Source of the DNA: Monocercomonoides exilis PA203
Taxonomy: Eukaryota; Protista; Preaxostyla
DNA: 64,000 bases
Direction of reading: 5' to 3'
Assembly: GCA_001643675.2 (NCBI GenBank)
Contig: LSRY02000009.1
Span: forward strand, 1,178,001-1,242,000
Part shown: positions 1 through 64,000 of the stretch, one piece after another
How the letters are laid out: each line of letters starts with the position of its first letter
Position numbering within the stretch: the first letter of the stretch is position 1
Notes under the pieces: model-generated
The model's input: only the letters and a program-made list of their open reading frames with translations
Told to the model about the DNA's origin: nothing
Database searches by the model: none
Made by a program: the position numbers and the translations under genes

Positions 1-382
1 ATTTCATTAAACAATTATCAATGTTATTGTTTTGAATTTGATCTCACCCTTTTTTCCACGTCATTTGGGAGGGCGAAGTTTTCACTCAAACCACCCACAC
101 TTTAAATTAATACTCATTATCTCGGAGCAAACCTGTCTCACTGCGTTTTAATTAAAATAAATAATTTGGAAATTTCTCTATCGAAAAAAACAAAATACAA
201 TCTTGAACAAGAATGCAACCGTTTTTCAATCAAAAACATTTCAATCCTTTGATTTTAAAAAAACGTCAAGTTGATATAAGTTTTTCTCGGTCATTTCAAA
301 ATGACTGGGTTAATTTATACTTCGTTGTTGAAACTTGAAATAACACAAACAATATGAAAAGATCAATTTATTTCACATTATA

Positions 383-1842
383 CACCAAAAATTATTCAAG
401 ATCGAAAAAGTTTAAAACAACATTGAAAAACTTTAATTCAACATCGAAAATTATTATTTAAAATCGAAAAAGTTTAATTCAAAATCGAAAAAAGTGAATT
501 AGTGCAGAATTTCAGTTAAAGTCAAAACCCAGGAAATTTTATTGAAACAAATGTTGATAATTACTATTGTTTATTTATTGGAAATGTTATTCTTTTTTTT
601 TAACAAATGTTTTCTTCGATATAGGTTGATATCAATCGATTCTTTTCTCATTTTAAAGATTGAAAATGTTTTAATTTTTCAGTTTCCAATGCAATAAATG
701 AAATACAGTCTAAACCGGATATTATCACATCTGTTTTTGCACGACTTTTTGTGACTATATCCGATTGTGATTATAAGCGATGTGACTTAACACAGAAAAA
801 AATGATATTTGATTTTTGAAATAATTAATTTTGGGTCTATTTTTTTATATTTGAAAAAATTTGACAAATACACATTTTTCAATAGAAATAAGAATTTTTA
901 TTGTTTTGTTATGTTATTCAGACTTATTTAAACATTATTTTGAAAAATGGATTTTTTGAATTTTTTGATCAAAAAACCGATTTTTCAATGAAAAAATCAC
1001 CCATCATAATTAAAAATGTGACTATCTCTTTTCAGCACTGTGATTATATGCGATGAAAAATGAATGAAAAATAGGCCAAAAATGTCGGTGCATGGAAAAA
1101 TGTGACTATAAACGAATGTGATTGTATTTGATGTGATTATATCCGGTTTAGACTGTATTTCAATATCTTAAAAGAATAATTCATAATCGAAAATTAATAA
1201 TTCAATTTCGAAAATGAATATTTTTTAGATTTGTGGAATGAATAACTTGAGTTTTGTGTTTTTAATTCTATTAATTTGATTTCATCAGTTCACTTTGTTC
1301 TTGAGTATTTAAAAGATGATGCATGTCCTTTATAAAAATTTCATACGTTTTGATTGAAAGTATTTTATTTTGAAGTTAATTTGAAAAGAAAATGAATTCA
1401 TTTTTATAATAAACATTGATGATTTTAATATTTTTACCAAAGAAGAAAATTTTTTTCTATTGGGAAAAAAAATTCTAGTGTTTTTTTACAATAAACGGGA
1501 TTTATATTTAAATATTTTTATTTTGATATTCGAAAGAATGAATTTTTTTGAAATTTCTATCATTTCAGTGATGATTTTCGAAAATGGAAAAAAAAATTCA
1601 AAAATTGATTTGATTCATATATCTATTAAAAAAAACAGTTATTTAAGGATTAATATTTGATTGATTAAAAAACAACTTGAAAATTTCTAAAATCCATTCT
1701 CGAGATAAATTAAAATTTTCGGTTTTTAATGAATTTCGAAACTGAAGTATTCATTTTCGAAAACGAATTAATAAATTACGAAATCGAATTATTAATTTTC
1801 GATTTTGAATTATTTTTTTTCGAATTTGAATTATTTTTGGTG
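383..1842. mobile_element. Non-autonomous TIR element with CACC...GGTG ends, TA flanks and ~20-bp subterminal repeats
   Basis: Left TA|CACCAAAAATTATTCAAGATCGAAAAAG matches the reverse complement of the right end (...TTTTTTCGAATTTGAATTATTTTTGGTG|TA). AATTCAAAATCGAAAA-like units repeat at ~395-500 and, inverted, at ~1750-1830. No transposase ORF. Confidence 0.65.
706..1155. mobile_element. Tc1/mariner(pogo)-type MITE, 450 bp, nested in the 383-1842 element
   Basis: 26-bp TIRs CAGTCTAAACCGGATATTATCACATC (706-731) and GATGTGATTATATCCGGTTTAGACTG (1130-1155) with 1 mismatch. TA on both sides (704-705, 1156-1157) and CAGT termini. Confidence 0.85.
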
Positions 1843-4459
1843 TATCAAGAGATTTGATAATTTATATAAATTGAAAAAATGTTAATGCTTGAAATAAATT
1901 ATTGAATATTATCTTGATTTATAAAATTATAAATGACATATTGTTTGAAGGAAAAAAAAAAATACTAATTTTTATCAAATAAACTAATTAAAATAACTCA
2001 AAAATTGTTTAAATAAATGCATCGTATATTTTTGTGAAAATAAAGAATTTTGAAATAAAACACCAGCAAACATAATGTATTGAGAAAATGCACAAGAAAT
2101 TTTATTGTAGATCGAGTACGATAATTGAATATAGAAAGAATTGAACAAATTTTAATAAATAATATCAACTTAATTAATAGCTGAATATGTATTTATTTGA
2201 ATCAAAATATTAACTACAGTAAGTCATTAGTATAAATACCATATAAACAAAGTTTGGCTTATCATTGAACAAATTAAATACCAACAAACTTTAAAAAAAT
2301 ATACAATAAACACTGCAGTTATAGCCCCATTTTTGAAGCTTTTAAAAGTGAGGCATAACAAACAATAATAGAATAAATTTCATTCCAAAAATAACAGACT
2401 GTAACCTTTTCTTTTGGAACGTTCGCTACCAAAAAAGCATGCTTGAGACAAAACAGGTATCTGGCAGACGTATTCATAAAATTATAGTTGTAAATTAAAA
2501 GAAAGATAAATTGTTATTAAAGGCTTCTTGAAATATTTAATGCAAACCTCTCTCGCAAGTTGTGGTTGAGCTTGCCAATAACTTTTCACATTCTTATGGT
2601 TATGATCAAATGTGAAAAAATTATTTTGTCATGTGAATCACAAATATTTTTTAACACATATTGATTTTTTATTCACATATATAAAACAAATCGTGATATG
2701 ATATTTTATTTTTATTGTTATCTTGTTTTCAATATTTATTTTTGGATAATTGATGAATTAAACAATTTTTATGAATACGAATGTATTAGCGTTTTTGATT
2801 AAAAAATATAAATAAATAATAATAGGCATAGTCAAATTTTGAATGAGAGCTCTTCGTTCTTTGTTTGCAATAAGTTATTATTTTTTTCAAATTACACAAA
2901 TATTTGCCAGTTCCAGGTTTGCCACTGATGGTGATCTTCAAATATGTATATATGAATTATAAAAAAATGGTTATTAAGTTTTCATTGCACACTTATTTAT
3001 TAAAATAATGTTGAATGAATTGCCAATCATCATATGAACATTCAACATTTTATTTCTTGCGATGAATCAAAGATTAGGAACGTTTCAGAAGTTCAACATG
3101 CTTGAAACGTCACGAATGGTTTGCAGATGAAGAAATACACTTGCAACAAGACAAAGAAAGGAGAGGAAATAATTAAAAATTGAAAGAAGTACATTGAGAA
3201 AAGGAGGAAAGGAAGAAACAGAAATGGGAAATGCCATTTGTTTCCATTTTTTTTTTATGGATAGAGGTAAAGGGGCAAACAGAAAGTGAAAAGGATGCAG
3301 CTGATACTGCTAATTAGAAGAATATTTTTTTGTAATGAAAAAGGAAATCATATAAAGGAAGATTTCAATGAGCATTTATGAATATCTAATCACAAACCTT
3401 CATTATTCTTAACAACAAATAATCTCATTAATTCACTTCTTCATCTTCCAATGCATTTCAATTTCTTCACACAACTTCTTTGACTTCATTGTTGTTGTCA
3501 TCGCCTGTGAATATCTTCATTTTTTGTATCTGAATCAGAGATTGCTGGAGAAATGAAATGGAAACAAAGAAATTTGTTTGAGAATTGATACTTTAAGCGA
3601 ATGTTGAAAATGCATTTTATTTTATTTTATTTTTTTCGAAAGGGAAATGAAGAGAGGCAAGAAAATTCAACAAAAAAATAAAACTTTCGGATCCGTTTTT
3701 CATCTGAAATTGGAGCTTCACAGACTTTCTGCTTTGAGATTGGAAAGGCAAACATTTGTGCCTTCATTGAAATGTCTGCAAAGAGAATGAAGGTTGCTGT
3801 GAATTTGTCATTTTGGCCAGCCGAATGAGCAGATGACAGCAACTGCAGCGCTCACCAATTCTGAATTGATCTTCTCATTTGTCTCTCAACAAATTCATCT
3901 GATGAAAGACCAGAACGTTAATTCATTCACAATTAGCATAACTTCTTCATCTTCTAATTTCAACCAAACTTTTAAAGAAACCTTGTTTAATCCTATTCCC
4001 ATCGATCGATAACGGAGAGCTTTCGCAGCTGGTTGATCTTTCTGATCCGAATGTGGATGTCGTGTTTGTGTCACCGGTGAAGCTGTCGGCAGACGTGGTG
4101 GAATACCTGAAAAGGCTTCTTTAAGCCGAGGCAGTGCAGCAGTCATCTCTTCACTCAGCGCCTTTGCCTTCTTCCCCTTCTTTTGTTGGAACAGCTCGCC
4201 TGACTGGTTCCCCATTCCTGAGGCGGAGAAGCGAAGAGAAGAAATCTTCAGAGAATGAATAGCCATCTTCATCTTCATTTTCATCATCAGCACACGCGAT
4301 TGGCCTTTCTGATGCATCTGTAGCAGTGTTTTGTTAATTTTTATCTGCAATAAATAACATCGATAGAAGGCTGCGGATAGTAGAATCTGAAGAAAACGGA
4401 GCGAATGAAAATCACAGATTATCGTAACTGATGGAGCAACAGACGCTTCGAGGGATATC

Positions 4460-4780
4460 TAGTGGTTCGGTGGGCTGTGATGTACGGGAGTGTTATGTGT
4501 GTATATAATGTGGTGCTTTCGACGATGCTTTCGGTTCCGCTGGTGGCGCAGCTTCCGTCGCTTTCAGCGTTGGCGGGTACGAAGTCGTGGAGCAAGCGGA
4601 TCTTTGCATCGGCAGATGTGAATGCGTTCCTGTAGATCTACGATCTATTTGACTCTTCACTGCAAATATGGATCGCCGCAGTCAAGGCGTGTGGTGGTGA
4701 AGCTGGAAAACGAAGTGTTAGGGCGAGGGGTTGCAGTGTGTGAAGTGGGGGAGATTGTGGAGAAGTGGCTGAGGATGAAA
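4460..4780 (+). pseudogene. Decayed IQCH-like gene fragment, paralog of 51275-51670
   Basis: Translates, with stops and shifts, as ...LAGTKSWSKRIFASADVN...IYDLFD...SPQSRRVVVKLENEVLGRGVAVCEVG. This resembles the recalled IQCH segment (STKSGSKRxF...YDIY...WLFKxDxE). DNA similarity to 51350-51660 is visible. Confidence 0.5.
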
Positions 4781-4969
4781 AATTGAGAATGTGGCTCTTT
4801 CTCCTTGAGTGATTGATCCAACAATGTTGGGAAGGAGAAGAGGATGAAGAGAAGGAGAGGGAAAAGAAGAAAATGAAGAAAATGAAGATGTCAAATTGCT
4901 CATGTATTTTCATTATTTCAAAGGAGAAAAGATGACAGTGGGCAAACAATTGTTCTCTTTATCGTTTGC

Positions 4970-5893
4970 TTATCCTGCATTCCAAACTCTATTTGATTCT
5001 GTTGTTGAGCCACAATTCTCGAATGGAGATTGAGTGATGCTGTTTACGCTAAAAAACACATCATTTCCTAAGCCATTTGTTGCTGTGTTGCTATCAAAGA
5101 AACAGAATGTGATGAATTTCACTCCACTCATCCAAGTGAAGGTGTTTGTGCAGCACAGCCCAGCTCCACCATAATTGGCAGAGGCAGTCAGATTGTTATT
5201 TATAAACTGACAATCATTAACCAAAAATTGAATTGGCTTTGCAGAAGGAGGATTGCCAAATGTTAAAGAACCTGTTGAATCGCCACCAGAATTTGAGATG
5301 CACTTGCATTTCGTGAACAGGAATTGGCAAGTTGTGGTCATGTTATCAAGCCTGAAATACCATCCAGTTCCAATACTTCCTGTTATTGAACAACTTTCCA
5401 CTCTGTTTTCTGAGAATGAATAAACAGAATTTGATCGTGGACTTGTTGCATTGACTGCTCCTCCTTGTTGCGCTGTGCAACTTGTGAAATTAGATTTCGT
5501 GATGTTCACATTTGACAAACATATGCAGCATAATGCTCTACCATGATTTGTATTTGAACATTCGTTGAATGAGCAGGAAGTGATTGCAAGATTTGCATTT
5601 GCACAATAAACATGAAGTGCACCGCCATAACTTGATCCACCAGTTGAATCATTCCATTCGCACCATTCAAATTTATGGCTGCTCTCATCAAAAGAAGTCA
5701 ACCTTTCAAGTCTCTTTCTATCAGTTTTATTTTCCAACATGATCCACAGCAGCATTTGGAAAAGAGCGTGTTTGATGGAGGAAAGATGAGTTGAAGGCAG
5801 AGAGAGAGAGTTGGATGAACTGTTGAGAGAGAGGAGAGGATGGCTCCATTGATAGCATTGCGAGAGCATTGGAAGAAAGAGAAAATGTTGCAA
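4970..5893 (-). pseudogene. Fragment of Cys/Gly-rich GGA(I/L/V) beta-helix (pectin-lyase/Pmp-like) repeat protein family
   Basis: Repeats such as SYGGALHV...CSFNECS, CTAQQGGAV, NYGGAGL and the FITFCFFDSN...GNDVFF motif. Same family as 56332-57360. The N-terminal part of the ORF is out of frame. Confidence 0.65.
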
Positions 5894-7110
5894 AAAGGAT
5901 CAGGATAAGGGGACAAAGAAGAAGAAAAGAAATGCAAGTTTCTAAGCTGCCACGTAGCATTAAGTGCACTTTTGCAGTTATTCATGTTTTAGACAATGAA
6001 ATTGTTCGGAGCATTTCACTTTTCCACTTAGCTTTTTTTCTCCAAATTAAAATTGCATCACCTGTGCATTCCACAACAAAAACATATAAATGTCAGTGAA
6101 AGTGGCATTCAACTCACAAATTCAATTTATATTAAAAATTTTGCAAGCTTTATTTGACGTTGTTATGTTTCATTTCCAATGAAAAAATAAAAGATAAAAA
6201 TTCATGAAAACAGTTTTTTAACCAATAAAAGCAACATATCATGCTTCAAAAATTTAAGTAGAATGAAGAATCGTATTTATCAGATGGATTTTTGGTAAGA
6301 TTTCTTCATTATTATGAATAAACCAACTTTTTTTGATAAAAACTCACTTAATTTGCAGAAAAAGAAATTGCATCAATTGTGAATGAAATCCATTTTTCAT
6401 CTTCTATATCAAATGTTCTTTATTTATAAAAAATGTTCAACAAAAGCTTTTCTTTTAAACAAACATTAACGCCACAAAATTAACAATCATAAAAGAGAAT
6501 CATTTTGTATTCTGCATTGTTTCCATCAATTTCAAAAAATATCAAAAGGAGCAATTTTTGTTGTTGTATTAACAATGAAAGAAACAAACTAAAAATAAAA
6601 GAAAACCAGAGAAAGAAAATTATTTTCAGAAACAAAATTTAAATTTCTATGGAAAAAAAAATATCCTAAATCCAAATATGTTTCTAAATGAAATTCAACG
6701 ATTTTTATCAGTATTATAGTTCAAAGATCAAAAAGAAATCCATTTTTCTTGTGATGAAATTGGATATGGAAAGGGGGGAAGGTGAAGCGACTCCTTCTCA
6801 AGTTATATTGATGGGTTTTTATTTTTTTGATAACTCTGCGATTTTCTTCTGTTAAAGTGAAAAATCTTCTTAAATTATTTGTTATGAAAAAGGAGGAAAT
6901 CTGATGGATGGCTGCGCCTGCATTGGACAAAATGAGAACCCTGAAGATGATGGCAAACTGCAGGCTGAGCAATGTGCAGAAAAATATGTGTGCTTATTTC
7001 TCGATTTATTTGAATGTGAATTTGTGTTTTTGATGTTGGCTCGTGGACATTTTTGAATTGTTTGCTAACTTAACAAATATTTTGCTATATGTTCTGCATT
7101 GAATCAACAG

Positions 7111-8385
7111 ATGGATGGGACGCAGTCGTTGATTGCAAACGAGGAAAGTTCGAGCGCGATAGAGCTGAAGGAACTTGCTGAGCAAACAAATGATGGAAGA
7201 GGCATTCAAAATGGAGCGGTTCCAGCAAAGAGGATTGCGTCGTTGGACATATTGAAATCGTTTGCGGCTCTGGCGGTTGTGCTGAGCCATGCTTCAATAT
7301 GGCAAAGGCACCAGTACGATCACTACATAAAAAGCAAAAAACTTTCATACTGGATTTGGGCAAATCTATATTGCGCACTTGGGCGTATTGGGACGCATAT
7401 GTTCATGATGGTGACAGCGATCATCATGCTGTCTCCGAAAAGGCTGAATGACAGCGCAACAAGCACGATGAAGTATGTGATTAGGCGAATGGTACAATAC
7501 TCGTTGTGGATAATCCCGTACAACTATAAAAAATTCAAAGGCGCAATGAAGTTGGAAACGCCGTTCAAGAGAATGCGTCAAATACTGTACATCTTTATTG
7601 TTGATGCTGGTATGCTTTGGTATTTGCAAATTGCTATGAGGATGCTGATGCTTGTGCCCTTTTTGAGGCAGGCAATGAAATCAACGAGCCGGAAAGTACT
7701 TGAAATGACAATACTATCTATTTTTATATCGCATCATGCACTGTTCATTTTTCTGATTGTTATGCAAATAGGGGAATCTGCAGATGCGTTTGTAGCGATG
7801 TTTCTGACGTTTCTGTTGGGGTATTACTGCTGGACGGTGATGGAGTATCAGCGCAATCCATCGGCAGCACATCCGAAATGGGTAGAGGAGCCGGGGTATC
7901 TCCCAATTCTGAGGAGAGTGAACTGGCAGAGCAAAGTGACAGCGTTGGTGGGATTTGGGGTGTTTGTGTTTGCTTCATTGTGCACCTGGGGGCTGGTCGT
8001 GCTGACTGGGCATTATGCACATAACATGGAGTTTTGGAGATTTTTCGGCTATAATGGGATGTTTACGGTTTTTGCGTATACAGGGTTTGCGTGTGGGATT
8101 TATGCGTTGACGAGCAGATGGAAGCCCACAAGCAGATTTGAAAAGTGTGTGATGTGGTACTTCAGTTCGACGGGGTCGTGCACATTGGGGATTTATTTAC
8201 TGAATGAGTTTGCAATCTATAGGTTTGTGGCAGATTATCTGTTTCCGGAAGTGCTGAAGAAGTCTTTCTACGATGTGAACCCATTGTGGTTCACTCCGCT
8301 TCTTTGTGTGAGCGTGTATTTGACAACATGGATTGTGACTGCACTTTGGCAGAAAATACCTTTTCTGAAAAAGCTGGTAATGTAA
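7111..8385 (+). CDS. Acyltransferase-3 (OafA/YiaH-like) multi-pass membrane O-acyltransferase
   Basis: Intact ~424-aa ORF with the N-terminal motif RIASLDILKSFAALAVVLSH (AT3 R..LD.L+......VV..H), FMMV, LWYL, LLGYY and TLGIYLL, and about 10 hydrophobic segments. The CAG before 7111 and a TGCTAAC near 7063 suggest a possible upstream exon (~6904-6987). Confidence 0.85.
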   Translation: MDGTQSLIANEESSSAIELKELAEQTNDGRGIQNGAVPAKRIASLDILKSFAALAVVLSHASIWQRHQYDHYIKSKKLSYWIWANLYCALGRIGTHMFMMVTAIIMLSPKRLNDSATSTMKYVIRRMVQYSLWIIPYNYKKFKGAMKLETPFKRMRQILYIFIVDAGMLWYLQIAMRMLMLVPFLRQAMKSTSRKVLEMTILSIFISHHALFIFLIVMQIGESADAFVAMFLTFLLGYYCWTVMEYQRNPSAAHPKWVEEPGYLPILRRVNWQSKVTALVGFGVFVFASLCTWGLVVLTGHYAHNMEFWRFFGYNGMFTVFAYTGFACGIYALTSRWKPTSRFEKCVMWYFSSTGSCTLGIYLLNEFAIYRFVADYLFPEVLKKSFYDVNPLWFTPLLCVSVYLTTWIVTALWQKIPFLKKLVM

Positions 8386-10907
8386 GATGCTGTATTTGAG
8401 AAAACAGCATTCCACAGAGCGCTTTTGAAAAATGATTGAACATCACATCTGTGCATATTCGATCTTTTATATATTCAATAGTTTCAATCTTTTGAACTTT
8501 TATTTTTGTAGTTAGAATTACAAAATGTTAGATTATTCTTTTCTTTAGTTTTTATATTGCTCCTATAGTTTTTATGATTTTGCTCTTTTCATATTAATTT
8601 GTGTTTGAGCTACTCAAGTTAAGAGGAGCTATTTTGTCAGTATTATCTCACGTCAGTTATGCTTCGTTTTAATTATTATTGTCAAAATTCGTTTTATTTT
8701 AAAGTCATTTGAATTCATTGCACTCTCAATTGCAAAAATATTTTGTTTGAACTATCTTTTTATTATTATTATTATTCGAGATAAATTAGATGTGAGAGTT
8801 TCATTTAAGGGGGGTGAAAGAAGAATTTAACTTCACCTCTTTTGATCACACACATTATCTAAATATACGAATAATTATTTTTTCTTTGAAAAGCTTAATT
8901 TTTGTTTTTTGTGAGTCATGTGATTAACAGTTTTCGTGTGATTATCGCAAGGGTTCGGAAAAGGGAAAAAAGTTTGAGTTTTCATCGATTATTTTTATTT
9001 GTCACATAATGATAAGAGTGAAGATGTTTTTACACCATTAATAACAGGTATTTATCCAAAAGATCTTTGAATCCATTAATTATCTATCAATATATAAGTT
9101 GGGGAAATGATTATCTATGTCTATTCCAATGTGTCAATTCAGGCTCCTCTGACTCTTAAGTGTTTGTATCCCATTCGAATCTGGTGAAAAAAGGTGAAGT
9201 GAGGAAAATGCGCTTGAAAAACAAATTGCACTTGAAGAGAACAATTTGAAATGGGTTTCAAACTGGGTTTTGGGTTGGTATTGCATTTGGAAAATATCCA
9301 AAGTTAATTCAAAAAAGCGTGAATGAAAACTCGGTTGGTTGAGAGAAAAAAGAGAATGAATATTTTCTTTCACATTCAAAAAGCAATCTTTTTGATTTTC
9401 AAAAAGACAATAATTTTCCTTCTTCTCTTTGATCTGAAAGTTTGCAGTAATCTGGTATTTTGTATTGTTTTTTTCATTTGTGACTTTCCATCATTTCTTT
9501 TCGTCTTTGTGATCTTGTTCGAATAATGAACTGGAAACATTTTTCTTCAATGATTTCATTCTCTTTCTTTTCGTTTTCATTGTTCGTGGCGTTTTCCTGA
9601 TTTTTGTGGATGGATTGAGACTCATCATCATTTGGCTCTTCGATATGGACTGGTCGTGAGATCTCTTCGTTTGCTTTTTCTGTTTCAAAGCATACTGGAA
9701 AATATGTTTGTTTTCTGATGGGAACAATGGAATCTTTGACGTCTTGGGAAATTGTGGATTGATGAACGTTGGAAGAGTGTTGTATTGTTGCATTAGTCTC
9801 TCGATTCAATGAAATTATCTATGACAACATGATATTAATATGTGGAATTATATTTGAAAAAGCTCAAATGTTTTGTTTTCGAATCAAACTGAAATTTTAT
9901 ATTTATATCAAATTTTTGTTTTCACTCACGAAACTTCACTAAATTAGAAGGAGTTTTGTGATAATGCTATTTATCACTTTCGTGTGAAGTTTCTTGAGCG
10001 GGAACAGAAAAAAGATCATTGCAAGAAAATCATTTTTGTTTTCAGCATTAAACCTTTGCGATTTTTCAAAAAGAATAACACTTGTTGGATATGAAGAAAA
10101 GCTTGACAAATGTGTTGATTCTATGGGATAATCTTGTGAATTTTGCCATATGGGGGAAAATTGAACTTTCAAGCTTTTTTTGCACAAAGCACTCAAAAAA
10201 AGTTTCTCTAAAAACTTTGCATATCTTTTTCAGATTTAAAATAAAACTGGATTTTAATTTAAGTTAACAGGCATCATTGATTTCACAACATAATGTTTTG
10301 AAACCTCATACGTCTTTCAAAAAATGAACCCATTTTTGTTGTGTTCTTTGTATAAAAGAGTTAATGAAAAGAGCATAATTATTCAATGAAAATGCTTGAA
10401 GAAAAATATTTTGCCCCAATTAATCTTCATTTTTTTTCTATAAAATAAATATTTTTTGAACAATTTCATATTTTCAATCCAGGTTTTCATCATTCAGGGA
10501 ATCGCAAGTTGTCGATAAAACAACTCAAACAATAAAAAAATTAAAATAACAAGAATAGATCACTGACCCAGTTAAAAACTCCGAAGAAAGGGTGAAAAAT
10601 TTGAAGGTTGCGTTTATTGACTAGTATTTGATTAAAGACAAGTTTTGAATAACAAAAATTTTTGATTTTTGATGATATTTTTTCTTATATGATTTTATTA
10701 TTGATTTTTTGTGATCCAGAAAAAAATATGTCTGAAATAAAAATTATACAAATTTATATGAAAATATTTCTTCATAACGTCATCAAAAATTGGACTTGCC
10801 AAAAATTTGTATTTTTCATTTCACACACTTTCATATCATTTTCAATATTTTAACTTTTTTGTTTCGAATTTTAGAAACACGTTTTATTTATCTAGAAAAA
10901 TCAAAAA

Positions 10908-11790
10908 ATGGAACAATTATGTGAAAAATGGGAATGTTAAAAAATGTTTTCGTGAAATGACAGTTCCTGAAAGGAATAAATATTATGTCTTTGACAAGTG
11001 ATCCACATTCTTTAGCGAAGATGGAACTTTGGATTGGTCTTTAAAAAGAGTTCTGAAAGAAAAGCATCCACAGCACAGAATTCACCGAAAAGAGTTGAAA
11101 ATGGAAAATGATGGAGAGAATTTTCACTCCCGAACCTTCAGAAAGTATGGAGAAAAAAGATCAGTGTTCAAAAATAGAACATTAACAAAATCGATGAATG
11201 AACTTGGAAAATTTTGATTGATCACATTTCTTTTGTGGAAAGGAGTTTCAGCAAAGCATTTTCATAAAATGATAGGAGTTTATTATGCGGTTGTGAGTTA
11301 TTGGTGCAGTGTATTGAGAGGTGCCTGTGCCGATCAAATGAGCATTGATTCAATTGTGTTGGGCAGGGAAAGAAAGATAGCAGAGTTTGATGAATGCATG
11401 CGGAGAGGGAGAAAATATAAAAGTTGGAGAAGAAAAAAGAAAACATGAATCTTTGGAGAAATGGAAAGAACGAACAACTTTTCAAAAATTAAAAAGCTGT
11501 GCGTTTTTGTTGTTCCAGATCGTTCTGCAAACATTCTCATTCCTATTAAAAAATCTCACATTCTTCCGGGAACAACAATAATGTGTGACGAGTGGAAGGC
11601 ATACTCCACTTTGGAGAAAATAGGATACATTTATTAGACAGCTTGCCATAAATGCATTAATAGCATCTTCTTCTGGTTCTTGTACAAATACCATTGAAAG
11701 ATTGTGGTCGTATTTGAGAGGGTTTCCCCCATGCACGTGATTAGAGAGAGATATCTTAGAGATTATTCAGCTTTTTATATAGTAAAAAAC
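10908..11790 (+). pseudogene. Merlin (IS1016/ISXO2-like) DDE transposase, decayed
   Basis: Across frames: IAEFDEC..GRKYK (VEIDE...RKY), IFGEMER, VPDRSANILIPIKKSHILPGTTIMCDEWKAYSTLEKIGY and GSCTNTIERLWSYLR. These are the canonical ISXO2 motifs, interrupted by stops and frameshifts. Possible degenerate GGCA ends at 10270 and 12411. Confidence 0.85.
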
Positions 11791-14532
11791 ACTCTCAGAA
11801 TTTATTTTTAAGAAGAAATTGGAAAGAAAATTTATTGGAAAAAAAAGAAGAAATGGAAGAAAAAGGTGAAATTGAAAACAAAGATGAATCCGTTCCAGGT
11901 CTGGATGATAAAGCATACATAGAATCGTCAGATGTGGAATCTGATTACAAAAGCAGCAGCCTTAGTGTTTTGATGGAACAAATGCATCGCATTTGACAGA
12001 TGAAGAACAAATTATATTTTTTTTGAATTTTTTTATTTTTTCTTTTCTTTTTTTTTTTTTTTTTGAAAAAAATGATATCACTCACTATCACATTTTTTGA
12101 GAAAATTAATAATTCATTTTCAAAATTTTTGTTTTATTTAATAACAAAAAAGTTAAAAAAGCTTCATTATGAATCGAGATAACTTCAAAAATTATCAAAT
12201 TGTTTTGTCCGATATTATGTCAATTTTCCAATAATATGTGCATAATTTATTGCAAACTCAATGAGACCAATTATTTTCGAAAAGTTAAAGAAAAACTCAA
12301 ATACCCTTTGATAAACTCAGAATTAAAAGGTTATTTCAAGAATTATTAATCATTTCACATTTCATCCAATAGAAGGCCCTTGCAACAAGGAAATTTTTAG
12401 AGAATAGTGCCTGTTGAAAGAAAAGGCTTGCGTTAAGTTTTTCTTTTTTTTCTTTCTTTTCTTTTCTTTTCTTTTCTTTTTTTTAAGAGAACATCAAACT
12501 GAAGACAGTCTAAAAGAAACGAAAAAGAAAATATAATTTGTGATTTTTTAAAAACAAATTTATGAGGATGTTGCGAAACAATTGGAAATGAGAAAGAGTT
12601 TCACTTTAAATTGAAAGCTCCAGATAAAAATAAAGACAAGCTCGGTAATGAGCAGAAGACCCAAGAAAATTCAAAAATAATGAAAAATAAAATTCTCTTT
12701 GGAACTTTTCAAATAAAAAAGTCAACAATAAACTTTCATTTTCTCTCATTCAACAAATACAATGCATCTTCCAAGATAGCTACAATTCCGTGCTCACAAA
12801 TAGCAGCATGAAAAAGAAAACAAAAGAAAGTCTCTCATCTTCAACTTGCTCAAGCAAATTTTAATGAATTAAAGGTTGTAATTACTTGAATTATAAGAAT
12901 TGAAAATAAGCGCTTAAATCAGCTCCATTAGCCTCAAATGTTAAATCTCTTCAAAATGAGCAGATATCGCAGGTTATGCAATAAAATTAGCCCTCTAAAA
13001 ACTGTGACTGCAAATATATTATTACTTAAGTTTTGCTCAAAAACTTGCAGTTTCGTTGACAAAAAAATGTTAAATAATAAAATTATTAATGCAAAGAAAA
13101 CATGCCAGAAAGTTTTGATAAATTTATCTTCCATTGTCGATTTTTTCTGAAAAGAAAATGAGTATTTTCCCATCAAAATATCATTTGCCAAAATAACCGA
13201 GTTGTTGCAAATGAGAAGGTGCAGTATCTTTCAAAATGCATAAATTGATGACATGTATTCCATTTTCACGTATGAAAGTCGCTTATGCGCAGGTAATATG
13301 GATAGGAAATGAATTCATTCGTGACTTGATGAACAGAACCACAACTCGAAACTTCATAGAAAATAAACTAATTGCATGCAATGCCTTTTATGTGCATTTG
13401 CTTTTGAAATGCCAGCATTTATACAGCTAGACCATTCGCAAAATGCACTGCCCAAAAACCACAATTATTTGGTTCTTTGAAATTACCTGCGTCCAAGGCA
13501 GCCAAGTCATCAAAAAATATCTACACCTGATTTTCCTTTGCAAATTGCATCAAAAGCACGAAGGAGAAAGCAGAGAGGCATCATGTCACTCAAGAGAGAG
13601 CAGAATGAGTTTGAAATAATTTGATAAGCACCATAACTTTCTCATCTGAAAATGAAATCAATTGAATCCCATCCAATGAGCACCTCTCAAAATGCATACC
13701 AAAAAGAGTGACGTTTTTGGAATATTTTTTGCAATCCAAAAATTGTTGTTTTGCAAAGCATTATTCCAAATATCCCCTTTTTCTGTTTTCGTATTTTTCA
13801 AATAACCAGGGAAATACGAATATAGCAAACTTCTATCTGGTTTGTACATATGTATTTTTAATAGTCTCACGATATTTTGAAGCCTTTCAGTCATTTCTCA
13901 GCGTAGCAGAAGTGTTTTTGTAATTTTTTGCTTTTTAAAAAAATGGCAACTGAGACGCTCAATATTGCTGGTACAGGTACAATTAGATGGCGTAAAACGA
14001 ATTGTGCTGAAATAAGTGCTTTAGACTTCGTTGTTGGCCCTTGGGAACCAAAAAGAAATTCAAAATTTCCATTCGGGTTCAGAGTGTGCTTATTAGATAT
14101 CTCCGCATGATAAAATTACCAGTAAAAATCATGTCCTACGATGCCCAATTGCGCTGCATGGTAGAATAAGCACCTGAAAAGTTCCCAGCTGAAAATGGAT
14201 TGAAACGAATGTTAAAGTCAGGATTATATCGAAGTAATAGGCAAATATATCAAATTTAACAAACATAGATAAATACACATTTTATCCGTTCCTTTTGGAA
14301 ACGACCATTCATCGGAAGCACAAGTGGAATTGGAGTTTTCAAGACAATAGACAAACAACAGAAAAGATAGAAAACAAGGCAGAAACAGCCAAACAGACCT
14401 TTTCCTATGAAACAACCATGTTCCCTTGTATTCCATTTGGTTTGATGAAGGCAGAGAAGGAGATAAATCTAATTAAAAATCGAATGAAAAAATGTTTAAT
14501 TTGGCTTAACAACTTATTACAGAGCAAGATCG

Positions 14533-17500
14533 ATGATGAAAAAGAAAATTAAAATCCGATCGGATGCAGCAAGAGGATCGCAGACTGCACAGTTAGCAGC
14601 GCCTGACAGCGGAGTCGGAGAAGAAGAGGGTGAAGAGGCAGTGAAGGCGGAAGATCCGTCTGATCAGAGGCGTGTATTTTGGATGAAAAGGGACAGAAAA
14701 GAGCAGCAGGAAGAGTCAGATCAGCAGATTGGGGAACAGAAAAGAGCAGAAGTGTTGAAGAAGGATTTTTGTGTGGGTAGAGAGAGGGAAGTGAAGGCGA
14801 TGGAAGAAGAAAAAAATGGAGAGGGAAATAAACAAAATGAAACAGGGCTGGAAAAGGAAAGGAGCAGAGTAAGGTTTGAGGATGGGCTTGGGAAAGGGGG
14901 AAATGAAGGGAAAAGCGAAATGGGAAGGCGAAAAAAGGCAGAGGAAAATTGCGATAAGCAGCGTAGAAAGGTCTATAAATTTAAAGATATTGGATTTTTT
15001 GGTAAGCCAAGGGAATTAATAGCCCAGGAAGAAAGCGGCAGAGGAAAGGAAATTGAAGGAAATGAACATACAGATAGATTAAAAGGGCAGATTCGGGGTT
15101 GGAAAAAGGGAAAGAAAAGGGAAGATGAAATAAGTTTGAGGAAAGATCAGAAGGCAGAGAGGAAGAGAAAAATACGGCCAGAAGAGGATTTGGGAGCGGA
15201 TTGCAGACAAAATACGGGGAAAATGGAAGAGGAAGAGGAGAATGGAAGAATAGGAAAGATATCATCATCACCATCATCATCTTCTTCTTTGACCTCGTTT
15301 CATTTAACTAATTTGTATTCATCTGCTCCGTCAGATGAAAATAATGCATCTTTTGTTGCAAAAGAGAAAAAGAGAAGAGAAGAAGGCTGGTTGGACAAAG
15401 GCAGAACAGCAGAGACTGTGAGGGAAGCAGAAAAATGGATGGAAAAAGCGAAAATGGAGAAGATGAAGATGATTGGATGCATCTTTGAAGAAGAAGAAGA
15501 AGAAGAAGAAGAAGAAGAAGAAGAAGAAATTTCGAGTGAGGAGTCAGAATCGATAGATTTGTGGAGTTTTTGTGGAGGAATAGCAGAAGAGGACAGTTTG
15601 TGGGGAGAAGGAGGGGTTGTTGCAGTGAGAGGAAGATGTCAGATGAGAAGGGAGAGAACGAAGAAAGGAAGAAGGAATATGAAAATGAAAATAAACACGA
15701 AAAGGATGAAAAAGAATGCGCTCAAAGGAAAAGGCGAAGAAGCGAATGAGACGAATGACACACAACAGCCAGCTCACACACAGACATCTTCACCTCAGAC
15801 GAGCAATGGACACAGCCATCATAACCGTCTTCATTCAGATTGGAATGCGTCTTCTTCACTGCAGAGTGGAGGAGCATCCAGAAGAGCCAGAGGAGATGAG
15901 GAGGAAGAAGAAGAAGAAGCTCTGTTGGCTCCTCCTCAGCCAGACAGCACACAACAACAGCTTCTCCTGCAGAATCAGCAGACACAAACACACACCTCAA
16001 CAACAGCTTCCACATCTTCTTCGTCTTCTTCGTCGTCGTCTTCTGCTTCTGCTTCTGCTTCCTCTTCTGATTGCGCTGTTTGTGCTTCATCTGTTCAGCC
16101 AGAAGATTCAAATCAAATGGCAGATGAGCCAAAAGATGAATATCTTCAGTCAAATAAGCATCCCTCTTGTTCAAGAAGAAGAAGAAGAAGAAGAAGAGAA
16201 AGAGATAAACTGAATGAAGAGAAGATGAAGAAGGCTTTTGAGAGACATGAAGAGAAGATGAAGAAGAAGACGAAGGGGATGGCGGTGCTGCTGAAGGCTA
16301 CGATGGAGGAGAGGGTGCATGCGGATAAAGGGGAAGTGTGGGGAAGGAAGGGGAAAGAGAGAAGAGAGAGAAGAGAGAGAAGAGGAAGAAGAGAGAGAGG
16401 AAAGAAGGGAATGAGGAGGCATGTTTTTCTGGCAGAAGAAGATTTGAGCAGATTTGAGAGCGAAAAGGGGGAGGAAGAAGAGATTGGGACATTCTGTCAT
16501 TTTGATGGGAGAAGATGGAAAGAAACAGGCAGCAGAGCAACAGACACAAAAGAAGATACAAAAGAAGAAGAAGAAATAGAAGAAATAAGACAATCACATT
16601 GCCACTCCGAGGAAGAAGAAGAAGAAGAACAGGAAGACAAGACTCTTCTAATGGAATCAGCTGATTTGGAAGACATTTTGAGAGAGGAAGATGATTGTGC
16701 TAGTGTAGTACCAGAATATTGCCTCAATGAAGAGGAAGGGGTAAAGGAAGAAGAAGAAGAAGAAGGAGGAGGAGGAGGAACAGAAATGAGAGGGCAAAGA
16801 AAAGCAGATGGATACTTCTGTTTTGGAGGAAGCTCTGTTTTGAATGAAATTGCTGAGAAGAGAGAAGTTATAGATGAAGAAGATAAAGAAGAAGGAAAAG
16901 AAGAAGAAGACGAAATGAGAACTGGCAATGAAAGTTCCACTTGTGCAGATGGATTTGCATCGGAGGTGTTCCAAAGGCTGGTGGCTGAGTTTGCGTGTGC
17001 AATGCAGGGGATGGCAGCAGAAGGCGGAAGAGAAAGAGAGAAGGCGAAGGGAGCGGAAGAGAAGAGCAGATGGGATGAGATGGCTGTGCAGGGGGTGTGT
17101 TTCAGAGGAGAGCGACTGCATCCACTTTTGGTGCAGAGCACTCAAATGGCACTGGAGTGTGTGAAGAAGTGGATGGGCGTGGAGGCATTTGTGGAGAGGG
17201 GCAGACACACAAACAGCTCAGAGGACGAAAAGAGAAAGACAGCACTTTCTGTGAAGACTGCCTGTTTGCCGTTTGAAATGCATCCACTTGTGTTTGGAGT
17301 GGACATGGGCACAATGCCAAGCAGAGCGAATGGAAACAGCAAAGATTTGAGTGAAGTTCTGGTAATGCCATTGAAGAGCATTCCCAGTGATATTGTTAAG
17401 CTACACACGCTGTTCTGGCGGCTGTTTGCGTATCTGCCTGAAATGGAAGAGATGGAAAGAGGAGGAGGAGGAGGAGGGAAAGTTGAAGGGAAAATAAAAG

Positions 17501-17991
17501 GGATTCGAGTGATTCCGTTCTCAGAGGCGGTGGGTGCGCTGGGCGAGGCTGGGGCGTGGAAGCTGATGCGTGTGTGTGGAGTGATATGGGAGGAGTCAGG
17601 AGTGCTGGAGAGGATGAAGAGAGTGGAAGGAGATGATCTGTTTGTGGGGGATGAGAATGAGGAGGAAGATGAGGAGAAGGAGGAAGAGGAAGAAGAAAAA
17701 CCAGATGATAGCGGACACAGTGGAAGGGGAGTTTTGAGGGAGTTGGAGAGATTGATGGAGGAATGTGAGAAGAGGAAGGAGTGCGAAGAGACAGGGAGAA
17801 TGCTAAAGAGGTTGCACTGGCTGACTGGGAAGATTAGTAAGTTGGAGAGAATGCAGGAAAAGGAAGGGGAAGGGAGCTGGGTGAGATGGTGGAAGAAAGA
17901 GATGGAGGGAGATGCAGAAAGAGGAGAAGAGATTGTTTTGGAGAGGTGGAACAGAAAGAGAAAGGAGGACACGAGAATTGGAGCAAGCGAA

Positions 17992-18026
<35 letters not shown>

Positions 18027-19266
18027 GGAAGAAGAGGAAGAAGAGGAAGAAGAGGAAGAAGAGGAAGAAGAGGAAGAAGAGGAAGAAGAGGAAGAAGAGG
18101 AAGAAGAGGAAGAAGAAGAAGAAGAGGAAGAGGAAGAAAAGGAAGAAGAGGAAGAAGAAGAGAAAGAGGAAGAAGAAGAACACGAAGATGAAATCCAAAA
18201 TGAACAGAAACTTGAACAGACAGAGCAATCTGATGCTCAATCAACAATACGTGCTTCGATTCCATGGGAAGAGCTGAGATTCCCGCCAATTGTGAAGGTT
18301 CCGATGGAAGCATGGCGAATACTGAAAGTATATGGGAATGAAGAAATGAAAGAGATGGCTAGGCGCAGAATGGAGAAGGAGAATCAATCAACGTCTCTTT
18401 CGAATATATTGGACACACAAATGACTCAAAGACAAGACGCCACAAGCACTTCAATTTCTTCAAGTGCTTTATCTCTCGATGATAGTTCATTTCTATCATC
18501 TTCTTCATCCTCTCATCTTTCATCATCTTCTTCGACATCACCTTCTTCTCCAACAACATCCTCAGCAACTTTATCATTTGAACATTCAAAGGAGGAAATA
18601 ACAAAGGCGATGAAGGATTCCACATGGATTGATCTGCTTTCTCAACAATCTCCTTTCGAACAGTGTGAAGGAGAAGTTGGAGAGATGATGCCATTTCTGC
18701 TGATGCCACCGATTGTAGCTCTTCAGAGTGTTTGTGGAGAGAAAGGAGCAGAGAAAGGGAAACTTAAGCCAGCGTTTGTGGAGATGCTGAAGGTGATATG
18801 TGAAGAGAAGGGAGAAGGAGAAGAGAGGGAGAATGAACAGGAAGGAGAGGGAGAGAGAAAGAAGGTGCCTGAATTTGATGTGCAGAGTGAAATGCATCTT
18901 CAATTTTTGAAGAAAAATGCTTCTTCTTCTTCTTCTTCACAGGACGAAAAGGAAGAAGAAAGGAAAGCAGACGAAGAGAAAAGAAGGAAACATGAGAGAT
19001 TTGATGAGGACACGAAGGCTGTTGTGTCAGCTGCATTTGGAGTTCGAAGGAAGAGAGTGAGTGAGTGGATGCACATGTATCGGTGGAAGCAGGAGGAAAG
19101 GGCGAGGAAGAGGCAAGAAAGAGAATTGAGACTGAAACAGAGTCAGAAGGAAAGCGCATCAACAACAGAGAAGAAAGACGATCATCAGTTTGAATTGGAG
19201 GATTTGGAAGAAGATGATGAAGAAGGTGAGATTTCAGAGAAGGAACAAAGAAAGAAGGGAAATTAG
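14533..19266 (+). CDS. Large low-complexity Glu/Lys/Ser-rich hypothetical protein (1577 aa)
   Basis: Uninterrupted 4.7-kb ORF with strong purine bias. No recognisable domain, although a more complex segment lies at ~16950-17600. Confidence 0.65.
17989..18180 (+). repeat. (GAAGAAGAG)n / GAR array encoding poly-Glu
   Basis: 9-bp periodic core from ~18001 to ~18110, within about 60 consecutive Glu-rich codons. Confidence 0.95.
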
Positions 19267-20230
19267 AAGTTTTGATGTTTTGAGAAAGAGTAAGGAAATA
19301 TTGGCAGATATTTTATTTCTAAGTGTTTTGTATTCATTCTGCAACATTTGAGATATCTGAAGTTCTTCTTCCTCATTCTCTTCATTCTCTTCTTTTTCTT
19401 TGATTGTATTTTTTTTTCCTGCTTCTTCTGTTGAGTTTGGGAGATTATATGAATTTATTCACACTCATTTTTTAGGGATACATCAACAAGGAGAGGAGAG
19501 CTTTTCTTTTCTTTCGAAGAATTGTCTGTGTGTTTTGTGTTTGTTATCCCTTATCCATCCACCTTTTCCATTTTCTTGTGTCTTCATATGCTTCATTGAA
19601 TTTCTTTTTTTGAATTGGAGCCCATATTCATGATTCTTTGTGCAATATTTGTATTTTTCATTTTTTTGTCCTTCTTTTTTATATTGTTGCTATGAATGTT
19701 CCTTCAGTGCAGCTCATTTCTCAGCAGAAGTTATGCAAGTGAATGTGCTTTAATTTAATTGCCCAGTGTCATTTTCTTGAAATTGAATTGTTCTCATTTG
19801 TTAAATGCGGATTTCGTGCTATTTGTTTTATTAATCTGATTGAATGATGTTGCTAAATTATATTTTTGGGGTTCTTTTTTCATTTTTTTCTTTTTGCCTT
19901 TCTTTCTTTTCTTTGTCCTTTTCTTGTTTTGATTTGAGATACCTCATCGGATCATGCTTCATTGTTCTTGTTCTCTTTCATCGCTTCATGCCCAACCCTG
20001 AAAACAATTTGCTGTTTTTAATGCAATAATATAATTCCAAAGTTTCATTTCGAAAATGACATTTCATTCATTGTTAAATTAACAGAAGAATTAACAAACT
20101 TAAAGTCAAATTTTCTTATTTTTTCCTCGGATTATTGAAATTTCTTTAATAATGGAATTTTGTCAGATATTTATCATGATGTGTGTTTTAAAAGTTAACA
20201 AAATCTTTAAAGCACCACCTCTTCAACAAG

Positions 20231-20270
<40 letters not shown>
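20231..20270 (+). repeat. A40 homopolymer
   Basis: Seen directly. Confidence 0.95.
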
Positions 20271-20271
<1 letters not shown>

Positions 20272-20395
20272 AAATATTCATGTTTTATTTCAGAAAAAAT
20301 CCAAAGTATTCATCGAATCATAAATAACAATTATTATTGTGCAATTAATGTAACTGTAAATCTTTTATTGTTTTGAGAAAAGAACATCAAATTGA

Positions 20396-22879
20396 ATGAT
20401 TCTTTCGTTAGTGATATTACATATTGTGCTTTCAGTATATTCAACAGATGCAACTGAGGCGTATGCCAAAAAAGGTGAAGAAGGAGGAAAAGGAACGTTT
20501 GCTGAACCTGTTGGAACGATAAGTGGTGCATATGCTTTATTTGATAACAAAGAAAGTGTATCAGGAGATGCAATAAAAATTATACATACAGCTGATGCTC
20601 TTCCAGCAGATCATGTTGAATTTGCAAGAGACAATGGAATAAAAATTGTTGGAGTGACCGATGATGGTGAAAATGAAGCAGAAGTTGAATTAAATTGTGA
20701 CGCCAAAATTGGAAGTGATTTGTTCGTATGCAAGAAAACAGTAACATTTGATCACGTAAAATTCGGTTTCCCATTTTCATTGGATGTAAATGAAGATCCA
20801 GATAATCCTGAAAATACAGAAAAGAATCAACAAGGAGAATCGTTCTCGTTGATTGTTGAGGATGCAAATACAGTAGCTTTAACAATTGATAAATGTAAAT
20901 TTATCAGACCAGGGACAATAGGAAGCGAAGATGTTGCAAAAATTCATCTTGTAAGAGTTGAAGCAGGAAAGTTTTCAATGAACACTGTTGAATGCACACA
21001 TGACACCAATAAAGTGACATTTTCGGCTACTCCGTTTTTGATTGATTGAGTAACAGAAGTTAAATTGACAACATTGACATTGAGCAAGATTTCATCGAGT
21101 ACAAGTGCTGCGATGAAAATCACAAGTACAAGTTAGGTTGAGATTTCATTGGATACATGCACATTTTCAAAATGTGCATCAACAGTCGATACAACAAGCG
21201 GAGCATTGTATGTTAAGAGCGAACATATTGACAGCATATTCACTATTGAGAACAACGGTATTACAAAATTCGATGGTTGCACATGTGCAAAAGGGAATTC
21301 AGGAGGTCGATATCTGGAAATGACAGCAATAACCGAAGCAACTCAATTATCATGGCCCGAAACAGGAGATAATTTGGTATTCACTGGATGCACAGCAGGA
21401 GATGATGATTCCAAAAAGAATACAGGAATATATTTGGATGTGCCAGATGCTCTTCACAGAGCTATTGCTGCAGCAATGAAGATGAGCTTTGCTGCAGGTT
21501 ATGTAGTTGGAGAAAATGATTGTGTAGTTGCAGCGAAATTTGGAAATGATGATATTGACTTCACTGCTAAATATTTCGATGCAAAGCCGTTAGAAGTGTA
21601 TGTGATGAAAAGTGGAACCGGAGATGGAACAGAGTATTAGAAACCTTTGAATAGCTTAAGTGCAGCTTATACAAAAGTGACTGAAAATCAAAGCGAAGGA
21701 GGTTATATTATCAAAATAATCAAAGAAACGAGCCAAGATAATATTCTTTCTGCAGAACATGTAGAATTCAACAAAGAAGAAGGATTAATAATTGTTGGTG
21801 TAACCAAAGCTAATGAAGAAGAAACAGAAACTGAAGCAACACTTGCTTGCATAATCGAAATTGGAAAAGATTTATTCACTTGCAACATAAAAGTCGAGTT
21901 TAGAGGAATCTCCTTCTTATTCCCAATGTCATTGGATGAACCCAATTCTCCAACTCCATCAAAGAATGATCCCTAACCAGTTAAAACATTCTCATTGTTT
22001 GTTTCAAAAGGCGAAGATGCGAAATTGAGCATCAAAAGCTGAAGATTTGTTAGACCAGAACCTGTTGCACCGACAAATGATGAAGAAAGTTCAAAAATAC
22101 ATCTTGTGAAAATTGAAGAGGGTTCACTATCAATGAAATCTATCGAATGCAAGGGCGATAACGAAGTCAAATTCGAAGAATCATTGTTTGTTATTAATGG
22201 TGCTTCTTCTATTGAATTTGATACAGTTGAGATCAATAAAGTGAGTGTAACAAATGGAGCAGCAATTATCATGCAGGATGCCACTGATAAAGTTTCGAGT
22301 GTTAAAATAGAAGGACTGAGCATGAACGAGGTGAAATCAGAAAAGGGATTGTCAGCAGGTGTTAAGATCAAGATGGTTGATAGTGGTTCAAAAGTGGAAA
22401 TGGGAAAAGATAAGAAATGTTCATTCAAGTCGTGTGTTGCAACAGCAGGTAATGCAGGAGCAATTTTCATTGAGATGAAAAAGGCAGATGATCATTTGAA
22501 ACTTCCAGGGGAAGGCAAACTTGAATTAGCAAACACGAACAAAGGGAAAGATTCATCGGTGGCATCGTTGTGCATCATTGCAGAAGACTTTGATGACTTC
22601 TGCAAGAAGGAAGGTTCGTTTGAGTTTGCGAAGGATTACAACGATGGTAATAAAGGATGGATTGTGGGAGCAAAAGAAGAAGGTGGTGATCTTGAAGATG
22701 TGTATGAGAAATACTTGAAGAAAGAGGAGCCGAAAGAGGAGCCAGAACCAGAAAAGAAGAAGTCAAATGCAGGAACAATTGTTGCAATAGTTGTTCCTAT
22801 TGTGGTTGTGGTGATTGTTGTGGTTGTGGTGATTATTGTAATTGTTGTTGTCAGGAAGAAGAGGTCTCGGAACTACTAA
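20396..22879 (+). pseudogene. Type I membrane surface protein with two tandem domains, interrupted by 5 in-frame stops
   Basis: ORFs 20396, 21149, 21647 and 22106 share one frame. Signal peptide MILSLVILHIVLSVYS; C-terminal Val/Ile TM followed by RKKRSRNY. Internal duplication (LPADHVEFARDNGIKIVGVT vs LSAEHVEFNKEEGLIIVGVT). Stops at 21047, 21134, 21638, 21974 and 22040. Confidence 0.85.
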
Positions 22880-24179
22880 AAAATGGAGGAGTGAAGTCAG
22901 TGATTGTTGTTGATGCACAATAATAAAAAATGTTTAAAGAATTCTTTTTCATTTTTTTTAAAATTAAGTTAAACCCGTGATGCTGATGTTTTGATTTTTA
23001 TTATGCTTGTTTGTTGATTACAAACATGCAATCTTTTATCTGTTTCCTTCTTTTCTATTCTTTTCCTTTATCTTTTGATAAAATTAATTTGTTGGCTTTT
23101 ATTTATGGCAAATTGCCATACACTATTATCATCATTGAAGCTGTAGACAATCTTTGATGAATATATTAGCAAAACTTTTCAACAAATATTTATTTTTTGA
23201 AATCCTATTTGACTTATCGTGCATTTGTCGTTCAATAAAAAGTTTGCGATTTTTCAAATTATCTTTTGATCCTTGTTGATAAATAAGAATGTCTATTGAA
23301 AAACATTTTAATGATAATGTTCATTGAAAAATATATGTTGAAATATATTGGCTTTTAAATGAAGAGGAATTCAAAAATGGCTAATGTTGATTTGAAATGA
23401 AAGTTTATTGTTGAAATATTGAATATGAACAAAATTTATTTATTTATTTATTTATTTGATTTAATGAAGAATGAATAATCGAACGAAAAGTGATTCTTTT
23501 CCAAATTGATTTAAATATTCAATAAGATTGTTCAAGTTCTTTATCTTTCCATCTATTTTGTCCATCAATTTAAAGCACACATAAATTTCTTTTCTTCTTT
23601 TTTTCCCCCAGTCTATACCTAATTTTGCTGATCTATTTATTTTGCATGATAACATTCCTGAAAATTGAATTTGCGAGGAAATCTAATTCTTAATTATTAC
23701 TGATCAAAAAAAAAATTTGAGAGAGAAAATAGATATCCAATTTCTTCTCTTCATATTTGAGAGACCACTGCTTATTCGGAGCTTTTTTTCTGCAACTCAT
23801 TTGAGTTTCAGCCGTTCGTGTTTATTCTGAAATCTCAAGTCTTTGCAACTGGGCTCTTGTTCTAAAAATGAATGTTACTGATTCCTGATCCTTCTGCTCG
23901 CTTTTTGAAGAAGATCTAGTCTGAAACTCACTTGATTTTCCCTGGAAAGTTGAACTGCTTTGCTCTTTTCGACTTTCACAGCGGATCTTTGTGATTCTTC
24001 AAACATCTGACTCTATTCTTTCTATTGATTCGCCTTCAGACTCAGCCTCTGAATGAATTTGTGTGGAAATTTCTTCGTTCGTGTTTTCTGATTCTTCATT
24101 TTCTGAGTGGCTTCCTTCTCTTTCCCTTGCATTCTCATTCATTATTGCCAAAATAACGTTTGCCATTGATTTGGATAAT

Positions 24180-25100
24180 CGACTCTTGAAGGAATGCTAG
24201 ACCAGCGTGTTTGTCCTTGGTGACAATCGTGCCAACTTTGCAATTTGAGCTGGTGGAATATCATCCATTGTTAACTCCGACAGAGTTGCCGCTTTGAGAA
24301 AGAAAGGTGTGAATTTGGTTGGAATTCCTGCTTCTTCCATTGCATCCTTCGCCAGCCTTCTTATTCCGGAAACTGTGAGTGGCTCAAAGGTTTCTGTGTT
24401 AAGCAGCAAATGGGAAGTTCTGCTATTCTTTGTTTGAACAATTTCCCATAACGTTCAAATTGCTGAAACTGGGCAAATGAAAGGTACTTCTGACAGAAAG
24501 TGAACTGCGATTTCTGTTCTGGTATTTGATGTTTTTAAGGAGGTATCCAATTAAACACCATCCTCTGTAATTCTTGACTGGGACATGTTCACCCTTTCCA
24601 ATTCGGTGAACCTGCAGGCCGAGAAAAGCATTGTTAGAGTAATAACTTTGTGTGTAAGTGCTTTGAAAGTTAAATCGATATTTGGTCCCAGTTCATGATA
24701 GTATTTAAGCAGTGTTTTTGGATTCCATATCTCAGGCACTGTCTTCTTTCTTGTAGTGTCAGTCCTTCTGAACGATCGAAAAAAAATTCTTATAATTGGA
24801 ATCTTTCCCAAGGCTGTGTTGAATGCGAGCAATGAGAAAAAGGAAACCACTCTTCTAATCATCTGAAGCACAGAAACTTTGACCCCTTTATTCTTTAATG
24901 ATAAAAACATATCTGCACATTTTGCAGTCCACTCTGGTAGATTGTCTGGTATTTCTGTGTGCGAATGCATAATTTCCATTGTTCAGCAAAATGTGCAAAT
25001 CCGAAAAGGTATCCATCCCATGTGGATTGTGCAACGCCTTGTATGCATTGCTCACCACGCTCCTCTGAAATCTTTCGTTCCTGAAAAGCTTGCTTCCACT
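24180..25100 (-). pseudogene. Tyrosine recombinase of the DIRS element, inactivated
   Basis: IWNPKTLL, LTMLFSACRFTEL (box I Arg) and CPVSAI, with box II degraded to FTPFFLKAATLS...IAKLARLS. In-frame stops are present. Confidence 0.75.
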
Positions 25101-25199
25101 ACTGTTGACCTTTTCTTTTGAGGTATTCAGAAGAATGAGCCTGAGCTTCCCAGGAGGAAGACATACTCATGCCTTCTTCATTGATGGGCCTTCCAACAG

Positions 25200-26990
25200 T
25201 TTCTGGTTGTTGTAATTCAGCTTCCGACTGGAGAAGTTGCCGTTGTGCAAAAGAACTTCCCAGTTCTGGCCTCTCCAGTTCGGCAGGAGAAGAACAACTT
25301 GAGCTCTCTCCTGCTGCGATTTCCGAATAACCATCGGAATTAGCGGAATTGGAGGATGAGCAAGAACACATTCCTGACGCCATGGAACTGATTATCCGTC
25401 TTCGGATATGCGGCTTCCGATGATGCACAATCTTTTCTCTATATGATTGTGTTGAGGTGCGAATGCATCGACTGTTGGTCTGACTTTTGTTAATGAGAGA
25501 ATTCTTCGGAAAGCTTCTTCGGTTATTGAATAATCCCCTGCACTTATCAATCGAGACAGTGAATCCGCTCTGCTGTTCTTCTGCACCGGAATGTGATGAG
25601 CTCTCAGATGAATTCCCATCTTCTCTTTCCACGTCCACATCCTGCGAAGGATTGGCCTGAGGGTCTTTGCAGTTCTCCACCGATTGATGTTGAAAACAAC
25701 AGAGCTTTTTTCCGACCTCAGTGAAAGTTGAGAAAATAAGTTTGTTTTGATAATCTGTGAGAAATTGCGGAGTGCCAATAACATAAAAAACTGTTCCCTG
25801 AAATTTGATGATTTGTTGTGAGCGTATTTGTGGAACTTTTCATGCCAGTCCAGAATTCTGTTGTTGATTCGAAGTGTCGCCACCATAGCTAGCTCCGATG
25901 CATCAGTTGTTTGTGTTGCCTGAGGAAAAAATAATGGTTGGAGTTGTCGAGGCTTGTTCAGGTTCAGAATCCGTTTCCGTTCCCGTTTCTCCTTCAGCAC
26001 AGAGGCATTCATCATCATCATCCAGCTCCATCCTGTTGTCCTCACATTCTTCTGGAACAGACAATGCAAAACCACCATCAGGAGTGATGCGTCTTGTCTG
26101 ATAAAGCGAACTGCATTTATCTTCCCAATTAGTGAAGCGAAATCTTTTGTACGAACTTGTTTGGCCTTGACGCTCTTTTTCTCCCAGAGACAGAGGAGAG
26201 CTGCAAGAGAAAAAGCTTTGTCTTTTTCCAATCTCGCTGTGAACTCCTCTGTATCACAGTCGAAGCCCAAATAGGTGAATCTCTTCGTTGGTTCCAACTG
26301 GCATTTGTCCTTGTGAACCATTAGTCCCAAACTTATTAGGAACAACATCATTTGGCTCTTTATTCTTATTAAATACTCATTGTCCAGGTGGAGTATTATC
26401 ACATCGTCGAGATATGCAATCATTCTCACGTTCCATCTTTTCTTTGTAACTCTTGTTTCCTTCCTCAGAATCTTTGTGAAAATTTTTTGTACATCCATAA
26501 ATCCAAATGGCATTCTTTCGAATGAATAATCTGTTCCTTCGAACATGAAACTGAGATACGGTTTCAAATCTGATGAGACGGGGATGAGGTAATATGCTTG
26601 AACCAGATCCAACGTAATTGCATGATTGTCTTTCTGAATGAGGTGTTCTACAGTTTTCTCGCTCTCGCATTTTAAGTGCAAGCTCCTCATTGCAGCATTT
26701 AGTGGATGACAATCGAGGATCTGACGCCAGGCTCCTGACTTCTTTTTGAAAAAAAACACATTGTTTCTGAATTTGACCTGATTCACAGAACTTTAGTTGA
26801 TTATGCCTGAATCCAGTTGTTCCTTTAGCACACTTCTGAAAGCTCTCCGCTGTTCCTCGCTCATTCGCTTTTCTCCATCTTCCCAAGCTCTTTCTTTTAA
26901 TCTTTCTTTTGCTTTTTTGTCCTTCCAACAAGCATGTGCTCCAAGTCTGATTGATTATCCTCCCTTTATCTTGTCCCATTCCTGGGAAAC
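25200..26990 (-). pseudogene. DIRS pol: reverse transcriptase, RNase H and methyltransferase-like domain
   Basis: WRQILDCHPLN, ITLDLVQAYYLIPV, MPFG, YLDD, YLGF (RT); TTDASE and NSRADSLSR (RNase H); PTVDAFA...W..ECVLAHPPIPLI..VIRK...LLLPNWRGQNW (MT), continuing past a stop at 25392. Confidence 0.88.
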
Positions 26991-29189
26991 AATGTAGTTC
27001 TGCCTCTAATTATTATTTGAGCGCTTATTAGCATTTCTTGTCTCCCTCGGAACACACTGAAAGTCCCCTGCTCCATGTCTCCGCTGTCCTTCTTTGGGTG
27101 TATCGAAAATGTGGTTGACTTCGAGGCGTCCGGGGCCAACTTCCAAAAAACCGCCTTCAACTGAAGCCCTTTGCCTGCGTTGTTCTGTATGATGATCTTC
27201 CGACATTATCTGTTCTCTTTCGAAAATTATCCCCTCTGTGGAATTTTGAATTTGCTTCTGTTCAACACGAACCTCCTCCAAAATGTCTTGTTGCCTCTTT
27301 ATTAATAAGCATCACGTCGTATCTGCCACCATCTTTCAAGCGGCTGAAAACCCATATCTGCCTCGGATCCGAGCTCTTCTGGCTTTTTGAATTATCTGAG
27401 TCACTAGTCACAAAGCATCTTTTGTTATCTCACGAGTTAAATCTGGTTTCGTCTTTATGTTCTGAATGGATAATAACATTGCTTTGTTAGCTGGAAATAA
27501 ACATCTTTTTGCCTACTCGCCAGCCTTGTCCAATGCGTCGCGATACCAGAACTGTGACCTTACTGCTACCGGTGGGCAGAGATATGGAATATCGGATATA
27601 AATTTATTTTGATTAAGATCTATCAATATTATCGATATATGTGCATCTGGTGGTTGTTATCATCTGGTATAATAAGTTGGAATAGGTAATGATAATCAGA
27701 TAGAGGTCATGAGGAGATTGCTGATATTCTTAGGGGTTATCATGATTAGATATTCAGTGATGTTCAATAAAGAAGGAGTTATTGATAGGTGTAATCGAGA
27801 TACATCAATAGCCGATATACCATATCTCCAAGGAGGAAAATTGGCTATAAGATTAACTGAAAATGTTCAAGTTGGTAAATTAATGGTAAAATTGTATGTT
27901 ATCGTTGGTGAAATACATGAGTTGAACATGAGTTGAACATGTGATGTGAGCGTGGGTGAAATCGCAAATATAAATAATTTATTTTGTTTTTTGTTTTACA
28001 GTGAATGGGTCAGAAGAAGATATACGTAACTGTGGAAGAAGCTAAAGCGGCTCAATAGAGACAAAATTAACAGTTTCAGGAAAAACGCAGGGAAGAAACT
28101 AAGTATTTCAACGAACATGTATCTGAAAAATAGAAGAAGTTGATTTAGATATTGAGGAGAAAGCTTATCGAAAGTGATGAGCTGTTTGATGAGTTGATAG
28201 GAAAAGTTAATGGTTAAGTTGAATGCGTTTATTTTTTGTTGGAAGAGTTTATGGTTGCTTGCCTGGACCGGGTTGACTGGGTAGTTATTTATGATACTGT
28301 GGCATGGAAATATTGGGTTAAATCTCCGAGCTTTTCACCTGCACTGGGTGCACCTGGTCAATTTCATTCTCCAAAATATGTGGGCAAACGGGCAAACTGA
28401 GCAAATTGGGAAAAATACGATTAATATGCAAATAGATGAAATATTACAGACTACACACGTTATTTGTATCTACAGTTGAATCAAACAGTGTACACGTTGA
28501 TGTCATGGTGAATTGCCAACATCTATATTTTTCACAAAATTTGGGGCTTGTTTTGGTGTATTTACTTTGAAAAAGTGTCAATCGGTAGACCGGATACCGA
28601 ATTGTGGAAATATCGAGATGCTTGGGGAAGGTAAATATTGGCTAAAATCTCCGTGCTGGAAGCGTGTCCTGGTGTCCTGGTGGACCGGATCTTTTAATTT
28701 CATCTGAAAAGAGCTGCCAACATGCCATTTCTTCCAACATGGGTGTTTTCCACCTTATTTGTCGTGCTTTTGAGGAATTCTATTAATTTTCGATCATGTT
28801 GTCATCTTGCCACATTGCCACATGATATCGTTGATGGAAAATAACAAGTGGCATACATCAGTTATATCGTCAGTGGAACACATCAGTTTGCAACTACGTT
28901 GCTCAGGAGACTTTGCCTCCGTTGTCATTATTTCAGGAAGAAATTTTTAATTTTTGATGAGACAAGTTACTTGTCACAGTTTGTTCCGATATGATTTTCA
29001 GTGAAATATCGTTTATTTTGCATTAAAAATGATGTAAAAGTTGTGAATAACAGGTGAAAATCGTTTCAAAACACGTAATTGTCTGCACACGCAGCACAAC
29101 ACATCGATGACAGAAAGTGATGCTGTAATGATATCTTCCTTTGCATCCGTTGTTGGAATAGCTCTTGTGTTGAAATTGGAGAGATCTTT

Positions 29190-30369
29190 TTTGAGGAAAT
29201 AACAGAGAAGTTATTCATTGAATTCATAATCGAAAGAACTTGTGAAATCCTTGAAGAATGTGAGATTGTTCTTTTTTTTTGAGTTACAATTACAGACAAC
29301 ATATCTCCTGTCACCAATTTCATTCTTTACCGGGTATGTGTGATTTGTCACAAATATGAAATTAGCTACGTTCTCGGCTGTTCTTCTTGGCTGATTCTTC
29401 TCATAGATTCTGATTGTCGAATCCGTGATAATACTCTTCAATGCATCAAAGAAAGCTGTTCGATCATCTCCAACATTCTTCAATTCGTTAAGTTCAATCA
29501 GTATTTTTCCTTCAACGATGGAGTTGAACTGTTCTGTCAGTTCTGCAATTTCTGTGACATTTGGACATGAATATCCTGCTTGCAGTTCAGCAAGTACTTT
29601 TGTCCAGACATTCTTTCCAATACCTTGCAAACCTTTGAGAACAAGTGTTGTTTCTGCTTTTTTACCAGGATTATGAACAATTGAAGCAATCCAACAGAGG
29701 ATGCATCGATAGAGTTCTTCGTTATTGTTGGCGATAACCTCTCGTGTGAAATCCAAAATGGTTTGACGATTTCATCGTTTTGTTCATTTGCCATTTGGTA
29801 TTTGAACCCATGGAATAGGGAGAATATTAGAGGGTTATCTGAGAAGAACTTCATCTCATCGATCGATAGAACATGTGAGTACTGTTCGAAAGCTGCCTCA
29901 ACTGTGAGAGTTTTTTTATCATCATGCCAGAGTTTTATTGTTTTGAACAGTTTGTACATTGCTGATTTTGTCTTGAATGTTATCGAATAACAAGAGGAGT
30001 GAATGTCAAACTCTTTCACAATGAATTCCATCCTTGCTTCAACAAACCTCAGAACTTTTGTGAGATCTTTAGCGACTTCAGACAGTGGGGAGTATTGTTT
30101 TTGACAAGCGTTATCCCTGATTGCAGAGAATGAAAACGATGAGTTGAGATATATTTCATGAACAGTGATCTCTCGTGGAGGTTCTTCCTTTTGCTCATTC
30201 TCTTTTCTGGGAAGGGGAATGATCATGTCGTTGTAATATGTTGGATTCCATCTCTTGACAACCTTTAGTTGAACAAATGGATGTGACTTGTGATTTCTGT
30301 TCCTGTTTCGTTTCTCTTCATAGTGAGTGATTGCATTTGATGTTGGAGCATCTATCTCTTTGATTTGAG
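29190..30369 (-). pseudogene. C-terminal half of a primase-helicase: SF3/D5-like (DUF5906-type) NTPase
   Basis: PGKK...LVLKGLQGIGKN (Walker A at 29633-29610), LIELNEL (Walker B), LKSIITD, NFIFVTNH and DRRY. Frameshift near 29760. The frame ends at the hAT TSD. Confidence 0.85.
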
Positions 30370-30662
30370 TAAACCTGAATGACGTGCTGACTTTTGACGT
30401 GAAATTTTCGAATTCTGACGGACTTGGAAATTCCATTACTTCACCGTAAATATTTTTTCTAATTCTCTCATTGTCTTTTGAAAGTGTTAATATTATTTTT
30501 ATTCTAATAATATATCCTTTAAAATAATTAATAAATAATATCTTTGTATTTTGTTTTTATTTTTGATCACACAAATAACTTGTATTTCACTGACGTATTA
30601 GTCATTTGAGGAATTTAAAATGTCATTGAAGGTCACTGACGTCAGCTTCAGTCAATAAGCAA

Positions 30663-33600
30663 ATGGAAATACTGTCGAAAGGTTTTCAAAGTGAATTGCC
30701 TGACGAGTTGGTTTCGAGCCTCAATAACCCTCTAATTGTTTGCTTTTCAAAAAATGCATTTGATAAAATATATTATTTTGTATTTGATTCATTGCAAAAA
30801 GAAGCCTATGAAACAATGAAAAAGAAAATGGAAAAAGCGAAGTGCACTTTTTTTCAACTACAAAAACGCATTAACTCAAAATATGGAACAGGATAACGTC
30901 ATATTGGAAAATGAAATTCAAGATTCATTTTTTGTAAATTTTTCCAAGTGTTCATTCATCCAAAAAAGAAAAATGAATATATATCAAAGCTCAAATTTGA
31001 ACTGTTGGAAGATAATTAATGGATCACTTATGAAATTACGGACGAAAATGGATGTACAGGGAAAGATTGTCACAAGAATTTCCTTTGCCCTGTATCCAAG
31101 GATGGATATGCTTGTGGTATATCAGGAAGGAAGAATTATTCTATTACTAAACATCACAAATGCGATTCACTGAGTTTTCGAGAATTTTTGAATTTCAAAA
31201 AACAGATAGATTTACCCATAACCTAAAGTTCTCAAGAGCGCTCTATATCATTTGAACGAGATTGTTCACCAAAAGAATTGGAAAAACATTTAATTTCGAT
31301 GATTGGAAGGTGCAACGCTTCTTTTTTGTCTTCATCCAAAAGGAAGTTAATTCATTCATATTCTCCTTAATTCGAGCCGATCAAGCTAATCCTTCTATTT
31401 CACATATGTCAATTTTCCCATACTTAACACGAAGGAAAATTTCTCATTTGATCATCAATGAAAAAACTGACAAAGAGAAGGAAAAAAAGCAAAAAGTTTC
31501 AAACAAGTAAATAAGCGTAATGTTTGATGGAGCAACTGCTGCTAATAAAAAGTATATGGGTGAAAATTTTTGAAAAATCACCACAGATCAAAATTTTTAT
31601 CCCATTAATTTTTTAAAATTATTTGTTTCCATTTCAACACTCCTGCAGCACTTTTATCTGTATAATGTCACATACGAACTTATTTTCATAATCAAAAAAA
31701 AAGAATTTTTTTTATGAAAATTAAAAATTATTGTGATCAACAAGATTTTGTGTTTATTCAAATTTGAAAAAGGAAAAGCAAGTTGGTTTTTAATTCAATT
31801 CATTTTATCGAATGAAATAAGTGCTGGATGTTTTTCCTATTTGAAACGGATGATGTTTGTCACTTTATATTTGCAATTCATTTATATTTGAGTCTTTCTC
31901 TTATCCAGAAGGCTTATTAAGTGCGATGTTGGAGTGTTCTTCATTATCGTTTATAACTTTTTGTGATAAATCTTTTGTTATGGAAAATTCCTGTTCTCAT
32001 CATCAATAATCTTATTAAAAGTATCTTTTGCGAAATAGATCGATTTTCTTCAAAAACGGAAGTATAATTTTACAAGAATTCTCTTCTATAAGATGTCACA
32101 TTCTTTTATCTTAAAAACAAACTTTTGTTATCATGAGAAATTCTGCTTCAACAGATCGGGCTGTTTTATATTCTCATTGTTTTCAATTATTATGAAAGAG
32201 CCAAAACGAACAGATTGCAAACTACACCTTCAATAACATGTCTGTGAACAGTGTTTAATGCATTTATAACAAATTGGAGCATTAATGCGAATCGAGATTT
32301 CCGTAAGTGGAGAGACGATTATAAATAGACTGATCAAATTATTTTTGCTCTTTCATCTTGATTCACAATCCAGACCGACGTTTCATCGGATGCTATTTCC
32401 TTGGTCTTTTCTCCTCATGCACAATCCTGCCAAACTCCTGTGTTGAATGATACGATGTGGAATACTATCTTTGGAGATAACTGTTGTAATGATCTCATTG
32501 CATCACAATCACGATTATCAATCAATTGTTATTTGACACCTTGCAACTATACAACTAACAATATCATTTCTTTTCCTGACTTCTTCTGGCCAATGATGAA
32601 TGCTTCATCAATTTCAAGGCCACCTAACAAGAAAACCATTTTCACACATTTTTCAACATCATCATCTTCTTCTTCCTAATCTTCTTTTTCTTCTTTTTCT
32701 TCATAGCTTTCTTTTCATCTTTTTCTTTTTTCTTTTTCTTTTTTCCATTTGTTTTATTCATTAAAATGCAATATATAACAACGCATTTTTAACGTTAATT
32801 TCATGTTTATTGTTTTTTAAATACTGTCAATAAAAACGAAAGACAAAAGAAACATGATCCGAAAGGCGGATGAGGAAAACGAAGAAGAGAGTGAATTTTA
32901 AAGAAAGAGAAAAAGATGGTATTCAGCATGATAATATTGATGGAAATGAATAAGTGTGGAGGTGAAATCGAAGGATCGATCTCACAATATCCAATCGATT
33001 ATTGGAGCATGATATTGATCGTAAAATCTTTTTTCTCATAACTTGTTAATGATGTGATAAAAAAGCGGACAACAAGGCGCAGTTCCTTTCCTCTCCCTCT
33101 TCAACGGTTTTATCTTATTTTTCTTCATCACTAACTACACATTTCCATTTTGCAGCTTAAAGCAGACAGTCTCTTTCATCTTGATCCTCCCTTAAAACAG
33201 CTCCACAAAATCCTTCAGCAGCCGCACAATCCAGAGCGACAAGGTCGCTCTTCCTTCTTCGCAGTTCTAGATTTCACAGCGTTCGCTCATTCCCTAATAA
33301 ACATACCAAATGCTCCTTCGCAAGATTGTCCAGCTCATTCTTCAGCAGCTCACGTTGTCAGTTCACCATCTTCGCAACCTCGCTGTTCTCAGACGCCTTC
33401 ATGGATCCCTGCAGGTTAGCTACATCGCACACATGTGTTAGCTGCAGGCGTGGAGTGAAGAAACCATTGCGCTGACAAGCTTCCCACACAAACGCAAACG
33501 ACTGCAGACAGCAGCCAGATAGCATGTGGGTATCTCGGAAGATCTGCCACTGCAGCATCGTAGGTGTTTGCAGATTCTGTATGCACAGAGAGAAGAGATT

Positions 33601-36600
33601 CCTGCTCAGAACACATGAGCCCTCTGAACGCTGACGCCGACGATGTTTGCTGTGATGCTGATTTCGATAATATCGATGTGTGACTGCAGCATTATGCATC
33701 ATACAGTGCCTTTATCACATCCATCTGCTTAGCAGCTTCTCCTTGGTAGAAGGAGGATAGAAACTTCGAATTATCTAAAAAATCTGCATTCCTATCATTC
33801 ACATTGAAAAATGCTTTTCGTCTCACTCATTAAAAATCAGGACGAAAAATACCTAACATTTCATCTTCATTTCTTGTTTCAACTGCACAACCTTCTTTTT
33901 CTCATTTTCATACTCATTTCTCTGCATCTTCTCGCTCCTCAAGGATAGCCAGTAAAATCCGTTTGCGAAACATAGCCACACTTCACCTCCTTTTCCCTTT
34001 CTCCTCTAGGTTTTCCTCCTTGTTCTTCTGCACTTACACACGTCTCGAGTCGAAAATTTACCGTTAAATGCGTTCTGCTTCACCAAAAATACATATTTCA
34101 CACAAGGAAAAAGAAACAATAAAAATAAACTGTCGTTCTTCGGGGTCTCATTTGTATTTGATATACACGAAAGGCTGATATCCAATACAAATAATTACTG
34201 CATTCCACAAAAACTTATTCTCTTCATTTCTCCTCCTCCGGAAGTGTGAAGCAGATCATTGTGTTAATATGAATGGAAAAAAAAGTAAAGAAACAACCGA
34301 CCATGCAGCTAACGGTTTTTTGTATGAAAACTCTTTGAAAATATGATCAACATTTATACACACTTTCTTTTGAAATACATTCCTAAATGATGAAAGTGAA
34401 TTTCACATTTCGATCATTAACATTTTTGGTTTTTGTTAGGAAAGATATTATTGTTTAATAGCTTTTGCAAATAAATAAAAAAGTTCATTGCTTTTTATTT
34501 TCGTCTTCTTCTTAATTCATTGGTAATATTAAAGGTGAAAATTTAAATTTCTAAATTTCAAAAAGTTGGAGATAAAAACCTTTTGTTAGCATTATTTATT
34601 TACATAACAAATTCATTCAGATAACAGTTGTTTTGATTCAAACAAAAGAAAAGCAAAACTCATGTTATAGTAAAAATTTCACAGCACAATAAAACTAAAA
34701 TTCGTTTCAGAAAAACGTGTGGAAAAAAAAACAAATAATCAAATTATCAAGTAATAAGCAGTAAATAACTCAATGAAAGTTAAAAATATAAAGACGATAT
34801 ATCCAATTAAATGAGAAAATGTGTTAAAAAATCTACAAAGAAATAATAACGGTCAACGAAATAGATGTTTCGTTTTTTTGTGGGACAGATCAGACTAAAA
34901 AAAAGTGATTTTTCAAAAATTTTCACACATATGGAGGTGAATGTTTCCATTTTGTCTTTGAATTTTTCTCCGTTTTTTGGGGTCTTCATGAATCGTGTGG
35001 AACTACATCGGAGTTTTTTTTATTCATTCAACAATTAATCTCAGAGTTTCGATCATTCAATGCAGTGATCAGAAGTTTTTGCACTGATGGTTTTTCTTCA
35101 CAGAAAAAGGCAATAATTCAATTCTCTGAATTCGATGAAACTTGCTCATGAAGTTCTGAAATCAACAGATACTCGTTTTTTCCAGTTCATATTCATTGCT
35201 GCAACCATCTAACAAATTTGGTCATCATTAATGCTTTTTCAACAATACCGTTTTAAATTTCTATCAAACAAAAGTTTCAAGATTTTGCACAACGATCCCA
35301 TTCTAAATCTGTAAGAACACTCTTGAAAAAGCGCATTCCTTCATTCGTCACAACAAGATGGACGAGCCTGTTCAAAATTTCTTCATTTATTAGGAAAAAA
35401 TTCCATGTTGTTGTTAATCAAAAATTTATGGATTATTCAAGTGCGCTAGATATAATCAAAACTGAGTTGTTGCTTTTCCTTCTACAGAATCTTTATTTGA
35501 AGTTTGAAAAAGACAGAACAAAGCTTTGCCAAGTGTTTCCTCATTTACTCGATTCATTTGATTATCTATTTTATATTTCCAAGCATCATTTTGTTTCAAG
35601 ATGCAAAATGGCACAGCGCAATCGCAAACATTATCATTTTGTTACATAATTATTTTTTAACAGGAATTCGGGGGGAGTACGTGTCACTTTCTTATGCATT
35701 AACCCCAGAAGGAATACAACTATTAAGAAAACACACATTTCCGAAAACTCAACTTTCTTCATCTTTTTCATTGGAGTGTACTATTCAACAATCCGACTCA
35801 AATGAAACAATTGTGTTTAATCAATCTCAATCTTCCCCTGTTTCAATTTTCCTTCCTTGGCCTTTTCCATTAAATATTTCGGAAAAATCATATTTTGTGT
35901 TAAAAAATATATATTCTTTCGATTCTTCAACTTCCTTCATGAATGAAGATACTCATGACATTTATGATCTTTCAATGCCTAAAAGAAAACAAGTTTGCTT
36001 CGACAAACAAAATTCATCAATTAAAAGCAATAGTTTGCAATCAATATTTCTTCATTTTTTTTTAATTTTTTTTTTTAATTTTTTAATGATTTTTAGGTTC
36101 GGAAAATAAAAATGAGGAATTTATTGAGATCGAAAAACTTTTAAAAGAAATTGAAGAAAAAGAAAAAGATGATTTAACGAAAATTGGTGAATTGAAGGGT
36201 TTGGAAGACAGTGAAAGCGAAGAAAGCGACGAACATGGACTAGCACAAGCAGAAAATGATTCAATAAATGATGTATATGATTGTTTATTTCGTTAGGAAT
36301 TGGAAACAGAAGATTCTTCATTTATACGGGAAGATTTTGCTTCATCATCAACATCTCCTTCTTCTTCCATCTCACAGACTTTGAGATCTTCTTCTTCTTC
36401 TTCAGAATATTTTTCAGATATCGATACTGAATTGAGAAATGACTCCTATCATTGTGCATGCATCATAGCTGGAGAAGAGACGTTTCAAGATGAAGACGAA
36501 GAAGAAGTACGGGAATTATTTTCGACAAAGAAAATAGATTTATGTTTAGAATTCAACGAAGAGAAAGAAAAAACTATTTTGCAAGAAATACAAAATTTGC

Positions 36601-36947
36601 TACACACAAACTGGTTTCCTCGACTTTGCAGATCATTTACGAATTATGCTCGGAGTGTGCTTAAAGATTATGGAAACAATTCTATAACTGCTTGCAAGTT
36701 GTTCTTTGAAAATCAGATGAAATCGAAGCCAGAAGAAATAATCGAAAAAGATCCAGAAATCTTTAACAATGTAATTGCTGAGTCTGGTTATCTCCAATCG
36801 TTGTATTCAGGCTTGTGTTTGTCACTGATCCTATCTCCATGCATCGAAGAAAGCTGCGAGAGAATTATTTCAAAAATCAAAAACATAATTGGAGATAAAA
36901 GAAACTCGATTAGCTTACAAACTTTGGAAGCATTACTTCATATTTAA
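30663..36947 (+). pseudogene. hAT transposase, decayed and split by the 31558-34928 insertion
   Basis: CPVSKDGYAC...TKHHKC (BED-finger-like); ISVMFDG (first D); after the insertion FCTDG (second D), HCCNHLTNL (CxxH), TTRWTS; C-terminal SPCIEESCERIISKIKNIIGDKRNSISLQTLEALL (hAT dimerisation region with catalytic E). Confidence 0.9.
31558..34928. mobile_element. TIR element (3.37 kb) nested in the hAT transposase; probable 4-bp TSD ATAT
   Basis: GGGTGAAAATTTTTGAAAAATCAC (31558-31581) vs GTGATTTTTCAAAAATTTTCACAC (34905-34928), 23/24. ATAT at 31554-57 and 34929-32. Removing the element restores AAG TAT ATG GAG GTG (KYMEV) in the transposase. Confidence 0.85.
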
Positions 36948-37899
36948 CTTTAATCACTGTTTTGTATTTGTCTTATAAAAATTTATTTCATTTCATTCTA
37001 TTTTTCAAGTTATTCTTATTGAACATGCAAAGCATATAAATCATATTCAAGAATAAAACGCTTTCAACGTGATTAAATGATCTTTAAGTTGCGAATGATT
37101 TCTCTTTATATATTTTTTAAAAAATGGAAAATCATACAGACATATGTTTTTATCTTAATATAAAACGTTCATTCACTTTGTCTAACATCGCAAACTTGTG
37201 GTTTTATGTTCCTGTAATGAAGGACTTTGAAATTGAAATTTCATGAAAGATTGTTTCAAATGAACAATGCAAAATGAAAACAAAACAAAAAATGGAGATG
37301 CACTTTCTCAGCATCATCAATTCAAACTTTTATTATTAAATGAACATTGATCTGGTTGAGTGTTAGCATTTAGTCATTTCATTCGATTGATACAGCTTGT
37401 GGAATGAAGATTGCTTCACTAACCTTCATTCAAGAAATTATTTATTGCCTGATTCATTCCTTTATTCTTCTCTTCCTCTTCTAAAAATCATTCGATTAAC
37501 AAATCATTCCTTCTTTAACTATTTTGACATTTGCAATTCTTCCTAGTCCATCCAAAAAAACAACACAGCAATGCCATTCTGTGGAGAGAGCTCCGCACGA
37601 TCAAAACATTTTTTAACCATTTGCATCTTGTCAAATGCACTAACAGTTTCATGTTTTGGAGAAATCTCAAGAATCCTTCCCTCAACAGCTGTGTGGATGA
37701 GCACTGCTGGATCATTGAGAAGATGATTCTGCAGGAAAAGCTGTCACTTAACTATCAAAACAATATTTTTGCCCACGAGCTCACACTAACAGCGGAGACA
37801 TTCAACCTCCATGACGAAAAACTTTTCACAGAGGCTGAAATGCACTTTTTGCAGAGTCTGTTCCATTTGACTTTCAATATGGGTGCTGATCCGCTGGGA

Positions 37900-38760
37900 A
37901 ACAATACGTTTTGGAGATCGCGTGGCAGACGATCAGTTTTACCGAGGAGCATAATGTGTTTGAGATCGGGCGAGGAGAAGAAGCAACGGAAATACGCTTT
38001 CTGGTGCAGGCGCCCATCGGCGAGGTGGATGCACCAATGCAATCGATTGTGCTGCAGAACGAAGGTGGGACAAGTATTGACTACAGATTCGACCTGGCTG
38101 ACGTGGAGCGGCTGAATGCTTCAGCGTAGGATTTCCCTCTGTTTGAGTGCCATGTTACGAGGGGTATTGTTCCTGCGTATGCGAAACAGATGATATGCTG
38201 GAGCTTCCGTCCACTGATGCAGAGGGGATATTTGGTTAGGATTCCGATCAAGCTGGGAAGCAGATACAGTTCAATGAATGAGATAAACGAGAATGTTGGA
38301 GGAGGAGCAGTTAAGAGAAGGAAGTGATGGACAGAAGGTATCACATACATGGAAACTGTAATGCAAGCTCTGCTGGCGGGAGACGGTTTCATCGCGAAGG
38401 AAGGTGCAGAGCCGCTTGTACATGAAAAATCGACAACAATTCTAGGCTCCTCTTTTTCCTCTTTCTGCTCAGCAATATTTATAGCAGCATGAGCGAATTA
38501 ACTTTATGAGTGTGACAGGTTGGAGCATGGAGCGGAGGCTGGTGCACCTGGCGTGTCCGCGCACAAAACCGCATCTGGCGCTGCAGAATAGGGTGAATGA
38601 GAAAAGAGAGAAGAGAGGCATCCTGCATGACTGGAAAGAGAGCCATCCGCTGATCAAGTTGCAGGTTTAAACGATTCAGCCGATCAGGGGAAAAATTGCA
38701 GAATGAGAGAAATGTGTGTGTGTTGTGAAACTTTCAGCGATGCGTTCGGTTATTTTGGTG
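37900..38760 (+). pseudogene. CFAP65/hydin-like (ASH/MSP Ig-domain) gene fragment inside the hAT element
   Basis: APIGEVDAPMQSIVLQNEGGTSIDYRFD...N...DFPLFEC...GIVPA...ICWSFRPL...YLVRIPI, then RLVHL and IQPIRGKI. This matches the recalled CFAP65 pattern, with stops. Confidence 0.55.
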
Positions 38761-40599
38761 AATTCACTTCTGCAACTTTCTCTTTCGATGAATTCGAAGT
38801 GGAATTCTTCAATTGCGAATCAGAATTCTTCATCGTCTTCTTCCATTAATGGTGTTAGTGCAAGTTCAGAAGTTAATCAAATCTTTTCTTATCATCGTTT
38901 CCCTTCAGCCCGTCGTTCATCTTCTGTGAATGGTACTTCTTCTTCCTCTTCTGTTGTTTTTTCCAACTTTAACTCAGGCAACATTGACGACCACTCCCCC
39001 ATCGCCTAGCTCTCCACACAGCACTCTCAACTTTGGAAAAATCAAAGGGATTCCTTCTTCTTATCCTGTGCCTTCTCGATCTTCCTCTTCCTCCTCGCTG
39101 GCAATTGCCCCGAATCAACCAAGCATCCGCAAGCAGCCACCGAGAGTGAGTGTCATTGAGCGCATGACGAAATCTCGGGGCATTCAAATAGCCACCAGAC
39201 TTAAGTGGATCCGGACTGTCCTGGAAAAAGCAAGAAACGAAGAGAACTAGTTTCTGTTGGCGCTGGCAAGGCAGCCTGTTGAACAGCTTTCAGCAGCTGC
39301 TGTGTTAACACTGCAATTGCGAAAAATGGTCGGCAGCATTCTGCTTAATGAAACAACGAAGCAGGCGCTTGATGTGGCATTCCAGGCAAAAGCAGAGTGG
39401 AAGGTCAGGATTTTGCAGAAGGAGAAGGAGAGAAAAGCGTTTGGGATGAACAACCTCACTCCAACGACGTCCGCCATGAAAGGAACTCCAAGAGAGTACA
39501 AAGGGAACTTGGGTCCGCTGAGAGAGTCGCGAAGCAGCAGTGCTGGAGGAAGGAGGATGACTGATGCAGAAGAAGTGATCGGAGTGAATGTGTCTCTTCC
39601 TCCCTTGTTGAATCCGTCTTCTGGCTCTTCTTCTGGTTCTGGTTCACTTTCAGTTCCATTGTATTCTCTGCAGGGAATAGTGCAACAGTGGTTTATGCAA
39701 TCACAGGAGATTCAGGGAATTCAATGGCTTATTTCAACTTGAGAAATGAATAAGAATTACTACGTATTTCGTCTGCAACCTTTGGGGATGCAGAGTTAAA
39801 TGAAGGGGAAGAGTGCATGAAGGGCGGATGCCATCGAAGGAGAAGTTTTGTCTGTTGGATGGGCTGCAGAATTTGGATGGAAACGATTTGGACAGAGGGA
39901 TGAGGGGAATGCTGGGCTAAGGAGACGAAGATTGTGAATGGAACGGCTGTTTCAGAGAGCCATATCAGTAGATATTTTTGAGAGTGTCATTCAAAAATAG
40001 CTCGACTATCCGATTTTCGGAGCTGCATAAAGCTTCTCTTCTTTTAAAAGTGTTTCCATTTCAGCCACTGCTCAGTGCAAACAGTAATGGAGCTATTTCT
40101 TCTGTTTCTGCTTCATTGTCATCTTCAGTTATCACTTCTTTATCCTCATCTTGCTCCGCTGTTGCATGCATTTCTGGTTCGTTATTCTCTTCTCGTCCTT
40201 CTTTTCTCCTTTTTCACTAAATATTTATCATCACAAAAATTTCTTCAATTCTTTTGACCACATTTCCTTTCAAAATATATTATAAGATCAAGAACTTCGT
40301 TTTCTTTCACTTTGCTCATCTGTCTTCCCTCTTTTCTTTCTTTTCCATTTTTTCTCTTTCTAATTTTTGTTTCTGCTTTATTTCTTGACAAATGCTCTTT
40401 TTCTTCATTTTCCTCTTTATCCCCGATTCCGATGATGAATGCAAAGTGATCCAATCAATTGAAGCAATGATGATGATGATGGGGATGGGGATGAATTCGT
40501 GTGATACGATGTCGATGAATTTGAAGAAGAAGATGATGATGAATGAATAGAACGAGTTGATTAATTGTTGGAAATAAAGAAGATAAGTGTCTATTTGCA

Positions 40600-41560
40600 T
40601 CAACTGAGAAATTCATTGAAATTCTCTTCTTTTATTTCTTTAATGTTCTTCTGGTGAGCAGCATCCACTGAATCTTTCACGCATTCAGTTTGAATTTCTT
40701 TCTTTCAAACATAAAAATGAAAGAATTTAGCATTTTTTCATTTCTCCTTTCAAATTCCATCTCTTCAACATTCAATTCCCCTTTTTTCACAAAAAATCAT
40801 CTTTCCTCAAAAATAATTCTTCGCCAAAGGTTGATTCCAGGCATCTTCATAATATCTCGCATTTCATCTGTCTGTCTGTATTTTTCCTTTCCTGCTTTTC
40901 TTTTTCTTCTTCAAAGCCAGCTAATCCCTCGCTGTTTCAACATCCTGAATGAAAAAAATAATAATCACTTCAAAAATATTCAACAAACCTTCTAAACATT
41001 TTTAAAGGCAATGTCTATATTTAATCCTATTGGCAACTGTTTTCTTCAATTCAATTTCATAATTCCTTCCTTTTTCAAGTGTTTCATCATCTGATTCTCC
41101 AATCATCCTTTACATCAGTTGTTTCTCCATCAAGTGCATCGATTTCTTGCTCTTCTGAAAAATGTGAAATTCATGCATTCTGCTCAAATTCCATCTTTCT
41201 CATTGAAAAATATTCTGTTTTTTCGTTGGAAAATATCATCTCCAATTCCCTTCCAAATCCCTTCATCCTGGGCACTTTCCATATGAATTCGCTGTCCGAT
41301 CTTGATAGTCGGACTGAATAACAAGAAATAGTGCTTTTATTCATTTTCGATCATTTCTATCTGCTGCTCTGAAATCAGTGCAAAAGCTGTAAACAACCAG
41401 ATATTCGTATAAAGAAAAATAAACAAATAACAAACCTTCTTCTCTATTTAAAACAGAAAATCCTTCTTCAGCGCCTTATGTGTCCACTAAATTTTTGTTT
41501 ATCCAAGGAATACTGCTTATTTGAAATGCGTAGCTCTATTTCTTCAATAGTTAAAAAATT
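40600..41560 (-). pseudogene. Intron-containing host gene fragment inside the hAT element
   Basis: Coding-like minus-strand segments separated by AG|GTTTGTT donors (reverse complement AACAAACCTTCT near 40982 and 41428), with many stops. Confidence 0.4.
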
Positions 41561-42052
41561 AGAACAAAAAGAGAAATAGAAATCATTCCAATTCTTAAAG
41601 ATACTATCTCAAACTTACATAGAAAAATTGCGTTTCATGACTGAAATAAATGGTATTATTTCTTTTTCATTAACAACAAAAATAAAAATTTAAGCAAACA
41701 TGTCAATATCCATTTCTTTTTCATATTGAAGTTCAATATATTCAGAATATATGGGTCAAGCAATTTATCAAAAAATAATAAACAAATCAAAAATTTTCCA
41801 AAAAATTGTAAAGCCCAATTGCTGATCTTTGATTTTTTATAATTTTTTAAAAATTGTTATGGAACAAAAAAATTAAAAAATTTGAAAATGCATTAATATA
41901 TGATAAATAATATTTTTTAAATGAATGCTTTTTTAGAAATTTTTTGCATTGGACTCCAAAAAACAAACGAATTTGAAATTTTTAAATACTGACGTGAAAA
42001 AACTCCAGTGACGGACGTGAAGGGAAAATCTTCTTCACGTCACTCAGGTTTT

Positions 42053-42800
42053 GATTTGAGTGAAAAGAAAATATATTGATTGGTTATCAAAACCGTTAAT
42101 GATGACAAGAGAATTGAGAGCTGCAAATAACGGCAAATAAGTTAACTCAGAATCAAGTGACAAAGAACCTGTATCATTATGTATTTCAACATCTTTGAGT
42201 CCATCAACAAAAGCAAGAGCGAGAGTTGGAGACATATCAGCGACACCATCTTGTGTGAGAAGATTGTGTGGTTCAGCTGCCATTGTCGCTGATGTATTCT
42301 CTGTTTTGAGGTCAATTCCGAAGATGTCAAGAACACTCTCAAGTGATGAAAGATCTGTGAGCTGTCTGTAATTGTTGAGGTGAATGTATTTGGTGATGAT
42401 TTTCTTGAGATCTTTCATCTCTCTGTATGAAGAGTCAGCATGAACAACAAGCCTCTGTTTTCCATCTCCAATACCCACAATGATGTCGATATAGTACTCT
42501 GGACTCGTGAAAACTTTGGTTTGTGACGAATATTTAAGGGGATAACAACACGGCTCATAATAAATGTGAAGACCTCCATGAGCTGTTTGTACAAGTCCGA
42601 TATTTCGGGGTAGTTTCTCGAGAATTGAATTCCTGATGGTTTTCGTTTGTTCAGCTTGAAGGGATTTGTTGATATCAACATCAACTACATAAAGATCCTC
42701 ACATTTGCTGATATCGATGTCTGTTCCTGTGTACCATTAGCCCCACTTCTTGTCAGGAGATGGGTCATTCTTTTTGAAAAATTGCACATGTTCAATGAAT
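42053..42800 (-). pseudogene. N-terminal half of the primase-helicase: Prim-Pol (AEP superfamily) domain
   Basis: DLYVVDVD (DxD at 42682-42674) and GLVQTAHGGLHIYY (motif II His), then a frameshift into ORF 42044-42478, which reads ...FLFTQI up to the TSD. Confidence 0.82.
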
Positions 42801-43591
42801 GCAATTAATAAATTTGAAACTTTTTTTGAAATTTTTGGAACAGATCCATCAAAATACCATCATTAGGCTAATTCGAATATTCAAACCTATTTGATGTGAG
42901 AATCAGTGCATTGTGGAGTAATATGATGGATTTGCTTCAAAAAAAGATAAATAATGATTCAATTTTGTTTAGTGCAGTTTAAAAACAATTGCGAATTTTC
43001 AAAAATTATGACCCATATTTGTCTAATTTTTTTTGAAAAGTTCCTATTGTTTAATTTTCATAAAAAATTTTTTTTCATATTTCAATCAAATTTCTGTTCC
43101 CACTCACTGAACTGCACCAAAATAATAATATTATTATTATCAAGATTTTGTTTTCACGACTGTTAAATTTTGTGACTGAAAACAGAAACTTGATTGAAAT
43201 TTGAAATTTTTATTTTATTTGAAAACAAAACAAGAGGAACTTTTCAAAAAAATATAATGTTATAATATTTTTTAAAACAGGTTTCTAGCAAAATTACCAT
43301 CAATGAACAACTGTGAAAAGAAAAAGAACATTTCTCGATTTTCAAGAAATTTGCTGGGGGCGCGTTAAGCACCGATGGTATAAAAAGAATCATGAAAGGA
43401 AAACAAAACAAAATAAAATAAAAAGTTTTCAAAAAAAGATGTGTGTTTGATTGATTAATTAATCTCTCACAAACAGTGAAAAAAGGAAGGAATATAAATA
43501 CGGCAATCACTTATTGAATTTAAAAAAAGATAAATACAAGCATAACTGACTGTTATTTTGAAAAATTACAAAACATAGCATAACAATTAAT

Positions 43592-44479
43592 CTAGATAAC
43601 ATCAACTTCCGGGAATTTCACCTTTCCTCTTGTTCCAGAAAAAAATTTGACGAGTGGATACTGCTGTACTTCTGGATCATTTCCCCATCTATCCGCAACA
43701 CACTTTGCTTCCCATTTGCATGATTCGTACAGCTTATAATAAGTATCTTCTGATCTTTTAAGAATGGCATTTGGCTTTCCTTTGTAATCGCGCTGGACAA
43801 CTGTTTGCATACACACGTATGATGCTAAATACGTTCTAATGCGTTCACGCTTTGTGTCTGTCGCAGGCACGTAAATGGCCGGGCTTTTCAACACTATTCC
43901 TTCTTTAATGCGGTCTTTTATGTAACGCTTTCCTCCCACTGACAACATGTATTTGAACTCTTCAAACGCTTTTCCAACAATCGGGCTCCTCTTCGGCGCT
44001 ATCAAAAATCCCATCTCAATGTGATACGCGGGGTGCCACCAACTGTTGAACGCAAATAATTCTGCCTTTGCTTCTGTTATTTCCCGATAGCTCTCCTCCA
44101 AAAATGTTTCATTGCAAACATATATTGTCGCATCCATCCATATGCCCCCGTAATCGTAAAGCGTTTTAAGCCGATAATAGTCGGCTTTGTTCGCGCTTGG
44201 AAGATTCTTCATTTTGTATTCAATCTCATCTCTTTCCATGTAAAAATGAAGCGTCGAGTCCGTGATGAATATGAGAGTGAAATCCTTGACTTTTTCCTTC
44301 AAGTTGTGCAAAAGATAGCGCACTTCTCGATTCAATTTGCCTTCCCAATAAAGCCAGATGATTTTTGGAACTTCATACGAGTCGTCATCCTGAGCATGCG
44401 CATCTGTTTTCATGGCATATCCTTCCTCAACCAGTGCAGCTACAGAACAGAAAAAAGGAATAAACAACAGCAGGCACAT
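43592..44479 (-). CDS. DxD-type glycosyltransferase (GT32 / capsular polysaccharide synthesis protein-like) with signal peptide
   Basis: VPKIIWLYW and ADYYRLKTLYDYGGIWMDAT motifs. Hydrophobic N-terminus MCLLLFIPFFCSVAA from ATG 44479. Intact and intronless. Confidence 0.85.
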   Translation of the reverse strand: MCLLLFIPFFCSVAALVEEGYAMKTDAHAQDDDSYEVPKIIWLYWEGKLNREVRYLLHNLKEKVKDFTLIFITDSTLHFYMERDEIEYKMKNLPSANKADYYRLKTLYDYGGIWMDATIYVCNETFLEESYREITEAKAELFAFNSWWHPAYHIEMGFLIAPKRSPIVGKAFEEFKYMLSVGGKRYIKDRIKEGIVLKSPAIYVPATDTKRERIRTYLASYVCMQTVVQRDYKGKPNAILKRSEDTYYKLYESCKWEAKCVADRWGNDPEVQQYPLVKFFSGTRGKVKFPEVDVI

Positions 44480-47400
44480 CCAAGAAAACGCTGTTATTTG
44501 AAATAAAATTGAAAATGTGTTCAAATTTATGCATTTAATAAAAGCATTGACAAAATCACATATCAATCTGACAGGACAAAATGAAACAAAGCACACTTCC
44601 CAAGCAGCTGGGGCTGAAGATTTCGAGAACGATTTTATTTGATCTCATGCATAACTTGCTCCAAAATCAAAATTTCAAAAACTTCTTTTGATCGACAAAC
44701 ATATGTATGTGGAAAACCCAAAAATGAAAATGGCTCATTTATTTATTAAGAACAAAAGATCATCAAAAGAGAAAGAAAAATTATGTGTCAAATCAGAAAA
44801 AAATTGATTTTCAACAATTCCACACAAACAGAAGCTTTTGTGGAAATGCCAAGTTGAAACAGAAAAATAAGCGATATTCCAAGCATGATGAGCAAACCTC
44901 GCTCGAAGGCACAAAAAGCAGAATTTCTGCCAAATGTGAAAATGTGCATTCGAATTCGAGAATAAATCGTCCCAGTTGCAGAACTTGTCTCGCATCGCAC
45001 ATCAAATTCTTCCAAAGCACTGCTCCATCTGGAAGCATTCATTTCCGATGGGTCTGATTTTTCAGGCAGAATGTATTGTTGCAGATTCAAAAGGGAATCC
45101 ATCAAAAGAGGAGAAGCCCAAAGACGAGATTTGTCGTTCATCTGACTTCTTTCCCTTTGCTCTTCAAGCGAGCAGAAATGGATTTTGACGATGGTTGTTT
45201 CTGTCATTGGCTTGAAGTGATTGGCTTCAACAGCAATTTCATGAGGCCAAACGTTCAAAGAATCTTCCAAGAAATGATTATTGAGATTGACATTTTAATT
45301 AACAAAGCTATCTGGAACGAATGAGAAATCGGAATTTCTCGAATTTCTTCTTCGTCTTCTTCGTCATTGATGTCTTCTTCGTCTTCTTCGTCTTCTTTGC
45401 CTTTGAGGTTCATGAAGCGAATTTCAAGCATCTCTTTCGCGGATCAATCAAACCCCATCAGATTGTGTTTTGGCAGCATCATTTCCTTCAAAATCGCAAA
45501 ATGTGTTGGGAGCATCATTGGAGCCAGCAAACATGTTGAATTTGAACCCGATCATTCGAAGCGAATTGCTAGCCAAGATATGATGCAAGCACGCAGACGT
45601 CTTGAGCGTTGATGATGATGAAGGGAAATATGTTTGAAGAGCGATAAAAGAAAGAAAGAAAAAGTTGATGAGTTTTTTTTGCCAGCTATTTGTATTGCTC
45701 GAATTAATTGTATCTTCTTTGCCTTCTTCGTAATCATCTTCGCCTTCGCGTTGTTCACCAACCACTTCAAAATCTTGTTCTTCCAAAAAATCAGCTTCTT
45801 CGGTTTCTTCATCTTCATCATTTTCTTTGTCTTCTTTTCCTTCTTCAGCATCTTCGGCTTCAGCTTCAACTTCATTCAGATTCGCATTAACATTCTGATC
45901 TTCAAATAGCTTTCTTGATCTTTCACTTCAGTTGTCGAGCAACAAATCCTTGTTTGTTTGGAAAGTGCCTTTCTTTCGAATCCGTCACTTTTATTGACAA
46001 TGTTTCCAGTGAATATATTTTCATTTCCCTTTTCCAAAAAAGTTATTTGTTTTCATAATTGTTTTCGATGTGAAAGTTCTTCTCCAATTCTCAAAAATGC
46101 AACAATGATGAAGCAATATCACCATCATCATGATCGTTAAAATTCACTTCAATTCAATCTGGAAATTGTGTTTGTTTCCTTTCCCCAGCATTTCTTCTTC
46201 ATTTTTCGTCATCTGTCTCCTCTTTCCTTTCACTCAAATTCAATCTTGGAGATTGCAATATATCGGAAAAACAATGGCTTTTCACACAGACATTTCGTCA
46301 TCTGCAAGTTCCTTTGCTTTCAAAAGGCTTCTTCGACATTTGTCTGCCTCTTTCTCTTTCCAGAAAATATGTTTTCAAAATGACACAATCATTTCATTCC
46401 GTTTTCATTTCATCCCTCCAGCAATGAATGCAACTGAACTTGGTTGAAGAATTCCAACATTAAATCTCCTTGTTTCCTTGTGCCAAGGGGAAATGAAAGG
46501 CTCATTCATTCGGCGCGAACTTTGAGCAAAGCCATCTGAGGGAGAAAAGAAGAAAGCAACTGAATCAGCTTCGCACTTTTGAAAAATTCTATCTAGAATG
46601 TGAAATAAACGAAGTGAATTGGTTGTTTTATTTATTGTGAAAACATAAAAAGGAAATAATTATGAAGACAATTTCTGTGTTGATAAAGAGGAAAAAGAGG
46701 AAGAATGAAGAAGATAATGAAGTAGGGAAATTGATGGAAAAGATGAAAATGGCTATGGTGATGATTGTGATGAAAATTGAAAATGAAGGAAACCTTTTCG
46801 GTTAAAAATGAATCGTTTCCTTGCATTTTCAATTCATATTACAACTCTTCTGTTTCTAATATAAAAGCTTTATTTGAGCTAACTCAATGGCTTCCACCAT
46901 CTTCTCCTTTTGTCATGCTTTTTTTATGGAAGTGTTCTATAAGTAATTGATGGACATTTCACAGTCTGAATCTTTCCTAATTGAATCTGCTCCGAAAACT
47001 TATTGATCATGGAGAGGAAATTCACTGATTGGGATAACATGTATGCAATTCCTTAAAAAAAAAAAGCATCTTCAAATTAGAAATCTGCATGCAAATGCTT
47101 TAAACTTTCTTCCTCTTTCACAATAACAATGGGCAAATGCATACTTAACGGCAATTTTCAAAACAATGAAAAAACAGTTTATAAATATAAAGGAAGTTAT
47201 TTAGTGTAAACCTCCTCATCACCACACCAATGACGAGCTTTTTTAACATGAGTGACTGACAAATTGATAATCACTTTATCACTTTTTTATTTGATCTAAT
47301 GTTTTTTTTCTGCTTCTTAATCCATTCAGAAAATAAAAATTTGATATCTTTTTTCATAAATATTTATTTTAAATTTGAAAAAAAAGTCTTTTTTCCAAAC

Positions 47401-48451
47401 TTGCACTTCAATTTTAAATTTTGGATAAGAATTTTGATCAAGTCAGTTAATGATTTTTATGATCGTCACTTTTTCAGATCTTTTGTAACTTTCCTAAAAT
47501 TTGTCACTTTCGTTACTGTCAAGTCACTTGTCAATTCTTATTGCCAAACATAATATTGGTTTCTCGGATTCGATAAATGGAGGTTTTTTGAGCATTGATG
47601 AGATAATTATGGTATTTTCGTCATAGGTGTCTAAATTTTTTTTGAAAAGTTCCACGACTTTAATTTAGTCCCACAAAAGATCAAAAATGAACAATATATA
47701 TTGATCATTCCGTACCCATTCTAGTTTGAAAATGTTATTTGTTGTTATTTATTTCTCTTTTAATTGAAAAATAGGATACAAAATTGTTCATATCATATAA
47801 ACTTTTAACTTTATTATGAAATACACACTTGTTAGCAACTGCTATCGAGCTATTTGAATCAAGTGAATTGCATGTTTTTATTTCTTCATTTTCATTTCAT
47901 CTTTTCGAATATTCTTTATGATTTTATGAACAGGAGCTGAGATTTTTTTATTTTCCTTTTTGAAAGATAAATAATATTTGATTTGCTTGAATAATTGAAT
48001 TTTTTTAAGAAATTTTCAAACAAGAAAAATGCATCAAAACTACACTCGTAACAATCGAAAGCTATTCGAAAAGTTGAATGTATTGAGCGATAATAAATGT
48101 TATCATCCAGATATGCAACATGAAATGTTATTATTCAAAACAAATCTTTATTGTTGCAAACTCAAAAATACAATCTCTTCTCTTATAAAGATTCAAAAAG
48201 TTTGTATCAAACTTCTTGTTTTCATATCAGCACGTGTTGTTTTCTTCGTCTATTTCACAGTTCTGGAAGCGGAGAAGAGAAGAGAAGAAGGCTGGATGGG
48301 ACAAGCAGCCAGTATGCTCTTCATCTTCATATACATCATCAGCGCTTGCAATTGATTCTTTATGTGCATCTGTAGTGGAGGCATTATTCACGTTGGAAGC
48401 ATCGATGGACGACATCCAAAGGCGGCTGCGGATTGTGGTTTCAGATACGAC

Positions 48452-48509
48452 TAGCCCTGGGTGACGTGAGGTTAAAAATTCGTCACGTCCGTTACCACTT
48501 TTCCACTTC

Positions 48510-48547
<38 letters not shown>

Positions 48548-51159
48548 CATTGGCTGTTGTTTTAATAATTTGCCTATTTTTTTTGCTGAATTCGGATAGA
48601 TTTTTTTGTAATATATCAAAGATATTTTATTTCTAAAATCCCATTTTTATATAATTTAAAAATGGAGCTTTCTTTGTATCAAAATCAAATTAGAAATTCA
48701 TGTGCATAAGATGATGGTTTGAGTGCAGACTTTTCGTTACTTTTTATAGTTATTCTTTCGCCTGGAATAGTTGTGCCAAAGCATATGCTTATCCAATATT
48801 TATATGAAAACATCATTGTTTTCTGAATACAATGCAATTTCAAAGAAATGAGTGTAGAACATCTGTTGTAAATATGCTGGTTTGCAGATAATATTGTGCT
48901 TAATTTTTTCATTTCAATTTTTTTTCCAATTTTTACATCAAAGAATTGGTGGCTAAAGTGGAACGGTGCGAAAATAAAGATCAAAAACAGAAAATCGAAA
49001 AAATGAATGAAGAATAATTTGGATCAATTTTCAAGAGAGAAATGGCGATGGAATTGATGATATGATAGGAGTAAAGAAAGTTACGATGGAAAATGCATTT
49101 TTGCTGTTAAAGTGTGTTGGATATAATTTAATAATTATATTTATTTTAACAGCTTTTTTTTAATGAATCTTCGTTATGTTAAAAAGATTTGAGAAGATAA
49201 TTATTGATGAAAATGAGAAAAAAGAAGAAAAGAATGAAAGATTTATATTTGGCCTATGCAAATGCTTCATAATGCCTCACAGTTATTAAAATATCTGTTA
49301 GGAATTGCTTTCGATACGTGTGTCTTGACTTTTGATAACAGCTTTGAACAATGATGAAAGCGAAGAACCATTGAAAGAAGAAAAAATGGTCTTATTAGCT
49401 TTGAATTGCAATAATGGATATAAGTTTGTTCATTTTCTCCTTCTTTTTTGTGATTTTGTATTTTTCTTGTATTTTTTCAACAGAAAATTGAAAAAGAAGT
49501 TTTCCTGGATGAAATCAAAGAAATCGTCAGATATCACCAGCGACATCATAATCTGACATGGCTTGAGCATCAGTCTTCTTGGAGGATTTTGTTTGAAGGA
49601 TTTTGTATTGATCAAAGCCTTGAAGGAGTGATTGTGAATGAATCACATTTCACAATAGATGAAGCAAAAAATTGAAAGAGCTGATGGAAAAGCATATTGG
49701 AGGAGAGAAAAAGAAGAGAAAAATGGTAGAAAAGAAGTGAAAGAAAAACAAGTTTTATTGAAATAGCTCCGAACGTTGGAGCTCTATTTTCTCTTTTTCC
49801 AATTGTGGAACGAAGAACTTGCTGGACTCATCAGCAGCATTGTGAATGTATTTCGAGCAGCGAAGGATAATAACAAAGGAATAAGATAACGATTAATTTT
49901 TTTAATCAGAGTAGCAGCAAAATATTGATATGTGAAAATTGATACTTTTGCAAATGAAGGCACTATTAATCTATTTACGGAGGAAATGAATCAAATAATT
50001 TTGAAAGATGAAACTTGTTTGAAGTTATTTGAATATCTTACTGAATTTTTCAAGGAAATTGAAAAAAGCTGATGAAGAAGTGAAAAAAGACAAAGAAAAG
50101 CGAAGTGTTTGAAAAGATGGAAGAAGAAGGATATGAAGATATCATCTCATGCTTTCATATACTTCTTGATTTTCTTTTCAGAAAGTTTAATTGTTTTTTG
50201 ATTTTGAAATTCTATGATTATTTAGTGAATTATTGAGAAATTGCTTTGAGTCTAATAACTCAAAAATGATATTTTTCCATTTTCATTATTTCGTCAAAAT
50301 AGAAAGCAATCATTTTCTTCTTTAATAGCGATTGTATTTCATTATTTCAAAAAAAAAGTGAAACGGTGATAATAAAACAAAGTTGAAAATGCTTTTTATG
50401 AATGAATAACTTTCTTATTTTCATTGACTCTTCAGAGACATTTTCCTAAAATGAATTGAAACATTTATCTTCTTTAAATTGTTCTATTTTGTATTATTCC
50501 TTTCATTATTATTATTCTCCTGATGGCTCAACTTCTTCAATAGCAATTTCAACACACCCTGATTGAAAACCTTCGCCCACTGTGCCCACAAACATAAATT
50601 TTATTCTCTTCATAAATGCAATTGTGAATCTTATTGGTGTTCTTGGTATTAAAAAAGTAATTTTTTTTCTGTAACGTCACACATGGTTACGAATGAGTGC
50701 AAAAAATAGTAGAAAGATGGTTTTTGATATTAATAAGTTTCGTCTTTTTCCGATGAAAATTGTCGTATCACACGAAGCGAAAAATTTGATGAGTTGATCA
50801 AACAAAGAACTATTCAACAACTAAATAGTCGAATTCACAACTTCGAACAATCATCTATTTATTAATCAATCAATGAGCATTCTTCAGAATCATTTTGAGA
50901 TTTGTATTCAGTTCTTTTATAAAAAATAAGAGAATTTCCAATATTAATTAAAATTGTCATGGTTGTGTGAATTGAAAATAATTAAAGCTATCAAATAAGA
51001 AATTTAGCTGGTTTGTTTTGATCTTCTGCTCCTTTTTATACTTCATTTATTTCATGACTGCATGTGACGTCAAAAGTCACTGACGTCAGTGACGCGTCAA
51101 AATTCCGATTTCCGCTTTTGCGTCAGTGAAAATTGAATAATAATAATTATTATTTGTAA

Positions 51160-51190
<31 letters not shown>

Positions 51191-51266
51191 GTGACGTGGA
51201 AAAATCTGTCACGTCCGTCAAAAATCGAAAAGGTCACGTCAGAAGTCACCACGTCACCCAGGGCTA
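48452..51266 (-). mobile_element. Non-autonomous hAT element, 2,815 bp, 8-bp TSD GATACGAC, related to 30370-42052
   Basis: Perfect 17-bp TIRs TAGCCCTGGGTGACGTG (48452-68) and CACGTCACCCAGGGCTA (51250-66). TSD at 48444-51 and 51267-74. The 51266 end aligns over ~60 bp with the 30370 end. Confidence 0.95.
49000..50235 (+). pseudogene. Decayed member of an expanded host family (..KEEKNE..LCxC...EE..KE.xM.LLAL..; FEKMEEEGYEDII) inside the hAT element
   Basis: Paralogous to 62930-63430, including a shared intron position (GT...AG at ~49425-49483). Many stops. Confidence 0.65.
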
Positions 51267-54065
51267 GATACGACTGTGGTGTTTGCGCAGAACATGCCGC
51301 TGTCGCTGCGGATGCTGCGAGTATATGCTGTTTTGCTGCAGGTGGTGCTGCATAGGGATATGTTGTGTGTGTGCCTGCTATGTGGCACTTTTGGAGAAGC
51401 TTTCCGTTCCGCAGGAGGCGAAGCTTCCAACTCTTGCAGCTTCTGTGGGAAAGATGTCTGAGAGCAAGAGGTTCTTTTCTTCAGCGGATGCGAATATATT
51501 CCCATCGATCTACGATCTGTTTGACCCGTCGCTGCTGCCGTCTGCGATAGCGCGGCTGGTGTTGAGATCGCCTCAGTCGAGGCTTGCGGTGGTGAAGCTG
51601 GACGACGAAGTGAAAGGGCGATGTGTTGCAGTGTATGAAGTGGGGAAAATTGTGGAGAAGAAGGTTGTAGGTGGAGGGGCTGAGGATGGAGGAGGTGGTT
51701 CTGTCTCCAGCAACGATTGTGCTGGCTGTGCTGGAGGAGCGAAAACAAGTGGAGGAAGGAGAACGATTCAATGGGAGACTCAGAGGAATGTTCGATCATT
51801 TCTACAACGAAAAGTTTTATAGAAATGATTATTTCTGTGAAGCTGTTGTAAAAAAATGAGCGAACAATTTGTCAATAATTGAGAAAAAAGACAAATGTGA
51901 TGAAGCAATGGGAAAAAGTTGTTTGATTTATGCGGAGTGATAAAAAGAAGAGGAGGAAGAGGGAGGAAAAATTGAGTGCACCAGGAAGAAGGAGTGAAGA
52001 GGTTGTTCTATCTGGTCGATGGCTGATGAACAGTGTCTTGAACCAAAAAGGCAATCAACGAATGATGCGTGTGCGAATTGCACACGGGCAGACTTTTGAT
52101 GTGTTGGGCGAGCTGAACATTCCGCTGTCATGAAGTTGTGCTAAGACGCAGGTGAAATGGTGGAGATGCAGCTGAGGAACAAAGCCGAAGAGGAATCTAA
52201 CTTTGGAGTCGTGCGAGATCCTCGTGCAGCATGGGATAGAGAGTGAAGCAGTGATGAAGCAGGTTATTGTGGAAGACTTGGTAGTTATGTTTATCGTACT
52301 TGTTGAGTGACTCGAGTACAAAGCAGAGGAGTACGAGTTTGTGATTGATATCTTTATTAACCAAGTTGAGCTGATCCGCCTTGTGAATGAGCACACTGTG
52401 ATGAAGTAGCGGAGACTGTGCTGAGGAGTGACAGCGTCTGTTGTGATGGAGCATAGATGATTCTGCGAAGGTGAAGTTTACAACTGAGAAGGAAATTGAA
52501 GATGCATGACAGAGCAGAGAAGGAGAAGAAGCAGGAAATGCGAAGGAGATTCTGAGCAATTGTTCAGCAACACTATCAGTGCATGCGTTTGAGGGTGTGT
52601 TTGATGGGGCGACTGATGCGGACACGCAGCTTATATGGTTTGGTGAGTGAATGGAAGCAGAGGTGCAGAAGGATCGGAGGCGGATTCATTCAAAAAGTCA
52701 GACAAGAGGCTTGGTACAGAAGAAGTGTTTATTTGAGAAGACAGTCGAATGCAGTACAAACAATAGGGGAATGCTGCTATGACGTTTAGTCCGCCATTTC
52801 TAACAGACCAAGCTTTCTCAGCGGTTGTTCCTATGGATGCTTCCATGGCATTGAAGATGGCAGCAGAGGATTTGCATTATAATTCTATTTCTTCTTCTTC
52901 TTCGTTGTCGTCGTCAATTTCTATTTTTTTGAGTGTCTGTTCCTTCAACACATCCTCCTCATCATCTCAAAAATCTCATCTGTCACATTCCTCTTCTTCT
53001 CTCTCTTCATCAGCCTCAGCGCATACATCTCTGGAAGCACCTGCTTTGAACAGTATATCGAATGCATGTGTTCTGACGAGTCACCCGTTAATGTGCTTGT
53101 TTCATCGGCTTTACGGCATTTGCACAGCTCCATCGACCTCCTCATCTCCTGATGCGACGAATGGGAAGAGTGTGACGAAGGAATTGGTGGATGCACATCA
53201 TCAAGAGGAGTGGGGGATTTGAACAGACGAGGAGGCGAATAGAAGAAGCGCTTCTGCGACGAGGTGTGTAAAGATGGAGAGTACATGCCAAAGAAAAGCG
53301 GCGGCGCATCAGTTGCTGAAGAATAAAGAGGCGCAATAAGAGCAGATGAAAGAGAAGAGGATGAAGTGGTGGAGATGATAGCAGACGAAGTGACTTGAGC
53401 TGGCAAGTTTGATGAGGCAGTTGGGGCTGCAACAGCAGCAGATCGTTGGAAGCTTCCTAGATGAACCAAATGAGACGGACGAGATGAAGAGCTCACCTGT
53501 GTGAGAGACTACTGCGATGTGGCTGAGGATGTGCGGGTGTGGAAAGAGTTCGTGTTCAAAGAGGAAGACAATGATTGAGATTGAGATTGAGACTGAGACT
53601 GAGACTGAGACTGAGATGAAGGCTGAGGTTGTCGGGTGAGTGCGGGGCCAGGCGAGGTGGATGTTGACATCTGCTGGATGGGCTGAGAGAAGGAAAGAAG
53701 AGCAGAGAAAGAGGAGGAAGCGAGAGATGTTGGAGAAGTCAGAGAGGCCAAGGAAGAAGAAGCAGAGGAAGATAAAGGTGGAAGGGAAGAAGACGAGGAC
53801 GACGACGAAGAAGATGCAATGGATGTAGTTGAAGATCCCCCAAGCACAATCGCAGGAGCCAATAGTGATGCAGTCACAGAAGACGATGTGTCATCAAAGA
53901 ACGAGCGAAGCGTGGCTAACGCAAAAGTGGTAGAAAATGGAGCGTTTGAGGTGCTTATCTCAGAGAGGAGAGCTGTTGATGAGTGTGTGCGTGCTATTGA
54001 AGTGGTTGTTTGAGTGATGGCAGGTGCAGGGAAGACGAGGGCAGTGGCTGAGACAGAGGAAAATG

Positions 54066-57000
54066 GGCATAGGTGTAAATTGTTCCACTTTCAGTTTGCA
54101 TTTTTTCAAATTTTGAATATTATGGCGTTAATCTACATAATTTAATCAAGAGGTTCAAGGAGGGAAATTTCGAAATTCGATCAAAAAATTTTCAACAAAA
54201 TTTTCAATTTTGGAGACCCATAATATTTTTATGTTGATCACTGCAAACTTAAAATTCGATTTCTTGACTCCTAAAAGTTCAAATGTGTTTATTAATTCAA
54301 TTATACAAGTGAAAATATAGTGTATAATGTTCGCCAAGATGAATATCCGTCTATATTATTTTTTATGTTGCTAATTCTTAAAGATTAGGTTATTAAATTT
54401 TACACAAGCATTCGTGCAGTTATAGATTTTCACTTTTAAGAAAAATAGATTACAACTTTATTGAAATGAATGTGCATGTTTGATTGTTGAATATTATTTT
54501 TAATTATGTGATTTTTATAAGTATTTTCTTATTATTGATTTATATTTCATGAAAAGCAACGGATTCGTTGGAACTGTGATGAAACCCCGTTTTTGAAATG
54601 AGGAAAGGGTATGTAAAATGATGAGAATGCGTTAAATATGTTCGAGAAATGTTCGGTTAAGACATAATATTTGAACGATAGAAATAAAGAAGGAACAAAA
54701 AAAGAGAAGTTAAAGTTCGTTGCATTATGTCTGGACGAAGAAGGAAAGATAAAAGCTCCACAAGCTGATTATTCGATGTGCTGCGATGCTGAGAAGGAAG
54801 ATGCTCAGAGCTGATGGGAGTGACAATGAAAACAAAGGATGTACTAAGTTAAACGTGAATACTGGAGCTTGACTATTGAGCTTGGCATTTATGGAAAGTC
54901 GAGTGAAGAGGATTATGAAGATGAATTATGGATTGCAGATATTGTGATGAATAAATGAAATGGGGTGAGGAGTGTTTGAAGGTGTGATGATTGCACGCTT
55001 GGAAATGTTGTTGGTGATGTTGAAGGAGGTGACAGATACTATGTGTTTTGGAGCAGAAAGGATGAGAAAAGCAGGCAGAAGAAATGAGAGACGATGGTGA
55101 GAGGCAGGCTGTGGGGAGTAAGGATGAAGCTGAGGAAAGGATGACGGATGGACATATGTCTCATGGAGCAGATGTGTTTGTTGAGTGAGGTTGAGGGGCA
55201 GTTTTTTTTTATTGGAAGGGAAATGAAAGAAGAGGGAGATAGAGAATATATGGAGTGTGTGGAGTTTGCTGAAACAAGAGAAGGGAGGTGAAGGGAAGGA
55301 GTGTATTTGAATTGTGTTATGAACAGAGAAGATGGAATTGTCTTCGAAAATTCACAGAAAATTGTTTTGTGATGTTTTGAGAGAGATTTTAAACTCTGTA
55401 TTCTCTGTTTTGTTCTCATTCGCATTGTTGATTTCTTTTTCATTTCATCTTTTTCGATCATTGCTGTTTATGGTTTATTGTTGTTCGTGTAAAATTATTT
55501 TTTTTTCCTGTTCTTGACAAAGAATTCACAACAAGCTCGATTATAACGATGAATCCACGTTTTATTCTGGCTTCGCAAAGCTGCTGACGTTTGCAAACGC
55601 ATTTATAAAAGAAATGAGTGTGAATTAGCAAAAACTTGCTTGAATATAAAGCAATTGGTTCGATTATTCATCATTTCAAAAGTAGTTAAAAATAAAAGAC
55701 AAAATAACAGCAATGAATAAACAGCGCATTCAAATAATTTGTAAAAAATAACAAAGCTGGTTCAAAATATAGCTACTGACTGGATCAGGAATTATGTATC
55801 ACCATCTACGTGTGTGATTCGATATTTGTGGCGCAGCGCTCGAATCGATTTTCTTTTCAACAGCAATTATGAGTGACTGTGGTAAAGTGGGTCCAAATAA
55901 CAATTTCACGATAGGACTCTCTTATTCAAACATGGGATTAACTCTTATCTTTGCAAGCTTAAATAATTCTTCATCAACAGGCATCACAAACACATTCCGT
56001 GATGGATTTCTTGCGGCATAGTTAAAATATTAGAAAGCGCACTTGTCCCAATCACGCTCACTGTCTTCCCTCTCCCCACGATAGAAATCTTCTTTTCCCC
56101 AACACTGATCGTTGTTCCTTCGCTCACATGCCTTCCACTCAGCACTGTGATTGTCCAGCTCAGCTGCGCCATGCTCGACCCCACTGCACGTCCCACAGTC
56201 TTGCAAGGTGCTGCCTCACTCATCCCACACAGATTGTTTGTGTCATTCCCGCCCACCCCAACATACCGATCCTTTATCCCTTCCTTCACCCAGTCCTTCT
56301 TTTCTGTGTGCTGATATTGCCAACCGCCCGACTAATAAGCGTAACATAATCTACTTTCACTGCTGTTTATTGTATATGATTCAAAGAATGGGTTATTCGA
56401 TGTTTGAAAATGATTGTAATAATCGTAATACATTACATCATGGCCATACGGAGCGGAAGCGTTGCAACTGCAATCATGGAAGAAGAAGAAATAACAATAA
56501 TGATTGCTGCTTGGAGGTGTTGATTGATATGGATCAAATCCCATTCCTCCTCCATATGACACCGCTGAGCACGAAATAAACTGAAGGCTCCTCATTTTGA
56601 ATGCAGCCGGAACACTTTGGCAATACATCCCTCCACCATGTGAACCTGTAAGAGAACACAAAGTGAAGAAACACTCAAACACACAAGCGCTCTCCCCGTT
56701 CCCACTTTCTGCTCCAATACAGGCAGTTTCAGAAACCTGAAAATTTTCGAGATAAAGTCCTCCTCCCACTCGATCTGCTTTGCAATTCTGAAATTCACAG
56801 CCGCTGATCCTGACACATGACGAAATTGATAGAGCATATATCCCTCCTCCATAATAATTTTTTGCAGCACATGCATTGAATGAGTTGTTCTCAATATTGA
56901 TTGAACTGATCAAACGACACAAAATTCCTCCCCCAGCATAATATGCATAGCAATCATTGAATGAACAAAATCTCACTGAAAGTGTCCCAGATGCCAGATT

Positions 57001-58163
57001 ATACATGTAAATCGCTCCACCATTTGAAGTTCCATTACTGGTGGATGTCGATGTTCCATTTGCTTTTGACCCATTCCACACACACCAAGTGAACGAATTC
57101 GCCCCATTGTCTGCTATCTGCTGTCTCCCCGGTTTCGATGGATTCCCTTCAGTCCCACTGACTGCAACATTCTGAGAGCGAATGCACCTGGTAAATGAGG
57201 TGTTCGAGGCAGCCAATGAAGATGAGGGGCTGTTCAGCGAGGGGACAATGCCCCCATCATACGCATCACAAACTGATGAGAATGAGCAGCTGCTCATCAT
57301 ACAAGTGGTTTGGGTTGACGTAGTTGTTTGAGATGAACATTCCGATGTTGCTATTGATATGTTGAAAAATGATAATTTGGAGAGGGATACAAGAGGAAAA
57401 GAGGGCGATGAGAAAAAATTGGCAAAAAGATGAGAAATGCAATTCGCTAAAGAAATTATTCCTTTCCATTCTTTTGTTTTTCCTATGTCTCTTAATGTTT
57501 TGTCAAAAAATATCCCATAAAGCTTCAGTTCTTCTTTTCTTCCTTTTCTGCTGCTGCTTTCGTAAAGATTAATTCGAATCAAATACGAACAAATTCTATT
57601 TGCTATTCTCTTAAACATAATTTTCCTCATTTTAAAAACGGGGTTTCATCACAGTTCCAACGAATCCGTTGCTTTTCATGAAATATAAATCAATAATAAG
57701 AAAATACTTATAAAAATCACATAATTAAAAATAATATTCAACAATCAAACATGCACATTCATTTCAATAAAGTTGTAATCTATTTTTCTTAAAAGTGAAA
57801 ATCTATAACTGCACGAATGCTTGTGTAAAATTTAATAACCTAATCTTTAAGAATTAGCAACATAAAAAATAATATAGACGGATATTCATCTTGGCGAACA
57901 TTATACACTATATTTTCACTTGTATAATTGAATTAATAAACACATTTGAACTTTTAGGAGTCAAGAAATCGAATTTTAAGTTTGCAGTGATCAACATAAA
58001 AATATTATGGGTCTCCAAAATTGAAAATTTTGTTGAAAATTTTCATGATCGAATTTCAAGATTTCCCTCCTTGAACCGCTTTGCTTAATTATGTATATTA
58101 ACGGTGTTTAGTTAAAAAATTTCAAAAGTGCTTACAAAAAGTTGTACAATTTACACCTATACC
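54066..58163. mobile_element. Merlin-like non-autonomous element, 4,098 bp, ~540-bp TIRs, 8-bp TSD GGAAAATG
   Basis: TSD at 54058-65 and 58164-71. Ends GGCATAGGTGTAAATTGT and ACAATTTACACCTATACC. Inverted arms ~54066-54606 and ~57624-58163 (ORF track gives the same peptide at 54155-54337 minus and 57891-58088 plus). GG termini with an 8-bp TSD fit Merlin. Confidence 0.9.
55984..57360 (-). pseudogene. GGAI beta-helix repeat family gene fragment carried between the long TIRs
   Basis: VCDAYDGGIV, FTWCVWNGS, NGGAIYM, YAGGGI, YYGGGIY, FFFFHDCSC...YGHDV; after a stop, DRYVGVGGNDTNNLCGMSEAAPCKTVGRAV. Confidence 0.8.
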
Positions 58164-58920
58164 GGAAAATGAGGATACTGTTTATGAAGGAGAAGAAGAA
58201 GTAAAAGAAGGAGGAGGAGGAGAAGAAGAAGAAGGAGAAGAAGAAGGAGAAGGAGAAGAAGGAGAAGGAGAAGGAAAGAGAGGAAACAAGGGCTGGAGTT
58301 GAATGGCTTGGGGAAACGAATGAAGATGAAGCATATGGTTGCGAAGGAGTTATTGAATGTTGTGAGCGAAGAGTGGGAGGTGAATGAGGAAGGGTGGAAG
58401 ACGAGGAAGTTTGTGGAGTTGGAGAAAATGCATGCGGTGCTGATGTTTGCGTGAAATGTGATGATGATGAGCACGACAGTTTCGCAGAGGTCGACATAGG
58501 TCTACATAGGTGCTGATGCAAGCGACAGGATCGATCGCGTTGCAAAGTGGCGGTGTGAAAAGGACATAGAGCATTGCACCGGGGCATGATGGCACTCTTA
58601 CGTAATTTTGTTCGTTACGCTTCTTGCCGAGAAAAGTGTTTGTGGTATATCAAGTGCATTTGATGATTAGGTCGTCGAACATGTGTTACAGCAGAGAGTG
58701 AGAGCTCATGGTGGGGTGAAAGCAGAATGGAGGGTGCTGGAGGCAGAGTGGAGAGACAGGGGATATATGTCGCAGGATGCGGAGAAAGAAGTGCTGCTTG
58801 AGTTTCTGGAGTCGAAGAATCTCTAAAGAAAAGATATGGACTTGTTGATGATTTTATGGTAGTTAAAGGAGAAGAGCGCATCTGAAATTGTGGTTTGGAT
58901 CCTGTTAGATGTGTAAAGGA

Positions 58921-59760
58921 TTATGCTGTGGCGGAAATGCATGAGACAATTATGGTGAAAGGGAGGAAAGTGTGTTGGAGTTTCGCCATCTGATCAATGT
59001 GCATATTTTTGTGTTTGGAATAGAAGAAGAAGAAACGATGATGAAGAGAGAATGAAAATGGAGCGAAGAAAAAGGGATGACGGAAGAGAAAAGATGAGTT
59101 TTGATAATTCTGTTCAGCATTTACAGAAATCATCGATGAATTAGATGTTAAACTTGAAACAGAGACAGTCCAACCACTTTGATCATCATTTCCTTTGATT
59201 TTGTTTTTCTGTCCAGCAAAGTTAAGCTCATCACTCATCGCAATCATTCCATTCGCAACAACTTTTTTTGTTCCTGTTTTCCTTGTGAGAGAGCGCTTCA
59301 TTGTCAAACATGGGAATTGAACAATTCCACAATGTGAGTGATCAGATGCCTCGGTGCTTCTCACATATATTTCTTCTGGAGTGGGAAGGAGATAGATGCA
59401 CAGAGGGATAGCCCCGCTGGTGTTTCCGTTGTAGTATCCTCGCACTCTGTCAACAGAATCCAAAGAATCTGTCACGCATGTAATGTTTTCTGATTTTGCA
59501 GTTTCTTCCAGATTGGGTGAAATGACAAAGATATCTCTTTTCCATTTGGCTGTGTTTGTTCCAAATGAGGAAGAAATGAGGAAATTGGGATTTTCATTCA
59601 ATCATCGAAGAAGGATTCATCTCCCAAGGCCATCTGTTGCTGAACAAAAGCATCCATCAAAATTGTAGCCTTTCACTTTCACTTCATTTCCATTCCCAAC
59701 ACACAGCATCATCGACCCTCCGTTGGCTGATTTTGAGCTTCCGCATCTGAAAATGTTTTC
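58921..59760 (-). pseudogene. Fragment of the same beta-helix/Cys-rich surface family (IYV...DHSHCG...FPCLT motif)
   Basis: ANGGSMM...FDGCFCS...GR, IPLCIYLLPTPEEIYV and SDHSHCGIVQFPCLT. Frameshifted. Confidence 0.65.
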
Positions 59761-60759
59761 GAAATCATATCTTTGTCTATAATGAAATTGAAAAAACAAA
59801 TGTTGGCTATAAACTGCGAACTATTCAATAAAAAAAGCATGATTGAATAATAAATAAAAATTAAATATTTTTTGTTTAAATAAAATACTAACTACTAAAT
59901 TTATTAAATTTTAAGATGCATCGTATATGTGTGTTCTATTATTGCAATCATGTTGAGTTCAGGCTCATAAAGCAAAAGAAAAATGCTATTCAAATGAAAT
60001 TTTGAATTAACATTGAAAATCAAGTTTGTCAGGATAAAGAATCGAAAGGCACCTTGTTTATTGCATTTATTAGCAATCGCAAAGTGGTTCAATCAAGCGA
60101 AACACTTTTTCATTGAAAAACTGATATAAAAATTTTGATCAAAAAATCTGATTTATAATTTTTAGCTTTGAAAATTTTCTTCTTTGAAAGAAGTTTGCTA
60201 TGAACTTGATTACAATATTCTGCAACAAACATTTTTTAATGAGAATTATGGAAACGGATTGAAAATAATTTAACAACCATGGGTCAAATTTTTGATCTGA
60301 TGTCACTTTTCAAAAAAAATTAGACATATAATAAAAATTCTGAGAAGAAAGATAATAGAAGACGAGGATGTATTAGATGAGATAATGAAAAGAGTGGAAC
60401 AAAAATAAGTGGTGAATGCAATTGTGTGTGAATGAACGTGAATATTTTTATCAATTGATGTTAAGCTGGGTCATTGTTTGTTGGTTTATGTTTGACTTTT
60501 TGAACACACCATGGTAATACATCACTGAATACAATGAATTCGAGAAGAGGTGCAAATAACATGAAGAAAATTAACAGTGAGCATATGACAGGGAGAATCG
60601 GGTTTGTTTGAATACAAATCAGAACACAAAATGGAAGGAATAACATGTAGTGAAAGAACAGTATGTTTACAATATCGTGCATGTGGTATGTTTGTATATG
60701 TGTTTTAAAATTAATTAAAAATAAAATAAGGAATCTGCGTTGTTTTGAGTGTGATTGCA

Positions 60760-60811
60760 TTATGTCAGTGTATTATGTCAGTGTATTATGTCAGTATATT
60801 ATGTCAGTGAC
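60760..60811 (+). repeat. 13-bp tandem repeat ATTATGTCAGTGT x4
   Basis: Seen directly, with one or two variant bases. Confidence 0.9.
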
Positions 60812-60835
60812 TTAAATAATATTGCATATATTGTC

Positions 60836-61815
60836 ATTAGAACTTGATTGATTTGACTGCATCAAGTGGCATTAGATCGGTCAACATCCAATGAGATCGA
60901 TCTAATGCCATTAAGATGCAGTCAAATTGGATGTGACTCAGTCACATCCGATCATTTCCATTCTGGGTTTCAAGATCAAAGTATTTTTTTTTTTAAAAAT
61001 GATAATAAAAATTGATAATTTCCGTTTTATTTTATATCATTTTGATTGAATTAAATAATTTTTCACTCTAAATAGTTTTTTTATTTTGTTAGTAATAAAA
61101 AATTGTTGATATATTTCGGAAAAACCTAAAAATTCTAATTGTTTTTGTTTGATATTAATTATTGATGATTTATAAAAAATGATATAAGAAAATTTCATCT
61201 CATTTTTCAATATTAAGAACTAGTTTCATTTGTTTTTCACATTTCTCAAAAATTTTCAGAAAAAGAAAAAATACAAAAAAGAAGCTTTCGAATCATATAT
61301 TCTTTTTATTTTTCATTCGAAAAGAAAAAATATCAAAAAATGATTGATTCATAAACACATAACAGTCAAGAAAACACAAAAAAGTTTAATTTTTTATAAA
61401 TGTTGAAAATTTTTCAAAAAAACTGAATATGAAAATGTTAATAATGAAATATATTTACAGTTTCATCTCGATTTTAGTTGAAAAAGTTCGTTGCAGAGTC
61501 GCAATGATAAATAAATCAAGTTTTCAAATTGCTGAATTAACTAAAGAAAACAACAAAAAATCAAACAAACATCAAAATAATGTATTTTAAACAATAACAT
61601 ATTGAAAATTCAACGTTTACAAACTTGTTATAATAAAAATATTAATAAAACAAAAAAATGCTCGATCACAATTCGTGATCATAAAAATCACAATTTCGCC
61701 CTTTGTGAGATTGAGGGAAATTCGAAAAAAAATTAGCAAAATTCGATAAACCAGACAAAAATTGATTTGACTGAGTCACATTTTCGCGACTCAGTCAAAT
61801 CAATCAAGTTCTAAT
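60836..61815. mobile_element. MITE-like element, ~980 bp, 24-bp perfect TIRs
   Basis: ATTAGAACTTGATTGATTTGACTG (60836-59) and CAGTCAAATCAATCAAGTTCTAAT (61792-61815), with GACTCAGTCA subterminal motifs at both ends. No clean TSD. Confidence 0.8.
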
Positions 61816-61822
61816 TAAGACT

Positions 61823-61895
61823 GCACAGTTAGTCTAGTGGTATGGTCAAGTACCTTGTTAATGAGAGGTTACGGGTTCGAGTCCGGGTCGGGCCA
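61823..61895 (+). pseudogene. tRNA-derived sequence (possibly tRNA-Asn GTT pseudogene or SINE head)
   Basis: A box TAGTCTAGTGG and B box GGTTCGAGTCC at tRNA spacing, with a TTGTTAA loop. Acceptor and anticodon stems pair poorly. Confidence 0.6.
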
Positions 61896-62204
61896 ATAAT
61901 GTTTCTCAAAAACAAAGTGTAAGATCCTTGTGGGCTGGCCACCTACATGTCCACTAAAAGCTGGAGGTTATAAATAATGGTGCATCTGTTCCAATAATAA
62001 CAATTACAATAACAATAACAAAAAAGCTTTTAGGAGCTTTCTCAAGAAACCTCCAGCTCAGCTTGAGTTTTGCTATTTTATTTGTTAACCACATGTTACC
62101 TAATTGAAGCGTGTATCCTGAATTGATTATAAACGATAAGTAGTAATGTGTTTGTTCAAATAGCTGCATGTGTGGAATGGGTTTATTCAACAAAAGTCTC
62201 AGGT

Positions 62205-62360
62205 CAGAAATGTCACCGGATAAATTCTGTGTGGAGAAAATGTTCTAAAACCCATTCCAGAAAGTGTCACCGGATAGTGTGACCAACTTCTTGAATGGAG
62301 AAAATGTTCTAAATCCTATTCTAGAAGTCGGTCACTGTCACCAGAACTGTCACCGGATGA
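62205..62360 (+). repeat. Cluster of TGTCACCGGA motifs and two TGGAGAAAATGTTCTAAA copies
   Basis: TGTCACCGGA at ~62211, 62265 and 62348; the 18-bp repeat at ~62232 and 62296. Confidence 0.7.
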
Positions 62361-62929
62361 GATTTAATCGGCGAGATATTATCTGGTTGACAGATGAGTT
62401 GAACAAAAAAATATGAAGAAAATGATTTGTTCTTTTGTTCTAATTATTAAAAAATTATTATTATTTAGCGAAATTCGTCTTTCATGGTTGGTTTTATTTA
62501 TGAAAAATTTAAAAAATAACGGGTGTGATCATTGTTAAAATATGTTCTTTCACATATCTCCTCATATAGCAAGCTAATTTAAATGAACTTAGCGAAATGC
62601 AAATAACATGTTTGCGTCTGTTTTTTCTTCTGTTTTGTGGTTTAATTAATGTTGCACAGGTTGAAATTATCAAAACATGTTTGAATCTTGAAAAAAGATG
62701 AAAATTTTGGAAAATAAATTGACATATGTTTATATAATGGCTTGAAATGTTCTCATCAGAATAAGAATTTCGATTTAAAACTGGTATCATTTTGTTTCTT
62801 GAATAAATAATCGATCACATCAATAATTTTAGATTAATATTTTTTAACAGAAATACGAATTGTCTGAGCGTATGTGCCTTATTGAATTCACTAGTCATTG
62901 CAAATGACATAGTGAAATATTTTAATTGG

Positions 62930-63430
62930 AGCAGAAAAAAACTATATTATGAACAAAGTGATTGAAGAAGAGAATTTAATAAAATAAGCCAAAAAGAACG
63001 AAGGAAAGATTGAAAAATTGGTTAAAAAATTTTCCAAATCAAATCATTTGTTTTTTAATGAGTTTTCAGAAAGCCGATATCAATTGGTATGCTTTGTCTG
63101 CTATTAGTTGCGTTGATGAAAGAGGAAAATGAGGAAGCTCAAAAAGAAGTGGAGCAAACACTTTCAGCGCTGAATTGCATTAACGAACAATATGTTTTAA
63201 CGTTTTTGTTTTGTTATTGACGTTTTAAAATTTCTTTCTTTTTTTATGAGGAAATAGTGCATGAACTGTTTATGAACGAGATCAAAGAAACCATTCAGTG
63301 TCAGCAAGAACATCGCAATCTGACTCGATTTTCCAATCAACCTTCTTCATTTCATGATAAAAAGTTTTTTTTTTGGATATAAGCATGGAAGAAGTTCTTT
63401 CAAATGTACTTCATTTTTTTTTTGAAACAC
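62930..63430 (+). pseudogene. Decayed paralog of the 49000-50235 family
   Basis: LLVALMKEENEEAQKEVEQTLSALNCI, an intron, then ELFMNEIKETIQCQQEHRNLTR. Confidence 0.65.
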
Positions 63431-64000
63431 TTGAAAATTTGTGATGATGAAAAAAACTTTATGTTTTTTTTTCAGTTCATATCTTGTTTCTAAACAAAAC
63501 AAAACAAAGTTTTATGAAATCTCATGTATTAAAATTCAATGATATATTAACTTGAATGGAAGATAATTTTCGAAAACTCGATTTGGCATTCCACAAAAAA
63601 ATCAAATATTTTTTGTTTCGTTCTTCATTCATCTCATCCACAGCCATATTCAAAAAAATAAATGTTAATTGATGATCTTTTAAGGAATAAATATTTTATG
63701 TATTTTAAAACTTAGAAACATAATATTTGTTTCAATGAAAGAGGCTTATGAACCAATAGCAGCTGATCTTCAACAACTCTTTCACATTTTATTGAATTGT
63801 ACAAACATTTCTATTTTTCACGTTTCTTTTTATCCAATTAATTTGAAAATCTGCTAATTCATTAGATTGCGTGTTTCTAATTCGCAAAAAGCAAAATTTA
63901 TCGTTAAGAATTGTTTTTAACTGATTATAATCAAAATCACAAATATTCAATATTTTAAATCAAAAACTCTCAACTGAAACAAAAATTTCTTCATTATTGT

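Follow-up and report, generated by a model that had tools for sequence, protein, structure and literature searches.

A decayed primase-helicase gene of likely Maverick/Polinton origin, split by an insertion in Monocercomonoides exilis

Related replication proteins and elements

AEP-SF3 fusions are described as common in Polinton-like viruses and group-2 Maverick-Polintons, where they are exchangeable with pPolB, whereas the elements of metamonads are reported without a place among these groups (PMC11161782; bioRxiv 10.64898/2026.06.19.733378). The polymerase of the bacterial phage NrS-1 combines a Prim/Pol domain, a helical domain, and an SF3 helicase with head and tail (PMC7102993). Mavericks of Trichomonas vaginalis have been published with genes called “DNA primase” and “Poxvirus D5”; in the 1705 copies of TvMav3, the primase is present in 91.8%, DUF4108 in 58.8%, and Poxvirus D5 in 8.6% (PMC12289875, Supplementary Tables 4-5). 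The supplement of PMC10120064 gives 6 MCP matches in M. exilis and 820 in Streblomastix strix.

Unclassified repeats are published as making up 35% of the M. exilis assembly, and a term search found neither “Maverick” nor “poxvirus” in the main texts of two M. exilis genome papers. Primase-helicase genes may already be among the 196 transposon- or virus-derived genes in the supplement of PMC6759080. Our literature searches found no description of a primase-helicase family in Monocercomonoides and nothing tying T. vaginalis to NrS-1, and a search for poxvirus D5 repeats returned only unrelated work.

We analyzed a 64-kb stretch of M. exilis DNA (the window; positions are counted from its first letter). 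In our judgment, its primase-helicase gene is a dead copy, split by a likely hAT transposon, that probably derives from an oxymonad Maverick/Polinton-like virus. The gene shares its two-domain AEP-SF3 replication module with Polinton-like viruses and group-2 Maverick-Polintons. The source element is likely not a new minimal replicon but an endogenous DNA virus of the known Maverick/Polinton type. From names and numbers rather than from sequence, we infer that the published T. vaginalis “primase” and “D5” labels denote the present family. Given those published genes, the suggestion in a preliminary description of this DNA that the family might be undescribed lacks support. A large unclassified M. 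exilis repeat family can now be named, the metamonad Maverick “primase/D5” gene receives a precise structure (an NrS-1-like Prim-Pol plus SF3 replicase), and one large hAT-like element is added.

A minus-strand gene split by an insertion

The gene lies on the minus strand as two halves that are colinear with P0004, a full-length M. exilis protein of 758 aa, at ~85% identity. The 5′-truncated N-terminal half (42053..42754) encodes the AEP Prim-Pol domain (VVDVD, TAHGGLHIY, and a D further downstream) together with the beginning of the helical domain; P0004 residues 45-279 align to 42754-42050 at 84% identity. The middle part (29756..30361) carries the helical domain and the helicase head and, with the insertion removed, shares the frame of the N-terminal half (residues 273-480 align to 30379-29756 at 85% identity). 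The NrS-1-type SF3 helicase core (29094..29765; Walker A GLQGIGKN, Walker B NE, motif C N, and DRR) follows in another frame and is 3′-truncated at ~29098, with residues 478-701 aligning to 29765-29094 at 84-85% identity.

The preliminary description had proposed that halves 11.7 kb apart are rejoined in frame by removing an insertion. Colinearity with P0004 bears this out, as does a junction that is exact to the residue: the codons read DNQSIYFLFTQI from 42053 upward and KEIDAPTSNAITHYE from 30361 downward, and relative to P0004 no residue is gained or lost once the insertion is discounted. Paralogous contigs run through the junction without the insertion; in run X4, four contigs depart at 30368 into sequence like that from 42060 onward. 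One gene has been split by an insertion, as the duplication and inverted repeats at the insertion ends also indicate.

This insertion, left unnamed in the preliminary description, spans 11,683 bp (30370..42052, plus strand) and is likely a hAT transposon, judging from its sequence. It contains transposase remnants and host-like sequence and is bounded by imperfect 18-nt terminal inverted repeats, alike at 15/18 positions. The 8-bp target-site duplication, GATTTGAG, is present as direct-repeat copies at 30362..30369 (left) and 42053..42060 (right), both given on the plus strand. The full direct repeat at the insertion ends is 12 nt (30359-30370 = 42050-42061), and the probability that two given places agree by chance over 8 or 12 bases is 3e-5 or 2e-7, respectively. 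We took the element start at 30370 from contig loose ends, and the sequence alone also allows a 10-bp duplication. In each of two runs, seven contigs start at 30370, and their flanks are mixed (agreement 0.49).

Two decayed parts of a putative transposase, both on the plus strand, were recognized by translation. The N-terminal part (30660..31560, also marked by repeat depth) has a BED-like W..C..C..H pattern and FDG, and the C-terminal part (35050..36947) has TDG, HCCNH, TRWTSL, and a dimerization-like C-terminal end. These motifs were read by eye, and we take them to be those of a hAT transposase. For the C-terminal part, the top three Atlas matches are Dimer_Tnp_hAT (0.89-0.90, with 124-140 shared features), a recognition under threshold that serves as a lead, and neither part gave a Pfam family match. 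About 3.4 kb lies between the remnants, with ~5 kb of other sequence after them. Short terminal inverted repeats, the 8-bp duplication, the putative dimerization-like C-terminus, and several flanks at the same end are shared with hAT transposons, whereas the unusual length (11.7 kb) and the decayed, split transposase are unlike them.

As modeled, the protein is an AEP Prim-Pol with the pRN1/NrS-1 fold fused to an NrS-1-type SF3 helicase, in agreement with the fusion described previously. The motifs quoted at that time (VVDVD, TAHGGLHIY, GLQGIGKN, ELNEL, FVTNH, and DRRY) are all present. Across 73 relatives, D69, D71, G104, and G105 are invariant and H107 and D134 are conserved at 99%; the window copy keeps AEP motifs I (DxD), II (sxH), and III (D). 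In the P0004 model (pLDDT 86.6), residues 26-196 resemble the pRN1 prim/pol domain 3m1m (Z 9.9, rmsd 3.3, 150 aligned), and residues 25-196 also match 1ro2 (Z 9.5) and NrS-1 6a9w (Z 8.1), all of these Z values being middling. For residues 367-757, the match is to the C-terminal region of NrS-1 (Z 26.7, rmsd 4.1, 365 aligned).

The helicase assignment draws on Walker A, Walker B, motif C, the arginine finger, the fold, and profiles (Pfam PF19263, E 5.6e-20; NrS-1 6k9c, E 2.4e-16). Profile searches thus confirmed the SF3 part of the earlier proposal. They did not confirm its Prim-Pol part, as PF09250 gave no match in 12 full-length relatives and the window piece, consistent with a divergent family; with this profile silent, the Prim-Pol assignment is based on fold and motif conservation. 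NrS-1 polymerase is the best structural match, although it comes from a bacterial phage and shares only ~18-20% identity, and phage sequence matches extend over no more than 41% of the protein.

Decay and relatives of the gene

The joined halves span 1.97 kb, but this is not the whole ~1.9-kb gene that had been described, because ~44 N-terminal and ~80 C-terminal residues of a ~780-aa protein are missing. In addition, the reading frame shifts near 29760 and is interrupted by in-frame stops at 42737-42739 and 29211-29213. Contigs cover the frameshift site gap-free with 0-1 differences, and contig loose ends before 29098 show that the gene carries on in other copies. The window copy is a pseudogene, with both ends cut, one frameshift, and two stops. 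Its private changes strike conserved sites (12/123) and other sites (56/478) alike (p=0.63), which indicates unselective decay. In 13 T. vaginalis copies, private changes occupy 4/1737 conserved and 168/7014 other sites.

In M. exilis, the family numbers at least 23 gene models, most of them broken, spread over 15 scaffolds, and only one gene model covers the gene gap-free. These numbers support the earlier view of a relic of a self-replicating, virus-like element, and together with the unselective decay of the window copy they rule out a single-copy housekeeping gene. The two domains are fused in intact relatives, including full-length P0004, as had been anticipated. Relatives also occur in Streblomastix, Trichomonas, and Histomonas. 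The T. vaginalis relative (770 aa) represents a cluster whose 198 members, some of them named “Prim-pol domain family,” are spread over several chromosomes. No relative turned up among viral contigs when P0004, A1, A2, an ATPase, or an ATPase alignment served as the query, nor among genome contigs queried with P0292, P0085, and P0042.

Helicase identity to M. exilis is 66% for Histomonas, 57% for Trichomonas, and 40-56% for Streblomastix, which raised the possibility that the gene was acquired horizontally from parabasalids. This idea was left undecided by a quick tree built on the helicase alone (91 rows). It is rejected by a more careful tree of full-length proteins (34 of the 91 rows, LG+G4, midpoint root), in which the M. 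exilis and S. strix proteins join with two unnamed proteins in one clade (100/100). A separate oxymonad clade of this kind indicates a long association with oxymonad hosts. The T. vaginalis proteins fall in a separate clade. Their copies are 96-97% alike with conserved sites spared, whereas the oxymonad copies are 76-95% alike, mostly broken, and show little structure in a distance matrix.

Genomic context and alternative explanations

A full-length relative (40% identity) at locus L007 adjoins DUF4108, an 837-aa pPolB-like ORF, and an A32-like ATPase, a primase-DUF4108-ATPase-PolB neighborhood shared with TvMav3. Both the A32 match (E 0.002) and the DUF4108 match (26.7 versus a cut-off of 27) are under Pfam cut-offs, and the pPolB call was made from Atlas and from motifs read by eye, the polymerase having no Pfam, PHROG, or PDB sequence matches. 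Neither capsid nor integrase was seen at L007, which belongs to another tree branch than M. exilis and is probably parabasalid. As the sole full-length relative fetched with flanks, L007 is the one case of the full-length fusion in a Maverick-like setting. Unlike in Polinton-like viruses and group-2 Maverick-Polintons, the fusion there coexists with a pPolB-like gene rather than replacing it. Related helicases adjoin A32-like ATPases at L002 and L011, the latter selected by its ATPase, and the helicase is absent from 2/4 ATPase-selected contigs (1.8 and 4.0 kb). Together, these neighborhoods leave the proposed minimal replicon unsupported.

The window itself, in contrast to TvMav3, retains no Maverick neighbors, in line with the earlier observation that no capsid, ATPase, or integrase gene adjoins the halves. 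A six-frame search with a profile of 32 metamonad-type ATPases found no A32-like ATPase, and Pfam found no RVE integrase or jelly-roll capsid among 30 window ORFs, a search without metamonad-type queries. The L007 and L010 polymerases gave no tblastn match in the window, a search of low sensitivity given that these queries are only 22% alike, nor did the remaining ORFs from the loci that were fetched. Self-comparison of the window found no long terminal inverted repeats bracketing the gene, whose copy is cut inside the gene. Truncation at both ends accounts for the lack of capsid or integrase neighbors. No Monocercomonoides-named homologue was among the best 120 of 482 ATPase matches, which has no bearing on presence. 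We also considered a glycosyltransferase gene (43595-44644) as a Maverick gene because TvMav1/2 have a glycosyltransferase-like gene, and found no link.

In the history that we favor, we infer the Maverick context in M. exilis, the enzyme activity, and the order of events. By analogy with NrS-1 polymerase, the ancestral protein may have formed a hexameric SF3 ring that unwinds DNA, with priming and copying carried out meanwhile by the AEP domain, acting beside or in place of the protein-primed PolB of the element. The element would have dispersed to tens of genomic sites. The window copy would then have lost both ends and decayed without selection, and the 11.7-kb hAT-like insertion would have come next, duplicating 8 bp of the gene.

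An alternative that we regard as unlikely, along the lines of the preliminary description, is that the oxymonad gene left its Maverick and became a stand-alone, capsid-less replicon of ~2.5-3 kb, which is copied by its own primase-helicase and integrates via the enzyme of another element or by host repair. Such a replicon would suit a window without Maverick genes, the excess of M. exilis gene models (at least 23) over published capsid genes (6 MCP matches), and the finding that no M. exilis gene model includes extra sequence from a neighboring viral gene. However, the window copy is cut within coding sequence at both ends, so no termini are visible, and it has no terminal repeats around it. 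Relatives whose flanks are readable are surrounded by Maverick-type genes, and many metagenome contigs of 2.3-3 kb are expected because full-length ORFs were picked in fragmented assemblies. There is a similarly small chance that Monocercomonoides harbors an escaped single-gene replicon, lacking capsid and integrase, and that MONOS_12125 is a still active or domesticated nuclear NrS-1-like all-in-one replicase. The gene would be of greater importance if it moves virus-free or if the host uses the sole intact copy.

An assembly artifact, or chance adjacency of separate gene fragments, is very improbable. Although none among the 32 contig pieces listed (4662 further pieces lay beyond the listing) spans the left junction, the side that the contig check covered, the target duplication lies within the gene on both sides, the terminal inverted repeats match, residue continuity is exact, and both halves are similarly diverged from the intact relative. 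It is also improbable, though less so, that an oxymonad-virus gene was amplified passively, as transposon cargo or by segmental duplication, with MONOS_12125 possibly domesticated. The window is rich in nested repeats and the hAT-like insertion holds host-like sequence, as this explanation would have it, and MONOS_12125 is full length with all motifs present and private changes at 1/126 conserved versus 25/522 other sites. That difference (p=0.04 uncorrected, one of 11 tests) is lost after correction, and a younger insertion would give an equal signal. The 6-24% residue differences among copies, with little structure, instead point to one burst followed by separate decay.

A primase-helicase gene interrupted by a hAT-like element

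The primase-helicase gene occupies 42754..29094 on the minus strand and is split by an insertion at 30370-42052. On that strand, the first half of the gene closes at 42053 with ...FLFTQI, and the second opens at 30361 with KEIDAP... The preliminary description joined these halves in frame, a proposal borne out by MONOS_12125 (P0004), an intact 758-aa M. exilis relative. Amino acids 45-279, 273-480, and 478-701 of this protein are colinear with 42754-42050, 30379-29756, and 29765-29094, respectively, at 84-85% identity, and continuity across the junction is exact. Identities at this level point to Monocercomonoides or a close relative as the host. The split gene is a real and well-seen feature. 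Assembled contigs from four sequencing runs of one sample were also compared with window positions 27500-32600. Four contigs from run X4 follow the window only as far as 30368, beyond which they resemble the sequence from 42060 onward; they therefore represent paralogues without the insertion.

The insertion carries a 12-nt direct repeat at both ends and, just inside them, imperfect inverted repeats (15/18 alike). Runs X1 and X2 each contain seven contigs that start at 30370 and have mixed flanks (agreement 0.49), a pattern that fits a transposon end located at several sites. These loose ends suggest that the element begins with the T at 30370, which makes the duplication 8 bp; a 10-bp reading also fits the sequence alone. 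The contig consensus for the eight bases preceding 30370 fits nTnnnnAn, a hAT target preference. On the plus strand, decayed pieces at about 30660-31560 and 35050-36947 contain what are presumably hAT transposase motifs, and the last ORF of the insertion draws hAT dimerisation matches, as leads only, in the feature-based resource Atlas. The transposase, too, is in two pieces, and 10 contigs of run X2 mark a loose end at 31593; around these breaks (about 31593-35000 and 37000-41700), the insertion carries broken sequence resembling host genes. This arrangement suggests a nested insertion or captured cargo.

Protein architecture and decay of the window copy

The profile check proposed at the outset succeeded on the SF3 side, where the C-terminal part matches PF19263 (E 5.6e-20) and NrS-1 helicase chains (E 2.4e-16), whereas the Pfam Prim-Pol profile gave no match. 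Nevertheless, predicted folds and intact motifs uphold the reading as a Prim-Pol joined to an SF3 helicase. In the AlphaFold2 prediction for P0004 (73 sequences, pLDDT 86.6), residues 25-196 resemble the prim/pol domains of pRN1 (Z 9.9) and NrS-1 (Z 8.1), and residues 367-757 align with the NrS-1 C-terminal region (Z 26.7, rmsd 4.1, 365 aligned). Foldseek likewise returns NrS-1, ASFV PrimPol, and phage or virophage primase-helicases. The AEP motifs (D69/D71, H107, D134) and SF3 motifs show 99-100% conservation across the family and are retained in the window copy. NrS-1 polymerase is described as priming, polymerising, and assembling a hexameric helicase ring (PMC7102993); by analogy, the family here may have the same activities.

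The window copy is a pseudogene. It is without about 44 N-terminal and 80 C-terminal residues, and past 29098 contigs from other copies carry the gene further. One frameshift (near 29760) and two in-frame stops interrupt it; because the frameshift is spanned, with no gap, by contigs showing 0-1 differences, it is not a read error. Its private amino acid changes affect conserved sites about as often as others (12 of 123 versus 56 of 478, p=0.63), whereas 13 T. vaginalis copies avoid changes at conserved sites (4/1737 versus 168/7014). Every catalytic motif of MONOS_12125 is intact, and its private changes (1/126 conserved versus 25/522 other sites; p=0.04, uncorrected, one of 11 tests) give a weak sign of selection. 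MONOS_12125 may be the youngest copy or a domesticated gene.

Relatives and the probable element of origin

The gene models in M. exilis number at least 23, on 15 scaffolds of different length. Some models may be halves of one locus, and MONOS_12125 (P0004/P0111) is the only one covering the gene without gaps. Over the gene, contig depth sums to ~10 to 90x that of unique-looking pieces, a ratio that does not equate to copy number. The family extends to S. strix, T. vaginalis (198 cluster members), H. meleagridis, and many further assemblies. In a tree of 34 full-length proteins, those of M. exilis and S. strix group with two others at 100/100, separate from the parabasalid proteins. Literature searches did not find the family described in Monocercomonoides, and the supplement of PMC6759080 may already list these genes.

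Four close loci were reached through the helicase (L001, L002, L003, and L007), with L003 too short to show neighbours. The full-length fusion in L007 adjoins DUF4108, an 837-aa pPolB-like ORF, and an A32-like ATPase. L001 and L002 represent the same element, with an A32 ATPase on one side of its helicase-only version and an HNH nuclease on the other. The ATPase led to four contigs: L007 again, L011, and two short ones without the helicase. In L011 (2299-4836), a related helicase carries a different N-terminal domain and adjoins the A32-like ATPase; together with L002, this suggests module swapping among these elements. L007, L010, L011, and L012 are Maverick-like eukaryotic contigs within genomes labelled bacterial MAGs, likely through binning contamination.

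Among 1705 class-3 T. vaginalis Mavericks (Polinton-type endogenous DNA viruses), 91.8% are reported to have a DNA primase gene, 58.8% DUF4108, 24% HNH, and 8.6% a Poxvirus D5 protein (PMC12289875), and the same primase is listed in PMC7845603. The primase and D5 labels in the former probably denote the family of the window gene. Fusions of AEP and SF3 domains are reported to be a common replication module among Polinton-like viruses (PMC11161782; bioRxiv 10.64898/2026.06.19.733378; PMC3671162).

Thus, the locus is probably what remains of a replication gene from an oxymonad Maverick/Polinton-like virus, now dead and interrupted by a hAT-like element. Such a virus would have left its replication gene in the genome, where the gene would have died and been split. 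We speak of a relic gene from a Maverick-type element rather than of a Maverick because no Maverick genes were detected in the 64-kb window. A stand-alone replicon is an unlikely source given the neighbours of the fusion in L007; we retain this reading because M. exilis gene copies outnumber reported capsid genes (MCP matches: M. exilis 6, S. strix 820; PMC10120064).

Other features of the window

Past the broken 3' end of the gene lies a decayed DIRS-like retroelement (about 24000-27600, minus strand) with an RVT_1 match, in which RNase H-like, methyltransferase-like, and tyrosine-recombinase-like motifs were recognised by eye. Other repeats are found there as well. A high-depth repeat cluster (27580-28857; summed depth reaching 15,000 within 28013-28183) includes a small inverted-repeat element (27579-27828) and has a terminus at 28857. 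Elsewhere, an inverted pair at 54185-58043, with 422-nt arms that are 100% complementary and about 3 kb apart, encloses a host-type 437-aa ORF (56332-57645, minus strand) that has no Pfam match; no direct repeat of at least 7 nt was found at the places tested near the ends of the pair. Two long uninterrupted ORFs match Caps_synth glycosyltransferase (43595-44644, minus strand) and Acyl_transf_3 (7069-8385, plus strand), families common in bacteria. Finally, a short AT-rich MITE-like element with inverted ends is present in two copies (43026-43232 and 9838-10076; 69% alike), one of which lies ~270 bp upstream of the broken 5' end of the gene.
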